Of a stretch of 64,000 nucleotides of DNA, positions 1-64,000 are shown in pieces. Below the pieces are notes generated by a model. It made no database searches. It was not told the DNA's origin and worked only from the letters and a program-made list of their open reading frames with translations. The stretch is from a virus. Location of the stretch: the IMG/VR virus record IMGVR_UViG_3300029258_005088; one strand, written 5' to 3'. Positions within the stretch are counted from its first letter, which is position 1. The number at the start of each line of letters is the position of its first letter. The position numbers and the translations under genes were made by a program.

Positions 1-663
1 CTCCAGAACGCCTCTATCGTAGTACACGCTACACAAACCTTCGAAGCCGCCTCCGGCGCTGCAGAAGTAAGCGCCTCTGTACAAGGAAGCGGCTCCTATG
101 TATCGCTTCCTGTGATACAACGCCATCGTGTTGTGTTCCTTGGGCAGCGACGTGCACCGCATCTCGTTTATGGAGTCCATGGCGTAATCTAGGAAACAGT
201 CCAGGAAGACGACGTCGTCCTCGCATATGATGAATCCCTTGGCATCCGTCTCGAGAGCGTACTTCAGCGTTCTTATGTAATTCCTGGTGAGACGGGCATG
301 AGGCGTTCCCATGCACTTCATCTCCTGGCCCTCCGTGGGAAGTCCCTCCATCAGATCGGGCTCCGCCGCATGGATGGTTACCTTCGACGTATGTCTGAAG
401 AACCACCACAGGTAATTGATGTCGTCGGAGTCCACCATGAGATCGACTCCGGCCAGTCTGTGCACGAGAGGATCCGACATCCAAAAGCTGGCGAGCATGG
501 GATGTACGTAGTGCTCTCCTTTGTCCGACTTGTTCTTTCCTTGATAGCCTGCTCTTCCCCGCCTATTGCAGGTGAAGACCATCAAGCGTATGTCCTCCGG
601 GCCTATCACTCTGCTCTCCGCATCGTCTCTGAGCTTCCCCAGCAGCTCTTCCGGGTATTTCAT
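1..663 (-). CDS. GT25-like glycosyltransferase (3' end truncated by window; absent from ORF track)
   Basis: ATG at 663 with RBS (AGGAG), open to position 1: MKYPEELLGK...GFIICEDDVVFLD. The EDD motif is typical of GT25/GT-A enzymes; first gene of the glyco cluster. Confidence 0.6.
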   Translation of the reverse strand, partial: MKYPEELLGKLRDDAESRVIGPEDIRLMVFTCNRRGRAGYQGKNKSDKGEHYVHPMLASFWMSDPLVHRLAGVDLMVDSDDINYLWWFFRHTSKVTIHAAEPDLMEGLPTEGQEMKCMGTPHARLTRNYIRTLKYALETDAKGFIICEDDVVFLDCFLDYAMDSINEMRCTSLPKEHNTMALYHRKRYIGAASLYRGAYFCSAGGGFEGLCSVYYDRGVLE

Positions 664-672
664 GTAACTCTC

Positions 673-1362
673 CTAAAGCATGTTCTTGTTGCCGCCGCCT
701 GCCCATAGATGAAACATCATGGGAACGCCGTACTTTCCGAATTTAGCGGACGCTCTCTCATAGGTCAGGCCCTCCCTGACAAGCTCCCGGAAGAAATCGA
801 TGGCTCCGGTATGACCGCCGAGAGGCCATACGTAGAAATCTCTGTTGACCGCAACGGTGCACTTCTCTTTGTATTCTCTGACGAGACGGGTCATCATGGA
901 TGGTCCGAACATGGTACGGATCGGCTTCTTGGAGGAAGCCTCTTTCAGATACCTCTCTATGACTTCCCACGCGGGAGAGTCCTGGTGGATACCTATGGCG
1001 CCGTTGGCTATCACCTTCGACTGATCCCATCTTGGATCCTCGGTCTGGCGGGTGAGGAATATCCATTTCGACATGTCGTACTTATCAGTGAGATCGCTCA
1101 TCGGGCGCAACGGCACGAAGTCGCAATCGAAGTAGAAGCCTCCGTACTTCTTGAGAACGGACAGCCGAAGGATATCCGACTTGGAGCACAGCTGTGGAGC
1201 TACCTCGTAGTACCTCTCGTACTCTGGAAGAAGCACTTCCTCTCCGTGAAGCCTTACGTCGTAGTCCGGGTTCAGCTGCTTGAACCACTCCAGACAGTGC
1301 CTGCCATAATCCGGCAAGGGGCTTTCGCCAACCCATATGAAATGTATGATCTTCGGAATCAC
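673..1362 (-). CDS. GT32 / DXD sugar-binding glycosyltransferase (OCH1-like)
   Basis: IPKIIHFIWVG, SDILRLSVLKKYGGFYFDCDF, NGAIG motifs. Confidence 0.85.
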   Translation of the reverse strand: MIPKIIHFIWVGESPLPDYGRHCLEWFKQLNPDYDVRLHGEEVLLPEYERYYEVAPQLCSKSDILRLSVLKKYGGFYFDCDFVPLRPMSDLTDKYDMSKWIFLTRQTEDPRWDQSKVIANGAIGIHQDSPAWEVIERYLKEASSKKPIRTMFGPSMMTRLVREYKEKCTVAVNRDFYVWPLGGHTGAIDFFRELVREGLTYERASAKFGKYGVPMMFHLWAGGGNKNML

Positions 1363-1964
1363 GGCATCCTCTCGAACACTAAACCGTTGAGTCGCGTATT
1401 CTTGGTTGACGACTGCGAAGCATACCTCTTGTACACCCTCTGCTTGGCGTGCGTCAGGTGGAAGCCTTTGGACAGGAACAGCTGCAGGTAGTCCTCCAGA
1501 TCCCTATTGTATACCGGGGGCAGTCCGGATCGTCGCCACTCTCTTCCGAGGATCTCGGCGACCACTATGCAGGAGACGCCGGCATCCACTATGAGATGGT
1601 CGAGTATCTTGACCAGAGATGCATCATCCATGTGCAGGAACACGGTGTAGGCCATGCACAGATCCGTCCTCGGATAGGGCTGGTCCACGACAACCTCCTC
1701 GAATCGATATTCCGGATACCGCTGCCTGGCCAGTGCCAGAGCGTTGGGATTCAGGTCTGCTCCGAGATAGGTGTCCGGATCGAACACTCGGCACAGACGG
1801 CCATAACCACAACCTAGATCGAGAACCTTGATGTTTTCCGTCAGTACGGGAGCTACGAGGTCCCGGACGAACTCCAATACGTCGAAACCCTCCGGATTGG
1901 TGTCCTTTCCTCCGGCCACTATGTTACTGAGCTTGTCGCTCTTCCAGTAAGCTTTATGGTCCAT
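1359..1964 (-). CDS. Class I SAM-dependent methyltransferase
   Basis: Motif I VLDLGCGYGR, YLGADLN, YTVFLHM. Confidence 0.85.
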   Translation of the reverse strand: MDHKAYWKSDKLSNIVAGGKDTNPEGFDVLEFVRDLVAPVLTENIKVLDLGCGYGRLCRVFDPDTYLGADLNPNALALARQRYPEYRFEEVVVDQPYPRTDLCMAYTVFLHMDDASLVKILDHLIVDAGVSCIVVAEILGREWRRSGLPPVYNRDLEDYLQLFLSKGFHLTHAKQRVYKRYASQSSTKNTRLNGLVFERMP

Positions 1965-2770
1965 TACTTGGCCCTCTCTTCAAACGCCTTTAGCGTGAAC
2001 TTCCACAGATCGAACATCGCCTGGCAAGTGTCCTTCGGTCTCGACTTATAGAAGGATCCTTCCGGAAGGACCTTTCTCCAGCTTCCTTTGTAGTGAACTA
2101 CGTGCGTGTCCAAACCCATCGGAACGCACCGGGCCTCGTTCAACAACCTGCAGGGGACTCCTTTTACGCTGTGGCCGTCCACGACGACGGGATCGAATGA
2201 CGCGGCTCCATGCTTGAATCCCACTATGGCTCCGAGAGCGGCCTGATCGGCGGCTCCCCACCCGCGTACTGCGGCATCCAGGGAACTCTTGCTTACCAGG
2301 CACTTCAGCGTCTGCAGATGCCATTTGCGGAAAAACTCCTCGGAACCTCCTCGGAAAAGCACTACGCCGGTGTTCAAGGGCCACTTCAGATTCTCCGACT
2401 TCTCCGTCTTGTAGGTAAACGTCACGTCGAAAGGCTCTTCGAAGAAGTGGCCTAGGTTACGAAGAACGAGAGTGTCGACGTCCAATAGAACGTGCTCCTC
2501 ATCCTTCTCCGCGAGCTCCGCCAGCTCCAGCCACTTGCCCATCTTCAGAGGAACTGTCCTTCTGATGTCGGTGACGCCGGGAGGGATGCAGTGGGCGGAA
2601 GGCACCAGCTCGATGCAGGACAGATTCCTGAAAGGCTTCAGGGACTTCTCGCTGATCTGGGAATGGCTGATCCGTATCCTGGGGGAGCCGTGCGTGTGCA
2701 GTATGCTCTCCACGCACACCTTCAGGTATGGTAGGTACTTCTCTCCGTACGTCGCTATGTTGAATATCAC
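1964..2770 (-). CDS. GT8/GT77-like nucleotide-diphospho-sugar transferase
   Basis: VLLDVDTLVLRNL (DxD), LNTGVVLF, ADQAAL, VVHYKG. Confidence 0.75.
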   Translation of the reverse strand: MIFNIATYGEKYLPYLKVCVESILHTHGSPRIRISHSQISEKSLKPFRNLSCIELVPSAHCIPPGVTDIRRTVPLKMGKWLELAELAEKDEEHVLLDVDTLVLRNLGHFFEEPFDVTFTYKTEKSENLKWPLNTGVVLFRGGSEEFFRKWHLQTLKCLVSKSSLDAAVRGWGAADQAALGAIVGFKHGAASFDPVVVDGHSVKGVPCRLLNEARCVPMGLDTHVVHYKGSWRKVLPEGSFYKSRPKDTCQAMFDLWKFTLKAFEERAK

Positions 2771-3477
2771 TGTATGTCCTCCTTTAACAAGAATCCGATC
2801 GTAGGTCCGTAACTGCCCAGACGACGCTCTCCGTTGTTTCTGGGAGTCACCAGTTCATAGGGAATCCAACGTATACTCTGTTCCGAGTCCCAGCCCGTAT
2901 CGCCGAGATCCATATGGCAGTAAGCCTTTACGAACCAGTCCTCGTCGGTGCAGAACTTATGGTACCCCACCGAATCGAAATACTCTCTCGTACTGTTCGT
3001 CTTTCCTCTGGATATCTTGTGTACGTCGTGTATTCCGACCATCTTCACGTTCGGCCGCTCCAGTAGGCGCAGCCCGAGATCTATGGCCTGCCTGCCCTTG
3101 GGACCGTCTATGAACACGGCTATGGTCTTGTCCTTGTTTCCGTCGACGTACTGTGGCAAAAGGCTCACTCCGTCTCCGGATCGCAGAGTCAGATCGCATC
3201 CTATCGATTCCAACCTGGTGGACACGGACTGAGGAATGCTCCTGTCTATGGCTACGACCCTGCCATTCCCTTTGAAGAACTTGCACCACGCCTCCGTGGA
3301 CTGGCCCTGCCATATACCGGACTCCAGAACGAGGTCGACCTCATGCATGTGCGCCAGTATGCAGAACGCGAACGCTTCGCTGGTAAGGAGCCCTCGGGCC
3401 TGACTGCCCAGAGGTAGTACCCTCTTCTCGAATTCCGGCGCCCATGACGCCATATACGATTTCATGAGACCTCTCAT
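2767..3477 (-). CDS. Methyltransferase (Methyltransf_24-like)
   Basis: Start at ATG 3477 overlapping the upstream stop; VLESGIWQGQST, VVAIDR, VFIDGPK, VGIHD. Confidence 0.7.
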   Translation of the reverse strand: MRGLMKSYMASWAPEFEKRVLPLGSQARGLLTSEAFAFCILAHMHEVDLVLESGIWQGQSTEAWCKFFKGNGRVVAIDRSIPQSVSTRLESIGCDLTLRSGDGVSLLPQYVDGNKDKTIAVFIDGPKGRQAIDLGLRLLERPNVKMVGIHDVHKISRGKTNSTREYFDSVGYHKFCTDEDWFVKAYCHMDLGDTGWDSEQSIRWIPYELVTPRNNGERRLGSYGPTIGFLLKEDIQ

Positions 3478-4226
3478 AGGTAACCCATCTCCTTCAATAC
3501 AGGCACGGCCAGTGCCGGGTGATCGTTGTGCCGGCAAGGCTCCAGCTTGGACTCCCTGCCTGCCTGTTTCGGAGTCTTCCTGTCTCCTATGTTGTACTTG
3601 TCCTCGTGCCTTTTCGGAAGACGCATGCGCTCGTAGTGATAGGCGTTGCACCAAGGAAGATGCATGGCCTTGGTATCGTGCCTGTTGCAGTACCAGTCTA
3701 CTCTTATGCTCAGGTGATTGGTCGGTCTCCAGTTGAACCGTGGTTTGAGCCTGTAAGGGATCTTGGTTCCTACCTTGTCCACGGTATACTGGCACGTGGA
3801 AAGGTCTACTAGGAAGCCGAGAGTGGGCATCGTGAAATAGTCGACGTCTTTCTCCTTCTCCATGAGCTCGCGGACGGCCTTTATGTCCTTCTCGTGGTAG
3901 AAGTGATCGCAGTCCACGACCAGTACCCAGTCACCGACGTCGGCATCGACCAGGGTCATCGCGAGGTTCGACGTATTGGCCTGATTGACTCTGTAGTTCT
4001 TGTCCGCTCTGACGTTGTCGATTACCTGTACGTGGTCCTTTCCGGAGGCCCAGTCCTCGAGGATGTTGCGGGTACCGTCGGTGGACCTCGGAGACCACTG
4101 CTGATCCCAGTTGCCCTCGCTTAGCACGACTGCCTGTGGATCCCACATTTCGATATGCTTCAAGGATGCCTCGACCCACTCTATGTCGTTCCAGTAACGA
4201 GCTATGACTATAAGACGCTGATTCAC
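3474..4226 (-). CDS. GT2-like glycosyltransferase
   Basis: GTG start at 4226 overlapping the upstream TGA; IVIARYWND, DWVLVVDCDHFY. Confidence 0.65.
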   Translation of the reverse strand: MNQRLIVIARYWNDIEWVEASLKHIEMWDPQAVVLSEGNWDQQWSPRSTDGTRNILEDWASGKDHVQVIDNVRADKNYRVNQANTSNLAMTLVDADVGDWVLVVDCDHFYHEKDIKAVRELMEKEKDVDYFTMPTLGFLVDLSTCQYTVDKVGTKIPYRLKPRFNWRPTNHLSIRVDWYCNRHDTKAMHLPWCNAYHYERMRLPKRHEDKYNIGDRKTPKQAGRESKLEPCRHNDHPALAVPVLKEMGYL

Positions 4227-5713
4227 GAGCCACCTCCCGGCTTTTCCAATACGAACGCCACTACGTGCCACTTGCCATGGATCTCCTCCATGGACGGTAC
4301 GGTGAAATCCGATCCTCCCATGAGAGAAAGCCCGGACCACTCGATGATCTTCCGGAACTGGCCTATGCACCACGGCGCGACGTGTCCCTGGTACGAGGTA
4401 TGGTCCATGGTTATCAACAGACGACCTCCGGGCTTCAGCACACGAACCATCTCTTCTATGGCCTTCTTTCCCTGGGCCTCCGTCGGTATATGCTCTATGA
4501 CACTGATGCAGAATACGTGGTCGAAGGAGTCGTCGGCATACGCTATGTCCGTCATGTCTCCCTTCTCGATATGGAACCTTGGGTCGGTTACCCGACAGGC
4601 TCCGACCATGTATCCCCATAGGCTTACTAGCGGGCTGTCGGATCCGAGGAGATCGTGAGGCTTGGTGGACATGTTCCGGCCATGGCCTCTGTCTATGCCA
4701 ACCCCGCAGCAATTCGTCTTGGTAACCAGGTACGGCAATAAAGGGCTCCCTCCGCACCCGCAATCGAGCGCGACGTCACCCGGCTTGAGATCGCTGTTCT
4801 CCACGGCCCACGGGTATTCCCATTCCCTGCTCCAATGGATCTTCACCGATTCGGGATCGTCCGCGCCTCCCGGATGGGCTTTTCCCCGCATGCGGTTTAC
4901 CCATAGATCTTCTATCTCCGACAACGCACTGGACATGGCTTCTCTTCTCATGTCGGCATTTCTGAGAAACCTGTTCGGTACCTGGTCCATTACATCCTCC
5001 TTTATGATCGTGTGCGTTTTGGCCCTGCTCTGGGCCATCGAAAGCTTCTTCGAATACGGCCATGACTTGCGTCTCGTATGGCTTACCTTACGGCCGTGTT
5101 CCCTCAATGCATACAGCTCCTCTCGGACTATGGCGCACTTGAAGAACTCCGTCAGCCGAAGCCAGTAGTTATAGTCCTGTGCGAGCTCCATGACCTCGTC
5201 GTAGTATCCTATCTTGTCGAACACCTCTCTGGAGAACATCGCAGACGGACCCAGTATGCAGTTCCTGCTACGCAGTATTCTTTTGACGTTGCTCTCCTTG
5301 ATCCTGATCTGAGTCCACAGATAATCGCCGTGATGTACCTTGTTGCCTTCCGCATCGATCTGGATCCCGTAAGTGGCTACGAGGCCTACTTCTCCGCCGA
5401 TCCTCTCGAGCTGTTTCTCGAACCTGGTGGGAAGACTGTAGTCATCGGCGTCCTGCCTCGCGAATACGTCCCCAGTGGATATGTCCAGGGCCTTGTTCAG
5501 AGACTTGGTAAGGCCTATGTTCTCGTCGTTTTCGACATACACGATCCTGGGATCGTCGAAGGATTCGACAACCGAACCGACATCCTCTTCGGAGCCGTCG
5601 TTGACGATGATGAACTCGAAATCATCGAAAGTCTGACCGAGCACACTCTCGATGGCTCCTACCAGGTACTGGGTACTGTTGTACACAGGCATCAACACGG
5701 ATATCCTAGGCAT
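4223..5713 (-). CDS. GT2 glycosyltransferase fused to a class I SAM methyltransferase
   Basis: N-terminal ISVLMPVYN...FIIVNDGS...ARQDADD...AQDYNYW; C-terminal ALDCGCGGS...DSFDHVFCISVIEH...RVLKPGGRL. Confidence 0.9.
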   Translation of the reverse strand: MPRISVLMPVYNSTQYLVGAIESVLGQTFDDFEFIIVNDGSEEDVGSVVESFDDPRIVYVENDENIGLTKSLNKALDISTGDVFARQDADDYSLPTRFEKQLERIGGEVGLVATYGIQIDAEGNKVHHGDYLWTQIRIKESNVKRILRSRNCILGPSAMFSREVFDKIGYYDEVMELAQDYNYWLRLTEFFKCAIVREELYALREHGRKVSHTRRKSWPYSKKLSMAQSRAKTHTIIKEDVMDQVPNRFLRNADMRREAMSSALSEIEDLWVNRMRGKAHPGGADDPESVKIHWSREWEYPWAVENSDLKPGDVALDCGCGGSPLLPYLVTKTNCCGVGIDRGHGRNMSTKPHDLLGSDSPLVSLWGYMVGACRVTDPRFHIEKGDMTDIAYADDSFDHVFCISVIEHIPTEAQGKKAIEEMVRVLKPGGRLLITMDHTSYQGHVAPWCIGQFRKIIEWSGLSLMGGSDFTVPSMEEIHGKWHVVAFVLEKPGGGS

Positions 5714-5829
5714 TATCTACCTCCCATGGCCTTATCACGCCATGGCCTTATGTCACTCTCGGATACTCCGGTAGGAAGGAAAACGACCTTGGTATTGTCC
5801 CAGGAAGATAGCAGAAGGCATCTCATCAC
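5713..5829 (-). CDS. Small hypothetical protein (~38 aa)
   Basis: GGAGG RBS then GTG/ATG overlapping the GT29 stop; fills the gap exactly. Confidence 0.4.
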   Translation of the reverse strand: MMRCLLLSSWDNTKVVFLPTGVSESDIRPWRDKAMGGR

Positions 5830-6443
5830 GCACCTCCCGGGTCGTTGTAGGTTATGCGCCCTGCCTTGGCAAGGTGCTCTACGTAAAGCCTCTCGGCAGT
5901 GGATGGATGGCATGACCGCGACCATCCTCGGAAAAAATCGAATCCGAACACGTCGACGTCCCATCCCTTGAACCTGGGGATGGACATGGCCCATTGTATT
6001 CCGACAAGGCCCGTGCTCGGTATGAACTCGTCTCCGATATCCTCCCGTCTGACGTTCATATGGGCTTCCCAGATTGATTTCCGAAGCTCCTTGTAGAACT
6101 TGACCGGGACGTTGGACCACGGCCCCTCCCACTCGAGGTTGTCTCGTATGCGCTTTCCTTCCTCTCGCATACCTCCGGTTCCAGGTATCACGATATCCGC
6201 CGGAGATCCGAACAATATCTCGGATATGCCTTTGACCTTTGGAAGCAGCTTGCTGACGTGAGGCTTGACGAAATCCACCACGGGAGCTCCGTGGGTACAC
6301 AGGCACCAGATATCGAACTTGGATCCGACAAGGCCCGTGTCAAGGTTATACAGGCGGTTGAACCGTATCACCACGTCGGCGGAGTCTATGGCCTTTCCGA
6401 AGTCCTTCTTCGGAGGTGCATTTCCTACGACTGCCACTCTCAT
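5826..6443 (-). CDS. GT29 (sialyltransferase-like) glycosyltransferase
   Basis: Sialylmotif-L-like RVAVVGN...IDSADVVIRFN; S-motif-like PSTGLVGI...VDVFGFDFF. Confidence 0.75.
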   Translation of the reverse strand: MRVAVVGNAPPKKDFGKAIDSADVVIRFNRLYNLDTGLVGSKFDIWCLCTHGAPVVDFVKPHVSKLLPKVKGISEILFGSPADIVIPGTGGMREEGKRIRDNLEWEGPWSNVPVKFYKELRKSIWEAHMNVRREDIGDEFIPSTGLVGIQWAMSIPRFKGWDVDVFGFDFFRGWSRSCHPSTAERLYVEHLAKAGRITYNDPGGA

Positions 6444-6697
6444 AACTTTACCCCGTCAGACCTCAAAGCCTCTGCTTGAGAATGGTTCTTGTACATCTCC
6501 CAGACGAAATTGTCCTTGCTCTTGGGAGTTCCTACGAAAAGCTTCTTGTCCGGCCAGCATCTACGACCGAGAGGGCTGTCCGGAGTTATGGTCAGCATCT
6601 GTATGATGTCTTCCAAGATCTCCTGGTAGAACTCGTGGTATTCCTGTACTCTCTCCAGAGCCTGTTCCTTGGTCAGGGGCTGTATCTCGTTCTTCAC
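6440..6697 (-). CDS. Hypothetical protein
   Basis: GTG start overlapping the protease stop; 85 aa, coupled to the next gene. Confidence 0.55.
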   Translation of the reverse strand: MKNEIQPLTKEQALERVQEYHEFYQEILEDIIQMLTITPDSPLGRRCWPDKKLFVGTPKSKDNFVWEMYKNHSQAEALRSDGVKL

Positions 6698-7416
6698 TGC
6701 GCCTTCTCCGTTCTTTTGAGGAATACCGCTTCCCCGTTCTCCGACAATAGCCTGGCCATGTCTTCGAAGGTTACGTAGCACCTGCCTGTCATTCCCCATC
6801 GGGGGCCCCAGCTGTTGTGGAGCTCGAACCTGTTCCTGACGGTATCCACGCCTACGCACGCGATGGCGTGACCGCCCATGACGGATCCGGTCGGTCTGAT
6901 ATACCCCTGGAGGTCGGTGTTGAACATGCCTTGGTACCAGCGGATCCCGAGAACGGCGGGACCTTTGTATCCGACGCCTAGCTTGAGATCGTCCAGACCG
7001 AACGCCCACTCGTAGGTATCGAGCATGCCAAGGTTCTTGGCAGCCTTCACTCCGGCCAGTATGGACGTGCCCTCGTAGAAAGGCTCCGCTCCCGGATAGG
7101 CGCCGCCTGCCCATGGATCGATCTTCTGGGCTTCCCAGTAGATCTTCTCCCTTGCGTAGGAGTGGTCTATGCCTTTGCTCAGCAGGGGATCGGACGTCAG
7201 GCAGTGCGCCACGGCATGGCCCACGCAACTACCCTCTCGTCCCTGATCCAGCCTGGGATAACACTTCCAGCCATGCGTACGGGCGGTAGCCTGCAGGCGT
7301 TGCGGCGCGGTGTATATGGGGTATTCCCTGCTACGTTCGTCGAACTGTTCGATCCGGTCCAACCTGAGATCGCTGGTCGTTCGTTTGTCCTTCAGCTGTA
7401 TCAATCCCTGCGGCAT
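6694..7416 (-). CDS. Papain-like (C1A) cysteine protease
   Basis: DQGREGSCVGHA (Gln, catalytic Cys), GHAIACVG (His), HNSWG (Asn). Confidence 0.9.
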   Translation of the reverse strand: MPQGLIQLKDKRTTSDLRLDRIEQFDERSREYPIYTAPQRLQATARTHGWKCYPRLDQGREGSCVGHAVAHCLTSDPLLSKGIDHSYAREKIYWEAQKIDPWAGGAYPGAEPFYEGTSILAGVKAAKNLGMLDTYEWAFGLDDLKLGVGYKGPAVLGIRWYQGMFNTDLQGYIRPTGSVMGGHAIACVGVDTVRNRFELHNSWGPRWGMTGRCYVTFEDMARLLSENGEAVFLKRTEKAQ

Positions 7417-7425
7417 CTTCCACTC

Positions 7426-8293
7426 CTAATCGGTATCGGGCATGACGTTGAATATTCTTGCTAAGAGACCGCGCTTGACCAATGCCTCGTTCTCCTTCTC
7501 CAACTGCTCGGACTTCTTCCTGAGACAGTTGTAATCTTCCCAGCTCGGCGGCTTGGCCTGCAGAGCCGATATGTCTTCCTGGTTCTTCTTCGCCCTCGTC
7601 ATCGGACGGCTCAACTCCTTGGAGGTGAACGCCAGAGGAACGGGTTCCCCTTCGAGCACCACCCAGCACACGTAATACTCCTTGGACTCGAGGTGCTCCT
7701 TTATGTCGGTGTTCTCGACCTTTCGGACCTCGCCCATCATCAGAGGCTCTTCACGGAAGGCTTCCTCCAGAGTCTGAAGGATCTGTTTTGCGGTTTCGGG
7801 GCATTGCTCAGGCATCGTGTACCTCCAGTTTGTGTAGAATGTTCATATGTATCTCGATACGATAGGCAACCTTGGCGACGAATTCCACCGAAGACAGGTA
7901 TAGGGTCTTCTTAGCGGACTTGTCTTCCGAGACGACCCTCTTTATCTCCTTCACCAGTCCGTCTCTGGCCTCTCTCAGATATTTGATGGTCTCGTCAGTA
8001 TGGTACTCGATGTCTTCCCATCCGAATACGTACCGCATGGTGGACGACAGGCTGACGCCGAGCTGTGCGAGCCAGTGCTTGTCTCCGTGCAGCTCCACGC
8101 CTTCGCAATTCTCCTTAAGGTAGCCCTCGAGCATCTTGACCTCGACGCCTTCGGGAACGCCCATGCATATCTCGTGGAACACCTGATCGACCTCGAGGAT
8201 CTGCTTCAACGGCTCCCACGGGCCTTGCTCCTGCTCTCTGAGCGCCGCCATCTGACGCATATGCTTCTCTTTCAACTCCGTGATATCCATCAC
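7426..8293 (-). other. Two hypothetical proteins (7426-7815, 7808-8293)
   Basis: Overlapping co-directional ORFs with RBSs; coiled-coil-like segments. Confidence 0.6.
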
Positions 8294-8964
8294 TCCAGCT
8301 CCTGTAGTTCTCTATCTATGTTTCCCCATGCCCGCTGATGCCATGCATGGTAGTTGGGCTCATTGCCGAAAAAGGTCGGGTAAACGATATACGGCCTGTT
8401 CCTCAGCTTGTTCAGCAGCTCCGTGCGGTACCGGTTCCACTGAGCGTCGGTAAGATGACCGAACTCCTCCCGAAGCAGTATAGCGGAGCTCTCGTAAGAG
8501 CATCTGTCTCCGAAGCCGTAGAGATCGAGTCCGACGATCATCCACTGCTCCTGGTCGATGTCCGGGATCCTGTCTCCGAGGACGTAGGCCGTGGCCCGTA
8601 TCATCCGCTGGGCTCTGGCGACCTCCTCGTTGGACAGTCCGGCCTCTTCCATGTAATAGGCGCAGAACTCCGCACTCTCGTCCTCGTTGTCTCCGGGACT
8701 TGCCGGGATCTTGTATACCACGTCGTGGCACCAGATGGCCCATAGCTGTGCGTCGTCCAGTTCCATTCCGAGGAATGCCGCCGTATCGAACATCTTCATT
8801 ACGTGCCTCATGGTATGGTATCGCCTGTGCGGCTCCATGTATCTTCTGGTCAGCTCATGTAGCACGCGCACCTTCCTCTGCCCGTTACCTGCGGGCGAAA
8901 ACGACTTTTCATAGTATCCTCCTAGATAGTTTGTCCCCACGACCAGCGCGGGGTCATGTAGCAA
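8290..8964 (-). CDS. HD-superfamily metal-dependent phosphohydrolase (start uncertain)
   Basis: RYMEPHRRYHTMRH, AIWCHDVVY, NEDESA, LREEFGHL. Confidence 0.8.
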   Translation of the reverse strand: MLHDPALVVGTNYLGGYYEKSFSPAGNGQRKVRVLHELTRRYMEPHRRYHTMRHVMKMFDTAAFLGMELDDAQLWAIWCHDVVYKIPASPGDNEDESAEFCAYYMEEAGLSNEEVARAQRMIRATAYVLGDRIPDIDQEQWMIVGLDLYGFGDRCSYESSAILLREEFGHLTDAQWNRYRTELLNKLRNRPYIVYPTFFGNEPNYHAWHQRAWGNIDRELQELE

Positions 8965-9128
8965 CTGCAGTACCTCTTGCCGTCATCAGCGTCTTCGTAG
9001 CGTATCGGGCGTACCTCCAGATTGCACTTGTCACATCGATTGCTGCTCCCGCTTCCTCCACAAGTCGGGCATAGCCGGGTTCGTTTCTTGGGATCGACCT
9101 TCTTACCCCTGCAGTTGGTGCATGGCAT
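8922..9128 (-). CDS. Small Zn-finger protein (CxxCxG repeats)
   Basis: CTNCRG, CPTCGGSG, CDKC; GAGG RBS before ATG 9128. Confidence 0.55.
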   Translation of the reverse strand: MPCTNCRGKKVDPKKRTRLCPTCGGSGSSNRCDKCNLEVRPIRYEDADDGKRYCSCYMTPRWSWGQTI

Positions 9129-9166
9129 GTAAGACCTCGCAGGTCGATCGTCTACGTTGGCGAAGG

Positions 9167-9487
9167 TCAAAGTTCTATGTCCTTGGCTACTTTCCACCTA
9201 ATCGTCTCTTGGTCGATGGCTTTTTCCATCGTGGTGTAGACCCTAAGCGGCATGTGATTCCAGGGACTCGTCACGACGACGTAGTCTCCCGTTCTGTCCC
9301 CTCTCGGCACCGACCATATGTGAACGATCACGCCGGCGGACTGGAACGAGCCAAGCTCTCGCTGCATGGAGTTGTCCACGTGGGCTCCCCATAGCTGGAG
9401 TTCTCCGTTCCTGCCTTTCTGCGTCCATACCGAACCTGGTGGCTGCATAAGGGGGTTCTTTGGTACGTTCCTGTCGATCTTCTTCAT
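9167..9487 (-). CDS. Hypothetical protein
   Basis: ORF in the operon; start chosen at ATG 9487. Confidence 0.5.
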   Translation of the reverse strand: MKKIDRNVPKNPLMQPPGSVWTQKGRNGELQLWGAHVDNSMQRELGSFQSAGVIVHIWSVPRGDRTGDYVVVTSPWNHMPLRVYTTMEKAIDQETIRWKVAKDIEL

Positions 9488-9525
9488 CAGGGAACGGCCG
9501 GCTCTCTTTCTGGGCATGTGGCCTC

Positions 9526-11433
9526 CTATTCCTCTTCTTTCTCTTCGACGGTTTCTTCGGGAACCTCCGCAGGCTCCTGATCCTCTTCTTCCTTGGCCTC
9601 CGGAGCGGGAGCGTGGTCTTTCTCCTCGGGCGTCGGCTCCGGCAGCTCTTCCTTGGCTTCCTCCTGTGGAGTGGCCGCGGAATTTCCTTTGACGCTCTTA
9701 CGGGTGATCTCGCCCTTTTCGGTGCGCTCGAGGACGTCGTCTATGATCTTCTGAGCTTCCTCGGGCTTGTCGTAGGGCCACTTGGCGCTCCACTTCAGAT
9801 CGTCGTCGTCCGAGTAGTCGTAGTCCTGCAGATAACCTCTAACGGCCTTCTCCACCATGTCCACGGTTATCATGTCGAGGCACTTCGGGATGATCTGGCC
9901 CGACTCGCTGACCACGGGCATCTCGCACAGCCTGGTGATCTTGTGCTTCTGTCCGCTGGGCGTCTGGTGCTCGTCGTCGTAGTCCTTGTCGTCACCATCT
10001 CCAAGAGGCATTACCCTGGACTTCCAGCAACCGCCATGAGAGCAGCAGGGAAGCATTCCGCAGGTATGCAGGAACTGATGGGTGCTGTAGGCTTCCCACA
10101 TGACGGGCTCCCTGCCACCGGCTATCACGACGCACGGCCTCGTATTCCTCCTGTATCGGGGATGCATGGGAACGGCCGTGGCCAGGTGCATGGGAAAGGA
10201 CACCGGAGTGACGATGCCTGCGCTATGATAAACCAGACGGATCAGCTGCCTGATCGTAGTCTTGCCGATGAGGTTGATGACGTTGTCGCCTTTCAGCTCC
10301 GGGTGGAAGTGGGGGTTCTTCTTGTCCGTATTCGCACCGATCTGCACCCAGGTGATGTCCGGCGTACGGTCCACGAGCTCCTGAAAGCGAGCCACTTCCC
10401 AGTGCTTCGCGGTATAATCCGATTTGCGGCCGGCATCTATGATCCAGTACGGCAGGTTCTTTCCCTCGAGCTCCCATATCTGCGAGTACCACGACTTCTC
10501 CTGGTCGGAGATGTAGATGGCGCCTGCGGGAGTGGTCTGGTCGATGGGCATTCCGAGCTTGGCCTCGAGGTCCTTGCGAAACCCGTGGCAGAAGTGGTGA
10601 GCGCCTTTGTTGGCCGTATTGATGAGCTTGTACTCGGCCTGGATCCACATCACCTCGGGATCGTCGTCCTGGATGTCGACGTCGTTGTTCGGGTTGTTCA
10701 TCCAGATATCGGCGGCCGGAGTTCGCATACGGGTCTTGAACAATCCCGGATAGCTCTTGTGAAGATCGTCCACAGCCCTCGACAGCATGAGGATGTCTCC
10801 GGGGCTCTGATGCTGGGAGATCATGAGCTTGATCGGCGTCTTGCACTCTTCTATGATGTTGGGTGCTCCCGGAGGACGCTCGGCCAGAACCATGCGTACC
10901 TTGGAAGGACTCCCTATGGCTCTCTTGCTCTGCTCCAGAAACGCCGAGATCGTCGGCTTCCCGTCGTTAACCGTCCTGGTGACGTCCACTGGGTTCACGG
11001 CACGACCAGTCGTGGATGACGGAAGCTTCTGGGTCTTGCGCATGGCCATGGAACGCTTGAGGATGCCGGCATAGCGTTGTTCTATGCTGTTCCTCGGAGT
11101 GGGAGCACGGAAACCGTTCGGAGCGGGCTGTGCGGGTGTATCGCGCTGTGGCTGGAACTTCACCTTTCCTTGCTTCATCTGTTCGATGAACTGTGGCGAC
11201 ATCTTGATGACCTTGCCTGCAAGCTGTTCACGGGGAACGCCCATCTGCTCCGCCATGATGCCGATCTCTTCCTCGGTCAGCTCGCGGTTGCCGTCGGCAT
11301 CGGACACGGGTGTCGGGACGGGCTCGCGCTCACCCATAGTCAGTGCCTTGCTGGGATCCGGTGGAGGCGTAGGTTGCTTGACGCCCAGTACCTCGCTCAT
11401 CGGAATGGGTTCGTTCTTCTTCTTGTCACTCAC
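9526..11433 (-). CDS. GT9 (heptosyltransferase-like) glycosyltransferase with long low-complexity termini
   Basis: SPGDILML, AKHWEVARFQEL, VQIG, NLIGKTTIRQLIRLVYHSAGIVTPVSFPMHLATA. Confidence 0.85.
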   Translation of the reverse strand: MSDKKKNEPIPMSEVLGVKQPTPPPDPSKALTMGEREPVPTPVSDADGNRELTEEEIGIMAEQMGVPREQLAGKVIKMSPQFIEQMKQGKVKFQPQRDTPAQPAPNGFRAPTPRNSIEQRYAGILKRSMAMRKTQKLPSSTTGRAVNPVDVTRTVNDGKPTISAFLEQSKRAIGSPSKVRMVLAERPPGAPNIIEECKTPIKLMISQHQSPGDILMLSRAVDDLHKSYPGLFKTRMRTPAADIWMNNPNNDVDIQDDDPEVMWIQAEYKLINTANKGAHHFCHGFRKDLEAKLGMPIDQTTPAGAIYISDQEKSWYSQIWELEGKNLPYWIIDAGRKSDYTAKHWEVARFQELVDRTPDITWVQIGANTDKKNPHFHPELKGDNVINLIGKTTIRQLIRLVYHSAGIVTPVSFPMHLATAVPMHPRYRRNTRPCVVIAGGREPVMWEAYSTHQFLHTCGMLPCCSHGGCWKSRVMPLGDGDDKDYDDEHQTPSGQKHKITRLCEMPVVSESGQIIPKCLDMITVDMVEKAVRGYLQDYDYSDDDDLKWSAKWPYDKPEEAQKIIDDVLERTEKGEITRKSVKGNSAATPQEEAKEELPEPTPEEKDHAPAPEAKEEEDQEPAEVPEETVEEKEEE

Positions 11434-12121
11434 TGTCTTTCTCCTGCTGTTCCTTGAGCCTTAGCTGCTGTCCCTCGATAACAACGTTGACGAAGTCGTC
11501 CAGTCTGCGGATAAGCTTCGAATAGGAGACGTTCGACGGCCATACGCCACGATCCTCCAGCTGCTTGACGACCTGCTTCTTCAGATCGTCGTCCAGGGAG
11601 TTGACGATCGTCAACATCGAGTTGTACTCTCCGACGTCCTCCAGCCACCCCGTGTTCAGACCATTGGCCATCTTCTTGACGGTGAACAGGTAGCAGAAGT
11701 AGGTCTGGACGAAGTAATGGGACCATACGGCATACGCCTCGCGTCCCTTGGGGATCTCGTCCAGTCTCTCGTACAGACTGCGGAACTGGCACAGGCCGTT
11801 GAGGTTGTCCTGAAGAGACTCGTTCCAGATCTTGGCCATGAACTGCCCGATGGTGTCAAGAGCCAGGCGGCCCTCGGCATCTTCCGGGTAGAAGATCTCG
11901 GTGGCGGCGGTAAGCGACTCCTTCATGAAGAAGCCGAGACAATGACCGATGTCCCGGAACTCCGGATCGCTTACGAGGCCGCTCTCCTTCGAGACGACCC
12001 CTGCCCAGTGCTTGTTCTCCTTCCCGTCTCGTCCGACGAGCTGGGTGTTTCTAAGGTACTTGGCTCCACTGAAGCTGCCTTTCGGCTGTGGCTTTCTGGG
12101 CTTTTTGTTCTTCTTGGGCAT
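11426..12121 (-). CDS. Hypothetical protein
   Basis: 231-aa ORF with RBS; basic N-terminus, helical body. Confidence 0.6.
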   Translation of the reverse strand: MPKKNKKPRKPQPKGSFSGAKYLRNTQLVGRDGKENKHWAGVVSKESGLVSDPEFRDIGHCLGFFMKESLTAATEIFYPEDAEGRLALDTIGQFMAKIWNESLQDNLNGLCQFRSLYERLDEIPKGREAYAVWSHYFVQTYFCYLFTVKKMANGLNTGWLEDVGEYNSMLTIVNSLDDDLKKQVVKQLEDRGVWPSNVSYSKLIRRLDDFVNVVIEGQQLRLKEQQEKDSE

Positions 12122-12139
12122 GATTCCTCCTGCAGGTCT

Positions 12140-13519
12140 CTATATCTGTGCTTGTTTCCATTTGATCTCTTCGTCCTTCCTGTCCTCGCGGAACACCATC
12201 TCGCTCATCACCGTTCCCTGCATGAGCTGGGTCTTGAGCACGTAATGATCCGGAAGGATCTCGGCCCATGCCTGGAGCAACACCGGGTCATTGTCCTTGA
12301 CTCCTTGCTCGAACGCGGTATACAACGGTCTTCCGACCTTTCCCTTCATGCAACCCGTACATCCGCCCGGCTGTCTCTTGGCCTTCTCGTACTCGTCCAT
12401 GGCGTGCTTCACCTCGCCGGAGCCGAACCTCGCAGGAACCTTCTCGATGAATGCCGATGCCTTGTCCAGTATGACGGTGGGAGTGACCATGTGTTGCTGT
12501 ATGTCTCGAGCTGCCTTCAGGTAACTGCGCTTGCTGTCCGCGGGCAAAGTGACCTTGACCCTCTTCGGGTCTATGCGTTTGGTGAGAGCGAGAACTCCGT
12601 GGAGCGCTCTGTTGAGATAATCCGTAGGCAACCTGGGTATGCGAGCGTTTATTATGCCCGTACTGACCGTGCGTATACCGTAACTCGCAAGCGCGTTGTA
12701 GATTCTCATGGAGCCCGATCTGATGTCGTCGTAGACGCTCTCCTTCCTCTTGATCGAATCGGCGTGCGGAACCTCGTCGTATACGAAGAAATCGTCTACC
12801 TGGCCGCCGAGGACGACGCCAGTCAGTATGATATTGTGACAGCCCATGAGAACTGCCAGGGAAAGAGCGGTGGTGAACGAAGAGTCGTGGCCGGCATCGG
12901 TCACTCCCCTAGGATCCTTGAGCCACTCGTCGAAGGGCGTGTGCGACACCGAGTAGGACAAGGTATTGGCACAGGTCGCCGGAGTGAGCTTCGCCTGTTT
13001 CTTGGTCATCGGATCCCACAGCCCGTTGCCATAGCTGTCCTCATTGACGAACGCCTGTATGCGTTGAGACTCCATGGGCTTCGGCAGATAGTTCAATATG
13101 TCCTGCCTCCCCAGCCAGAAGTCCATCTCCACGTCTGTATAGCTGATGTTTCCGAGACCTATGATCGGCAGGCCGTATCCTCGAGCGACCTTGATGAACT
13201 CCTTGTCCAGAGTCGGGGCAGTTCCGGCTATGACGCACGTACCCCTGGAGAACAGGCCGCAGGGACCTTGTACGGCCTGTCCGTCGACCTTGAAAGGGTG
13301 AAGGGTCCTGAGAGTCTTCTGCAGGTTGTTGTAGCGACCCAGTGCGTCCATGTTGTAGGTGATCGTGGGTCTCTTTCCCTCTCGTATACCAAGGAGATCG
13401 TCCATCTTTCGGACTCTCTCGAACAACCTGTTGTCGTCCGTGCCGTTTGGAGTGACGGCAAGCATTATCCTCAAGTCACCGGACTCAATCGCTTCCTTGG
13501 TCAGACCGTACTGTGGCAT
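12140..13519 (-). CDS. Maf/DUF115-like (motility-associated factor-type) transferase domain protein
   Basis: CVIAGTAPTL, IIGLGN, SFTTALSLAVLMGCHNIILTGVVL; C-terminal CxxC. Confidence 0.6.
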   Translation of the reverse strand: MPQYGLTKEAIESGDLRIMLAVTPNGTDDNRLFERVRKMDDLLGIREGKRPTITYNMDALGRYNNLQKTLRTLHPFKVDGQAVQGPCGLFSRGTCVIAGTAPTLDKEFIKVARGYGLPIIGLGNISYTDVEMDFWLGRQDILNYLPKPMESQRIQAFVNEDSYGNGLWDPMTKKQAKLTPATCANTLSYSVSHTPFDEWLKDPRGVTDAGHDSSFTTALSLAVLMGCHNIILTGVVLGGQVDDFFVYDEVPHADSIKRKESVYDDIRSGSMRIYNALASYGIRTVSTGIINARIPRLPTDYLNRALHGVLALTKRIDPKRVKVTLPADSKRSYLKAARDIQQHMVTPTVILDKASAFIEKVPARFGSGEVKHAMDEYEKAKRQPGGCTGCMKGKVGRPLYTAFEQGVKDNDPVLLQAWAEILPDHYVLKTQLMQGTVMSEMVFREDRKDEEIKWKQAQI

Positions 13520-13670
13520 CTTCCTGCTCCGCTGGGGTTTCTATGGTTCTGAATTTATGATTACAGGCATCGCACCTGCGCTCCCTTAGTACCTTCGGAC
13601 GACCGTCCTCGGAGAAAGGTACCGTGAGCTTTACCTGCGTCTTCTCGTTTCCGCACTTGGTGCATTGCAT
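13485..13670 (-). CDS. NrdR-like Zn-ribbon protein lacking the ATP cone
   Basis: MQCTKCG...TQVKLT...EDGRPKVLRERRCDACNHKFRTIE parallels the NrdR N-terminal domain. Confidence 0.6.
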   Translation of the reverse strand: MQCTKCGNEKTQVKLTVPFSEDGRPKVLRERRCDACNHKFRTIETPAEQEDATVRSDQGSD

Positions 13671-13671
13671 A

Positions 13672-14266
13672 TCACTTCTCTGGTTTCTTGTGAAGATCCG
13701 GATCTATCTCGTCGGTGAGATTCCTGACCTGGTTCTGAGCGTCCACGGGCTTGTCTATGCCTATGTGGAGAGGCTTTGATCCCGTGTTCTTGAAAGTCTT
13801 GCAGGACTCGCAGTACTTGGCCTCGACGTCTCCGGTAACGGTCATCATAGTCTTTCCGCAATTGGGACACTTCATAGCTATCTCCTGTTATTTTCCACAC
13901 AGCCGTCGCAGACTACAGAGCCGTCAACCTGCCTATTGGACTTCATCATGGGAACGACCTTGCGGCATCTGTGGCATTGGACGCCCGGCTTTTCGATAAC
14001 GGCTTTCTGCTTTGCGAAGAACTCCTTTGTCTTGTTCTTGGTCATGAATCGTCTCCATGCATCTTACGCAACCACTCCTGAAGGCAGTGGAAGTCGCAGA
14101 AGTCCTGACGAACCGTTCGTACGCTGGGTCCCATGTCCTGGCTATGGTGCAGGATCACCCATCGCAGGAACGGTGTCGGGGCGCCCATCACTCCGGGTTT
14201 CAGATCGTATTCGGCTCTGTGTCCACACTGGTCGCACGTCCGTACTTCCATTTCTCTCTTACTCAT
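13672..14266 (-). other. Three small Cys/Zn-binding proteins (13672-13875, 13878-14045, 14042-14266)
   Basis: Paired CxxC motifs in each; 13878-14045 (55 aa) is not in the ORF track. Confidence 0.55.
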
Positions 14267-15017
14267 CCGGTATCTCCGCTTTGGCTTCCTTCAGGAAATA
14301 TTCGTAAGACTCCGGATGCACGACGTCCGGTCTCTTGCTGTGCGGTCCCAGAGTCTCTCTCAGAGCGAGCTCGTACATATGCAAACGGCCGACCTTCTCC
14401 TTGAACAGGAGCCACTGATCCTTTGCGTCCCAGCGGTCGATGAAGATCTTGAAATCGCATCCTATCTCTTTCGCATCCTTCGAGGAAACCACTCCACGGG
14501 CTTCTGCACGAGCAAGCAATCGCAAAGCACATTGCTTCCACTGCGTCAACTGCGTCGGAGACTTCGCACCGGCTTCCACCTTCGGAACGACGTCCGGAAG
14601 CCACTCCGGCTGATCCGGTTGCCAGTCGTAATCCGACTGGTGCGTGGACCCTTGCTCGAGAAGATGCCAGCCGAAGCGGTCCTCGGTCATAACCCATATG
14701 CCAAGGGCCTGGCATACGTCGCAGAGATCTTTCTTCGTGCCATGGGCCGTCTTCTGAGGGACGAGAACCACTCTGAAGTTCGGTCCCTTCTGCACGATCT
14801 TTCTCCGCACGCTCGGCGAGAGCCTTCGCCCGAACCAGTGCATCGGGGGCAAACACTGGGCCACCACCTTTATGTTGGCGCTGGTCTTGGCTTGCACACC
14901 AATCTGCGTACCATCTCGCACGAGCAGGATGTCCCACCCGCTTGTCTCCGGATAGCACGTCCAGCCATAACTCTCGGCTGCTCTCATGAACGTCTGGCAT
15001 AGTTCAGTTTCCTTCAT
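14259..15017 (-). CDS. Putative PD-(D/E)xK nuclease
   Basis: ETELCQTF...YPETSGWDILLVRDGTQIGVQAK (D...QxK). Confidence 0.55.
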   Translation of the reverse strand: MKETELCQTFMRAAESYGWTCYPETSGWDILLVRDGTQIGVQAKTSANIKVVAQCLPPMHWFGRRLSPSVRRKIVQKGPNFRVVLVPQKTAHGTKKDLCDVCQALGIWVMTEDRFGWHLLEQGSTHQSDYDWQPDQPEWLPDVVPKVEAGAKSPTQLTQWKQCALRLLARAEARGVVSSKDAKEIGCDFKIFIDRWDAKDQWLLFKEKVGRLHMYELALRETLGPHSKRPDVVHPESYEYFLKEAKAEIPDE

Positions 15018-15980
15018 TGACCGTGTCGTCCCACTTCTTGAATCTCTCGGCAAGGCACGTGGAACATACCACCGGGTGCTCCGCATCGGCGAAGTCCTTG
15101 AGACTCGTACAATCGACTTCCACTGAGATGGATACCTTCTTGTCCGGAAACTCCAAGGTGACTTCCTTCATCTTGATGACTCCGTTCTCCTCGGTGACTT
15201 CCTTGCCACATCCATCGCAGTGAAACTTGATCATGACTCTTCCTCCGGGTCCCTTACCTTGAGCATGAACTCGGATTGGTCTATATCGACCTCGACGCTC
15301 TCCAGAGGCACCTCGAAGGCGACCTGGCAGCTATCGTGCGTAAGCCTGAGCTCCAGGGCCTGGATCATGAAGCCGAGCTCCTCTCCGTCTATCGCTATGG
15401 AATACTTGTCCGCTTCCTTGAATATGGATAGCCTACCCAGCGTCTTCTTCATCTTGACTTTCTTTTCTGCGTTCATGTTATCTTGATAACCTCTTGTTCT
15501 TCCTTCTCCTGGAGCCATTCCTCGATGACGTCCTGGATTCCGTTGGCATAGGCCATGTCGTTGTCGCATCCCTTCTTGATCGCCGCAGTACGGAGATCTC
15601 TCCACTCATCGGCCAGTGCCATCACGATAGTGCCTTCTTCCTTTTCACCTGCCTCCGAGATCCGTTGGCCTGCGTACTTTCGGCCTTTCTTTCGGTGGTC
15701 CCTCGGGGTGCCTCTCCCTAGGAACATTCTTATTGCTGCGAACACTCTCGTCTTCCTCTTCGTAATAGGGTTCGTTCTGATATTCGTGATGGAACTTACA
15801 CATGACCGCCTCGCCTGTCTTGTATGGTCCGATCTTTTTCCAACCAAGTTCGTAAAGCCCATAGCTGGTATGGCACTTCTTGCAGGTCAGCTGCTTCACC
15901 GCATCCTGCAGGTTATAATGGATAAGCTCTCCGCACTCGCAAGGTATATGGGCCATCTGCATCTCCGGCTGTGTCATCAC
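15004..15980 (-). other. Four small hypothetical proteins (15004-15234, 15231-15476, 15473-15622, 15645-15980)
   Basis: Coupled start/stop overlaps; two have CxxC pairs. Confidence 0.55.
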
Positions 15981-16315
15981 ATACCTCTCGGCCTGAGGAG
16001 CTCTCCGATGGAGCCTTCATCCCAGTGTTTGTTCTGCTTGTGATAAACATAGGCCCCGGCGGTATCGTCCACGATCACTCGGCCGGGTTGAACGCCGAAC
16101 GCAATGGGGAGGTGGCCGAAGCCCATGTCCTGGAAGAACCTCTTAGTGTTCTCCACGCTCCATTCCTGTCCGGCGTCCTGAGGCCCCCGTTGAGTGATCA
16201 ATACTACCATGTGTCCTCGCCGTTGCAGCGTTTTAAGGAGGACTTTTGCTCCGGCGCAGAACTTGTTCTTATGGTAGTACAGGATCGTACCGTCGAGGTC
16301 TATGAAATAGGTCAT
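15977..16315 (-). CDS. Minimal HAD-superfamily phosphatase
   Basis: FIDLDGT (motif I), VLITQR (motif II), VIVDD (motif IV); start ATG 16315. Confidence 0.8.
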   Translation of the reverse strand: MTYFIDLDGTILYYHKNKFCAGAKVLLKTLQRRGHMVVLITQRGPQDAGQEWSVENTKRFFQDMGFGHLPIAFGVQPGRVIVDDTAGAYVYHKQNKHWDEGSIGELLRPRGM

Positions 16316-16782
16316 AAGTCTTCCGGATCCTCGGAGTCGGCCACCAACGCACAAGGAGCGGAGGAACTCCGCATCTCTATACAATGGCAGGATGGATCGG
16401 GAGACCCGTCGGGTCTGTCGTGCTGGCAGTCGCAGGAAGGTTCGCTGGACTGTTCCTCGTATACCGCGGAATCGAAGAGCTCCTGCGGCTCTTCTTGACT
16501 CTGCGGCGATTCTTCCGCCTCCTCGGCGGCGTTTTGCGCAAGCTCCTGCTGATACTTGTCGATGCAGGCCTCGCACCGTATCTCGTCTTCGTCGGATTCG
16601 GAGTAGGGTTCGTTGGAAAGGATCACGGCATTGCATCCGTCGCACGTGCCTACGAACCCCTTGCCGTCGATGGTTTCGGGGTCAATTCCGTACTCCTCGT
16701 AGAACTCCTCTATGGCGTCTTCCACCTCTACTCCGTCGTAGCTCTTCTCGACGAAGATAGTGCCTGTGATAACAACGGGCAT
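16312..16782 (-). CDS. Acidic Cys-containing hypothetical protein
   Basis: AGGAGG RBS, ATG 16782; CDGC...CEAC, CDC...CHC. Confidence 0.6.
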   Translation of the reverse strand: MPVVITGTIFVEKSYDGVEVEDAIEEFYEEYGIDPETIDGKGFVGTCDGCNAVILSNEPYSESDEDEIRCEACIDKYQQELAQNAAEEAEESPQSQEEPQELFDSAVYEEQSSEPSCDCQHDRPDGSPDPSCHCIEMRSSSAPCALVADSEDPEDL

Positions 16783-16874
16783 GCTTCCTCCTAGAGTTAA
16801 ATTAAGGGACGGGGCTCCTGGGCTTCCTGGGCTAGGTCCCCGTCCCGGGACCTCCAAGCCGGTCTCCACCGCCT

Positions 16875-16903
16875 ATTATAGATATACCGCATATCTATTA
16901 CAA
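16875..16903 (-). promoter_or_regulatory. Sigma70-like promoter with overlapping inverted-repeat operator
   Basis: TTGTAA-17 bp-TATAAT; ATAGATAT-5-ATATCTAT palindrome (16878-16898) covers the spacer. Confidence 0.75.
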
Positions 16904-16925
16904 ACGATTTTATGAAAATGGCAAT

Positions 16926-16958
16926 AAAAAAGCGGTCCGGGGGTAAGTCCGGACCGCT
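16926..16958 (-). terminator. Intrinsic terminator
   Basis: 10-bp stem AGCGGTCCGG/CCGGACCGCT followed by a T run on the minus strand. Confidence 0.85.
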
Positions 16959-17006
16959 GTTCCCTTGAAATCTAGGAGGATTTCATGCGCGGGTTGGAAA
17001 TGTCTT

Positions 17007-17549
17007 CTAAGTTGCCGGAGCCTGTTTCTTGGCGCCGCCGGCAAGTATGCTCTTCAGGCCCTGGTACGAGGACGAGGCGGCATCCGCCACGTTTCCGCCG
17101 AGATCCTTGAATCCCTGTGTGCCTTCGGTGATTCCGAGCTGGCCGGCCATTCCGAGGGGAACGCCCAGAAGCATGGAAAGGATGATGGCTCTCTTGACGT
17201 TCAGAGGTTTGCCCCTCAACGCGTCGATTCCGAGACTACCCGCTCCGGTGGCGACTGCTCCGGTGGCGGCACCTGGCCAGAGCTGACCAAGCTGAGAGCC
17301 CAAAGCGGAGTAAGGACCCGGTTCTGGCGGAAGAGCGGGACCGCCTTCCTGCTGGGCATCGTACTGACGCTCCTGCTCTTCCTTCGACAGAGGCTTGTTT
17401 CCTCTGTTTTCGCCTCTAGGCGCGAAGGCACCATGGCGATTTTCCGAATCAGTGTCTCCCGGCTGTGCTTCTCCGGGGTCTCTGGCTTCCTTGCTGATGT
17501 AACCGAGCATGAAACCCTTGAAGGCGATTGGTGATACTGCTATCGACAT
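17007..17549 (-). CDS. Gly/Ala-rich protein with hydrophobic segments (possible virion or membrane protein)
   Basis: RAIILSMLLGVPLGMAGQLGI; K-x-A motifs. Confidence 0.6.
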   Translation of the reverse strand: MSIAVSPIAFKGFMLGYISKEARDPGEAQPGDTDSENRHGAFAPRGENRGNKPLSKEEQERQYDAQQEGGPALPPEPGPYSALGSQLGQLWPGAATGAVATGAGSLGIDALRGKPLNVKRAIILSMLLGVPLGMAGQLGITEGTQGFKDLGGNVADAASSSYQGLKSILAGGAKKQAPAT

Positions 17550-17587
17550 GATGATCTCCTGTTTTTTGTCTAGTATCGTTTACTTAC

Positions 17588-17616
17588 AATCTACAAAGCA
17601 TTCAACCCTTTGACAA
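17588..17616 (-). promoter_or_regulatory. Sigma70-like promoter
   Basis: TTGTCA-17 bp-TAGATT upstream of ORF 17549. Confidence 0.55.
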
Positions 17617-17634
17617 GGTATTTGCGAGCTTTTC

Positions 17635-18069
17635 TCAACGAGCGCGTCCCAGACAGAACCTCCCGGAATCGCTCAACTGCTTCTTCTGACTCTTCATATA
17701 GCTGTGATAATGGTCCGATATCTTGGTCACCAGATCCATTCGTACGTGACCTACGTTCTCCCATACCGGGGCCTCCTCGGAAACCACCTTGTCGGGATCC
17801 TCTGCATAGAACGCATGGGGTATGGACAGCTCCTCCAGAAGAGGAAGGAGCATCTCCGCTTCGAGGTTGCCGCTTATGTTGACGTCTATGAGGACGAACT
17901 CGTACCCTCGCTCCACGATCTGCTTCCGAGCCTGCTCCACGGTCTCCGCGGTTTCGACCTCGAACGTAATCGGAAGTACGCACCGCGGACAAGGTCCCTT
18001 GGCTCTCCCCAGCGTCCTCTGGAGATCCTCCCGGTGTTTTCGATCATCTTCGACGAGTAGTATTCTCAT
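17635..18069 (-). CDS. Stand-alone response-regulator receiver domain with CxxC insert
   Basis: MRILLVEDD...ETAETVEQARKQI...YEFVLIDVNI; CPRC insertion. Confidence 0.8.
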   Translation of the reverse strand: MRILLVEDDRKHREDLQRTLGRAKGPCPRCVLPITFEVETAETVEQARKQIVERGYEFVLIDVNISGNLEAEMLLPLLEELSIPHAFYAEDPDKVVSEEAPVWENVGHVRMDLVTKISDHYHSYMKSQKKQLSDSGRFCLGRAR

Positions 18070-18070
18070 C

Positions 18071-18727
18071 CTACTTACCTCCTAGGATTTTCGCGAGAAA
18101 GCGTTTGAACCCTTTCCTGCGGCTACTGTTTACGTGTAGCTCTACCTGGCTGGCTTTTTCCTTGATGATCTTTATCTTGTCTTTTGCAGGCCCCTCGGTC
18201 TGGACGAAATCGGCGCTTATGAATCCGATTATGTCGTTGCCTTTCCGTATCGGGTATTTGGCGACTGATCGCACTCCCTGAGATATCAACACTGCCTGGT
18301 AGTAGCATTCCTCGAGCTCTTCCACCTTGTCGAACTGGACTTTCTCGAACGGATCATTCACTAGGAAGCTCACGGCTTCCGGTACGGTACTGACCAAAAT
18401 GTTCTGGGAGCTCTCCTTATGAGAACCTATTCCATTCGCAAGACACTCGTAAGCCCCACTGAGTCTCAGAATGGAATTCCCGTTGATGTACCGTTCCCCA
18501 TTGTGGAACAGGAACAGACTTACTCTGTCCGCGTTCACCTCTACACGAATCTCTACTAGGATTTCTTTGATCTTGACGTCGTTTTCCAAAGTCTCCTTCA
18601 CGAAATGGTTCTTGAACCACTTCGATATCCTGGCGCGGACGATAAGTATCAGCACCAGGATAACCGCACCCGTGGCGAATATAGCCAGGTTGAGGAGACC
18701 TTCGTAAACCCTTTCTGTAATGTCCAT
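18071..18727 (-). CDS. Single-TM + GAF-like domain protein (T4 holin T-like architecture)
   Basis: TM LAIFATGAVILVLILIV; NADRVSLFLFHNG...YE...SVAKYPI...IIGFISADF. Confidence 0.55.
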   Translation of the reverse strand: MDITERVYEGLLNLAIFATGAVILVLILIVRARISKWFKNHFVKETLENDVKIKEILVEIRVEVNADRVSLFLFHNGERYINGNSILRLSGAYECLANGIGSHKESSQNILVSTVPEAVSFLVNDPFEKVQFDKVEELEECYYQAVLISQGVRSVAKYPIRKGNDIIGFISADFVQTEGPAKDKIKIIKEKASQVELHVNSSRRKGFKRFLAKILGGK

Positions 18728-18751
18728 CCGGAACCTCCCGGGAGGTTCCTA

Positions 18752-19174
18752 TCAGCCGCTATAGGCTTTGAGCATCGTGGACAGAACGCGGGCGTTCGAA
18801 GAGGACGCCTTCTTCGGAAGACTCAAGTCGGGCATGCCGGATCCGGTCTCCGTGGTAATGTTCTTACCACTGGTCGAGATCTCGGTGGCTCCGGTTTCCT
18901 GAGCGGACTTGCCCTTGGTGGGATCGTCGTCGAGCTTCTGCTCGCCCTTGCCGTAGCCCTTGTTCTTGTTCTCCATCTTCTTGCCCGTGGCGGACGACGG
19001 AGTGGTATTGACGGAGGCTCTCACCTGCTCGACTCCCTGGTCCTCGGCTTTCTTGTTCAAGCCAGCGGCGGCAAGCTTCTGGTTGAGTGCGCCTGCGAGC
19101 TCTCCTACACCGGCTTCTTCCGCGGCGGTCTTCTCCAGAATGAGTTCGACTCCTGCCTGTAGTCTGGGTTGCAT
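18752..19174 (-). CDS. Low-complexity K-x-A-rich protein (possible internal head protein)
   Basis: AAGGAG RBS; 5 K-x-A motifs in 140 aa. Confidence 0.55.
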   Translation of the reverse strand: MQPRLQAGVELILEKTAAEEAGVGELAGALNQKLAAAGLNKKAEDQGVEQVRASVNTTPSSATGKKMENKNKGYGKGEQKLDDDPTKGKSAQETGATEISTSGKNITTETGSGMPDLSLPKKASSSNARVLSTMLKAYSG

Positions 19175-19197
19175 GTCTTATCTCCTTGGTTGAGATT

Positions 19198-19215
19198 CTG
19201 AATACGCGTATTCAG
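19198..19215. promoter_or_regulatory. Perfect 18-bp palindrome CTGAATACGCGTATTCAG (member of a dispersed family)
   Basis: Seen in sequence; relatives at 25013, 39457, 53189, 61845. Confidence 0.6.
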
Positions 19216-19222
19216 TTTTCAG

Positions 19223-20410
19223 TTATACGTGATTGAACCACCAGTCGCCGGAGGCCGTCTTGACCATGTCGGCTTTCTTCTTTTTCTTGTGCGGCTTGTT
19301 GGTGCCGCAGCCGCAGGAAGAACAGGCTTCCTTCTCGTTGCCTTCCATCTTCGGATCGGTGGTGATCTTCTGTTCCTTGATCGCGATGCCCAGCTCCTGG
19401 CCGTCCTGCTTGAGGTCTTCGTGCTGGGTCTGGTGGAGATCCGGACTAAGCTCTTCGGCACGCTTCTGCTGGCCGTAGAGATAGTCCCGGGTGGAGGGAT
19501 CCATCTTGAAAGCGTTCTCGAAACCTTGCTTGGCCTCTTCGCTGAAATCACCTGTGAAGCGGAAACGCATGCCTCGGTTCTCGTCCATGCCCGGGAACAT
19601 GCCGGGACGGAGGGAACGGGCGAAAGCGACGTTGTTCGGATGGCCGCAGCGGGCTGTCTTCTGGTAGCCGTCTGCATAGCCCTCGAGAGCGCCGGCCTTG
19701 TTCATCGGAGCCACGGGTGCGGGCTTCTTTTCGCGTCCGCCTGGAGCGTCCTTGTTTCCGAACCACTTCTTCAGAGCATGCTGAGGAAGCCACTCCCAAC
19801 CGGGCTTGACGTTGCTGTTGGAGTCATCCGTCCCTAGCTGGTCCATTATCCCTTTGGCCCCGAGTGCACCGGCACCTAGGCCAAGGCCCTTGTGGACACC
19901 CATGCTACGAAGCCTGTCGTGCATGGACTCTCTTGATCCTGCAGCAGTAGGGCCTACCTTCGGAGAGCCATCTGCATTGAAGTAGGGACTGGCAGCCGTA
20001 ACTCCGGCCGATCCTCCGACAGGCTTGTCGACACCTAGGCCACGGAGCTTGTCGACCAGACTCGAGGACGGTGCCGCCATGGCCTGCTTCTGTCCCAGAT
20101 CGTACGTCGGGACGTCTTCGGATGCTTCGTCCATCTCGGACATCAGGGAGGGGGCGCCTCCGGGAGTGTCTGGCTGGCGCTGCGTGACTGGATGCATTTG
20201 ATCGGCCGGAGGCATCTGCTCGACCGGAGGCAGTTGTCCGGGAGCCGCTCCCACGGCCTGGGCAAGTCCAGCGAGCTTGCTCTTCCATAATCTGACGTCG
20301 AAATCGTGTTGTATAGCTGCCTGTTTCTCGAGCGTACTCGGATGCAGCCTGGGGTCGTTGGTCAATAGATAGGCTTTGAAAAGATCCACTTCTGATGTGC
20401 TCATGAACAC
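19223..20410 (-). CDS. Low-complexity K-x-A-rich protein (possible internal head protein)
   Basis: 395 aa, Gly/Pro/Ala-rich, 9 K-x-A motifs, own promoter. Confidence 0.6.
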   Translation of the reverse strand: MFMSTSEVDLFKAYLLTNDPRLHPSTLEKQAAIQHDFDVRLWKSKLAGLAQAVGAAPGQLPPVEQMPPADQMHPVTQRQPDTPGGAPSLMSEMDEASEDVPTYDLGQKQAMAAPSSSLVDKLRGLGVDKPVGGSAGVTAASPYFNADGSPKVGPTAAGSRESMHDRLRSMGVHKGLGLGAGALGAKGIMDQLGTDDSNSNVKPGWEWLPQHALKKWFGNKDAPGGREKKPAPVAPMNKAGALEGYADGYQKTARCGHPNNVAFARSLRPGMFPGMDENRGMRFRFTGDFSEEAKQGFENAFKMDPSTRDYLYGQQKRAEELSPDLHQTQHEDLKQDGQELGIAIKEQKITTDPKMEGNEKEACSSCGCGTNKPHKKKKKADMVKTASGDWWFNHV

Positions 20411-20446
20411 TTCCTCCTGTTTAAGATAAGATAGTCAACTAGGAAA

Positions 20447-20475
20447 AATATACAAAGGGAAATGTTTATAGACAA
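20447..20475 (-). promoter_or_regulatory. Sigma70-like promoter
   Basis: TTGTCT-17 bp-TATATT. Confidence 0.55.
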
Positions 20476-20494
20476 GGATTTTCAAGTGATAGCT

Positions 20495-20530
20495 AAAAAA
20501 AGGAACGGTACCTCCGAAGAGGTCCGTTCC
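20495..20530 (-). terminator. Intrinsic terminator closing the ribozyme-array operon
   Basis: GGAACGG-ACCTC-TTCG-GAGGT-A-CCGTTCC followed by T7. Confidence 0.85.
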
Positions 20531-20534
20531 GAGT

Positions 20535-20939
20535 TTATTTGCCTTGAGCAAGCCTCCGTATCCTTGCGGAATGTTCGGCGGCAGACAACAGATGCGCCCA
20601 TAGGATCGTCATCTGTCGCTTGCTCGGGTATCCCATTACGTCATGGAAGTCCAGGTGTTCAGGCGCGTCTGCGATATCCTGCAGAGCGTCGACCAGCCAG
20701 ACCTGCTCATGATCGGTCATTGGCTCGAGGGCCAACGAGGTCTTGGCTACCTCGTGGAGGAATCGTGCTTCCTCCTTGAGGGTCATTCCCTTCGGAATGA
20801 TATCAGCCTCGACCGGGGCCTTAGAGACCTCCGATACCTCGACCGGGGCCTTCTCGGCCTCTTCCGTGGTATTGACGATTACTACGATGCCCGTGATGAC
20901 GAGCAAGACAACGATGATAGCGGTTAGCTTTTTCATCAT
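20535..20939 (-). CDS. Signal-anchored hypothetical protein (last gene of ribozyme array)
   Basis: AAGGAG RBS then MMKKLTAIIVVLLVITGIVVIV; VSKAPVE-type short repeat. Confidence 0.75.
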   Translation of the reverse strand: MMKKLTAIIVVLLVITGIVVIVNTTEEAEKAPVEVSEVSKAPVEADIIPKGMTLKEEARFLHEVAKTSLALEPMTDHEQVWLVDALQDIADAPEHLDFHDVMGYPSKRQMTILWAHLLSAAEHSARIRRLAQGK

Positions 20940-20954
20940 TTCTCCTTGGTTGGG

Positions 20955-21046
20955 GGTTTGAGCACTATTAGCCGGACTCACGCAGGGAAGGAGCCCTGCG
21001 CTACACCGGACCTCCCGGGCCTATTCCCGGGAGGCAGCCTTGCACC
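20955..21046 (-). ncRNA. Twister-sister-like ribozyme, copy 1
   Basis: GGU-GCAAG-GCU...P3(AAUAGG)...CCGG-UGUAG-[hairpin, CUCCUU loop]-UGAGU-CCGG...AGU-GCUCA-A-ACC; predicted cut 20960/20959. Confidence 0.75.
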
Positions 21047-21894
21047 TACTTGCAGTAAAGGACTGCACACCTATCCACCAGCTCCACCAGTTCCTCCAGG
21101 GGAAGGAGGCTGTGGGTGGAGGCCGTGAATCCGCCCTGATGGACGAACTTCACTCGATCATCCAGACGGACCTTTCGGAAGTCAAGGCCCAACTCGTCGT
21201 AGCGATACAACGAGTAACCGGATCCCCTGGTATCGGGTGTGATCGTGAACCCGATATCGGGGTGGAACCTTCGACGGAACTGATCCATCCCGAAGGCTCC
21301 TCTCTCCATGCCGTTGACGGCGGGCATGAAGAGCCCGGAGAGGCCGGCTGCCTGGACTAACTGCGAATGGTTCGCGTAGTCCTCCATGCGTCGGTCCAGA
21401 TGAGCTACGTGGCTGAAGAGATTCTCTCCGAGCCTCTTCAAACACTCCCATACGAAGTCTCCCGGTCTGATGACCTGGTGGCTTCCGAACTCATCCAGAA
21501 GCCATGACTCGATGGGATTGCTCATCAAGCAGCCGACCAGCTTGGCCGTGCCGATATTTGCCCACTGGGCCACACCGGCATTCCCCTTGTTATCCCGAAT
21601 AATCTTCGGGATATACCAGCCGAAGGCGTCTTGGAACGCCCTCGACATATCCATGGCCGACAGGACCATGGAGAAACAACAGTCCGTGGACGTCACTCCA
21701 TGGTGATCATAGTTGTTTCTCCAGGGCTCCCAGAGCCCTCCTTCGTCGAGAACCCATACGCTGGGGTCCTCGAGCTCTTCGGCCGTCGGCTCTCGCCGCT
21801 CTATGCGATCCACGCTAGTTGTATGGATCACGTCGGCACAGGCCTTCATCTCGTCGAAATGGGCCTTTCCATCGTGGGTCACTATGTAAGACAT
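21046..21894 (-). CDS. MYG1/UPF0160-like DHH-superfamily hydrolase (exonuclease-like)
   Basis: VTHDGKAHFDE, VLDEGG, YDHHG, FVHQGGF. Confidence 0.75.
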   Translation of the reverse strand: MSYIVTHDGKAHFDEMKACADVIHTTSVDRIERREPTAEELEDPSVWVLDEGGLWEPWRNNYDHHGVTSTDCCFSMVLSAMDMSRAFQDAFGWYIPKIIRDNKGNAGVAQWANIGTAKLVGCLMSNPIESWLLDEFGSHQVIRPGDFVWECLKRLGENLFSHVAHLDRRMEDYANHSQLVQAAGLSGLFMPAVNGMERGAFGMDQFRRRFHPDIGFTITPDTRGSGYSLYRYDELGLDFRKVRLDDRVKFVHQGGFTASTHSLLPLEELVELVDRCAVLYCK

Positions 21895-21913
21895 AGTTTA
21901 CTCCTTGGTTGGG

Positions 21914-22005
21914 GGTTTGAGCACTTTTAACCGGACTCACGCGGAGGAAGGAGCCTCCGCGCTACACCGGACCGGGAGCCCTATTGCTCCCGGCAGCCTT
22001 GCACC
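21914..22005 (-). ncRNA. Twister-sister-like ribozyme, copy 2
   Basis: Same core; P3 CCGGGAGC/GCUCCCGG; predicted cut 21919/21918. Confidence 0.75.
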
Positions 22006-22006
22006 G

Positions 22007-22330
22007 CTATACCCTGCTCATGTAAAGCATGAGCCTGCCGTCCCGTATGACTGGACGGCTGCTCTCGACCCTGCGAATGTCTCTTTCCCAGACGAACGCA
22101 ACGGGTTCCGGAAGGGGTATGTCTTCCGGAGCTACCCGAGGCTCAGTCTCGAAGATGTCTTCGAGCTGGTCCTCTACCGCCTGCTCGTACCGCTCCCGAC
22201 GGTACTGAGCTCTGAGGTAGACCTCGAATCGATCCCGGGAAAAGATCCGATACTGGCCGAAACTGGTTCTCACCAGCTTCCCGGTCGTGTGGTTGTCCCG
22301 GCGTTTGTGTTTCACGCTCTTTGGCGACAT
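22007..22330 (-). CDS. Hypothetical protein (array gene)
   Basis: ATG 22330 after AAGGAG; the ORF-track extension runs into the repeat. Confidence 0.7.
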   Translation of the reverse strand: MSPKSVKHKRRDNHTTGKLVRTSFGQYRIFSRDRFEVYLRAQYRRERYEQAVEDQLEDIFETEPRVAPEDIPLPEPVAFVWERDIRRVESSRPVIRDGRLMLYMSRV

Positions 22331-22350
22331 AAGGATCCTCCTTGGTTTGG

Positions 22351-22443
22351 GGTTTAAGCACACTTATTCGGACTCACGCGGAGGAAGGAGCCTCCGCGCT
22401 ACACCGATCCCCCCGGGCCTATCCCGGGGGGCTGCCATGCACC
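22351..22443 (-). ncRNA. Twister-sister-like ribozyme, copy 3 (GCUUA variant)
   Basis: P2 GCA/UGU and P4 UCGG/CCGA compensatory changes; predicted cut 22356/22355. Confidence 0.7.
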
Positions 22444-22478
22444 ACTAGGCCTTTTAACGTCCTGCCCAGGACATGGGT

Positions 22479-22739
22479 CTATACTGTCCCGACAAGCCTG
22501 TCGAGCCTACCCGGACTCGTGAAGTGGGTGCGTTCCTTCGCACCCTCCACGCGGTTGCCGTACTGGTCGCATTCTACGACCGTTACCTCCCACAGACCAT
22601 CACTGCCCGGGTCGAACGAGACCACCAAGCTATGGTTCTCCCAGTAATGACACCACAGAATGTTTCCTGGTTTGAACCACTCATCCACCGGCATCTCAGC
22701 CGGGCCGGGAAGGTCTTGTCTTTCGATTGCAGTCATCAT
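22479..22739 (-). CDS. Hypothetical protein (array gene)
   Basis: ATG 22739 after AAGGAG. Confidence 0.7.
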   Translation of the reverse strand: MMTAIERQDLPGPAEMPVDEWFKPGNILWCHYWENHSLVVSFDPGSDGLWEVTVVECDQYGNRVEGAKERTHFTSPGRLDRLVGTV

Positions 22740-22759
22740 AGCAATCCTCCTTGGTTTTG

Positions 22760-22850
22760 GGTTTAAGCACACTTATTCGGACTCACGGGAATTAAGGAGC
22801 TTCCCGCTACACCGATCCGGACGCCCTATTGCGTCCGGCTGCCATGCACC
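22760..22850 (-). ncRNA. Twister-sister-like ribozyme, copy 4 (GCUUA variant)
   Basis: P3 CCGGACGC/GCGUCCGG; insert stem CGGGAA/UUCCCG with CUCCUU; predicted cut 22765/22764. Confidence 0.7.
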
Positions 22851-22885
22851 GCTAGGCCTTTTAACGTCCTGCCCAGGACACGGGT

Positions 22886-23302
22886 CTACGCAGTCTTGAC
22901 CTCCTTCGGCAACAGACTGAAGTTCCCCTGGCGGATATTCCAGTCCACCAGCTTAACTATCTGATCCGGGAGAAGCCGCTTACCGACTCCGGATTCTACG
23001 ACGGCCACACAATCCCTCTTCCTTACGGGAGGAGGATTGTCACGATGCCAGTCGTAGAAGTGCTCGTACACGAGAGGGTCTGTGACCGACTCGTGAAAAG
23101 CACTGATGAGGGAGCGGCCACTGTGCTCTATCTCAGCACAGTCTGCGTAATACCCCAGAGTGAACCGACGGCCGGAGTACTCCAGTTTGGAGAACAGCTC
23201 CTCGAAGAGCGTCTCCACGACCTTCGTGTTCTGCTGCCGGAGTTCTTTCTTCATGCTGGGCCGTTCCTCGGCCAGCGCCAACAGTTCTTGGAACCTGTCC
23301 AT
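22886..23302 (-). CDS. Hypothetical protein (array gene)
   Basis: ATG 23302 after AAGGAG. Confidence 0.7.
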   Translation of the reverse strand: MDRFQELLALAEERPSMKKELRQQNTKVVETLFEELFSKLEYSGRRFTLGYYADCAEIEHSGRSLISAFHESVTDPLVYEHFYDWHRDNPPPVRKRDCVAVVESGVGKRLLPDQIVKLVDWNIRQGNFSLLPKEVKTA

Positions 23303-23320
23303 AACTATCTCCTTGTTGGG

Positions 23321-23404
23321 GGTTTGAGCACTTTTAACCGGACTCGGGCGGGGGAAGGCCCCCCGCCCTACACCGGACCTGCTAAATGCAGGCAGCCATG
23401 CACC
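23321..23404 (-). ncRNA. Twister-sister-like ribozyme, copy 5
   Basis: Short P3 CCUGC-AUUUA-GCAGG; insert stem GGGCGGGG/CCCCGCCC; predicted cut 23326/23325. Confidence 0.72.
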
Positions 23405-23508
23405 CTGCAAAGCCACTCCGTTACAAGCATCCCTGGGAGTCTCCAGGCCTTGTACGGGTATTGCGCGGCAATGCGTATGGGAGTTTAACGTCCTATCCCG
23501 GGACGGAC

Positions 23509-24048
23509 CTAGCAGGTGCTAGGCCGGAACGACTTCAGGGCGGCCTCTCTGGCCGGGTCTCCCTTGGCATCGTTCTTGAGGGCCTCAAGGGCCTCGTCCC
23601 CTGCCTTGAGCACTCGGTAATCATCCGAGAACGAATAATACCAATCCATCTTCTGCAGACGGACCAGGTACTCCTCGTCGCATACCAAAGGCTCTTTTTC
23701 GGGCTCTTCCTCGGGCTCTTCCTCAGGCTCTTCCGACTCCCGTATAGGGGGCCTGAAGGCGTCGACGAAGGATTTGAAGATGCCTGGCTTATCGCCTTTC
23801 TTCTTCGCCTTCGCCTTCGCCTTTGCCTTCGGACGGACGAGAATACTCTCGCCCAGCACGAATCTGCCCAGAGCCTGGGGGACGTCGTTGGGGGCTTCCC
23901 AGACGTCCTCGACGAAGACCGACAGGACACCCACGCCGGGGTGTCTGTTGGCGAACTCGAGCTCGGCCTCTTCCCTCGAAGAGGCGGCGGGGATTCCTAG
24001 ATGGCCGTGTTGGCCAGTGGAATCGTCATACCAGTTTACGATGAACAT
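23509..24048 (-). CDS. Hypothetical protein with KAKAKAK and EEPEEEP low-complexity tracts (array gene)
   Basis: ATG 24048 after AAGGAG; C-terminal DWYYSFSDD. Confidence 0.7.
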   Translation of the reverse strand: MFIVNWYDDSTGQHGHLGIPAASSREEAELEFANRHPGVGVLSVFVEDVWEAPNDVPQALGRFVLGESILVRPKAKAKAKAKKKGDKPGIFKSFVDAFRPPIRESEEPEEEPEEEPEKEPLVCDEEYLVRLQKMDWYYSFSDDYRVLKAGDEALEALKNDAKGDPAREAALKSFRPSTC

Positions 24049-24067
24049 GGTAATCTCCTTGGTTTGG

Positions 24068-24159
24068 GGTTTGAGCACAATTAACCGGACTCACGCGGAG
24101 GAAGGAGCCTCCGCGCTACACCGGACCTGTGACCCTATTGTCACAGGCTGCCTTGCACC
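24068..24159 (-). ncRNA. Twister-sister-like ribozyme, copy 6
   Basis: P3 CCUGUGAC/GUCACAGG; predicted cut 24073/24072. Confidence 0.75.
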
Positions 24160-24198
24160 GCTCGGGTAGATTAACGTCCTCCCCAGGACGGTTGTGCC

Positions 24199-24585
24199 TC
24201 AGACGAGCTCGTGCTCGTAATCGGCGTATTCCCACAGGTCCTTGGACTCGGAGTTCATATCGAAATCCACCTTCGTCAGTTCCTGGAGGAACCGGATCAA
24301 CCGGTTCCAGTAACGGAACTTGAAGCCTTCATAAGACATCGTCTCGAAGGTCTTAGACTCCTTGAACCCTGTACGGGACAGGGTCCTGGCGGACTCCTCG
24401 TGAACGGTGACGAACGTAAGCGTGTCCGTCGTTCCTTTCAGAGGAGGGGTTATGAGGGCGCAACGATCGATCAGCTTGTGACCGATCAGGATGCTCTCCT
24501 CGTTTACCCTGGACCGACCTGCGATCCATCCCGTGCCGATGAGTTCACGATTGATTCCGTCGATGAGCAGTTGATTAGCTGCCAT
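24199..24585 (-). CDS. Hypothetical protein (array gene)
   Basis: ATG 24585 after AAGGAG. Confidence 0.7.
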   Translation of the reverse strand: MAANQLLIDGINRELIGTGWIAGRSRVNEESILIGHKLIDRCALITPPLKGTTDTLTFVTVHEESARTLSRTGFKESKTFETMSYEGFKFRYWNRLIRFLQELTKVDFDMNSESKDLWEYADYEHELV

Positions 24586-24605
24586 AGGATATCTCCTTGG
24601 TTTGG

Positions 24606-24696
24606 GGTTTGAGCACAATTAACCGGACTCACGCGGAGGAAGGAACCTCCGCACTACACCGGACCGAGGACCCTATGCCCTCGGCTGCCATGCACC
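24606..24696 (-). ncRNA. Twister-sister-like ribozyme, copy 7
   Basis: P3 CCGAGG/CCUCGG; insert loop UUCCUU; predicted cut 24611/24610. Confidence 0.75.
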
Positions 24697-24698
24697 GC

Positions 24699-24878
24699 CT
24701 ACGTCCAGTCTTTGACGGCAGACCGGAGGAAGCCGTTTTCGACTTCTCTGCGCTTACGCGACAGAAAGGAGTCGAAACTCTCCTTTGGCTTATTTTGTTC
24801 CTCGCGACGGTTGTCACGCCTGCGTCTGGCGTGCGCCGATCGAAGACCGTTCCAAGCCTGCTCTGACCACTGACTCAT
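24699..24878 (-). CDS. 59-aa basic protein, first gene of the array (not in ORF track)
   Basis: AAGGAGG RBS; MSQWSEQAWNGLRSAHARRRRDNRREE...KDWT*. Confidence 0.7.
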   Translation of the reverse strand: MSQWSEQAWNGLRSAHARRRRDNRREEQNKPKESFDSFLSRKRREVENGFLRSAVKDWT

Positions 24879-24928
24879 GTGTACCTCCTTCTGTTTTGGG
24901 GTTATGTGTTGTGTAGAGCACTCGATTA

Positions 24929-24937
24929 ATTATGCCA
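24929..24937 (-). promoter_or_regulatory. Candidate extended -10 promoter for the array
   Basis: TG-G-CATAAT immediately after a terminator; no clear -35. Confidence 0.4.
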
Positions 24938-24938
24938 C

Positions 24939-24972
24939 AAAAAACCCCCGAATTAAGGTCTAAATCGGGGGT
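24939..24972 (-). terminator. Intrinsic terminator
   Basis: ACCCCCGA-13 nt-TCGGGGGT followed by a T run. Confidence 0.7.
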
Positions 24973-25044
24973 AATCATCCGACCCGAAGGGGGGTCCCCG
25001 GGGCCTGGAAAAGTGAATACGCATTCAGTTTTCAAGACGTAGCT

Positions 25045-25079
25045 AAAAGAAAAAACGAGCCGGCCCGAAGGCCGACCCG
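25045..25079 (-). terminator. Intrinsic terminator
   Basis: GGGTCGGCC-TTCG-GGCCGGCTC followed by GTTTTTTCTTTT. Confidence 0.8.
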
Positions 25080-25103
25080 CTGCGCTGAGGTTGGAGGCTT
25101 AAC

Positions 25104-26121
25104 TCAACCCATGACTTCTTCCAGCTTGGCGTTCTCTCTGGCTATGAGGAAATGCCAGGCGTGCTCCGCTTCTGCGAATACGGGCCAGCCGTATCCTTCT
25201 TCCGCGTAATAGCCCTGCTCCCACTCTCCTCCGTATTCCTCGGCCAGCAGCATGGTGGGACAGCTCTTGGTGACGTTGAAGTCCGTGAGCTTATAGACTA
25301 CCGTCTCGTCCTTGAAGATGTTCCAAGGGATGTAGGTCTCTTCGAACAGGGACTGTCCGCGCATGTCGTAACACGACCTCTGGGAACGGCCGTGGTTGTA
25401 GACACACTGAAAGTAGGACTCGGACAGGGCCTCCCACTCCTCGAAGGTGGTGCAGTCCAGTTTGACTCTCGGACGCTTTTCGGTCCTATCGGGTACCGCT
25501 ATTTCTAAATGCATGATATACTCCTTACGAAAAAGGCCCTGGGTAGCTAAGTACTGCCCAGGGCCGTGTTTTACCGGGGATGAGAAAATCTCAGGGCTTG
25601 GGCAGAGGTTTGAGACCGCGTGTTTTTCTCACGGCGTTGTCTCGGTGGAACTGCTTCCGTTGCCATCGGGACATGGTCTTCCACGTACGCTTTTGCGGAC
25701 GTCTGTAGATATCTCCTGGTCCGTATATCATCAGCTACCTCCTGGGTACCATGAACTCTTTGTAATTCTCTTCGTTGTGCTCCTCTCGGGTCTGGCCGAA
25801 GTGATCGGGAGCGCATCGATCACAGAAGAAGATACCACAGTAGTAACAGCGATACAACTTAAAGGCCGGAACCGTGACCTTCTCGCAGAAGCACGTCACG
25901 TCCTTTCCCTTGGCCGCCGACATCAGCTGCTTACGGGCAATCTTCTTATTCGCACGAAGCTCATCGACCGTTTTCTTGTGTTCCTCGGCCTCCGACATTA
26001 TCAATGCCAGTGTATCCACACGCTCCTCCTCCGTCATGGTCTCGAGTATGTCGTTGATCTGGTCCTCGGCTCCCTGCTTCTGGCTCTTCACCAAAGCAAG
26101 GATCCTCTCGTTCTTGGTCAT
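25104..26121 (-). other. Three hypothetical proteins (25104-25514; 25591-25731, 46 aa, not in track; 25735-26121 with Cys/His Zn finger)
   Basis: RBS-led ORFs; CFC...CYYCGIFFCDRC...HF in the third. Confidence 0.6.
25530..25565 (-). terminator. Terminator-like hairpin
   Basis: GGCCCTGGG/CCCAGGGCC, 13-nt loop, T5. Confidence 0.7.
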
Positions 26122-27155
26122 GCGATTACGGTCCTGGGATCCACGTCCTCGTTCACGATACAACCGTGGACGAATACCGAGCCTTTCTTCCTGGTGCCGT
26201 CCTTCTGTATGGGATACCTGCGGAAATGCCAACGACGCATGTGCGTCTTAGGACTGGCATGGGATCCCTGCTTCTGGATGGCAGGTCCTTCCAGGTGGAA
26301 AGGCTGTATCTGTGGTATGGGTATGTGCCCAAGTCTTCCCAAGACATCGTCCGGGTATCCTTTCACTACCTTTTCCGGGAACGTCTGCATGTACACAAGA
26401 AGTCGGAACATCATGACTATGGTGAAAGTACACGCTGTCACGCCCTCCGTCACCTCCTCGAAATCTTCTGTGAGGCACTTGTTGAATGCGTTCTCCACGT
26501 TAGCGAACGGGATGTCTATAACATCCGTATAGGGATCCGCGTCAGAAAACAGCATCGTAAGACATGGCTCATTGTCAAACTTCTCCAGATCCTTCTGGAT
26601 CTTGTCCTCGCTCCACATGGCCTGGCGGATCCTAGCGTATGCCTTTGGTATCATATGTCTCTTGGCAAGCCGGACGAATCGGTCGGACACTCTTCTCTGC
26701 TTTTCTCGATAACGATCCAACGATATTACACAAGGAATGGGAGAAATCCCGTCAATGGAGAACTCCTTCGGCCATGCAAACGACATGGAAGGAGGAAGAG
26801 AAGATAAGTCTATGTCCTCTCCTCGCACGTCCATCTTGGCATCATGAAGGAACTTCAGGAAATCAGGCCCCTGAGGGAATATTGACATATACCCGTTCTC
26901 TGCCCAGAACATTTCAAGCTCCGCTGATTGACAGGACATGCCGTACTCCTTTGAGCTTATAAGATCTCTACTCAGGAGGTACGCCTGATTCAAATTCTCA
27001 CACACGAACATGCCGTCCATGGACTTCACTGCACTGGGCTTTAGACCGAGCGTCGAACAGAATGCCCTAGCCTCTTGCCTGGTCTTCTTCCGTTTCAGCT
27101 CCTTCTTGATATCGCCGGCAACCCTTTTCATATAAGATTCATACATATTGAACAT
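26118..27155 (-). CDS. Hypothetical phage protein (C-terminal HASPKTHMRRWHFR motif)
   Basis: 345-aa ORF; I recall HxSPxxHxRRxH-type C-termini from other phage proteins. Confidence 0.6.
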   Translation of the reverse strand: MFNMYESYMKRVAGDIKKELKRKKTRQEARAFCSTLGLKPSAVKSMDGMFVCENLNQAYLLSRDLISSKEYGMSCQSAELEMFWAENGYMSIFPQGPDFLKFLHDAKMDVRGEDIDLSSLPPSMSFAWPKEFSIDGISPIPCVISLDRYREKQRRVSDRFVRLAKRHMIPKAYARIRQAMWSEDKIQKDLEKFDNEPCLTMLFSDADPYTDVIDIPFANVENAFNKCLTEDFEEVTEGVTACTFTIVMMFRLLVYMQTFPEKVVKGYPDDVLGRLGHIPIPQIQPFHLEGPAIQKQGSHASPKTHMRRWHFRRYPIQKDGTRKKGSVFVHGCIVNEDVDPRTVIA

Positions 27156-27164
27156 GATTCTCTC

Positions 27165-30100
27165 CTAGTTGAATGCCAACCGGGACACCTCCCGGCCCAG
27201 CTCTTTCTTTACCGCTTCCCTGGCCTGCTTCTCCGTAAAGGGAGAAGGGACCACGACGGTTACCCTATGAGAGTTTCCGTCGTGGTCCCACGCGCTGACC
27301 CTGATGCGTACCATCTTGATCGTATCAGTCATGGGAGCTTCTCCAGTCTGTGGATAAGGTCTGTGAGTTCGAGGATCTCCCGGTCGACGAACAGGCTGCG
27401 GTCCGTATCGTCTATATCCTCAGACTTCCTTTCCTTCTCCGCTTCGTAAGCCGCCAGCAGCGACTTCAAAGCGGTGATGATCCTGGGCTTGTCCTCTGGG
27501 TATACCGGATAGATCGCATTTTTCATCGGACGGTTCAAAGACCTGTTCCTCTTTCCTCGCATCTTCTCACCCATCGATCCACGCTCCCAGATAGGCATAC
27601 CCATACGAAGCGTTCGGGGATCCGATGATAGCGAACTTGCCCTCACGGAGAAGGATGTAGTCCGAGGTCTTCGTCCTGAAGTTGTGTTGCATGAACGCGG
27701 CCCGGAGAAGCTCCAGCCCGGTCTCGTTCAGCCACTTGACCAGTTCCTTGCGCTTGTCCTCCGGACCCGTGCAGCTCTGCCGGTTGTACAGGATGTCGAA
27801 CGGGTATCCGCTGTTCTGCCAGATCGCCCTGGCAGACCACGCGGTGTCCGCTTTCTTGTCGACGAAGCCATATCCCTTATGCTCGAGGAACCCGAGCGAG
27901 TCTCTGTCCTCACGCTTGATCAGCGTGATCTCCAGTTCTTCTACCATGTTACGTGACCTTTAGTTTTAGACATTCTCTTACCATATCGACACAGCCCTCG
28001 CACCAGAGTTCTCCGCACAGCTCTATGGAATCATCGATGTCGAAGATCCTGTCGCAGTGCACGCACTCGAATTCGTCGTCGGAGCCGGCTCGCTTCTCGA
28101 ACTGCAGAGGATCGGTACCGAACAACGCCGGATTACCCTCCTGCTTCGCGAGAGCGAGGTTGGCGGCCTGTAATACCGCCTTCGCTTCTTCCAGATCTCC
28201 TTTGCCGGTTACGTCGACGTGGAGCTCCAGGTTTCTGATCTCAAGAATCATCTTCTTCCTCCATGGGGAATACGAGGAAGCCGCACTCGGCGCATTCGCC
28301 TGCAGGCACTGTTCCTCCGGGCTCTATCCTCTCGGTCAGATCCGGGATGTTCGGAAACACTCTCTCGAGGTCGTCCTCGTGGAACCGAGCACCGCAGTTG
28401 TGGCACTCCAGATCCTTTTCCTTAGGCATGCGATAGAGCATCTGCTCCTTCAGCGTGTCGCCCAGGAACGGGAACTCCTCGATGGCCTGCTTCATGGTGT
28501 ATGTACCATGGCCCTTTCCGTTCTGGTGATAGATGTTCTCCAGATCGGTATGCTCCAGATACGTCTCCATCAGGCCGGAGATCATGTTCATCTGGTCCTC
28601 CGACATGACACAGGCGCGAGGAATCTTCGACAACTCCTCTTTGGAAGGGAGGCCTTCACGTACCTGATCGCTTTTGGCAACCTCTTCGAAGTACTCCCTG
28701 TCTACGTCGAAAGAATCTTCGACGTAGGTACCCGGCACAGGCAGGTCTCCGTTCACCGCCTGCTCCAAGGCGTCTTTCCAGCTACTGGCCTCGCACTCGA
28801 AGAAGCCGCACATCCGCCAAATGCAGGGAACTCTGTAGGTCTCCTTCTTGCTCGTTGATTCGGGCTCGCTCACCGGTATGGTCTCCGGAAGGATCGGTAC
28901 TTCCAGATGCCTGACCTCGGTGGACTCGAAGGTCTCTTCCAGAAACCTCCTGATCCTCTCCGTGGCCTCGGCGTCCGAACCATCCTCGTAAATCACCGCG
29001 TCAAGCATGAGCTGGTCGTTCTCGTCTCTCACTCTTATTCTAAGATCCATAAGATCCTCCTATCATTCGCTATCTCCTCTGAACATCGTTCCGAAGATAC
29101 GCTCTCCGTACTTGGCCTGAAGTATCTCGTTTTCGGGGATGGTCTTGAGGTAGTCGTACAGGGGCTTCCACCGTTTGGCCTGCTCCTCCGTGAGTATGTT
29201 GAAGGTTAGCTCTTCGCCGCTCTCCACGTGGACGTAGGTCAGATGCCTGCCCCAGGAAAGCCCCTTGGTCTTTATCTTGAATCCAAGGGGCTTGATCTTC
29301 TCTCGCAGCTCCTTAAGAAACATTGTCGGCGCCTTCCACCTTCACTTCGACTAGGTCCTCGATATCTCCCACGGTCTCCCTGAAGTCAAATTCCCGGAGA
29401 TCATCCACGATGGCTTCCTTGATCGCTTCTTCGGACATCTCTCCGAACTCGTCTTCCATGTTCGTTATGAGCTCGGTGAAGTCATACGAGAAGGTGACTT
29501 TCGCAGTTACCTTTCTGCTTTCCTTATGCGGCATCGATGACGTTCTCCAGCTTCTGTAGAGCGTGTTCGTAGCCTTCGCGTACGCACTTCTCCAGCTCGG
29601 GTTCTTCGAGATAGCTCTTGAACGCACAGATCCTGTCCCGGATCCTCGACTTCACGGTCTCCGCCAGGTCCATGACCTGGTCGATGGCGAGGTCGAAGTT
29701 CTGGCAGATGCAGTCGTCCTCGTCGTTCTCTTCCTGTCGGCAGTCCTTGAGGTCTACGAGTTTTTCTCGGATCTCTTCCAGCTCCTTCAGGATCTCGACG
29801 TCTCCGGTGACCGGACCCTGCTTTCCGGACTTGCGAGCGTTGGCGTAGGCCACGCACTTGTCGAGCTCGTCCTGCGTGAACACCTCTCCGTTCTCGTCCT
29901 CATGAATGCGTCCGCACTCACAGGCCCAGTAGTCTTTCTCCCCGTTCAGAGGAATGAGTTCCAAAGCTGATTCCTCCTTGCATTCCGGGCAGTATGCTGT
30001 CGGTTTAGTCATTATAGATCCTCCATGTAGTTGTCTTTCCATACTTCTACGGCCATGTCGATCAGCTCGTGTACCTCGTTGATCTCCATGTCCAGTTGCC

Positions 30101-33100
30101 CGGACAGCTTGTTTACCATCTCGGGCTTCAACCCTCCGACCGACTGAATCCCCGACAACAGCCGGGAGAGATTCATCTCGGGGGAGAGCCCGTCCTTGGG
30201 AGGATAGCGTAAATGCACCTTCTGCAGGCGCTCCTCGCGCTCTCTCCACTCCTCGTCGTCGTCGTCCTGCCAGCCTGCGCAATGGTCGAGAGCCAGGCGC
30301 TGTGCCTCGATCAACGACTCTATGGCATCGGTCTCGTCCATGTCCTTCTCGACGAACACCGATATGCCTATGCGCTTGTAGTAGGTCTCCTCGACCTCGA
30401 CGGGGGACTTGCCCATGGGATCCTCGAGATCGTCGAAGATATCCGGGGTGACGATCAGTAGGTAGAAGTGCTCCACGTCCAAGGAGGAGGTGGAGCGCCT
30501 GTCCCACGTCAATACGCCGTACTCCTTCCCGTCGTACACCCGAATACCGGTATGCATACCTGGGAACTCCTTGAGTATCGGCTGGGCTATTCCGATCTGC
30601 TCTTCGGTGAGATCCCCGTTCCTGGTGGCATCCGGCTCGTCGGGCATGAAGATGAAGCGAGGGAAGATGCGATAGACGTCTTCCCCTTGCTCCACCTGAC
30701 AGACGATGGTCACGGAAACGCCTCTGTACCCTCCGGAGAGCGCCACCAGGTTGGGGAACTCGTCCAGTATATGCTTCAGCGCACGCTTGTGCTCTTCGGG
30801 CACTGCTCCGTACTTATAGTCCATTACTCATCCTCCAGGCCCAGTCGGGCCTTGTCGCTATCGGTCATGTCCCAGTCGTCCTGGTCCAGATCGTTGTGTG
30901 TTTGATAGGCCGAATCGATGTTGAACACCAAGTCAGCCACTGTCTTGGGCAGGTCGATGCCTCTCTTCAGCGCATAGCCGTCCAGCGCCTCGGAGATAAG
31001 CTTGAGATAAGCCGGATGTCCTTCCACGGACATGCTCTTCTCGAACACCCTGATGTGGTCGTCGTCGACGTTCTTCATGTTCTTCTCCTCCGGCGGTACG
31101 TTGACGTTGCCGGAGAGGTGCTTGAAGAACTCCTCGATCGCGAACAGATCGGATCCTCCGAAGGACCATGCCTTGTAGCTGTCGTCCAGGAGGATGCGGT
31201 CGTCCTTCTTCACGATGAAATAGGTCTTGTCCTCGTGAGTGGGCTCTACCACGATGTTGGTGAAGTCCACTTCGATGCCCATGACCTTGAAGACCCCTAG
31301 CAATGCATAGGAGAACTTCCTGATGATGGACTGATCCAGTTCGGTCGTGTCCCAGACGGCGTCGTTGACACATCCGTGCCCGGACTGGTAAGCGGCAAGG
31401 ACCAGACCCAGATGGCCTTCGTACTCGTCCGGATCTATGTAGGTTCTCTCGAGAATTACCTTCTGCACCGCTTCGCAGAACGGGAAGTGAACTTCCTCGA
31501 TCTCTATGCAGGTGCCTGCCAGATCCTCTTCGGTCATCTCCAGCAGCTCCAAAGCATCCGATCTGTGGGCGAACAGACGTATGTTACGGTCATCGTCCAA
31601 TACGTACTCGTTGCCATTCAGGGGGATGTTGTTTATGGGTCGCGCTATTCTGTACATCTATCCTCCTATGACAAGGATTTTGCTCAGACCCTTCTCGATG
31701 CGGGCCTCCAGTTCGTCTCTGTACCGCTCGGGGAACGGCATTGCGTCCACGGGCATCTCTACCTCCACCAGCATGTCTCCGCTATCGGAGGTCAGCGAAG
31801 GTCCCGCATATTCCAAGACCTTGTCCCTCTCGGCACAGGACATGTCCACGATGATGACGATTTCCTCATTGATCATCGTCCAACTCCTCTATGATCTTGA
31901 ACAGGTCATGGTTCGTACCTCTGACCGATTCGGTTACCTCCATCCTGTGCTCGTCGGCCAGTGCCTCAAGGGCCGGGAGACAGGCTTGATATATCTCTTC
32001 TCCGTAGAAAATCGCCGCAGGCTCCGCGTGAGAATCGCTCTCGAAGTACGCCAGTACGAGCTCCTGGTCGATGCACGACTTGATCTCGATCTCGAAGTCC
32101 TCAAGACGTTTGATCGGGACTTCGGCATGGAAAGCGTCCAGAGCCTCGTCCTCTGTGTAATGGTCTCCTAGCCACAGCGGTGGCCGGTCCCTGTACATCT
32201 CGAGATCAGCCGGATGCAACTTATCGTACTCCTTGTTCGGCTTCATGGAGACTCTCCATTGGATCTTCAGATCGGGGAGATCGGTCTTGTCATCCTCCCA
32301 TTCTTTTGCTTTATTCTCAGCCTCTTCGGCTATACTCTCGAGAGAGCTCTGCAAGGCATCCTCGTGAGAACACCCAGCCCCGCTTCTGGCGTCGTCTGCC
32401 AGTTCCCGAAGAAACTCTACGACCGCCTTAACTGTCAGTCTGCTCATGGTGTAGGTACCTCGAATTCCTCTGGTCCTACGAGGCAATAGTCGTAGTACCA
32501 TTCGTCTTCCAGTGGGATCCAGAAGTCTGTTAGCTTGATCTCGACGCTTGTCAGACCACGCTGCCCGAACTGATGGTGTAGCTCGGCGTTGTCCATGTGG
32601 TTGGCCAGATCTCCGATGTCGAAGCCTCCGATATCGAGCAGCGCCTTCCTGGCGGCCTCGTTCTCGAAACAGAACGCACTGGCCGCATCCGCGATTATGT
32701 CACGGATCTCGTACCTGCTCAGCTTCTTGTCCGAGAAACCGGTGACCTCCGCGAATCTCACGGATCCATCGTCCTCGGTGTCTCTCTGAACGTATTCTCT
32801 GAATTGGTTCATTCGTCTTCCTTCACGGAGACAGGCAACATGGACCGTAGCCTGTCTCGCTTGTCTCTGTATGGTTGTTGATCCTGCTTGTAGCCGCTGT
32901 TGGCTTCTATGCAGTTGCTCCAGTCTTCGTCTGCCCATTGAAGGGCTTCCTCGAGAGTCTCCCTGGCCGTCTTCGCGTCCATCTCGTCGGGGATCTGGAA
33001 TGTGAACGTCACGGTCTTGCCCGTGGTTACGACGGGACTCAGCACCAGGTTCAGGAACAGATCGGGATCGAGGCCTTCGCCTTCGATAAGCTCTTCCATG

Positions 33101-35489
33101 TCTCCGTACAGAGAATCACCCATCTCTCCGTTGGAGAGGTCGACGACCCGGAAGCCCTCGGACATATGGGTGCTCTCTTTCACGGCTACGTGCACGTCGC
33201 CTGCTATGGTCCAGCACTTCATCGGTGGTGTCTCCTGTCCTTCTTGGAGCGGCCACGGTCACGCCATGGCTGGTCCTGTTTCTTCTGTTCCTTGATGAAC
33301 GCCTCTTCACCACGTAGCTTGGCCTCCGCTATGGAGTCTTCGTGGATGCTCTTCAAGTTCATGACCTGCGGCTCCTGCTCGATCAGCTGCTCTCCGCTTG
33401 CGACGATCGCACGGCAGCTCATGCCGGCTTCCTCGATCTTACGCTGAAGCTTGATGGCATCGAGATTGCCCTCGCATACCACGAGGACCATCTCCTGATC
33501 CGGATCGTTCAGCATAGCCTCGAGCATCTTGTTCACTTCGAAATTGCTCTCAGCCATCATAGGCCTCCAGCCATTCCTTCTCTACCTGGGTCCAGTCCGT
33601 TGGACGGAACTCGCCTTCGACGTCCCCGAACCTGAAGTTGGGGATCGGAATGGGATCGCACCCCCAGCAGTTCTTGTGCTCGAGGTACTCGATCACCGCG
33701 CCAACGGGCAAAGGCTCGCGCTTGTCCGTCCAGGTATTGGGGGCGATGCTTACGGTGTTGGTCAGGAAAGCTCCCGCCTTCAGCACCCTGTACTCCCTGC
33801 CCTTTACCAGTTCTACGTGCTTGTCACTCATGTATAACTCCTCTACGACTCCCAGATGATGTCGTATTCCTTTACTATCTCGTCCATGTCTCTGTCGACG
33901 AAGCCGTACCACTTCTTGGCCTCTTCTTCATCGGTGAACATATGATCGTAACTGATGTTGAAGCCGCACTCTCCGAAGTCCGTGATCTCGTGGGGAAACC
34001 CGGTCATCTCTCGGAGCCTGGCCGCTACGGCCTCGGTCGCCTTCTTCATCTTCTCCAGTATCTCCGGAGGCTGTTCCCTGTCGGTATGCCACAGATGGGT
34101 AAACACGGAGATGTTCTCCTCGTAATCCCACATCATGATGGTCTCGTCGGTGTAGTCTTCAGCCTTTGGCATCAGCTTTCTCCAGCCTGTTCAGCAACCA
34201 GGTATGCTCCTGGATGCTTACCTTGACGGTCTTCTGCAGACCTGTCACGAACGTCACCAACACTTCGATGAAATCACCATCAGTGGATTTCGTGGTTATG
34301 TACATGACATGGTCCGGATTCGCGTACAGGTCTTCTCTTATCTTCAGCATTTGCTCTCCTTCTGGAGTTTTATGTGTTTCTTGATCACCTCGCAGATCTC
34401 GTCGCGTAGCTCGTGGGTATCAACGAGGACGTCGTCCAGGAACATGCGGTAGAACTCGGACTTCTCGAAGTCCTCATCCTCTACCTCGTCCACCAACACC
34501 TCGAACTCGATCTCTCCGTCTGCATGCTCCATGTGCTCCAGCTCGCAGTGCAACTTGCTCCTGTTGAAGAGCTCGTAGGCATGCTGCTCGTAGATGGAGA
34601 CCGTCTTCCTGACGGCGTCCTCCTGGGAGTCCGCTTCGATGGGCTTGAGCCGGATCATGGCCTTAGCCTTGATCAGCGTCGAGTACTTGGTCTTCGGATG
34701 TACGATCTCCAGAGGCTTGTCGCCGAGAAGACGTGTCTGGCCGCCCATGGGTTCGCACCCGAACTTGTTACCGAAGAACTCCAGTTCCGCTTCCGATACT
34801 GTCATCAGTACCTGCTTCTCCGTAGCATCCTGGCAAAAGAGATGCGTGGTTGATCCGAAGTAGTTGTTCGGGTGTTCCAGCGATCGGAACACCGGTCTGT
34901 TGAACGAGTCGATTCCGAAGAACCTCACCTGTTCCGTAGGTCGTTCCTCAGGCATTGCAGTCTCCTTTCTTGTAGTTCAGGCTCGAGCACTTCAAACCAT
35001 CGTCCAGATACCCGTCGATGAGCTTCTTGACTTCGACCATGGAAGTCACGGAGCATTCATTGGCGCCGTCTTCGTATGCGTCCTGGTTGGCATACAGCAG
35101 ATAGACCATGCCCGGGGACAATGGCCAGTGCTCCTGAGTGATGATCCAACCACGGTAGTCCCATACCCTGATGGGCTTGCCGGCCTTTGTCTTGCGTCTC
35201 TTCGGCCTGCTCATCGTGCGCCCACTCCGTTGAATACACCCTCGCCGGGATCGTTCTCGGGCTCCACGCCCAGCTTTCTCAGACGCTCGTCGTAGCGTTC
35301 CACGGCCAGTCCGTTGTCATGTGCCTTTCCATGGCCTCCGCAGGATGCCTGCGTGTGCCTGGCGTTCTTTCTGCATTCCTTCAGGAGATTGATCTCCAAC
35401 TCCTTCAGATCCTTTCCGGTGGCAACGATCTCTCCGAAGCTCACGGCTACGAGCATGCTTTCCACCTGGACTCCATACAGCTCTAACAT
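27165..35489 (-). other. Run of about 22 short accessory ORFs
   Basis: 27165-27332 (55 aa, not in track), 27329-27574, 27567-27947, 27949-28251, 28241-29050, 29063-29323, 29313-29534, 29524-30012, 30012-30824, 30824-31657, 31658-31876, 31866-32447, 32444-32812, 32809-33222, 33219-33560, 33550-33831, 33843-34172, 34159-34350, 34344-34955, 34948-35214, 35211-35489. Acidic proteins, overlapping starts/stops, GGAG RBSs. Confidence 0.6.
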
Positions 35490-35507
35490 TGTTTCTCCTT
35501 TAAAATG

Positions 35508-35537
35508 AAAAAGCCGGCCACCTAAATGGTGACCGGC
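35508..35537 (-). terminator. Terminator-like hairpin
   Basis: GCCGGTCACC-ATTTA-GGTGGCCGGC followed by T5. Confidence 0.7.
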
Positions 35538-35558
35538 CCGGGATGGGGGGAGATGATT

Positions 35559-38500
35559 CTATTCAGCGACCTTGGCCATGACGATCCAGTTCGTACAGCC
35601 CTTGGTAGGGCATTCCACCCCCAGACACAGTACGCTGTTCTCGGCTCTGGCCGCTCTCATTAGAAGCGTGTGCTTCCTCTTGGTTTCCACCTCGCAACCA
35701 CAGATGGTGCAGGCGCCTTTCAATACGTCTTCTTCCGACAACGAGCCGGGCTTGGTCACGTTGATGGCGGGTTTCGGGATCTTGGCCATTGTATTCCTCC
35801 AAGTTGGTTTCCAATAGTATAGCTCCGATCGCAGACTCGTGCCAGTCCTAGTACTCGGGCCTGCTGTCCGGAATGATCCCCAGCTCCTTCTCGCACTTCT
35901 TCTCGAACTCGTCGAGATTCATCCAGCATTCCTTGCCGTTGTGATCCACTGCCTCGGTGTAGCCCACCAGATATTTCATCTTCTCGTAGCCTATCGAACG
36001 CCACACGAAGATGTTGCCTTCCTCTTCCTTGAGGTGCTTGGAGATCATCTGGAGGAAATCGATCTCCTCCTCGAACTCCTCTCCATCGTCCATGCGATCC
36101 GGAAGGCATCCATTCTGGCCCTCGTCCAGGATGCAGAACGTGTTCTCGTCCTCGTTCACGGCCAGGAGCTTGAGCTCCGTAAACCGGGCGATGAACTTCT
36201 CGAACTCCTCGGCGTCCTTTACGTCGAAATGATTTGATCGGCCGAAGCCTACGTACGTTCCCATATTAGTCTCCTCCGTAAAATTCCAACAGGCCTACAC
36301 AAGATGCGTGACAACGACCACTGCAGAAGACGTGGTGACCATCCATGTGGGCGTCCTCTTCCTTCAGCTCCTTGCCGCACTCCTCGCACTGGACCATGCC
36401 GTCGTATTCCTCGTAGTCGGCGCCGACGCCCTCGGTGGGGAACTGGGTGACGGTCGGATCCACGATCGTTCCGTCTTCCTTGACGCACCACCAGTGCTGT
36501 TGCCGGCCCCACATCGGGCACCAGTACCAGCCCCGGACGAGACGCAGGGTGGGATCCTTCTCGATCTCCTTCTCCGCGTACTCCTTGCACTTGCCCCGGT
36601 ACAGGGCGTATCCTTCGTCACTCATCGTCTTTCTCCGGGTCTTTGCCGAAGAGGGCCTTCAGTGCCACCATTCCTTTCTCGTGAGGAGGCGGTTCGTCGA
36701 TGACGATCTCCAGCCACGCCCACGAAGGAAACGGCTCTCGACCTTTCTTGAGCATGCCTGGGTTTACGTGCTTGTCCACGTATTCCCTGATGGCCACGCT
36801 TACTTCCGCATTGCTTAGCCTAAGGACTTTTCCTTCCTTTTCTCCATCAAGCATCGTCTGTTCCCTTCTCCTGGTTTTTTCTCTTTCTTCGTCTCTCGTT
36901 CTTGGCTGCCTTTCGAATCCGGGCAGTAAGGTATTCAACGAAACAGCCTCTGCAAGTACACTGGCCAGGTTGATACAGGTCACTGCAACAGTGTCCGAAC
37001 AAGCCAAGAGTCGTTGCGAGCTCTTCCGCTATATCCAGTATTGTCTCCGTTTCTTCGTGGCTTGCCTCGTCACTCATGCCTTTCTCCCGATTACGGCAAA
37101 ACCCCTGAGAGTGGAGGTCATCGCCACGATTATCGTCGAGTCCGAGGGAACGGATCTCTGCAGGTTCTCACACATCGCTCTAAGGCTCTGTTCGGGAATC
37201 CACACCATTGGCAGCCAGAAACGCATGTCGTCTTCACTTGCCCATGCCATGCCTGCTATGACCTTGTCATCAGGTGCCAGGTCCATTACGAGTCCTCTGT
37301 CCACGCTTCCCACTCTGTCGGACAACTGAAAGTCCTCGTACATCGTGACGTGTATGGGAGCCTTCTCCGGTGGATCCTCGAGAAGGACCTTGTCGCCTCC
37401 GTTCAGCAGCCTGCTTATCGGACCGTCCTCCGGCCGAGTGAGCCGGTGCATCAACTCGACGTCCGCACCTACCTTCTTCGGATGTTCTCGCCTGTCGTCT
37501 AGCTTGTCATACCACACGATGCTGCTCCTTGTCTATGGCGTGCCTGATCATGGCGTCCTTGGCGATAATGAAGAGATCGTTGCAAAACTGCTGGAACGAG
37601 TCGTCGATAAGTCCGTCCTCCATATCGTCGGGATCCTTTATCGTGACTTCGCTGAGGGTGTGTCCACTCTCGATGTCGCGGATATAGATCCAGAGACCCG
37701 CATCGATCAGCTCCATGTGGAGTATGGTGCCTCCCTCGATGGTGGCACTGAGCTGACAGACGGCGTTGTAGTGGAAATCGGTTTCCAGGTCCACGGGGTT
37801 GTCGAAGAACAGTCCGTATTCCCTCGCGAGTATGTCTTGAATTCTCGACGCTATCTCCTTCAGCTCTAGGATACGGCCTTTCAAGGCAATCTCCTTGGTC
37901 ACTTCGGAGATCAAGGCTTCCCGCAGAGGAGCGAACATCCTCGTCAGCGTCGTGTCGTATTTTCCTTCTTCATTTTTGTTCATAAAGCATCCACTCTTGC
38001 TATGTGGTATCCCATCTGGGTGGCGAGTCTCAGTGCCTCGTTTCTCGTACGCCGGTAGCGCCATGCGGCGTTGTCGGGCTTGGTGCCGACCGGCTCGATC
38101 TTCCACTCGTTGGGATAGCACGGGGTTTTGATTATCTCTACGACAACCTGTTGATTACGTTCCTGGTTCATAACCTTCCATTATCCTCTTCTGTCTTTTC
38201 ACGTACCACTTCCAGCACCTATCCAATAGATCTCGTCCTCTCGGGCGTATCGTGAACCATCCGGGCATGTTCCTTTCGGTCCATTCCGTGACCAAGTCCT
38301 TCCTGGCCAGTGCTCTGCCGGCGTTCAGCCAGTGTATCTTGTTCTTTCCGCAGAGTTTCTCCGAACTGGTGACGAACAGGTGGCGCAGCAGGATATACTG
38401 CAGGATGGGTAGTCCCGACATCCTGAGTACCTCCCGCTTCACACCGGACAACAGACCGCTATGGGGGAGAACCTCTCCCTTTCCGGGAAGGACTCTCAGC

Positions 38501-41500
38501 TGGATGATCGCATAACCTCTTCCATAGAGATGTTCCGCGGTTTCCACTACGTGATCGTCACGGACTCCCGCGTATATGTGCATGTTGTCACGCTTGACCA
38601 TCAGACGTCCTCCGAATCTGGAGATACACTGGTGCCGCACTTGAAGCAGCTGTCGTAGTAGGGCTTGTCGTTCCCGTCAACGCCATCCGGCTGATATGCA
38701 CTGTAGGAGTACAGCGCGAACGTCTCTCCGCATCTCCTGCAGTAAACTCCGGGGAAGTTCTGGAATGGGGAGCCGTCCTTCGGCATGGGCTTTATGGAAT
38801 GGTACGTCTTCTCGTCGATAGGTCCTCTCACGACTTCTCCTTGCCCTTTCCCCGCATGTGCTCCAGCAGCTTCTCGAGGATGTAGTCCCCGGCCGCCTGC
38901 TCGCATTCCGCGGTACATACCAACACGGTATCGTACTTGCAGGTGACGATGCCGTGGGCATGGCTGTGGGCGAACTCTCCGATGGTCTCCGGCTCCACCT
39001 GGTCGCCTTCCGCATCCCTGCAGATCTGGTCGTAGTCCTTCAGGAGCTCGTCGTAGTCCAGCGCGTTGAGCTCGAACTTCATATCCGTGGTCAACGGATC
39101 CATGACGTGCTTGATCCTGTCCAGTACGGACTCCCACTCCTGTCTCCACGACACGCCGTGGTGATAGTCCTGGGTGTCGATCATGGCGTCGGCATTGGCG
39201 GCCACCTTCAGGAAGTCCTCGAGGATCTCCCTCTCGATGCTGACGTATGCTTCCTTCACTTCGTGATCCTCCAACATGTCCTTCTGGGCCTCTCGCAGGG
39301 GATGCGTCGGAACGTCGCCCTTGTTGAGATCCTCGAGAACCTTGTTGTTCGCCTGCAGCTCCTTCACCCGGTTGTCCAACAGGATGATCTTGTGCTGGAG
39401 GTTGGCGATGCAGACGTCCGGGGTATGAGGCAGGGGCCTGCCGCATTTGGTACATACTGAATACGCGTGTTCACTTTTCACGGACTCGTGCGGCGTCTTC
39501 CGGTTGCATTCGGGACAGTAGACGGCAACTCCCATGAGGACTTTGTCCGGTGTTCCCTTGTAGTGGTTTGGTCCGGACTCGTGTCCGCAATCCAGGCATT
39601 TTATCTTCATCAGTGTATCTCCACGAGTTCGACGTTCGTGATCATAGGCATCTCCATCATGATGGTCTCCGCCATGTCCACGGCTTCGTCGTAGTCATCT
39701 TCCATAAGCTCTTCCAGCCTCTTCTTCTGAGAGTCCGTCAGCTCCATTTCCACTCTAAGTCTGGTTTCGCTCATTTGCTCTTTCCTTGTTGTAGGGCGTA
39801 GATCAGGTGCAGGGGCACCGTCACGAACAAGGCCGGGAAGAAGAACAGCAGGGCGCACCCGTGAAGGGCCACCCAGATGCATCCCACGCAGCCTTCGCTA
39901 AGTTGTCCGTCGTCGCTCACTTCATGTCCTCCTTCTTGAACTCCAGCCTGGCCGGGGTGTACACGGCGTCCACGATACGGAAGGTCTCATCCGGGCAGCT
40001 CTCGACGAGGGCCTCCGCATGGTGCTTGACTTCAAGCCCTGTATGACACACCCCCGATCCCATGGAACATGGAGCGATCTGCTTGGACTCGTTCAGGAAC
40101 ACCTGGACCTTCAACGGCGTGAAGTCGTCGGTGAGGTAGTCCTCGTTGTCTCCGCGAACGATCAAGCCCTTCACCACTGTGTCGGACTCCGGAGGTTCGG
40201 TGGCTTCGTGGAATTCGCACAGGTCTCCGCCCTCTACGGAGGAGCAGTGGCAGTCCTCGAAGGAACACTCCTCGAACAGTTCCTTCACTGCGATGGGTCC
40301 GTGGATACGAAGAGTCTCGCCATCGTCCATATTCAGGGGGATGCCAAGCTCTTTGGCGATGATCTTCGGATCCGCTCCGGACTCGTCCGCTCTCGGACTG
40401 GTGAACAAGTAGAGGTTCTGATCGAGATCTCCGTTGAAGACGTACTCCACCACATAGGTGTGTTCCCGGCTCTCACGCGTACGCGCCCGTGTGCGCGAGT
40501 CGGTGTGTCCTTCTGTAAGACTCCCGATCTCGGTGTCAACCTTGGGAGACAATACCTTGAGAGTCTCATCGTCGTCCATCTTCATCACCGCTTTTATCGT
40601 GTACAGGGAGTTCCTGCTGGTGCAGTCCACGGCGTAGTCTTTGTCTATCAAGGACTGGATAAACCTGACCCCTTCCTTCTCGTAGATCTTGGATGACATC
40701 TGTATCGTATGTGATTTCATGTGTGTATCCTTCTGTGTTTTATTCCTTCGCGTTTCTTATGAGGCGCTCCAGTGCGGCAACCGCTCGTCTCCGTAGGATC
40801 TCCGACACTTCTTCGCACTCCTCATCGGTCAATACGCGTCCTTCTTCTCTTTCCGGACTCATCGATCGCCATCCCTCCACGGCCTCTTCCCTGGATGGGT
40901 AAAAGCCGCTCTTGTCCGGATTGCGATGTACCCACCGGAGTTCTCTCCTTGGCCTGTTCCTGATTTCTTCGTCGTCCTCGTGATGTATGCGGTAACCGTG
41001 AGTGGTCTCGTGATAAACGAAATGTTCGAAGAGCATGACGCAAGACTTTCCACGGTACTCCGTAGGTAGGTAGCTGTACAGCTTCTTTCTCACGACCGAT
41101 TCTCCGTCTGTATCCTTCTGTGTTTTATTCCGTCGCCCAGGCTTACCGGGTATACTTCGTGGTGACCCTCCACTATTGTCCAAGAGCCCGTGGTCAGGCC
41201 TATCACGGAGTAACCGCTTGTACAGGGTACGCCAGTGAACAGCTTGAGTTTGTTGACGAGCTGTTCGTCTATGTCCGGTTCCTCGGGCTTGGGCTCGTCC
41301 CACTTCCCGTAGCTATCGTGGAGGTAGGTCTCGAGATCATCCGCATATAGAAAGAGCTGGGGGAAGTCTCCCGCCGTCTGCAGCTCTTCCAGTCTTACTC
41401 TATTCACGTGGTCGGTCTCTCCGTTTTGACTGTGTGACAAGACCCGTCGTCGCTAAGTTTGAATCTTTGCATCGTCAGATCGATCTTCCTCTATTCGTTG

Positions 41501-44418
41501 ATCTATTAACTGCATCGCCAGGAAGTCGTAGGTCCACCTGATCGGGTAACCATGACACATCCTGGCGAATGCCGTTCGAAGACGCCTGCAGTCGATGTAA
41601 CCTCTCGCCGCGAAAGCGTCTCTATACCATTTGGGGTTCCGGGATACCGCCACACGGACCTGATGCATGCAGTGCATGGGCTCCGGGGCGGGGACGAGGA
41701 CCACCTCAAGGCGTTGCTCGCACATCTCCTGCAGGAGAGTGTAGGCAACCGCCTGTTGATCGAAGGTAGGTTCCTCGTATTCCATCAGCTTTCCAACAGA
41801 CTGACGTGCCTGGCCTTCTTCCGCTTCTTCTTGATGGGCTCCTCGGTCTTCTCCACGACCTCGTGCTCCACCTCTATGGGACCGGTTCCGTACTGGGCCT
41901 CGAACTCCGCCGCTATCTTGTCGTATTCCGCCTTCATCTCGAGGAACGGGATGATCTTCTTGGAGAACGCCTGCTTGGCCGCGTCGAGCTTTTCGTACTT
42001 GCTCGGAGGATACAGCTCGTCTTCACTGCCCTTGGGCCAGAAACGGCCGTTGTAGCTGTAGCGGCCGACGTAGTCCAGGCCCTTGCCCGATACCTCGAAC
42101 ACCATACCGGTGACGGGTCCCCAGTTTCCTCCTCCGAGGTTGTGCTCGTCTCTGTACCATACAGCCGCTTCCCGGAACTCGTCCTCCCAGTCCTCGCCGT
42201 CATAGGCATAGTTCAACGGATCCATCACGTCGGCGAACTGCCCATGATCGGGGTTGCCGTATGCCTTCAGGGTCATTATATGCCTCATGCTACTCTCCTT
42301 CCACCAGTTCGTATTCCTCGCCTTCCCACTCGATGAGATCGATGACGCTGTCGCTGTCCTTCACGCACAGGACGTCTCCGTTCTTTATGAGGCAGACCTT
42401 GTCTTTTAAGATCCTCACGATCTCGAGCGTGCCGGCGATGCCTTCGTATCTCTGTCCTTCTTCCAGCTTGGTCATGATGACCTCCTACTGTGATTCGTAT
42501 GCGTAGTCCACGAGCTCGTCGGTATCACCCGTAAGCTCCACTTCACCCACCACTTCCACTTCCTTGGCATCAGCCTGGAAATAGTCCTTCGGCGAGTGTC
42601 CCTCACTCTCCATGTCTTCTTTGTTGATGAGCACCGTCGAGATCCTTTCGTAAGGACTTCCGATCAATGCCCGTGCTATGACCATAATCATTTTAACTCC
42701 TAAAATCAGGGGGGTAAGACGGACTTCGACTGGAAAATCATCCATGGAAAAAAGCAGGGCATCCCGCCCTGCTTTGGACAATACATCCTACGTCAAGTCC
42801 GCGTACAAGTCAAGTTTCGATGCGAAAACCCTAGCTCAGAGCCCTCGCCTCCTTGGAGATCAGAACCACTCTCGGAAGCTTCCACAGAGCGATGCCGACG
42901 TCTCCTCGGACGTCTCCTTCTCCACCGCACTCCCTGTTCAGACTGTCGAACTCCGGGGTCTTCATCACCTTGTCGTAGGCATCTCTCTTCGACATGCCCT
43001 CGGGAACGAAGAACGTCAGCGCGGTATCCAGCTTCATGTCATAGCTGTCGTAAATGCCTATCACACGGTCGTATCTATTCACTTCTTTCTCCTGAATTTG
43101 AACGCATCGCACAGTCCCAGAGGATGCGTGCCTATCCTGTGATAGTCGGCATCGCTGGGCTCTCCGTGTATTTCGCATGCGAAGAGGTATTCCGCGCTCT
43201 TGGGCTCCGCGAGGTCTTCGCAGAACATACAGTTGGCACAGCACTCGACGTGCTCTTGAACTCTGTAGCCTCTCGGCTGGTTTCCGCCGTTCTTAGCCAT
43301 CAGACGTCGATCCCGAGCTCTTCCTTGAACTTCTCACGGAGGAAATCCGTGACTGCATCCTCGAAGCCGTAGTAGGCCCACCACGGAACGCTGGTCCGGT
43401 TCACGGCCTCTACGTCGACCACGAACTTGCCGAGGTCGTAGAGCAATGGCTGTATCGGGCAGGGATCCTCGTCATGCTCCCCGCACCTGTGCCAGGCACC
43501 TGTCTTGGCACGGACCTTGGTACGGACGTTATATTGCTTGACGCCGTCCAGAAGACTGATCCTGTCAAGCATGATGGTTCCGTCACACAACGGACACGCG
43601 CTCTTGTAGACGTCGCTCAGTCCCGTGCATCCCCATTTCACCTTGAGCTTGCGCTTGATGATCGGGGCCTCGATTACAGGACCTCCCTGCAGTGGGTGAT
43701 CGGTCGACTGTTCCTTGAACTGGTGGGGCTGCCCGGATGGACAGCTTATCTTTCTCCGGCCACCGATCTCTACCGGCGGCCCGTCGGGAAACATACTTCC
43801 TCGCATGCTACTCTCCTTTTAGCTTGTCTACGGGACTCTCACCGTGAATCACGAATGCAACGACGAGCTCGTCCATTTCCTGCAGGCCCATCATCTTACC
43901 ATAGCTGTAGTAACCGATGTAGTTACCGCTCACCACCACTCGGAAGGTCTCGCCGTCCTTGGAGCTTATCGTCAGCTTGGGCGGGTACTGATCGTGGCCG
44001 TTGCCCGGGGGATGTCTCTTGACCTCACAGTACTCCGCAGGCCCCGTCCATACCTCGCAACTGACGCTGTACTCCCTCTCCGTCTTCTTCCTCGGGGAGG
44101 TCGGCAGGTCCTTGTAACGATCGAAGATCCATCTCGCATGTTCCAGCGCGGTCTTCCGGTCGCTCTCTTTCTTCTCTTCTTCGTACTTCTTCCTCAAATC
44201 CACCATGTCCATAGTGGCTGCCAACGCTTCCGATACGTCGCTCATGATTCCTCTCTTCGTTGTTTCTTCAGAAATTTCCTGTACTGCTTGCCGGTCATGC
44301 CGAGTGCCTTGCGCCGTCTACGATCGTCGTTGACGTCTGCCCTGCGGTATACCGTAGGACCTTTCCTGGAGCCGTACGGCACTCCCGCTCTTAGATATAC
44401 GTTGTCGCCTTCGTGCAT
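35559..44418 (-). other. Run of about 25 short accessory ORFs, many with CxxC motifs
   Basis: 35559-35789, 35848-36264, 36266-36625, 36618-36854, 36847-37077, 37074-37517, 37507-37983, 37980-38171, 38155-38601, 38601-38831, 38828-39610, 39610-39774, 39771-39920 (TM), 39917-40720, 40740-41093, 41090-41440, 41453-41785, 41785-42288, 42290-42475, 42485-42781, 42831-43082, 43079-43300, 43300-43806, 43808-44245, 44242-44418. Confidence 0.6.
40724..41131. repeat. 23-bp exact direct repeat (40724-40746 and 41109-41131) bracketing one gene
   Basis: TGTATCCTTCTGTGTTTTATTCC twice. Confidence 0.85.
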
Positions 44419-44428
44419 ATAACCTCCA

Positions 44429-44461
44429 AGGGCCCCCGTAGGGGGGCCCTTTCTTTTCTTT
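44429..44461 (+). terminator. Plus-strand-oriented terminator-like hairpin
   Basis: AGGGCCCCC-GTAG-GGGGGCCCT followed by TTCTTTTCTTT on the + strand. Confidence 0.6.
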
Positions 44462-44474
44462 AGCTATGACTCGG

Positions 44475-46316
44475 CTACTTCCGGAACATATCCAGATTGG
44501 CCGTCTTCCTGGGTTTCTTCTTCGGACGCATCCGTATCGCCTCGGCGGCGGCCAGCTTGGCCTCGACCTTGGAGGTATCCACCTCTACATGCCTATGGCC
44601 CTTGGCCGCAAGAACCAGCTTGCTGAGATCCTCGAAGGCCTCTCCGGCAAGCTCGGCGCTGTCTTTCTTGTCCAGTAGCGAGTTCAGGTTCTTCGTCGTC
44701 TTGGCCATCTCAGCCTTTACGTCGTTCTCCAAGTTGGAGAATACGTCCTGGACGAACTTGTCGACCAAACAGTGCTGGTCGTGGAAACGCTCGTAGAACT
44801 CAGGATCGTGATTAGACGTCTCCTGGGAGTCTTCCTCGTGACATAGCTCGTGCAACATCAGTCGGCCGAGCTTCACCACGTCTCCGATCTTGGAGTAGCT
44901 GAGGTTCTTCAGGAAGTCCCGATTGATCGCTATGTACGATCTGCCGTCCGTCCATCCGTTTACGCCCTCGGCTATTCCGACCTTGAGCTTGCGCACGGTG
45001 TCCAGTCCCTGATCCGCCGCTTCCTTATAGGACAGCGGGGTGCCGAACCGCGAATACCGGGCATACCCCTGCGGGAACCTGCGAGCAAGCCTCAGCCACA
45101 ACCGCTCCCGCGGACGCAAGTCCTTGTCGGGAACGATCTGGGTGTCGTTGAACAGCTTGTCGGTCAGCGTCTTCAGCAAGCGGACGTCTGGAGTCAACAC
45201 GGGGCCGCCGGCAGTCTTCACCAGATCGCACAGCTCCTGTATGGAGTTGACCTCGAACCTCTCCAAGGTATCCTCGGAGAGGACGTAGGCAAGGCCTGTC
45301 GTCATCACCCTGTCCGCCATGCGATCGCCTCGCTTGGCCAGGCTTATCGGTCCCTGCCTCATCTTGTTGACGAAGGACTGGAACGTGATGTGCTTGCCTC
45401 TGCAGTCCGTGATGATGCGCTGGTCCCTTACCTTCCGATAGACGTTCTCCTCTTCGGCCCATCCATGCAGACCCATGGCCAGACGGCGCCGTGCGGCATC
45501 GTCCAGAGGCTTCTTTCGGATAACGTCGGACGCACGCTTGTCGACTATCTTGCGGACCTTCTGCCAGACCTTGCAGGAACTCAGTATGTCGTTCCTCGCG
45601 AAGTTGACGTCCAGCTCCTTAGTCGACACCACGGTACCGCCCGTACCCCACTGCCAGCTGTCGTAGCCACGGACGAATACGCCCATGTTGTATACGTCCA
45701 GCGTGCCGGAGTCCTTGAACTTGACTAGGCAACTGTCGTCCTTGTGATCCCACTTGGCATGGGATCTGTCGACCGTGATGCGCTCCGGCTCGTCCGGGTG
45801 ATGATACCAGTAGACCGGTATCTCCAGATACTTCAGACCCCTGGTGACCTCGCGCTTCAGGTTCTGCAGGCCGAGACGGGTGAGGCGGTCGTACAAGGTA
45901 ACGACGATCTTGCAACCCTGGGCGTCCTTCTCCTTCTCCTCGAGCTTGTACTCCAGGCCCTTGGTCTTGACGTCGACGGTCATCGCCCACTTGCCGGTAC
46001 GCCAGTGGTTGTGGCCATAGGAGAAGATCTGGCCACGGCCCATACGGAACTTGCCGTAATGGGCATCTCCCTCTTCGTGAGGCTGGCCAAAGACCTCGAA
46101 GAACGTCTCCACCTCCTCCCGGCTGACGAAGCCCTTGCCGTTGTCCTCCATGATGACGGTGTCGTCATCCACGGAGATGTCGAACCTGGTGGCACCTGCG
46201 TCCACAGCATTCATGGCACCCTCCATGATCGCCTTGGACAAGGTGCCGGCCTGCTTCTGGATTACGTCCAGAAGCAACTTAGGGTGCATGATGAATCTTC
46301 TAGTCTCTTGCTTCAT
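44475..46316 (-). CDS. GHKL (Hsp90/MORC-like) ATPase with C-terminal HExxH metallopeptidase-like motif
   Basis: EGAMNAVDA, EDNGKGF, GKFRMGRG, GCKIVVTL; LHELCHE...NHDPEFY. Confidence 0.85.
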   Translation of the reverse strand: MKQETRRFIMHPKLLLDVIQKQAGTLSKAIMEGAMNAVDAGATRFDISVDDDTVIMEDNGKGFVSREEVETFFEVFGQPHEEGDAHYGKFRMGRGQIFSYGHNHWRTGKWAMTVDVKTKGLEYKLEEKEKDAQGCKIVVTLYDRLTRLGLQNLKREVTRGLKYLEIPVYWYHHPDEPERITVDRSHAKWDHKDDSCLVKFKDSGTLDVYNMGVFVRGYDSWQWGTGGTVVSTKELDVNFARNDILSSCKVWQKVRKIVDKRASDVIRKKPLDDAARRRLAMGLHGWAEEENVYRKVRDQRIITDCRGKHITFQSFVNKMRQGPISLAKRGDRMADRVMTTGLAYVLSEDTLERFEVNSIQELCDLVKTAGGPVLTPDVRLLKTLTDKLFNDTQIVPDKDLRPRERLWLRLARRFPQGYARYSRFGTPLSYKEAADQGLDTVRKLKVGIAEGVNGWTDGRSYIAINRDFLKNLSYSKIGDVVKLGRLMLHELCHEEDSQETSNHDPEFYERFHDQHCLVDKFVQDVFSNLENDVKAEMAKTTKNLNSLLDKKDSAELAGEAFEDLSKLVLAAKGHRHVEVDTSKVEAKLAAAEAIRMRPKKKPRKTANLDMFRK

Positions 46317-46873
46317 TAAGATTCTCCTTGCGTTGTGGGCGCCAGAGAGGCGGCCGCTTTTCTGTATGCCTCAGCTGCAACCTCCTCATCATCGAAAGTC
46401 CCAAGGTACCTGGTATCTCCAGAGACATGTATTTGAGCACACCACCTACCGGAAGGCTTCAGACACACTCCTGGGTATTTCGATGTTTGCTTAAGCCGCT
46501 TCAGCCCACTTACTACGTTCTCCCGCTGAGAGCATACCTTCAGCATCTTCCTGCGGTTGTCCAAACCATTGCCGTCGACATGATCAACGGTTTCTGAGGA
46601 CTTTATGTCAGGAAATATGAGCCTGTGGATCTTGTGAGCACTTTCTCTATAATAGACACAGGCATAAGTGGTCCTAGCCCTTGAGTTTCTATGGCCATAG
46701 ACCTTTCCTATGCCAAGAGATTTCAAGTACTCCCAGTCTTCCTTGTCTATGAGCATTACTGCATCTGGGTACTTCGGAGTGGATACGTCGACCTCCAAGT
46801 ACCCGGCGTGCTCCTTTAAGATCTTGTTTGATCCCTTGGGCCTTCCTCCTTTATTCTGTCTGTTCTCTGCCAT
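46316..46873 (-). CDS. HNH homing endonuclease with C-terminal AP2 DNA-binding domain
   Basis: VDHVDGNGLDNRR; SKYPGVC...RWCAQI...YLGTFDDEEVAAEAYRKAA. Confidence 0.85.
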   Translation of the reverse strand: MAENRQNKGGRPKGSNKILKEHAGYLEVDVSTPKYPDAVMLIDKEDWEYLKSLGIGKVYGHRNSRARTTYACVYYRESAHKIHRLIFPDIKSSETVDHVDGNGLDNRRKMLKVCSQRENVVSGLKRLKQTSKYPGVCLKPSGRWCAQIHVSGDTRYLGTFDDEEVAAEAYRKAAASLAPTTQGES

Positions 46874-46881
46874 TGTTCCTC

Positions 46882-49800
46882 CTAGGTCTTTCTTCTCCAC
46901 GTGCTATGCTTCTCGGCGCGGTCCGTACGACGGATGATGACGACTTCGTGCTCTGACTCGCGCTTGGCGGGCAGTGCCTCGAGCATCTCTCCGCCAACGA
47001 CGAATTCACCCCTCTCGGGGATGCGATAGTCGACGAACTCCCAGAAGTAATAACCCGCTTTGTTGTCGGCATCCTTCGGAAACCATATCACCCAGGGTAT
47101 GTCCCACGACGTGCCGTCGTGATCTATCTGGATGGTCTCTCCGTGCGAGACGCCTTCGTTGGAGATCCCTCTCCTGGCCTCTCGCACGCCACGGTCATAG
47201 GACTTCTTCCGTATCTCCGCCGCCTCGTCGACGATCTCTTGCGCCATGGAACTCACGTCCCTGGAGGAAGGATTGCCGACGATGGCTCGCTGGATGACGT
47301 CCTTGACCATCTTCTTGAAGGCTCTGGTCCAAGTCCTACCAGGCATGGAAACCCACCTCCTTCTTCGGGACGTGCTTATGAACGAACGCCATCATCTTGT
47401 CCGCCCAGTGGACGGTGCTGATGCTCTCGAGATGGTTCCACAGTCTGTTGTTGTTGGCATCGTCCTTGGTGAACGTGTCGGTCTGGCGAACCTTCCTGGT
47501 ATACCAGTCCATGCCGGTCACCACGATCGCTTCGCCTTTGATCTCGATTTTCCAGCGACCGTAGTAGCTGTACTCACCAATGTTAAAAGTCTTCTGGGGC
47601 ATTGTCTTCCTCCAGTGCTTCGAATTCGAACGTGAACAGGTCTTCGTCATGCGTCGGGCAGTATGCCGCGTAGCCCTTGTCGGAGCAGGACTTCGTCGGG
47701 TAGACGTACCCGCCGCATCGACTGCAGTGACCTATGGGTTTCGAGGTGGATAGGATCACGCGATCCTCTCCTGCCTGGTTGACGATATGGACGATGTCTT
47801 CGCCCTGCTCGGTGGTCACCCTCATCTGCGAGGGATACACCGCTATCAATTCTCTGAGCTTACCTATATCAAGCATCGCCGGCCTCGTCAAACTTCTCAC
47901 GCCACTCAGCGCCTGCCTTCTCCAACTCACCGGTACACACGTTCTTTGGAACGTCGCCGTGATCCTTTACCATATCCTCGAAGATTGCCAGTGCCTGCTT
48001 CTCGGACATCGCCAGTACCTCTTCTCGCTCGTCCTCTGCATCGGTCACCTTGACGTAACCCGCTGCATGACGCATGGGCCAGAGGATATTCCACAGAGTG
48101 GCATCTATCACGTCCCAGTTGATGCCGATCGTGGCATCATGGTTCCTGTCCATGGTGTGAAGGACGTATCGTGCAGCCTCGTCGCTCATCTCGGGATACT
48201 TTCTGTGGAAATGTCCCTGGACGTCTTCTATGCACCATCCGCTCTCGATGCGATCATGAGGTTTCATGTTCGCGATGCTCTCCGCGGTATAGCCGGCATC
48301 ATTGAGCTTGAACGCTACCTGCGCCGCCGTTTCGAACGTCCAGTCCTTACACGCCTGTTCGAAGGAGAGTGTCTTACCGTCCTTGGTGTACAGAACCGTG
48401 AGTATGTTCTTGATCAGTTCCTGATCGGTCATGCTTCTATCCTTGCGGGTTCGATGACTTCGACCGTGATGTCTCCGTCATTGCGTTCTTGTTCAGGGGG
48501 CGTCGAGAAGTAGGTGGCCGCGAGCTTGGCCTGATCCCACAGCTCCTTCACCCGCTGCCTGTACCATGACGACGCATGATTGTATGCATCCTGGGTGATG
48601 CGCCACGCCGTCGCGTTCTCGTCTTTGTGCTTCCAGTCGGCTATTCCGATGGCCATGACGATGAAGCCGCTGGGAGTTACCTCCGGACGGATCCAGCACT
48701 TGCGCAGCCTACCGTCAAGACGGCCCTGCCTTATGATCTCGACTACGAAGCTCATCGGTACGGCGTCGGAGCACACCCCGAATACCAGCCTGGTCTCTTC
48801 GCTACAGCCTTTCTTGAAAAATTCCTTCTCCGGACGAAACGCCGGGAAGTACAACGTCAGGCCGAAGCCTTCGTTCTTCAGCCAGAACGGGGCATTGCCC
48901 TTGAAGTCCATTTCTGGTGCTACTCTCATATCTAATCTTCCTTCTCTTCTGTTTTGTGCCAGAAAGGCTTGTTCACCATTACGCTCGTCAGCCACGACGC
49001 ATCCAGGATGATCTCCTGATCGTTGCAGGCATCGACGAATTCGGACAAGGTATACGTCTTTATGGGGACGCCCTTGTAGTACTTCTCGAAATGTGCGTAA
49101 ACGTCCTCTACCGTCTTGAAGACCCTCTGCTCCATATCCTCCAGGAACTGCCGGGTAACCGGCGTCACCGGAGCCATTACCATACATGTCGTCATTCTTC
49201 TTCCTCGATGGTTCCGAAGTTCCTGATGTGGTTCAGGAGTTCTTCCAGTTCCTCGTATGACGTCTCCAGAGGAGCGGAATCCCGTTCGCTGCAGAGGATC
49301 TCGACGGTGTCCATTATGGACGTACACTCGATGCCTTCGACATCCTCCAACTGCGATACGAGCTTGCGCGTCTGCAGGTAGTGGTACATCAGATCTCTGA
49401 CGATGACGTGCTCCCGCTTCTGCTTGAACACTTTCTCCAGCTCGAAAGGATCCTGCTTCGCGCAGTCCCTCTCAGCCTGTTTGAGGCAAGAGGATTCCAT
49501 CATGTAACGGAACCCTCTGCCGTCCTCCGTTTTCTTGACGATTATGAATCTGTCCATGGTTTGATCTTGTATCCTTTGTACTCGAACTCTCCTTCGTCGT
49601 TCTCGTCTGCCCATTTCTTCAGAGCGTCCTTCACGTCCTCGGGAATGTCTATGCACTCGTCCTGCCAGCCCCAGTCGAAGTAGTTGTCTCCCGGAGGGCC
49701 ATCAAGATACCACCCGTCACCCCCGGGCTTCAGGTATGTCTCTATCCAGCCGTTCCAGTTGTACTTCTCCGACTTGCCTATAACGGAGTAGCCGATGAAC

Positions 49801-51725
49801 TCTTCGTTCTCGGACTTGCACTCCAAGGCATCGTCCCAGGCCTTGTTGATCGCCTTGCGGATCTCGTCGAGGTCCTGGGTGTGGGGTATGAAGGTCTGGC
49901 CATAGCCCTCTGTGTCGAAGTCATCCGATACGGAAGCCTCTATCCCGAGCATGCCTGACCCGCTGCAGGTTATTTTACCGGACGCTATCTCGTGCTTGCT
50001 GGCGTACCAGCCCGTGGTCCATTCGAACGACGGCCCCCGGGCGAGTGCCTTGACGATGTTCTCTTCGAGATCGCTGTACCAATCACCCAGACCCCGGTGG
50101 GATCCGTCGCATCCGCTGTGCTTGACTACGTACATCAGGAGTCCTCCTTCTTGAGGGAGGGCGCCTTCAGCTCCGTCTCCAGCTCCAGTGCGTCTCTGTC
50201 TTCGAACGACAGGATGGTATGACGATGTCCCAGTGGTCGATCATAGATCAGCTGAACATAGGACTTGAGGTCGTGCTCGTTGTCGACGGTAGAGCACCGG
50301 AACGAACCGGTAATCATCCTGTCGACGTCTACATAGTGAATGTGGGTGCCGTCCCAGAACGCGCCCATTCTCTGGCCGTGCTCCGTGTACATGCATCCCG
50401 TGTTCCAAAAGAACCGCTCATCGCGGATTGACTTGAACCCAAACATTCTTATCTCCTTGTGGGCTGGCCCCACTTGGAGCGGACGTTGCTGTGTTCGCCC
50501 GTTTAACTGGTCCACACCGGCTCAGGCCGGCAAACCAAACCAGACCCCTTGCGGGGCATAAGATTATTCTTCGATTACGTCTACGTGTCGTTTCAGTTCT
50601 TCAAGGGACCCATAGGTCAGATCCCCGTCGGTGTAGGACCCGTCTTCTTGCCGGGTGAAGGCATAGCCATCCTCGGTCCGGATCTTTTTCGGGCACGTCG
50701 GGTATGCGACTTGCCGAATCTCGCTGGCTAGGTCAGGCAGGTACCCTTCCTCATCGAGCTTCTCAGCTACCTCGTTCAGCCAGTCACGGTCTACGACGAC
50801 CTCGTGCTTATCAATGGTCATTCTTCTTCTCCTACGTATTGCTTCTGGAGATCCTCTAGGGATATCCTCAGGTGATTACGGTCTCTCAGCAGGCACCTAC
50901 GATCGCGTGTGTCCAGGAAAAGAGCTATGTATTTGCAACGCCGATTCCTGGTCCAACTCCAGTCCTTGTGCTGGATAAGCTCCAGGATGGTTTCGACCGG
51001 CTGCCATTCGACGGGCGGCTCGAAGAACTCGGCGCGTTTGTCGCTCCAGTCGTCGAGCATGTTCAACAGGCCCTGGAGAGCGTCTTCGCACTTCTTTCCC
51101 ATGGCCTTACACACGTCTGGGTTTAGCAAGGCTTCCACCAGGCGGAGCCTCTGCTTGTCCAGCATCTCGGTGTCGACGTTTTCGATTACGAGTAGATCAC
51201 TCATGTCACAAGCTCCTCGGGTTCCCATCTGTACTGCTCATTGGAGTATTTCCACTCCTCTTTGCTGATGAAGAACTGATAGCGGTTGACGAAGTGAAGT
51301 CCTGCGATGATGTGAAGACCATTGCCGGTCTCCACGATCGTCCAGACAGTCTTCCTGTTCTTCTGGGCTTGTACGACCACGGCCGAGAGCTCGTCTCCGT
51401 ATGTTTCCTGGATACCGTCCATGTCAGATGACTCCGAACGGAAATCCGGGTCCCCGTGATACTTCTTGTCGAAGTCGTCCGGGCTTCCGGTCTCCCATGG
51501 CTCCGGGGACTCCTCGTCCATCTTCCAGTCTTCGTCTCCGGGGAACGTTCCGTCGTCTTCCATGACGTCCGAGCCTACCCAGCCATCGTGCTCGTTCAAA
51601 CACAGCATAAAAGCTGCGAGCTCATCAGCAGTGGCGAACTCGTATGTGTCGATCGGACGCTCTTCCTTCGGCCACATCTCGCCCCAGCGGACGGTGATGC
51701 TGAATGGTTTATCTTTCTCTGACAA
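46882..51725 (-). other. Run of 12 accessory ORFs
   Basis: 46882-47346, 47336-47602, 47583-47876, 47869-48432, 48429-48929, 48932-49195, 49192-49557, 49542-50135, 50135-50446, 50564-50821, 50818-51204, 51201-51725. Confidence 0.6.
50453..50553 (-). ncRNA. Structured intergenic RNA candidate (multi-hairpin, possible pseudoknot)
   Basis: GCCCC-GCAA-GGGGU; CUGGU/ACCAG enclosing GCCGG/CCGGU; UUAAA; CGGGCG/CGUCCG; GUGGG/CCCAC next to the RBS. Confidence 0.4.
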
Positions 51726-51994
51726 CTAACATGCCCTCCGCTATCGCTGCCGCGATGTCTCTCGCGAGCTTGGCCTGACCACTTCCCGTGGACAGTTCGT
51801 ACTCTTTCGTCTTTATCGTATAAAACCTAGCCGGACGGGCAGCGCAGTAGACCTCTGCCACATCTCCGTCACTCTCGTCTCCTGGCTTGTACACGGCCAC
51901 CAACTCTTCAGGATTCCCATACCGAGACGGTCCGCACCAAGCATCTCCGAAGATACTCCGGTCATTGTCCGAATCGTAAAGGAATGCCAAGGGA

Positions 51995-52528
51995 TCATTC
52001 TGGTTCGACACTTTCAATCTCCTTTTCCGTGCATTCACGGTTCTTCTTGATTGTTTCTATCTGCTCCTTCGTGAGCTGCTTCGAGTAGGGGAAGTTCTCC
52101 AAGGTAGGCACCTCTCCGGACATAGCCGAATCGCAGACATAACTCTGACAAGTCCAGGGACGAGTCCAGTAACACGTGCAGTTCCCGGTCTCTTGATCGA
52201 ATTGATCACAGGTATAGGGGTACTGCGTTATGTAACCTCCTTCTCCGACGGGCTTTCCGTCTTCGTTGACAACGCCTTCCACCGGCTTGAAATGGTCCAT
52301 TCCAAACCGAGCGCTCTCCGTTGCCTTCGCCTGCTCGGATATCCTGATCAGCAAGCACATGCTCGGATCCTCCGTCTTCGACAGAGACTTCAGCAGGCCC
52401 CTCAACTCGGACAGGGCCTCTCTGTATACCGACTCCATCTCCCCATGTTCTACGGGAAGAAACATGAGCTTGCAACAGAATCCCGGACATTCCCTACACA
52501 CGGACACGCCGCTTACCTGAGGCATCAA
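51995..52528 (-). CDS. YkgJ-family cysteine-cluster protein
   Basis: CRECPGFCC...CDQFD...CTCYWTRPWTCQSYVC. Confidence 0.7.
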   Translation of the reverse strand: MMPQVSGVSVCRECPGFCCKLMFLPVEHGEMESVYREALSELRGLLKSLSKTEDPSMCLLIRISEQAKATESARFGMDHFKPVEGVVNEDGKPVGEGGYITQYPYTCDQFDQETGNCTCYWTRPWTCQSYVCDSAMSGEVPTLENFPYSKQLTKEQIETIKKNRECTEKEIESVEPE

Positions 52529-53685
52529 CGACTCTCCTGCAGATAGTTGGACGGCCTACGAGGACTGTCCGTCTCGTGCTGCTTGTTATACTCCTCGATC
52601 GCTGTCTTGATAGCGTCGTACTCCCTCTGGTCGATGATCATCGGGATGTTGTCGAGCTTTCCGAAAGCGTTCTGGACGTTGAAGTGGACGTCTCCCTTGG
52701 AGTCCGTCCAGACTCTGGGAGTCGCCGATTCCACGTTGGTGCCGCTGTGCAGGGTGACGTCTTTCTTCTCCACCGAGGTGGTGAACGAGTCTCCCATGCT
52801 GTAACGCCTGCTCTTGTTCCTGTCGGCGAACTCCACGCCTCTATGCGACTGCATAACGATCTGGATCACGTACCAGGTGTCATGAGGCTTGTCCGGGCGG
52901 CTGCCCTTCATCCTCACGAGGATCTGCAGGTACCGTCCGTTTCCTACCTCTGCAGGTATGAGTTCGTTGACTGCTTCCGAGAGCGCGTTCTGCACTCCAG
53001 GCAGGTTGGTGTTCATGATCATGAACGAAGGCTTCCTCTCGGCCGCCTTTTGTCTGCAGTACTCCTCGGCCTCCGGATCGTTGTCCAGCATATACTTCGG
53101 GCAATACTTCGTATCCAGGACGTCGTCCACCGTAGTCGCTTTCAGTCTTCCGCACTCAGGACATTCCTTACTCATGAGTCCTCCAATTCTGAACACGTAT
53201 TCAGTTTTACGACGGCATACGCGATGTGGTTGATTCTACTGGTTCGGTAGCCCTTCTTCTCCAGTGCTTCGCCGAACTTCCTGACGTTATCCGTCTCGAG
53301 GTAGTTGTGGTTCAGCAGAGGAGCGAAGTCCCCGCCGTCACACATCACCACGCAACGCGCCTCTTCCGGAATGGGCAGGCAATTGTCGAGGAACGCCTCA
53401 AGCTCCAGCTCCTTGTACTGGTCGATGGTGAAGAACGCTTTGCATCCTCCCGTCCAAATACCCTCTTCGCTAATGGATTCGGCGGCCTCTCTTGTGATGA
53501 GCGCCGCTGTATTGGCCTCGGCATCTCCGATGTTACAGCAAAGATCCTTCTCGTTGTCGATCTCCGACATGATCCGTGCGACGTCATCGGTATGAGCGAA
53601 CAGCTTCTGATCCGTGGTGATCTTGAACGGGATCTTATCCTTGGTCTCCAATTCCACCAACATGTAGTCGACGGGCTTGAGGTCC

Positions 53686-53940
53686 CTATACGTCAACAGA
53701 ACGTACTTCATCTTGTAGCTCCTTGATTCGTGCGTCACGCACTTCGTTGAACAGTCTGGAACTGCAGTGGCCCGAGAACATCGGGAACTCGCAGTCCTTC
53801 TCCACCTCCACGATCTGGTCGTGGATGGCACACATGTTGTCCTCGGTCAGTTGCTTGCATCTCTTTCGATCGATATCCCACGTCCCATAAGGACATGCGC
53901 AACGAGTACAACACCATCCGCAGTTCACGCACCCAATCAT
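53686..53940 (-). CDS. Small YkgJ-like cysteine-cluster protein
   Basis: CVNCGWCC...CPY...CKQL...CAIH. Confidence 0.5.
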   Translation of the reverse strand: MIGCVNCGWCCTRCACPYGTWDIDRKRCKQLTEDNMCAIHDQIVEVEKDCEFPMFSGHCSSRLFNEVRDARIKELQDEVRSVDV

Positions 53941-55490
53941 CTTCTCGTCCTGGGTATCTCCCCCGTCTTCAGGAACTTGTCCAGATCTTTCTGGGCCTTG
54001 TTCTCGTGGGAGTAGTAATCCGTTTCTCTGGTCCACGGCCCGCAGTTGTCGCAGTAGTATCCAAGGTAGTATCCCGCGGAACTCCTGCACACCTGCAGAG
54101 GCATCATGCCTTTGCAATCCATGCATTCCACCTCCTTGTGGAAGCCTCCTGTATCTCCTGGTATCGCCATGTCACTCTCCTTCTTCGGTATGCTGCTTGG
54201 CGACCCACTGCCAGTAGCCGGTGCTGGTGTCGTTTTTCTGGACAGAGTGTACCCAGTCCTCTCTAGGAAACTCCGGGTGTGCGGCCCACCATCCGTACTT
54301 CTCGATAAGCTTCAGCTCTTCGATGCGTTCGCGGACGCCGTCCATGATCCTGTCGATATCTTCCTCGTGCGGCGTCTCCTTGACGCCTGGGTGACAGGGC
54401 ATGCGCTCCTTCAAACTCTTGGAAGCATAGCTCTCCAAATAGTCCCGTACATAATCAAACACACCTTGGGGTATGTCCATCAATCCACCTCCTCGTAGTC
54501 AAGTCCGTCTTTCTTGGCGGCCAACCACGCCGGAATGCGACACTCGTAGGAGTCGTCTGCATCCCTGCGCTGGTAGCTGATCTGTGATTTCGGGAGCCAG
54601 AACTCCCCTTCGTCCTGCTTGATGAGGACGGCCGCTTCGCTTTCTCTCACGAAGCGGCCTTCGACTTTTGCCTGTGCCATCAGGACTGGAGGTACGCCAC
54701 GTCTTTCTTGTGACGTAGTTGGAATGCTTCTTCACGGGTGAGTCCGACGAACTCACTGGGGCTGAAGCTGATTTCATCCGGATAATACTGGAAGAGCTCT
54801 TCCTTCTCCCCGTCTTCATACACCACCGTCACGCGAGGCATGGGGCCGAACATCGACTCAGGCATCTTGCCTGTGTCTGCCGACACGATCTTGCGATCCT
54901 TGCGGAGCTGCTCCTGTGCCGCTTCCACGGCTTTCTTCGTGTCTTCCAGAGAACCGCCCACGAACGCGTCATGGATCTTGTCGATGTGTTTTTCTGCTTC
55001 TGCTCTTGTCATGGTTCTATCCTTCTGGTTAGTCTGTGTGGCAGCACTTCACTGCCTTTCTCTTGTCCTCGTGCCACGTACTGCAGTGAGCACAGGCCCA
55101 TCCCTTCTGGATGCGCCAGGCACAACAGCGCATGGCCTGGAGCTTGGTGTTCTTCTGTTCCATACAGCACGCGCAAAAGAACACTCGCTTAGCCCTGCCT
55201 TTCATGGGTCCTCCTGCTTAAATTAAAAAGGGCGCCTAGCCCTCGTCGCCGATCAACTCGGCTAGTTCGTTCTTGGCGGATTCGATCTCGTCACGCTTCT
55301 CTTGCAAGATGTAGACGTTCTCTTCCATTTCAGCCGCACGTTGCTCCATAGATTCGGGAACGTTGTCTGCGGCTTCCTGCTCTTCATCAGCGATCTCGTC
55401 CAAAGCCTGGTAGGCCTCGTCCAGATGTGCGATGACTCTCTTACGGATTTGGGCGCGTCTTTCGTCGTTCATATAATCTCCTAGGGGATG

Positions 55491-55517
55491 AAAAAAGACC
55501 GGCCTAAATAACCGGTC
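55491..55517 (-). terminator. Terminator-like hairpin in a short promoter-proximal leader
   Basis: GACCGG-TTATTTAGG-CCGGTC followed by T6. Confidence 0.7.
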
Positions 55518-55550
55518 CTGGATATGGTAGGGCTTATCGCCCTATGCTAG

Positions 55551-55579
55551 ACAATACTCTTCTTGTCGGCCGTAGTCAA
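55551..55579 (-). promoter_or_regulatory. Sigma70-like promoter
   Basis: TTGACT-17 bp-TATTGT. Confidence 0.6.
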
Positions 55580-55581
55580 TA

Positions 55582-56895
55582 TCAAGGCTTCTTTATTGAC
55601 GACGACAGCTCTCCTGACAACGGCCGCAGTACGTCGGTTATGTCCTTGAACACCTCGTCTCTGTCTTTCAACGTCTTCGCAATCTCGGGAATGATGGCAT
55701 ACATGCCTTCGAACCTCTCGTGGATGGTTCCGAGACACCTCATGTCCTCGTCCGAGACAGCGGGACTGTCGACGACCTGCTGCAGAGCGTCTACCACCTT
55801 CTGCTGCTCGGCCAGTTTCTTCTTTTCCTCCTCCAGCATGGCCGGAGCCTTGGAGTGCACCTCTACGTCATGCGCTATCTCGTCTATGAATGCCTGGCAT
55901 GCGGCATGCTCCTTCTTGAAAGAAGCCATGTCCGAGGGAATAGGCTTCGTCAGATCCAGTCCGTCATATGGCTTCTTCTCTTCCGAAGTCTCCTGCGCCT
56001 CTCCGTTCGCGCACTTCGCCGCTATCTCCCGGGAGACGACCTTGCTCAGGACGTCGGAGAAAGGCGTGATGTCTTTCCATATGAAAGAACTGCCGACCCT
56101 GTTCCTGACCATGGGCTTGAGCCCTTGCATCGTCTCGACGTCGAGAACGAGATCACCGCCGGGATTCACCTCCCTCGGCTCGTCCGAAGACACGTTCCAT
56201 GCTTTCTCGGCTATCCTTTTGGCTTCCTTTGAGTGCCCGGAGGGATGCTCCCCTACGTTCAGTCTCCACAGGTAACGGTCGGGTACCCGGAACTTTCGGG
56301 TATCTTCGGGAAACAAGGTCGAGTACAGTTTCTGGAGATTCCCAGGAGTGGCGTAAGCCCCCTCGAACCTGGGACTCACAACCATGAGAGCCTCGTTGCT
56401 AGGAGTCGACGCGCCTACCAAGTTCGCCTCCACTACCTCGGCTACGTGGAAGTACTGACCATCCGTTATGTAGATCTTCACTCCCTTTCCCGGGAACCGG
56501 TAGTTTATTCTTTCCTTCTCATACTTGCTTATTGCCTTGCCGCCTTCCTTGAACGACAACACTATGGCGGAAAGGACGCACTTCGCCCTGCCCTCGGAAA
56601 CCTCGTTGTCCGAGAAATAACTCCGGATATCCTCGAGTATGGCAAGGGCACTCTTCAGGCGCACGCCTATAAGAGACAGGAACAATCCCTCTCCCAGAGG
56701 TCCTTCCTCAATTTCCTCTATGCGCTTGTCCAGCTTCCCGGTTCTCTTACCGGTTATCGTATGGACGCATACGTCGGCGAAGTCCCTGAACGTCTTGTCC
56801 GCGACTCCGCCATCCACGCAACCGGCCACGTACCCGGCTATCTGGGTCCATAGTTCGCTGCACCTCTGTGCCTTCTGTTTGTCTACCTCAGTCAT
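55582..56895 (-). CDS. Hypothetical protein (437 aa, C-terminal coiled coil)
   Basis: AAGGAG RBS, long ORF. Confidence 0.65.
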   Translation of the reverse strand: MTEVDKQKAQRCSELWTQIAGYVAGCVDGGVADKTFRDFADVCVHTITGKRTGKLDKRIEEIEEGPLGEGLFLSLIGVRLKSALAILEDIRSYFSDNEVSEGRAKCVLSAIVLSFKEGGKAISKYEKERINYRFPGKGVKIYITDGQYFHVAEVVEANLVGASTPSNEALMVVSPRFEGAYATPGNLQKLYSTLFPEDTRKFRVPDRYLWRLNVGEHPSGHSKEAKRIAEKAWNVSSDEPREVNPGGDLVLDVETMQGLKPMVRNRVGSSFIWKDITPFSDVLSKVVSREIAAKCANGEAQETSEEKKPYDGLDLTKPIPSDMASFKKEHAACQAFIDEIAHDVEVHSKAPAMLEEEKKKLAEQQKVVDALQQVVDSPAVSDEDMRCLGTIHERFEGMYAIIPEIAKTLKDRDEVFKDITDVLRPLSGELSSSIKKP

Positions 56896-56912
56896 GTTTT
56901 CTCCTTTCGATT

Positions 56913-56943
56913 AAAAGGGCCGCCGGCACTGAACCGACGGCCC
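56913..56943 (-). terminator. Terminator-like hairpin
   Basis: GGGCCGTCGG-TTCAGTG-CCGGCGGCCC followed by TTTT. Confidence 0.65.
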
Positions 56944-56968
56944 CTCGGATGGTGGGACGTAAAACGTC

Positions 56969-57837
56969 TTATGCAAGTGCGTCACGCAACCGAGAAGCTA
57001 CCTCCGGATGCGTCTTGGTGATGTCGTCCACGATCGTGTGGACCTTCTTGAGCTTTTCGCAGGCCTGGACGGTTTTCCGCATATCCATGACTTGTATCGG
57101 ATGCTTCTTGCGGTAGTACAGCTTCAACAGATCCTCTACCGTGTCCTTTCCGTAGGCCATACGGTAGTCGGTGTTGATCCACTCCGGATTCTCCATCAGA
57201 GCGTCGGTAAGCTGCTCGCAGAACTTCATGACCTCGTCCAGAAAGATCCTGCTCATCCAATAATCCGGATCCTTGCTGTAGTGGTGCCTCGTGAACAGGC
57301 CGGCGGCGTCCATGAAGAAGCCCTCGACAAATCTGGAATCCTCGACTGCCAGGTTCTTCTGCGGGGGTTGGTTTCCCCACAACGACTCGGACATTTCCCG
57401 AACGAGTACCGTCAGTACTTCGTAGTCGATGACCTCGTGCTTTCTTCCGAGCCATGCCGGCTTCTTCACCTCCAGATCCGCAAGAGGACCGAGGTCTTCT
57501 AGCAACGCCTCCATCGCCGTACTGAGAGCGATGGTTACGGAAGAATCCTTCGCATCGCTCTCCTCGAGGTGCTGTGCCCTTACCAGGCTCTTTGCCGCCT
57601 TTTCTATCGCTTCGTTTATCGTTACCATACTTTTATCCACTCCAGTGGGTTTTCTGTCATCTGTTTGATGGCCTCCTTGGCCTGCTCCTCGCTGTGCCCG
57701 TAGCTCACCAGCTCATCCACTACGGCGCCCACGCTATGGCGGACGACGTAGGTATTGAACGGAGGAACCACGGTGGCACTGCGAATCTCGGTGTCTCCGT
57801 CTTCGTGGACGTACACCAGATATATATCTTTGCTCAT
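56969..57837 (-). other. Two hypothetical proteins (56969-57628, 57622-57837)
   Basis: Coupled ORFs. Confidence 0.55.
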
Positions 57838-58913
57838 TTGGACTCCTTCATTTCCATCAGCTCTTCGTACCTTCCGATTATGTCTCGAGGAAGGAGGTAT
57901 TGGCAGTTCAGCTTCAGAACGGTATGCAGCATGGCGCGCATTCGGGCAAGCTGCCCTGCCTGCTCCATGGTCGGCACCTGGGTGGGCCAGCCCTTGGTAT
58001 ACTGCATCTCGACTGGAATGGCATCGGACGCTTCCCTGCGCATGGAGGACTTGTGCTTAACCTCCGCTATGATCTCATGGGAGAACGGGCCCAGGAAGGA
58101 CGGCTGCCTTTCACAGAGCCAGTCGTTCGGCTTGAAGCTGAACGAGGATCTTATCTCCAGATCTATCAGCCTCTTGTACGAAGCGTGATTTCCCTGACAG
58201 GCCAATGCCGCCAAGTGGTCGGAGTTAGTGGCCAGTACGCAGTACGCACAGCTCAACCGATCGGATCCGTACTCCGTGTACGCCGGATGAAGCGGTAGAC
58301 CGGCCTCCTTGTGAACTTCGAATACGTCGTCAACCGTATAGTCCAGTATGGGATTCCACTGCCAGCCACGCGTGCCTTTGGTCTTCACTTTCAGTGTCGA
58401 CATCTCGCTCAGGACAGGCTTCTTCGCCCTTCCCGTGCTCTCCTGCTTCCGAATTCCTACCAGGTTCAGTATGTCCCTTCCGGGAAACATCTTCTTCAGG
58501 GCGGCTACTATGGGCGCTACCTTCAGTTCTCCCGTGCAGAAGCGCCACTGAGAGTTGGACCATGGCGTGATAAGCTTGACGCAGCTCATCTCCTCGAACC
58601 GCTTCACGTTGTCTTCCCATCGCTGCTCCCACCTGTCCACCATATCGCCTTTAGTACGACGCACGATCTTCAGCTGGGTGCCTGCATGGGCGTTCTGGAG
58701 CCTGACCCACTCCGGGGTCTGCGGCCAGTCTATTATCCCTAGATCCGCATGGAAGCATATCCTGCTCTCCATGGGATGTCCTACCTCGTCCAGCCATTGC
58801 GATACCTCGTGCACCATAGTGCCCGAGTCCTTGCCTCCGGATATTCCAAAAGCGACAACGGCGTTGTTTCGGACGAGCTCTATGACTTCAGGCGTCAGAC
58901 TCAGCTTCCTCAT
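57834..58913 (-). CDS. PAPS-reductase/DndC-like adenine-nucleotide alpha-hydrolase, paralog 1
   Basis: PP-loop ISGGKDS, HADLG, RFCTGELKVAPI, GIRKQES, WNPILD, RLSCAYCVLA. Confidence 0.85.
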   Translation of the reverse strand: MRKLSLTPEVIELVRNNAVVAFGISGGKDSGTMVHEVSQWLDEVGHPMESRICFHADLGIIDWPQTPEWVRLQNAHAGTQLKIVRRTKGDMVDRWEQRWEDNVKRFEEMSCVKLITPWSNSQWRFCTGELKVAPIVAALKKMFPGRDILNLVGIRKQESTGRAKKPVLSEMSTLKVKTKGTRGWQWNPILDYTVDDVFEVHKEAGLPLHPAYTEYGSDRLSCAYCVLATNSDHLAALACQGNHASYKRLIDLEIRSSFSFKPNDWLCERQPSFLGPFSHEIIAEVKHKSSMRREASDAIPVEMQYTKGWPTQVPTMEQAGQLARMRAMLHTVLKLNCQYLLPRDIIGRYEELMEMKESK

Positions 58914-59682
58914 CGAGGAGCTCCAGCATGTCGTCTTCTTCGTTCCAGTCGCAATAACCATCGAGCATCAAGGACACCGCCTCGTCTGCGTCGATCTCCA
59001 TCGCTCCTTCGAAATGCCTCTCGGCGGATTCCAAGAGACTGTCGAACTCCAGAGCCTTCCCCGATTCGTCCGTGCGCTCGGCACAGAATATCATCAGGTC
59101 GGCAAGAAAGTCCGATACGGTGGCCTTGACGTCATTGGGATCCCCTCCTCCGTATTCCGCCAGGAGAGCTTCTATCTCCTCGGCTCTTTTCGCGTTCTTG
59201 GGATTCCCTTCGAAGTTTCTCTTCACTTCGGACATAAACTCTCCATGCAATGTTCTTCGTAACCACAGGACCACAGACCGTCGCCGATGTATTCACATCC
59301 GCACGCCTTCTGATCGTGTCCTTGCTTCAGGCCCTTCAGGACCTTGTCCAGCTGCTCTTCCGCCAGACAGTCCAGCAGGACGTTTATCGTTGGATGGAGT
59401 CTCCCTTTCTCATCTGTCATGAGCTCGCGGATCTCCTCCTTCTTCTGTTCGCTAGTCAAGGGGCACCGCCTTTCCGTCCTTCCAGACGTAGTTCACGGGA
59501 TCCTCGGAGGGCTCGACTCTGTACTCTCGTACGGAAGTCCAGCGCCATTGCAGATCCTTGGCGTATCCCTCGGCCTCGTCTCTAGTCAGAAAACGCAGGG
59601 TGTTTCGGCACCAGTCTCCGTTTCTTTCCGCGATTACATCCACCGCATAGCTGCGGGCCTCTTCCATAATCGGCTGCGACAT
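58888..59682 (-). other. Three small hypothetical proteins (58888-59235, 59223-59459, 59452-59682)
   Basis: RBS-led coupled ORFs. Confidence 0.55.
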
Positions 59683-60517
59683 CCACTTCCTCCACTTTTA
59701 TCTGGTGGGGGTTTTCTTTAATTACGGCCTTTTCGATAATATCCATTAGCCCTTCTTCCTCGAGGAACTTGCGCCAGCTTCCCGGCCGCTTGCTCTCAGG
59801 CTTCCGCGTTCCCTTGACGCCATTGCGCCACAAACCCTCTATGGCTTTGAGGTTAGGTCTCGCGTTGTCTTCCATCTGGACGGCTCGCAGTGCGAGATCC
59901 GGATGTTCGTGGACCATTCTTATCAGCTCGTGCTTCTGCGTACTGGGGCAGTAGAAACACGCGGATTTCACGGGAACCGGCAGACCAACCGCCGCTACCT
60001 CTTCCGCGCACCTGTCTCTGTCCCAGTGCCACTCTCGCAGAGGATACCTGTACTCGTACTTGGGATCCTCTTTGGTGGCTCCTCGCTTGGAGTCCTTGGG
60101 CCCGTCGTCATACCCGATGAGGCGCGTGATGCGTCCTCCTCCCCGTATCCATTCCTGGAACGGTTCGTAGGTATCGACGTACTTGTCCATGGGACCTGCC
60201 TTCCATTTCAAACTGCAGCTCTTGCGGCCGAAGGCCAGGCTGGGAAGGGTCTTGTTCATCAGACAGTTACCTTCTAGGGTACTGTATGGTCCGTACTTGA
60301 ACCTCTTCGGAACGTACCTCACGACAGTGACCTCCGGAAAACCATGCTTCCGGAGGTACTCGTTCATGATTGGTATGTAGGCATAGGTCTCCGGCCACTC
60401 GTCTCCGACGTCTGCGAAGAGTATCAAATCCGGGCGCCACGCCCTATTGATCATCCCCACCAACATGGCGGACGAGTCCAGTCCTGCGCCGTAGCTAACT
60501 ACCACGGGCTGTTTCAT
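59582..60517 (-). CDS. PAPS-reductase-like adenine-nucleotide alpha-hydrolase, paralog 2
   Basis: SYGAGLDSSAM, FADVGDEWPETY, SCSLKWK, IGYDD, YPL, KSACFYCP. Confidence 0.8.
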   Translation of the reverse strand: MKQPVVVSYGAGLDSSAMLVGMINRAWRPDLILFADVGDEWPETYAYIPIMNEYLRKHGFPEVTVVRYVPKRFKYGPYSTLEGNCLMNKTLPSLAFGRKSCSLKWKAGPMDKYVDTYEPFQEWIRGGGRITRLIGYDDGPKDSKRGATKEDPKYEYRYPLREWHWDRDRCAEEVAAVGLPVPVKSACFYCPSTQKHELIRMVHEHPDLALRAVQMEDNARPNLKAIEGLWRNGVKGTRKPESKRPGSWRKFLEEEGLMDIIEKAVIKENPHQIKVEEVDVAADYGRGPQLCGGCNRGKKRRLVPKHPAFSD

Positions 60518-63274
60518 ATATAGATTTCCCAGGTGTGGTCGTCGTACACCTTGAGCAACCAGATGGATCCATCCGGAAGCTGCCAGCTCGTTAGCCTGAA
60601 TGACTTTCCACGAACCGGGTGGTGGTACCCGCCATCCACTCTCTGGGTTGCCTTATGTTCAATCAGGAGCGCCTTCAACTGGCTCCGCCCCGTCTTCTCC
60701 GTAGTCTGGGTCTTCGCCTTCATTGAGTTGCTCCTCTATCCTATTTACGAGGTTGTACGTCACGGTGTCGTGACTCTCCGAGATTATCGCCTCTATAGGA
60801 TCTACCATTTCTTTTCTAATGATCGAAGCCTCTATCCTGAGAACTTCCTTCAAAGTCTCGACCTTTTCTTCTTTGGTCAGACTATCGTACTTCTGCCTGG
60901 TCGTCGCCTCGGTAACCGCAGACAACAACCTTCCGCGTATCTGCATGCCAAGAACGACGCGCCTCTGTGCAACGGTCTCCGCTGCCTTGCGGTCCATGCC
61001 TTTCTTCGTCAAGCGCACTACCTCTGCGGCGACGTCCATCTTCGTCTGCTGGGACATCGCCTCGACCCAGCTATCCGTATCGCTCATGTCTACTCCGGGG
61101 GTTTGTAGTTCACGGTACACAAGCTATAACCCTTCCTGGACGCGACTTCAAGAACGTTGTCGTAGTCTTCTTCGTCAAACCCCAGATCTCCCCAGAGTTC
61201 TTTCAGAAGCTTTCCGCTCTCGTCGTCATCCGCCATGAAGGAACGTCGAATATGCCGGACCTTGATCTCCGGAGAGAAGAACTTCTCCATTCTATCCGTC
61301 ATGGTCGTCATGCCTGAGCTCCTCTATGGTTCTTCCGCAGACGTGGGGAAGAAACCCGTCGCACTGCATCTCGTCCGCCGTTTCCATCTCCTCTTCGGAA
61401 GTTGTCTCATGCCCTTGGGCCGCAAGCCAGTGATCCACCTGGATGAGGTAATCTCCATAGGCCATATCGCATACGTCCTGCTCCAGCTCTCCGCCTATCC
61501 ACTCCTCAAGGAAGCCGACGGCAACCGTTCTGACGTACTCCTCGATATTGCCTTTGTCGTCCTTCACCTCGAACAGCAGAGGCTGATCCGAGAACTCTAT
61601 GATTTCGACTAGCGTGCTTAGATCGTCGACTTCGCAGTACTTCCTCGCGAACGCGTCGATCTCATGCATGCTCTGCCGGCATCTATCCAGCAATTCTTTC
61701 AGTTTCTTCATCGGACTCCTTCGCTACGAAACACCACCCGTCGATGGTCCAGTACTCCGTACCGTCTATCTCGCACTTCCTGGCTTCGTACGTATTCAAT
61801 TCTCGCTGATCGGATCCGGGCTCGGAACCGTCGTCGTAGAAAAACTGAATACGGTGTTCAGTTTCTTCCTCCAGGGTGAAACCCTCTGCCTTCAGGAATC
61901 GGAGCATCTCCGGCTTCTCGAAGTAAGGCTCTCTCCATCCGTTCCAGTAGGAGTTGTGATCCATCATGCAGTCGAACCACTCCTCCGTGTTGATGGCCAC
62001 CTTTGCAGGCGCCCAGTCCATGCTATAGGTGGTCTCCTCCGCGGCCGTCTTCGGAATGCGGCACTGGAATCCCCCGCCAAGAGGGAAGCAAATGTAATGA
62101 TCACGCTCTTCTTCGCGTACGTCATAGTACATCTCGTCTACTTTAATCAATCGACTCACACTGTATCTCCGCTTCGTATTCGGGATCGGACTCCGATACC
62201 TGGTTGAAATTGAGACCACCTGCCTTCTCCAAGGCCTTCTCCTCGGCTTCCGCAACGGAGCGGGCCTTGACGATGACCTTCATCGTACGGGTGGTCGTTC
62301 GCTTGAGCTCTCCCGAGAACTTCCGCTCCCGTGGGGGAAAGTCTATCCGAATGCCAAGCTGATCCGCAAGCTCTCCGGACTCCAGAGCCTCTCTGACGAT
62401 AGCTTCATGGAACTCTCTTCCTCGGGATGCTCTCATCTTCTCCAGCCTGCCGTCGTGCTTCTGTCTGTAGCAGGGCAGGTCTCTGACGTCGAACTCGTGA
62501 CCGGCCTCGGGATCCCACAGGTCTTCCTCGTTCTCGAAGACCTTGTACCAGTCTGACAGGGCAACTCTCTCGGAGAGGTCGGTCTCGTCGTTCTTGTAGA
62601 CGTGGTAAATCGGATAGCCTTCTACTAGGAAGGCCAGATCCGGCTTGACCCAATCACTTACGTATGGCATCGTCTTGCTTCCTGGCCTCCGTGGCCTTCA
62701 GGGTTACCGTAGCGAGCCATCGCACGCAAGCGATGACCATTCGGAAAGCGGACAGCAGACAGTTCTTCAACTCTTCCAATGCCTCTTTGCCCTCAGGCTG
62801 TTTCTTTTTCGTCATTCTCGAATTCCTCCTTTCCTTTTCTGCACGGCCTGCAGAGACCGTCTTCTATGGGACCGAACGTGGTCCAGCCCTCTTGTTCGAA
62901 CAGCAGCATATCGTAGCTGCCTTCCGGCTCGTCGTCGGCTTCATGGCCACACAGCCTGCAGAACTGGTCTACCACTCGATCTTCTTCTTTCTCGGTACTT
63001 TCCATTTCAACTTTCCGTGCTTTTCTTCGAACTTGTCCATCGCCTCATTTCTACTGGAGGCTCTGACGAAGTCCTGGAAACCGTGGTCGTTCATGGCGCA
63101 ATACAAGTTGGCCGGCATGCCCCAGAAGGCACCGCCCTCGTCATAGCAACCATCTATGAACCGTACGTAGAAACAACGCATCGGCTTGTCCTTCCCGTCG
63201 GTGCATCTCGAACGCCCCATGGGGGCTCCGTACCGACACGGAACCGGGGGAAGCTGTGGGTTTTTCATCGACAT
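60514..63274 (-). other. Eight accessory ORFs
   Basis: 60514-60723, 60659-61087, 61090-61311, 61292-61711, 61683-62132, 62143-62670 (DpnD/PcfM-like C-terminus), 62793-63005, 62969-63274. Confidence 0.55.
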
Positions 63275-63552
63275 CAGGCACCTGCCAGACGGGATCCCGC
63301 CATGAATTCACGAACATCTGCTGGGTGTATCCGTAGCTGCTGTCCGATTTTAATGATCGGGATGCTTCCCGCGTTTATGAGTCTTCGTACACTCGTCGAG
63401 GATATGTTCAGGAAGTGGGCCACAGATCCTTCCGTAAGCAGCTCTTCAAGAGGAAGTTCCTGCTTCACAGATTTAGTGTTGACCTCTATGCTTCCGGTTA
63501 TCTCCGCACGGAAAACCATCAGGTTAGCTTTCTTTCTTTTCTTACTCTTCAT
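63274..63552 (-). CDS. Excisionase/MerR-like helix-turn-helix protein
   Basis: SVAHFLNISSTSVRRLINAGSIPIIKIGQQLRIHPADVREF. Confidence 0.8.
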   Translation of the reverse strand: MKSKKRKKANLMVFRAEITGSIEVNTKSVKQELPLEELLTEGSVAHFLNISSTSVRRLINAGSIPIIKIGQQLRIHPADVREFMAGSRLAGA

Positions 63553-64000
63553 CAGTAACTACTATTGTTGCAATGGCCGTGGCTGAAGCGGTACTCTCTG
63601 AGTTCCTCCGCAGTCATGTGGCCGTATTTCTCTTTGGCAACCTCGAGCATCTCGGGGAGCGTCTTCTCGTTTCCCCAGACACCGACGTTGCGCTCCTTGT
63701 CCTTGCTCTTTTCCATCTTGACGCGCTCCTGCCTTACCCAGTCTTCGTATACCTCCGGGAAATCCGTTGCAAGCCACAGGAGCTCCTGCAGGTTCGCCCA
63801 CGGACACTTCAGACAACAGCTGGGCCAAGGGACTCTGTCTCCATGGCTACGCATGTAATCCTGGCACTTCTGCCTGTCCATACCTCTGTCTATCAAGGGA
63901 TAGGACTTCTCCAGACAAAGCTCCTGCCACTTGGCATGATGCCGGGCCTTGGCTACGCGCTTCTCCTCGCCGGCGGCTATGCCCAGCAGGATCCGGATCT
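63552..64000 (-). CDS. PAPS-reductase-like protein, paralog 3 (5' end outside window)
   Basis: Frame open to 64000: ILLGIAAGEEKR...YPLIDRGMDRQKC...PSCCLKCPW. Confidence 0.7.
   Translation of the reverse strand, partial: IRILLGIAAGEEKRVAKARHHAKWQELCLEKSYPLIDRGMDRQKCQDYMRSHGDRVPWPSCCLKCPWANLQELLWLATDFPEVYEDWVRQERVKMEKSKDKERNVGVWGNEKTLPEMLEVAKEKYGHMTAEELREYRFSHGHCNNSSY

Follow-up and report, generated by a model that had tools for sequence, protein, structure and literature searches.

Does self-cleavage of a phage RNA control the translation of the gene that follows the cut? This question is raised by seven repeats of ~100 nt on the minus strand of a single operon in an uncultured phage of roughly 200 kb. 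Each repeat resembles the twister-sister self-cleaving ribozyme, reportedly described by Weinberg et al. in 2015, and is followed by a ribosome-binding site (RBS). A first-pass annotation had proposed that a loop within each repeat masks this RBS until the RNA is cut. The window analysed here is the whole 64-kb stretch (64,000 nucleotides) in which the repeats lie. A search of this window with the pattern GGTGTAG-N(10-40)-GAGTCCG returned exactly seven matches, all on the minus strand, against a chance expectation of 0.02. A covariance model trained on these copies recovered the same seven at 98-122 bits, with no further match above 13 bits in the window. All seven copies are paralogues from one genome, and the collections searched yielded neither relatives nor an independent lineage of the element. 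The elements, each running from P1a to P1b, are as follows:

20955..21046, minus strand, copy 1 element; predicted cut C20960/A20959; 98.1 bits
21914..22005, minus strand, copy 2 element; predicted cut C21919/A21918; 121.9 bits
22351..22443, minus strand, copy 3 element; predicted cut U22356/A22355; 112.5 bits
22760..22850, minus strand, copy 4 element; predicted cut U22765/A22764; 97.9 bits
23321..23404, minus strand, copy 5 element, which diverges most from the others; predicted cut C23326/A23325; 98.8 bits
24068..24159, minus strand, copy 6 element; predicted cut C24073/A24072; 120.7 bits
24606..24696, minus strand, copy 7 element; predicted cut C24611/A24610; 112.8 bits

No sigma-70-like promoters are present in the spacers of the array and terminators near it lie upstream only, an arrangement that fits a single transcript needing processing.

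All seven copies share a common plan. Its 5′ part consists of P1a (GGU), GCA(A/U)G, P2a, the P3 hairpin, P4a, UGUA and an inserted hairpin, here termed P4.1; its 3′ part consists of GAGU, P4b, NUAAN, P2b, GCU(C/U)^A (^ marks the predicted cut), A and P1b (ACC). Every copy then continues with a C/A linker of 6-7 nt, AAGGAG, 2-7 nt and AUG. This fold is well supported by pairing and by compensatory changes. Over P1, P2, P3, P4 and P4.1 together, 97.8% of cells are paired, compared with at most 53% in slid controls; compensatory changes are found at eight pairs of the seven-copy alignment, and none of 500 shuffles reaches the observed covariation score. P4.1 is also recovered in minimum-energy folds. 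P1 is short, as first described, with 3 bp (GGU/ACC) in six copies and 4 bp in copy 5. In six of the seven copies, and on six different stems, the P3 hairpin keeps the loop (A)AUAGG.

The relation to twister-sister can be followed residue by residue. A published four-way construct reads ACCC-GCAAG-GCC ... GCUG-GUGCAAGUC-CAGC ... GGC-GCUCA-U-GGGU (PMC6101554), and the copies read GGU-GCA(A/U)G-GC(U/A) ... (C/U)CG-GUGUA(hairpin)GAGUC-CG(G/A) ... (A/U)GU-GCU(C/U)A-A-ACC. Both catalytic internal-loop strands and eight of the nine loop-4 positions are retained by every copy; in crystal numbering these include G5, C6, A7, G9, G59, C60, U61 and A63 in L1, and G29, U30, G31, A33, A34, G35, U36 and C37 in loop 4, so that the twister-sister-type core first recognised in the repeats is borne out by the published construct. 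As in the family (RF02681; 5Y87, four-way; 5T5A, three-way), P1 and P2 flank an internal loop L1 whose strands are GCAAG and GCUCA, the predicted cut site is a C-A step of the 3′ strand, several helices meet in a junction, and G-U-G ... A-G-U-C caps P4. The repeats differ in carrying a 22-24-nt hairpin in loop 4, where it separates the counterparts of A33 and A34; they have no P5, a 5-nt NUAAN linker giving a three-way junction; their P1 has only 3 bp; A replaces U64 and, in four copies, U replaces the highly conserved A8; and P2 ends with A-U or U-A in place of C-G. The Rfam twister-sister model RF02681 matches none of the copies, even with the threshold relaxed to E<=10 for 141 nt.

Among twister-sister variants, C62U cleaves well and A8U partly, and in active minimal twister-sister-like ribozymes G.A for G5.U64 and U.U for A8-U61 are present or tolerated (PMC11620745). 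In the crystal structure A7 docks between A33 and A34; P4.1 is inserted exactly at this docking site and could therefore disturb the tertiary contact. We read the repeats as a new structural variant of twister-sister, with cleavage predicted from the conserved core, and consider that they are probably active ribozymes of this type.

The canonical twister-sister loop between G29 and C37 measures 7 nt, in agreement with the length given in the first-pass annotation. In the repeats, as that annotation had also stated, loop 4 of every copy is split by an extra hairpin, which parses in all seven as 22-24 nt between UGUA and GAGU, with a stem of 7-9 bp:

20980..21001, minus strand, copy 1 P4.1; loop CUCCUU at 20988-20993
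21939..21962, minus strand, copy 2 P4.1; loop CUCCUU at 21948-21953
22376..22399, minus strand, copy 3 P4.1; loop CUCCUU at 22385-22390
22785..22807, minus strand, copy 4 P4.1, with a shorter stem; 9-nt loop GCUCCUUAA, containing CUCCUU at 22794-22799
23346..23368, minus strand, copy 5 P4.1; loop GCCUU at 23355-23359, of which only CCUU is complementary to the RBS
24093..24116, minus strand, copy 6 P4.1; loop CUCCUU at 24102-24107
24631..24654, minus strand, copy 7 P4.1; loop UUCCUU at 24640-24645, with one G-U wobble against the RBS

The stems vary with compensation and are those listed earlier, namely CGCAGGG/CCCUGCG (copy 1), CGCGGAGG/CCUCCGCG (copies 2, 3 and 6), CGGGAA/UUCCCG (copy 4), GGCGGGGG/CCCCCGCC (copy 5) and UGCGGAGG/CCUCCGCG (copy 7), each extended by one further closing pair (G-U; G-C in copy 5). 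Three of the nine pairs of the helix are altered on both sides. Because the hairpins of copies 2, 3 and 6 are identical, these comparisons involve only five independent P4.1 variants. The loop sequences first reported, CUCCUU in five copies (1, 2, 3, 6 and within the longer loop of copy 4) and UUCCUU in copy 7, were found again; the CCUU given for copy 5 is its complementary part, the full loop being GCCUU. CUCCUU is kept on four different P4.1 stems. By manual count on the alignment, substitutions per site amount to ~0.5 in the loop and ~1.0 in the stem, and this roughly twofold difference is weak evidence of selection on the loop.

The candidate partner of this loop is the RBS beyond the cut:

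20942..20947, minus strand, copy 1 RBS AAGGAG; AUG at 20937-20939; loop duplex -7.6 kcal/mol
21901..21906, minus strand, copy 2 RBS AAGGAG, preceding a MYG1-like gene (21046-21894); duplex -7.1 kcal/mol
22338..22343, minus strand, copy 3 RBS AAGGAG(G); duplex -7.8 kcal/mol
22747..22752, minus strand, copy 4 RBS AAGGAG(G); duplex -8.4 kcal/mol
23309..23314, minus strand, copy 5 RBS AAGGAG, starting 11 nt from the predicted cut; duplex -3.3 kcal/mol
24055..24060, minus strand, copy 6 RBS AAGGAG; duplex -7.6 kcal/mol
24593..24598, minus strand, copy 7 RBS AAGGAG; duplex -5.3 kcal/mol

AAGGAG is invariant in all seven copies and begins 12 nt past the predicted cut (11 in copy 5), a distance close to that first estimated and one that stays fixed though the linker sequence drifts. 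The predicted cut thus falls between the P4.1 loop and the RBS, as originally placed. The claim that CUCCUU is the exact complement of the RBS holds for five copies, with six of six pairs Watson-Crick; copy 7 forms five plus one G-U, and copy 5 four. When each element was examined with 40 nt on either side, the RBS was the best partner of the loop in every copy except copy 5, which has lost most of the complementarity and keeps an intact core. The five full-match duplexes are predicted at -7.1 to -8.4 kcal/mol, versus -0.9 kcal/mol for the 3-bp P1. A standard pseudoknot penalty is about 9.6 kcal/mol (the Dirks-Pierce value). With a penalty of this size the net gain would range from near zero to a few kcal/mol, nested folding being unable to score a pseudoknot. 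The predicted energies fit a contact that would be stable within one molecule and lost after the cut.

The meaning of this complementarity is limited by the RBS itself. AAGGAG is the general RBS of the phage, found at 34 of the crude minus-strand ORF calls, so that the loop match is not specific to the downstream genes; and an RBS that never varies cannot truly covary with the loop. P4.1 could be purely peripheral, whether as an aid to folding, as a spacer or as a hairpin that binds a protein. Its loop would then be unpaired with the RBS in vivo and its complementarity incidental, and the ribozymes would simply divide the operon RNA into messages of one gene each. Peripheral hairpins that speed small ribozymes are common (PMC11620745), C/U-rich loops in general resemble anti-RBS sequence, and AAGGAG is generic to the phage. 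The modest conservation of the P4.1 loop relative to its stem and the intact core of copy 5 point the same way, as does the P3 loop, which is conserved at least equally and for which the RBS offers no explanation. Against this, an exact 6-nt complement across the cut is expected by chance in about 1 in 4096 cases for a free hexamer, or 1 in 20 for the base order when the C3U3 composition is given, and the RBS is the loop's best partner in six of seven copies. Moreover, the sole loop substitution in the otherwise identical copy 7 hairpin, C to U, keeps the pairing as G-U, and copy 4 retains the hexamer although two loop-adjacent stem pairs are lost. On balance we regard a purely peripheral hairpin as rather unlikely, and put pairing of the P4.1 loop with the RBS at a little short of an even chance.

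If the loop does pair with the RBS, the following sequence of events can be proposed. Each repeat would be a three-way-junction twister-sister variant placed between one gene of the phage operon and the next. Its P4.1 loop would be transcribed before the RBS, and AAGGAG, on emerging 12 nt past the scissile C/U-A step, would pair with it. In the uncut RNA this contact could add 4-6 bp to the feeble P1, so that the substrate strand stays docked, and could mask the RBS, keeping 30S subunits from loading there and unfolding the core of the ribozyme immediately upstream. Once cut, the contact would become intermolecular and, at about -5 to -8 kcal/mol, should dissociate. The freed message would begin with a 5′-OH and an unstructured, C/A-rich leader of 12 nt, followed by an accessible RBS; the upstream message would keep the ribozyme at its 3′ end. 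If true, RNA cutting would be tied to translation of the next gene. Cleavage-gated translation is plausible on the strength of complementarity in one genome; clamping of the weak P1, or exclusion of ribosomes until the cut, are equally consistent purposes of the same pairing. The full chain of cleavage, loop-RBS pairing and an effect on translation is proposed tentatively, as somewhat less probable than the pairing by itself.

The same pairing could also respond to something other than cleavage, acting as a constitutive translation damper competed away by 30S, or, after processing, letting the 3′-end ribozyme act on the 5′ RBS of its own message or on neighbours in trans. Cutting would leave each internal message with AAGGAG close to the 5′ end and a CUCCUU loop close to the 3′ end, and at -7 to -8 kcal/mol the duplexes are about as strong as RBS:16S rRNA pairing, which makes competition plausible. 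Yet a long-range or trans contact would have an effective concentration far below that of a ~50-nt contact within the element, and the fixed 12-nt spacing argues for a local geometric constraint; we consider such a trigger improbable. Equally improbable is an inactive twister-sister lookalike cassette (such as the remains of a ribozyme, a scar left by recombination or a plain translational operator) with P4.1 as an ordinary RBS-masking hairpin: it would account for the missing Rfam match, the loop 4 broken at the A7 docking site, U at A8 in four copies, the 3-bp P1 and the lack, in the collections searched, of relatives that would show long-term conservation, but the L1 strands and eight of nine loop-4 positions are kept in all copies while the P2, P3 and P4 stems covary, a pattern indicative of selection on the fold of the ribozyme; the deviations are ones known to be tolerated, and internal loops alone give slow cleavage in minimal relatives (PMC11620745).

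Cleavage-gated translation would have partial counterparts among known systems. In the preQ1-II and SAM-II riboswitches a pseudoknot sequesters the RBS, and a metabolite opens or closes it. The RBS is there too masked by the loop of an upstream structured RNA, whereas the trigger proposed for the phage repeats is irreversible cleavage of the backbone. Cleavage of the glmS ribozyme turns its gene off through decay of the 5′-OH product. In the repeats a cut in a self-cleaving leader would likewise change expression of the downstream gene, but would switch translation on. glmS is a natural self-cleaving ribozyme of a bacterial 5′ leader, with a ligand-dependent cut (PMC6154101, in part). A further parallel is synthetic: when the RBS is masked in a hammerhead or twister stem, translation in E. 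coli becomes cleavage-dependent by 5- to 100-fold (Felletti et al., 2016, PMC5052635). In these switches, as proposed here, an anti-RBS of the ribozyme pairs with a site downstream of the cut, and cleavage turns translation on. They are, however, engineered, with the RBS built into stem P1 or P3 of the ribozyme, whereas the phage repeats have no evident ligand-sensing domain, their RBS partner is a loop on an added arm that would form a pseudoknot, and the element is natural and present in seven copies in a single operon.

The repeats lie in a series of small genes, all on the minus strand of a metagenomic contig of 201 kb, which its gene content suggests to derive from an uncultured large phage; nearly all of its ORFs belong to no known family, the exceptions being glycosyltransferases and PAPS-reductase-like proteins. 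A repeat search recovered seven copies of a 68-118-nt unit, and the pattern GGTGTAG-N(10-40)-GAGTCCG has seven matches, all on the minus strand, against a chance expectation of 0.02. When the copies were used to build a covariance model (model R1), it recovered all seven at 98-122 bits in the 64-kb window, with no further match above 13 bits. Past each predicted cleavage site there follows, after 11-12 nt, an invariant AAGGAG ribosome binding site (RBS) and, 2-7 nt further on, the AUG of a gene. The seven downstream genes encode proteins of 86-282 residues; known families are represented only by a MYG1-like protein and by a weak PHROG match, that of a 179-aa protein to phrog_16661, a PHROG family of unknown function. 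The largest gene of the array and the features upstream of the array are as follows.

Window 21046-21894, minus strand: MYG1-like gene downstream of copy 2, the largest gene of the array; MYG1 family (PF03690), metal-dependent hydrolase or exonuclease-like
24699-24878, minus strand: 59-codon gene with an ordinary GGAGG RBS and no ribozyme, just downstream of two terminator-like hairpins
About 24982-24937, minus strand: second terminator-like hairpin with a U-run, upstream of the array
25081-25054, minus strand: terminator-like hairpin with a U-run, upstream of the array

The terminator-like hairpins and the 59-codon gene probably mark the start of the transcription unit that the ribozymes punctuate. 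The region at window 24937-25081 yielded no recognisable promoter, and a scan for sigma-70-like promoters found none in any spacer of the array; a single transcript with eight genes is the simplest reading. Bacterial homologues of the MYG1-like protein share about 30% identity with it, and the presence of an RNA-end-processing enzyme within a ribozyme array may be no coincidence.

All seven copies share a common plan. From the 5′ end, this consists of P1a (GGU), GCA(A/U)G, P2a (GC(U/A)), the P3 hairpin, P4a ((C/U)CGG) and UGUA; then an extra hairpin of 22-24 nt, here termed P4.1, followed by GAGU, P4b (CCG(G/A)), an NUAAN linker and P2b ((A/U)GU); and finally GCU(C/U)A, a single A, P1b (ACC), a C/A linker of 6-7 nt and AAGGAG. 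Under this structure, 97.8% of the cells in the alignment are paired, 8 of the 26 pairs show changes on both sides, and none of 500 shuffles reached the observed covariation score; in a control, sliding the partners by 1-3 columns reduced pairing to 31-53%. P1 is invariant and just 3 bp long (GGU/ACC), whereas the other helices vary: P2 comprises G-U, C-G and then U-A in three copies or A-U in four, with every P1 and P2 cell paired; P4 switches between C-G and U-A; the P3 stem differs in almost every copy; and P4.1 contains three compensated pairs. P2, P3 and P4 form a three-way junction, in which P3 and P4 covary and a 5-nt linker occupies the place where a P5 would be. Minimum-energy folds recover P4.1 in every copy except copy 7, and the complete P1/P2 frame in three of the seven.

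Two further features recur in the repeats. The P3 loop is (A)AUAGG in six copies, although the P3 stems of these six all differ. It has no obvious partner, and its pairing with the P4.1 loop would be limited to 3 bp (AGG/CCU). Copy 5 deviates in both its P3 loop and its P4.1 loop. A second conserved module, a GUCC..GGAC hairpin followed by GUUAA, precedes copies 3, 4, 5 and 6, where it is located in the interval separating the upstream stop codon from P1a; it has no match in Rfam. The stop codon preceding copies 1, 2 and 7 overlaps or abuts P1a, with a gap of at most 2 nt.

Window 21010-21035, 21971-21994, 22408-22432, 22816-22839, 24125-24148 and 24663-24685, minus strand: P3 hairpins with an (A)AUAGG loop
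23377-23393, minus strand: P3 of copy 5, short, with loop AUUUA
Window 22444-22481, 22851-22888, 23405-23511 and 24160-24201, minus strand: GUCC..GGAC/GUUAA module, from the repeat search

The plan closely resembles that of twister-sister ribozymes, for which a four-way construct runs ACCC, GCAAG, GCC, P3, GCUG, GUGCAAGUC, CAGC, P5, GGC, GCUCA, U, GGGU (PMC6101554). Both strands of the internal loop L1 are kept in all seven phage copies (GCA(A/U)G and GCU(C/U)A, against GCAAG and GCUCA), the predicted C-A cut site falls at the same position, and loop 4 starts with GUG and ends with AGUC. In crystal numbering, G5, C6, A7, G9, G59, C60, U61 and A63 are retained, as are G29, U30, G31, A33, A34, G35, U36 and C37 of loop 4. 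Canonical loop 4 (G29-U30-G31-C32-A33-A34-G35-U36-C37) caps P4 and docks on L1; with seven bases between G29 and C37, it has the length given in the first-pass annotation. All copies preserve eight of these nine positions as GUGUA ... GAGUC, interrupted by P4.1 and one extra G.

In contrast to the construct, the phage copies lack P5, their P1 has only 3 bp, and their loop 4 carries the inserted hairpin. They also differ at three core positions. Copies 3, 4, 5 and 7 have U in place of A8, a change that gave partial cleavage in twister-sister assays, and a U.U at this place is tolerated by minimal twister-sister-like relatives (PMC11620745). Copies 3 and 4 have U at C62, a substitution that cleaved well in assays. 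All have A for U64; the LINE-1 and OR4K15 ribozymes, which are active and twister-sister-like, have a G.A pair at this place (PMC11620745). The Rfam twister-sister model RF02681 found no match at its gathering threshold in the whole window, nor at E<=10 in 7.5 kb or in 141 nt containing copy 2; the same scans returned no pistol or other ribozyme and only weak terminator-like hairpins near 24937-25004. Since the Rfam model misses every copy, we class the repeats as a new twister-sister-like structural variant and not as a certified member of the family. Their sequences suggest that the variant works like twister-sister, with cleavage predicted, and there is a good probability that the element is an active ribozyme of this type. 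In the family, self-cleavage depends on Mg2+, occurs at the C-A step and leaves 2′,3′-cyclic phosphate and 5′-OH ends.

P4.1 separates the counterparts of A33 and A34, the site at which A7 of the catalytic loop intercalates in the crystal structure. The claims that every copy bears an extra hairpin in loop 4 and that its stem varies with compensation hold in the alignment. Each stem has one extra closing pair, G-U in all copies except copy 5, where it is G-C. As P4.1 is identical in copies 2, 3 and 6, the array provides only five independent variants.

Stems and loops of the inserted hairpin P4.1
Copy 1: stem CGCAGGG/CCCUGCG, loop CUCCUU
Copies 2, 3 and 6: stem CGCGGAGG/CCUCCGCG, loop CUCCUU
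Copy 4: stem CGGGAA/UUCCCG, loop GCUCCUUAA
Copy 5: stem GGCGGGGG/CCCCCGCC, loop GCCUU
Copy 7: stem UGCGGAGG/CCUCCGCG, loop UUCCUU

In copies 2, 3, 6 and 7, the 5′ arm contains an RBS-like GGAGG (copy 2: window 21939-21962) paired to CCUCC in the 3′ arm, which together with the loop forms an 11-nt pyrimidine tract, CUCCUUCCUCC. The RBS of copies 3 and 4 is AAGGAGGA, so that a second register, GGAGGA/UCCUCC, may be possible if the top of P4.1 opened. Several other roles for the hairpin were weighed and rejected: action on the plus strand, on which the hairpin loop would carry AAGGAG, as no start codon follows; an intrinsic terminator, as no U-run follows and a terminator search found none there; an RNase III site, as the stem has just 7-9 bp; and a kissing contact with the P3 loop AAUAGG, which would comprise only 3 bp and for which the P3 tip, to judge by the published fold, should face away from L1.

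The complementarity between the P4.1 loop and the RBS is exact, as first noted, in five copies, with six Watson-Crick pairs; copy 7 retains five plus one G-U, and copy 5 four. The RBS indeed begins about 12 nt 3′ of the predicted cut (12 nt; 11 in copy 5), a spacing that stays constant despite C/A drift in the linker sequence, and in all seven copies the predicted cut lies between the anti-RBS loop and the RBS. Predicted bimolecular loop-RBS duplexes have energies of -7.1 to -8.4 kcal/mol in copies 1-4 and 6, -5.3 in copy 7 and -3.3 in copy 5, compared with -0.9 kcal/mol for P1. An energy of about -7 kcal/mol implies a micromolar dissociation constant; by our estimate, such a duplex would be mostly formed intramolecularly and lost once the chain is cut. 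When the element and 40 nt on each side were scanned, the RBS was the best partner of the loop in six of the seven copies, with the runners-up lying within paired stems, at non-conserved positions. Such a contact is sterically possible, because all bases of a six-base loop can engage a partner, as the TAR-TAR* kissing complex shows. In the published twister-sister fold, P4 lies beside P2 and heads to L1, so that an arm leaving loop 4 at its tip would pass alongside and beyond the short P1, where the tail lies; by this structural analogy, P4.1 would reach the tail region beyond P1.

These observations suggest the following scheme. On emergence of the RBS, the pre-formed P4.1 loop would capture it, a step to which we give slightly less than an even chance. 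The contact would clamp the weakly held substrate strand and exclude 30S subunits, whose binding would occlude P1b and L1b, the strands just 12-20 nt upstream, and unfold the catalytic core. Cleavage would then render the contact intermolecular, and the 3′ product would be released with a 5′-OH, an unstructured C/A-rich leader of 12 nt and a free RBS. The scheme retains the ON switch proposed in the first-pass annotation, in which the loop masks the RBS until the ribozyme cuts, and adds a reason for its existence. The whole chain of active ribozyme, RBS capture and release by cleavage is plausible, at odds somewhat poorer than those of capture itself. More tentatively still, the array may represent a natural translation-gating ribozyme, a twister-sister variant in which the loop of an extra arm holds the next RBS in a pseudoknot until self-cleavage, each gene being translated solely from its own processed 5′-OH message.

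The foremost alternative, unlikely yet deserving real weight, is that P4.1 is purely peripheral or protein-binding and its RBS complementarity is unused. The minus-strand RNA contains AAGGAG 99 times, and among the crude ORF calls on that strand, 34 are preceded by it; as it is the general RBS of the phage, the loop matches every strong RBS and not these seven in particular. All seven copies are paralogues from one genome. The RBS is invariant, so no compensatory change between loop and RBS is visible, and of the two loop changes among the copies, one preserves pairing through a wobble, which the other does not. By alignment count, changes per site are about half as frequent in the loop as in the P4.1 stem, a weak signal, and three C and three U would fall into the correct order by chance in 1 of 20 cases. 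A standard pseudoknot penalty of about 9.6 kcal/mol would nearly cancel the energy of the loop-RBS helix. On the other side stand the preference of the loop for the RBS within its neighbourhood and the fixed spacing from cut to RBS. It is considerably less probable that loop and RBS pair independently of cleavage, including by a 3′-terminal ribozyme folding back on the 5′ RBS of its own message. Equally improbable is that the repeats no longer cleave, with the U at A8 in four copies on one side and the retained L1 strands and loop-4 positions on the other.

For translation gated by cleavage, there is an engineered precedent: masking of the RBS in a hammerhead or twister stem made expression in E. 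coli cleavage-dependent, by 5- to 100-fold (PMC5052635). If true, the phage case would be the natural counterpart of these switches, sharing the logic of masking freed by cleavage, and nature would have reached the same solution; to judge by sequence, it would use an added arm and its loop for RBS contact instead of a core stem. Full-text literature searches retrieved no description of a natural ribozyme with an anti-RBS element; an optional loop-4 helix may feature in the original twister and twister-sister discovery reports. To our knowledge, the function of small self-cleaving ribozymes in bacteria and phages is largely unknown, and the main interest of the array is that it opens phage ribozyme function to direct test. 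It is a compact case, with seven natural variants of one design, including natural loop mutants in copies 5 and 7. The scheme, if true, would give a bacterial or phage small ribozyme a concrete biological role and explain the conversion of a polycistronic phage transcript into insulated single-gene messages. It would also mean that an entire helix can be accommodated in twister-sister loop 4, with consequences for the fold and for the search models that now miss such variants.

No independent lineage was found by pattern scans of viral, metagenome and species genome sequences, by blastn against GenBank phages or by protein-guided walks. Exact-pattern scans of viral contigs, metagenome contigs and species genomes returned no relatives. 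A loose 14-base pattern hit 120 viral stretches, and none of the first 100, checked with model R1, scored at E<=1, so these are read as chance matches. A pattern for the 5′ half gave 14 metagenome stretches with no real match (best 12.4 bits, in GC-rich sequence), and blastn against GenBank phages gave chance matches only. In the protein-guided search, the 179-aa and 128-aa proteins had no homologues; for the 138-aa protein, a homologue of 49% identity turned up on a contig of 20 kb that contains no such element and no Rfam ribozyme. The MYG1-like protein had no match in a scan of viral contigs. Contigs with an identical protein have the same sequence as the window, and a 57%-identical homologue (P0002) is the sole gene of a 976-nt contig from sample SRR14699985, preceded there by 89 nt. 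The Logan contig L122, from a public assembly of the same phage and identical to window 11046-21937, breaks off within the repeat, 43 nt before the MYG1-like gene begins. Together, this break and the lone 57% homologue hint at possible repeats on the flanks of the MYG1 gene in a related phage as well.

Follow-up and report, generated by a model that had tools for sequence, protein, structure and literature searches.

Seven intergenic elements on the minus strand of a 64-kb stretch of viral DNA (the whole stretch analyzed, referred to here as the window) probably belong to the twister-sister (TS) ribozyme class as a structurally divergent variant, and as such would cut an operon into single-gene mRNAs. 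That they are catalytic, where they cut, and how cutting would affect mRNA stability and translation are inferences.

Seven repeats in an eight-gene transcription unit

The elements are 84 to 93 nucleotides (nt) long and lie 409 to 959 nt apart. A covariance model built from the seven copies found exactly these seven in the 64-kb window, with scores of 88 to 114 bits, and gave no eighth match there at an E value of ≤10. The original prediction had placed seven elements on the minus strand, one between each pair of eight co-directional genes; its coordinates proved exact, the covariance model returned these elements alone, and each copy lies between two minus-strand open reading frames (ORFs) (Table 1). 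The shared core that it described holds for the most part, except that the U given before YCGG is an A in copies 3 and 4, and the 5'-OH ends that it proposed (20959, 21918, 22355, 22764, 23325, 24072, and 24610) are consistent with our alignment.

Table 1. Features of the operon and its surroundings (positions in the window)
Feature	Position	Strand	Remarks
Intrinsic terminator	25054–25081	−	Closes the upstream operon
Second hairpin with U-run	about 24939–24972	−	
Candidate extended −10 promoter of the unit	24929–24939	−	TGTGGCATAAT; putative, read from sequence
Eight-gene transcription unit	20535–24878	−	Called genes
ORFs, first four	24878–24699, 24585–24199, 24048–23509, 23302–22886	−	
ORFs, last four	22739–22479, 22330–22007, 21894–21046, 20936–20535	−	21894–21046 is MYG1-like (PF03690)
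Copy 7 (predicted ribozyme)	24606–24696	−	GCAUG/GCUCA; inserted-hairpin (P5) loop UUCCUU; 103 bits; predicted cut 5' of A24610; stop codon of upstream gene 2 nt before P1
Copy 6 (predicted ribozyme)	24068–24159	−	Canonical GCAAG/GCUCA; P5 loop CUCCUU; 112 bits; predicted cut 5' of A24072
Copy 5 (predicted ribozyme)	23321–23404	−	GCAUG/GCUCA; P5 loop GCCUU; 88 bits; predicted cut 5' of A23325; short P3; P1 of 4 bp
Copy 4 (predicted ribozyme)	22760–22850	−	GCAUG/GCUUA; P4 UCGG/CCGA; 92 bits; predicted cut 5' of A22764
Copy 3 (predicted ribozyme)	22351–22443	−	GCAUG/GCUUA; P4 UCGG/CCGA; 106 bits; predicted cut 5' of A22355
Copy 2 (predicted ribozyme)	21914–22005	−	Canonical GCAAG/GCUCA; 114 bits; predicted cut 5' of A21918; stop codon of upstream gene 1 nt before P1
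Copy 1 (predicted ribozyme)	20955–21046	−	Canonical GCAAG/GCUCA; 92 bits; predicted cut 5' of A20959; first P1 base overlapped by UAG of upstream gene
Module 2	22444–22476	−	Hairpin GUCC-UGGGCA-GGAC, GUUAA, strand able to pair with the loop
Module 2, other copies	22851–22883, 23475–23507, 24161–24193		
Intrinsic terminator	20494–20530	−	GGAACGG..CCGUUCC, then U7; immediately 3' of the eighth gene
Next promoter-like site	20475–20447		Beyond the eighth-gene terminator

Terminators bound the eight-gene unit on both sides, no internal terminator was found within it, and its internal promoter-like sites did not exceed the number expected by chance. The GGCATAAT motif of the candidate promoter is kept in a related phage, L233. 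Each gene of the unit except the first is preceded by an element and an A/C-rich leader with AAGGAG, the sequence after each copy being AAACCC(C)(A/C)AAC(C)AAGGAG and then ATG. The leaders after the seven copies are 100% A/C, and 20 to 25 nt separate the predicted cut and the ATG in all seven, in agreement with the leader length first proposed. The first gene has its own leader, ACCCCAAAACAGAAGGAGG, which is similar to these post-cleavage leaders.

Since the operon runs from promoter to terminator without an internal terminator, a long transcript, starting from the promoter near 24930 and ending at about 20500, would be cut into eight single-gene mRNAs, either co- or posttranscriptionally, by RNA that cleaves itself at the Y^A step of GCUY^A. 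The downstream pieces would then start with a 5'-OH and an unstructured A/C-rich leader of 20 to 25 nt with AAGGAG, and the upstream pieces would retain the folded ribozyme as a 3' end with a 2',3'-cyclic phosphate. Four upstream pieces would also retain at this end a small pseudoknot-like module (module 2), which at 22444 to 22476 fills the interval from the stop codon to ribozyme copy 3. Module 2 scores 34 to 43 bits, with just these four copies in the window and one more in L233. It was also considered as a pistol ribozyme and rejected: no Rfam pistol match was obtained at an E value of ≤10 in 20800 to 24900, and the module consists only of the hairpin, GUUAA, and the loop-complementary strand, with P1 of the TS-like element directly after.

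Proposed fold and correspondence to the twister-sister core

In the proposed fold, a P1 of 3 bp (GGU/ACC) would be followed by an L1 loop of GCAWG opposite GCUYAA, a 3-bp P2, and a three-way junction bearing a covarying P3 hairpin and P4. The junction is three-way because the canonical P5 is missing. The loop of P4 appears to be the TS SL4 sequence, G-UGUA..AGU-C, broken at its tip: between the two A residues of SL4 stand a hairpin of 23 to 25 nt and one G, which would put the inserted hairpin between the equivalents of A33 and A34, the residues between which A7 of L1 intercalates in the TS crystal structure.

This fold is the minimum-free-energy structure in six of the seven copies. Across 29 pairs, 98% of the cells are paired versus 84% in shuffles, a level that none of 500 shuffles reached, and 11 pairs show double-sided changes, which bears out the stem covariation noticed originally. 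The double changes affect six pairs of P3; in P2, four copies have A-U and the other three U-A at column 13/85, and P4 has C-G in five and U-A in two. No intact homologues were found outside this genome, so the covariation rests on seven related copies of one genome.

The copies match the TS core residue by residue. Published TS structures have an L1 of G5-C6-A7-A8-G9 opposite G59-C60-U61-C62^A63-U64 and an SL4 of G29-U30-G31-C32-A33-A34-G35-U36-C37 (PMC5660989). All seven copies contain GCAWG, G-UGUA(insert)AGU-C, and GCUYAA in the TS order and with the same flanking helices, and the in-order mapping to TS in the original prediction accords with the published structures and the Rfam consensus in L1, SL4, helix order, and leader. 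All unpaired nucleotides invariant in canonical TS are present in order except U64, which is A in 7/7 copies. The 5' strand of L1 is GCAAG in three copies (1, 2, and 6) and GCAUG in the other four (3, 4, 5, and 7), and the 3' strand is GCUCA in five copies and GCUUA in two; G5, C6, G9, G59, C60, U61, and A63 are invariant, as are the SL4 flanks G-UGUA and AGU-C. Among 29 positions invariant in 13 diverse canonical TS, 20 to 21 are identical in the copies, six P1/P2 positions have changed as compensating pairs, one G-C has become G-U, and one (U64) has become A.

Variation among the copies is confined to positions where TS tolerates change. A8U has partial activity in TS and a relative activity of 0.8 in the LINE-1 ribozyme, C62U is active, and GCUUAU occurs in 2 of 131 natural canonical TS. 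U64 is U in all 131, and a G.A pair replacing G5.U64 is the state of the active LINE-1 and OR4K15 ribozymes, as well as of env-33 in the TS alignment, as the LINE-1/OR4K15 paper reports. The pair equivalent to C12-G56 (the partner of G35 in the four-way structure) is A-U or U-A in the copies, and the junction C for the G27-C14 contact of the three-way structure is missing, the first junction base being G; therefore, one tertiary contact must differ or be absent. The SL4 insertion occurs in none of the 131 canonical TS, loci chosen by a scan pattern that required a contiguous loop, and we found in the literature no documented precedent for a hairpin inserted in the T-loop-like turn of SL4.

A descriptor built from the literature, and written after the sequences had been seen, matched 7/7 copies and 131 canonical TS loci, with no match in 244 Mb of dinucleotide shuffles or in 1 Mb of unrelated viral DNA. 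The chance rate of L1, P1, and P2 alone was 1.3 per Mb, and the SL4 part was present in 0.2% of shuffled inner segments. The TS-like reading first put forward holds for motif and architecture, whereas covariance models of TS do not detect the copies. The alignment to the Rfam TS model that had been proposed as a check failed: RF02681 gave no match at the gathering score (34 bits) on the window and none at an E value of ≤10 on 4.1 kb or on a single 126-nt copy, although canonical TS in IMG/VR score 72 to 88 bits with this model and the same tool. A model from 13 canonical TS, run with filters off, ranked no copy in the window and gave on one copy a 5.9-bit local match out of register; the seven-copy model likewise gave weak, out-of-register matches on canonical TS. 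This indicates that the elements are a divergent variant and not a catalogued TS member. No non-catalytic family matched the copies better, so the combination that the original prediction had named as a refutation, a failed alignment to the TS model together with a better non-catalytic match, did not arise either.

Alternative readings and the inserted hairpin

We consider it unlikely that the elements are TS-derived or TS-mimicking structures that no longer cleave and remain as structured intergenic modules, in which the folded body would stabilize the 3' side of the upstream cistron or be a site for a host or phage RNase, and the anti-Shine-Dalgarno (anti-SD) loop would adjust how strongly the following gene is translated. 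The failure of canonical-TS models to recognize the copies, the changed partner in one tertiary contact, the 3-bp P1, and the interrupted SL4 would all fit such a loss, and the conserved SD-complementary loop on a variable stem offers a non-catalytic reason for selection; however, neither the invariance of every catalytic L1 nucleotide in 7/7 copies nor the confinement of variation to tolerant positions would be explained. Besides, the L1 loop and two stems suffice for cleavage by the minimal LINE-1 and OR4K15 ribozymes, and losing a peripheral contact therefore need not abolish activity.

Self-cleavage through a fold unrelated to TS, in which the likeness of L1 and SL4 is convergent and the elements form a new ribozyme class, seems improbable. 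It accords with the absence of similarity to TS at the covariance-model level, and the 4x4 internal loop UGUA/GAGU, which has helices on both sides, could, as read from the sequence, be a loop-E or sarcin-ricin-like stack that would continue P4 into the inserted hairpin. Nevertheless, about 27 of the 29 positions invariant in canonical TS can be matched in order and canonical TS arrays have the identical genomic context, which makes common descent the simpler explanation. Hardly probable at all is that the repeats act as DNA, as integron attC-like cassette recombination sites or as promoter/leader units of a phage RNA polymerase with an incidental RNA fold: one repeat accompanies each small gene, the genes are unrelated orphans, and the same slot in the related phage holds two genes and only one decayed copy, indicating that gene content between repeats is fluid, but compensatory changes keep a three-way RNA junction rather than an attC-type long imperfect hairpin, the bases that never vary are those of the unpaired TS core, promoter-like sites are at chance level, and inter-repeat recombination can be a by-product of any repeated element.

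Under the preferred reading of the elements as TS ribozymes, the hairpin grafted onto SL4 might be the working part of a natural ribozyme-gated ribosome-binding site, although we regard this as doubtful. Its loop is conserved and its stem variable, and the loop CUCCUU, identical in sequence to the 16S anti-SD, complements the AAGGAG downstream, with 6 bp predicted between loop and SD; this complementarity makes possible a ribosome-site lock released by cleavage. The partner of the loop would be the next gene's AAGGAG, which lies about 10 nt past the 3-bp P1. Before cleavage, this pairing would both fasten the substrate strand, itself weakly held, to the ribozyme and mask the SD. Cleavage would make the pairing intermolecular, whereupon the leader would drop off and translation could begin, restricted to processed single-gene mRNAs. 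In synthetic biology, ribozyme switches have been engineered with the ribosome-binding site hidden in a ribozyme stem. Here, too, an anti-SD would lie inside a predicted self-cleaving ribozyme and face the SD of the gene beyond the cut, but those switches are artificial hammerhead designs, whereas this pairing is predicted only.

If cleavage occurs, the copies widen the known range of TS sequences and structures in four respects: the SL4 turn, which docks on the active site, contains an inserted helix; an L1 of the four-way type is combined with a three-way junction; G.A stands in place of G.U; and P1 has 3 bp. They would also show that current covariance models miss such variants, so that censuses of phage ribozymes are probably undercounts. 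The role of bacterial and phage self-cleaving ribozymes in gene expression is an open question for all of them (PMC6765202). Seven copies in one operon provide a natural series for testing the role of ribozyme processing in phage gene expression, and the complementarity of loop and SD is a concrete, testable link from cleavage to translation.

Comparison with known systems

The elements share with TS (RF02681) the order P1-L1-P2-P3-P4(SL4)-P2'-L1'-P1', an L1 of GCAAG/GCUCA (unchanged in three copies, 1, 2, and 6), the flanks G-UGNA and AGY-C of SL4, putative cleavage at a C/U^A step near the 3' end, and a position between small phage genes read in the same direction, with an A/C-rich leader, an SD, and a start codon downstream. 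TS structures include a four-way junction (PMC5660989) and a three-way-junction form, 5T5A, described in the same paper. Unlike TS, the copies have the 23- to 25-nt hairpin in SL4, a 5-nt linker (NUAAN) instead of P5, a 3-bp P1 of GGU/ACC rather than CCC/GGG, a P2 of GCW/WGU, A for U64 in 7/7, and U for A8 in four. They resemble the LINE-1 and OR4K15 ribozymes in the 3' L1 strand GCUCAA, the G.A pair replacing G5.U64, and the A-to-U change opposite U61, which is tolerated there. However, those ribozymes lack SL4 and a junction, cleave slowly (about 0.1 per min), and either are eukaryotic or were obtained by selection from fragments, whereas the copies keep P3, P4, and an SL4-like loop.

The operon layout is ordinary for the TS class and already common in phage DNA. 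The original prediction knew of no phage operon built in this way, but arrays of four to six canonical TS are common in IMG/VR contigs (e.g., L192, L202, and L198), with the same per-gene leader layout and a spacing of 270 to 1,500 nt, and a 2011 paper described clusters of hammerhead ribozymes that flank single genes in prophages (Perreault et al.; PMC3088659). In IMG/VR, 110 of 131 canonical TS have an SD and a start codon downstream, and the leader from P1 to the SD is 84% A+C versus 50% in the background. As in the hammerhead and canonical TS arrays, for which cutting of long phage transcripts into mRNAs of gene length has likewise been proposed, a single co-directional operon would hold several ribozymes, each belonging to one gene or a short block of genes. 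Canonical TS arrays often include RAGATH-5, whereas no second ribozyme class is interspersed here. Unlike those arrays, this operon carries seven copies of one uncatalogued variant, placed before every gene after the first.

Organization and fold of the seven intergenic elements

We confirmed that seven elements of 84 to 93 nt lie on the minus strand at exactly the coordinates of the original prediction, from copy 1 (20955-21046) to copy 7 (24606-24696), and that, as was also claimed, one of them stands between each pair of co-directional open reading frames, with a near-identical leader after all seven. The sequence 3' of each element is a nearly identical run of A and C only, followed by AAGGAG and then ATG, which places the start codon 20 to 25 nt from the predicted cut. 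R1, a covariance model of the seven copies, detected them at 88 to 114 bits and gave no further match in the 64-kb window.

Given seven copies, the proposed structure has good support. Its 29 pairs are paired in 98% of cells, a value that none of 500 column shuffles equaled (84% in the shuffles); two-sided changes occur at 11 of the 29, and pairing falls to 29 to 51% when the partner columns are slid by 1 to 3. Furthermore, the three-way junction is the minimum-free-energy structure in six of the seven copies. RNAalifold picked a P2 register different from that of the original prediction, and the latter is right, since the covariation of columns 13 and 85 is perfect (A-U in four copies and U-A in three). 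An SL4-like hairpin loop formed by GGUGCAAGGC in its own right was rejected, given this perfect covariation and a would-be closing stem that is not conserved. Besides, an AUAGG motif persists in the P3 loops of six copies out of seven (e.g., 21976-21982), while the P3 stem changes completely; the motif may make a tertiary contact or may plainly reflect recent common descent.

Coordinates of features in the window and in L233, a locus of a related phage
Feature	Position	Strand	Remark
Strong intrinsic terminator	25081-25054	-	Ends upstream operon
Second hairpin with U-run	~24972-24939	-	Ends upstream operon together with the preceding terminator
Eighth gene, end	20535	-	Terminator 20530-20494 directly after, then new promoter-like site
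Array gene 7	21046-21894	-	MYG1-like product (PF03690)
Module 2 copies	22444-22476, 22851-22883, 23475-23507, 24161-24193	-	3' of the stop codon, ahead of four ribozymes
Additional non-coding bases (~70)	23405-23474	-	Separate module 2 from ribozyme copy 5
UUUUAGCUAnnnCUUGAAAA motif	25040-25060, 20480-20500	-	After intrinsic terminators, at both ends of ribozyme operon
Module 2 in related phage	L233:9545-9577		
UUUUAGCUAnnnCUUGAAAA motif in related phage	L233:8600-8615, L233:9905-9925		Complete at one of the two sites
tRNA gene in related phage	L233:8753-8896		Slot of operon start

The two upstream hairpins are followed by an extended -10-like sequence, TGTGGCATAAT, the core of which (GGCATAAT) is kept in the related phage. 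With terminators at both ends, no terminator-like sites inside the unit and no internal promoter-like sites above chance, the eight genes and seven elements are predicted to form one transcript of ~4.4 kb. The encoded proteins are orphans, except for a 282-amino-acid MYG1-like protein, the closest relatives of which are bacterial (29 to 33% identity); one relative with 57% identity was found in a related metagenome contig. The motif UUUUAGCUAnnnCUUGAAAA is shared by both ends of the operon and by L233, and may serve as punctuation or as a promoter particular to this phage group.

Four of the ribozymes are preceded by a small hairpin element, module 2, in which the hairpin GUCC-UGGGCA-GGAC is followed by an invariant GUUAA and then by a strand able to pair with the hairpin loop over 4 to 5 bp. 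The loop pairings (GGGC/GCCU, GGGA/UCCC, and GGGCA/UGCCC) hint at compensation and at an H-type pseudoknot. Module 2 had no Rfam match and was not found in the canonical arrays searched. The additional bases next to copy 5 are absent from the other copies.

Comparison with the twister-sister class

In the four-way-junction structure of the twister-sister (TS) ribozyme, the catalytic internal loop L1 sets G5-C6-A7-A8-G9 opposite G59-C60-U61-C62^A63-U64, and the P4 loop (SL4) reads G29-U30-G31-C32-A33-A34-G35-U36-C37, with A7 intercalating between A33 and A34 (PMC5660989). On genuine IMG/VR examples, the Rfam consensus is accc-GCAAG-GCC-gA-P3-cc-GCCg-GUGCAAGCC-cGGC-P5-GGC-GCUCAU-gggu, and the seven copies read GGU-GCAWG-GCW-[P3]-YCG-G-UGUA-[hairpin + G]-AGU-C-CGR-NUAAN-WGU-GCUYAA-ACC. 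When compared with the 29 positions invariant in 13 diverse canonical TS, the copies are identical at 20 to 21; another 6 lie in P1 or P2 and are altered as compensating pairs, and the remaining changes are one G-C pair to G-U and U64 to A. Variation between the copies is confined to places that tolerate change in experiments. A8U retains partial activity in TS, and its relative activity in LINE-1-rbz is 0.8 (PMC11620745). C62U is active in TS and is found in nature as well, in 2 of the 131 canonical TS among the IMG/VR matches listed. The LINE-1 and OR4K15 TS-like ribozymes, both active, have a G.A pair instead of G5.U64, as does env-33 in the original TS alignment (PMC11620745). In TS, the contact of G35 is with the C12-G56 pair (four-way form; PMC5660989) or with a junction C (three-way form), whereas the seven copies have A-U or U-A as the equivalent pair and G as the junction base; therefore, one tertiary contact must differ from TS.

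We observed no match to any Rfam ribozyme family at gathering or E<=10 in the 64 kb, in 4.1 kb or in one 126-nt copy, so that the alignment to the TS model (RF02681) proposed as a check in the original prediction was not obtained, even from a single copy. R2, a covariance model built from 13 canonical TS of IMG/VR, ranked no copy at E<=10 in the window with filters off, and on one copy gave only a local match of 5.9 bits, in which canonical SL4 was aligned to the GGUGCAAGG segment. Conversely, R1 gave one 13.9-bit match in register on canonical TS loci with default filters and, with filters off, many matches of 10 to 25 bits on true TS that were out of register, the copies' L1 5' strand falling on canonical SL4 and their 3' end on the canonical leader. 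None of these matches, weak and for the most part out of register, was counted toward homology. As the alignment shows, the models miss the copies because of the 23- to 25-nt SL4 insertion, the lack of P5, the different P1 and P2 sequences, and U64A.

A descriptor comprising P1 of >=3 bp, GCAWG, a 3-bp P2, a 3-bp P4 with GUGNA, 0 to 40 inserted nt and AGYC, GCUYA, and P1' was found in all seven copies (insertions of 23 to 25 nt; linker of 5 nt). No match occurred elsewhere in the 64-kb window, nor in dinucleotide shuffles (244 Mb) or unrelated viral DNA (1 Mb). In IMG/VR loci the descriptor recovered 131 canonical TS among the matches listed. The chance rate of L1, P1 and P2 alone (~1.3 per Mb), combined with that of the SL4 part (0.2% of shuffled inner segments), gives ~4 expected per 10,000 for an independent chance occurrence in the window, a figure that is somewhat optimistic because the descriptor was written with the sequences already seen.

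The twister-sister reading is thus favored by the core and the genomic context but missed by the family model and by R2. Because of these misses and the altered tertiary contact, we call the seven copies a divergent TS variant, by core and context, rather than a catalogued member. The original interpretation is partly supported. Catalysis by the seven copies is probable.

The inserted hairpin and the ribosome-binding site

The hairpin inserted in the SL4 tip varies in its stem (GGAGG/CCUCC, CAGGG/CCCUG, GGGAA/UUCCC, and GGGGG/CCCCC) and is steady in its loop (CUCCUU in five of the seven copies; UUCCUU and GCCUU in one each). CUCCUU complements the downstream AAGGAG exactly and is also the 16S anti-Shine-Dalgarno (anti-SD) sequence. 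The loop-SD duplex has a predicted energy of -8 to -11 kcal/mol in five of the copies and, in the other two, of about -5 to -6 kcal/mol. True loop-SD covariation is absent because the SD is invariant. It is conceivable, if doubtful, that this pairing acts as a cleavage-activated translation switch and that it also clamps the substrate strand, offsetting the 3-bp P1.

Related phages and ribozyme arrays elsewhere

The window is part of a metagenomic contig of 201,176 bp (ENA ERZ27256770; also Logan SRR14699969), a putative phage from its gene style and TS context. PHROG matches were few (PAPS reductase-like, methyltransferase, and unknowns); there were none for four large proteins encoded beyond the start of the window, the largest of which had no match in a phage collection. 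Pattern scans of viral, metagenome and genome contigs yielded no other intact copy (none, or chance or coding matches only), and protein-based searches in IMG/VR yielded no relatives. Two related phages, besides L233, were found in SRR14699985 and SRR21856590. In L233, with 59% identity in the neighboring 393-amino-acid protein, the first gene and module 2 are retained in the same slot, together with a single decayed ribozyme copy, of which the 5' 47 nt remain; this copy has lost the equivalents of G35 and G59 as well as P1 and folds differently. A GCGAAAGC mini-hairpin follows directly after UGUA in this copy, and then comes the sequence bearing CUCCU, which is kept along with AGGAG downstream. 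L233 has two genes in the slot, whereas the window has eight; therefore, gene content between the repeats is fluid, as would be expected if the repeats promote recombination too. The L233 tRNA gene carries a ~73-nt insertion in the anticodon region, scores 38 bits with the Rfam tRNA model and was not called by ARAGORN.

A pattern scan of IMG/VR for canonical TS gave >112 loci, seven of which hold 25 Rfam-confirmed TS; several loci have four to six, often interspersed with RAGATH-5. A pattern for canonical TS with a three-way junction matched nothing in IMG/VR beyond a coding-sequence coincidence. RAGATH-5 RNAs (50 to 65 bits) are regularly interleaved with the TS arrays of L121, L128, L148 and L173, and L192 has a DUF3800-VIII RNA besides its canonical TS. 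Among the matches listed, an SD and start codon lie 3' of 110 of the 131 canonical TS, the leader from P1 to SD is 84% A+C (background, 50%), and the array spacing of 270 to 1,500 nt corresponds to one small gene per ribozyme. Six successive TS in L202 leave near-identical leaders.

Clustered hammerheads were likewise reported to flank single prophage genes by Perreault et al. in 2011; cleavage of every copy was shown in 2-kb transcripts, and processing to gene-length mRNAs was proposed (PMC3088659). A 2019 review repeated the processing idea for twister and hammerhead ribozymes, stressing that the purpose was still unknown (PMC6765202). In view of the canonical TS arrays in IMG/VR and these published prophage clusters, the claim of an undescribed phage operon design does not hold, and the layout itself is not new. 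The context of the seven elements is identical to that of canonical TS arrays, which is further evidence of their functional kinship with TS.
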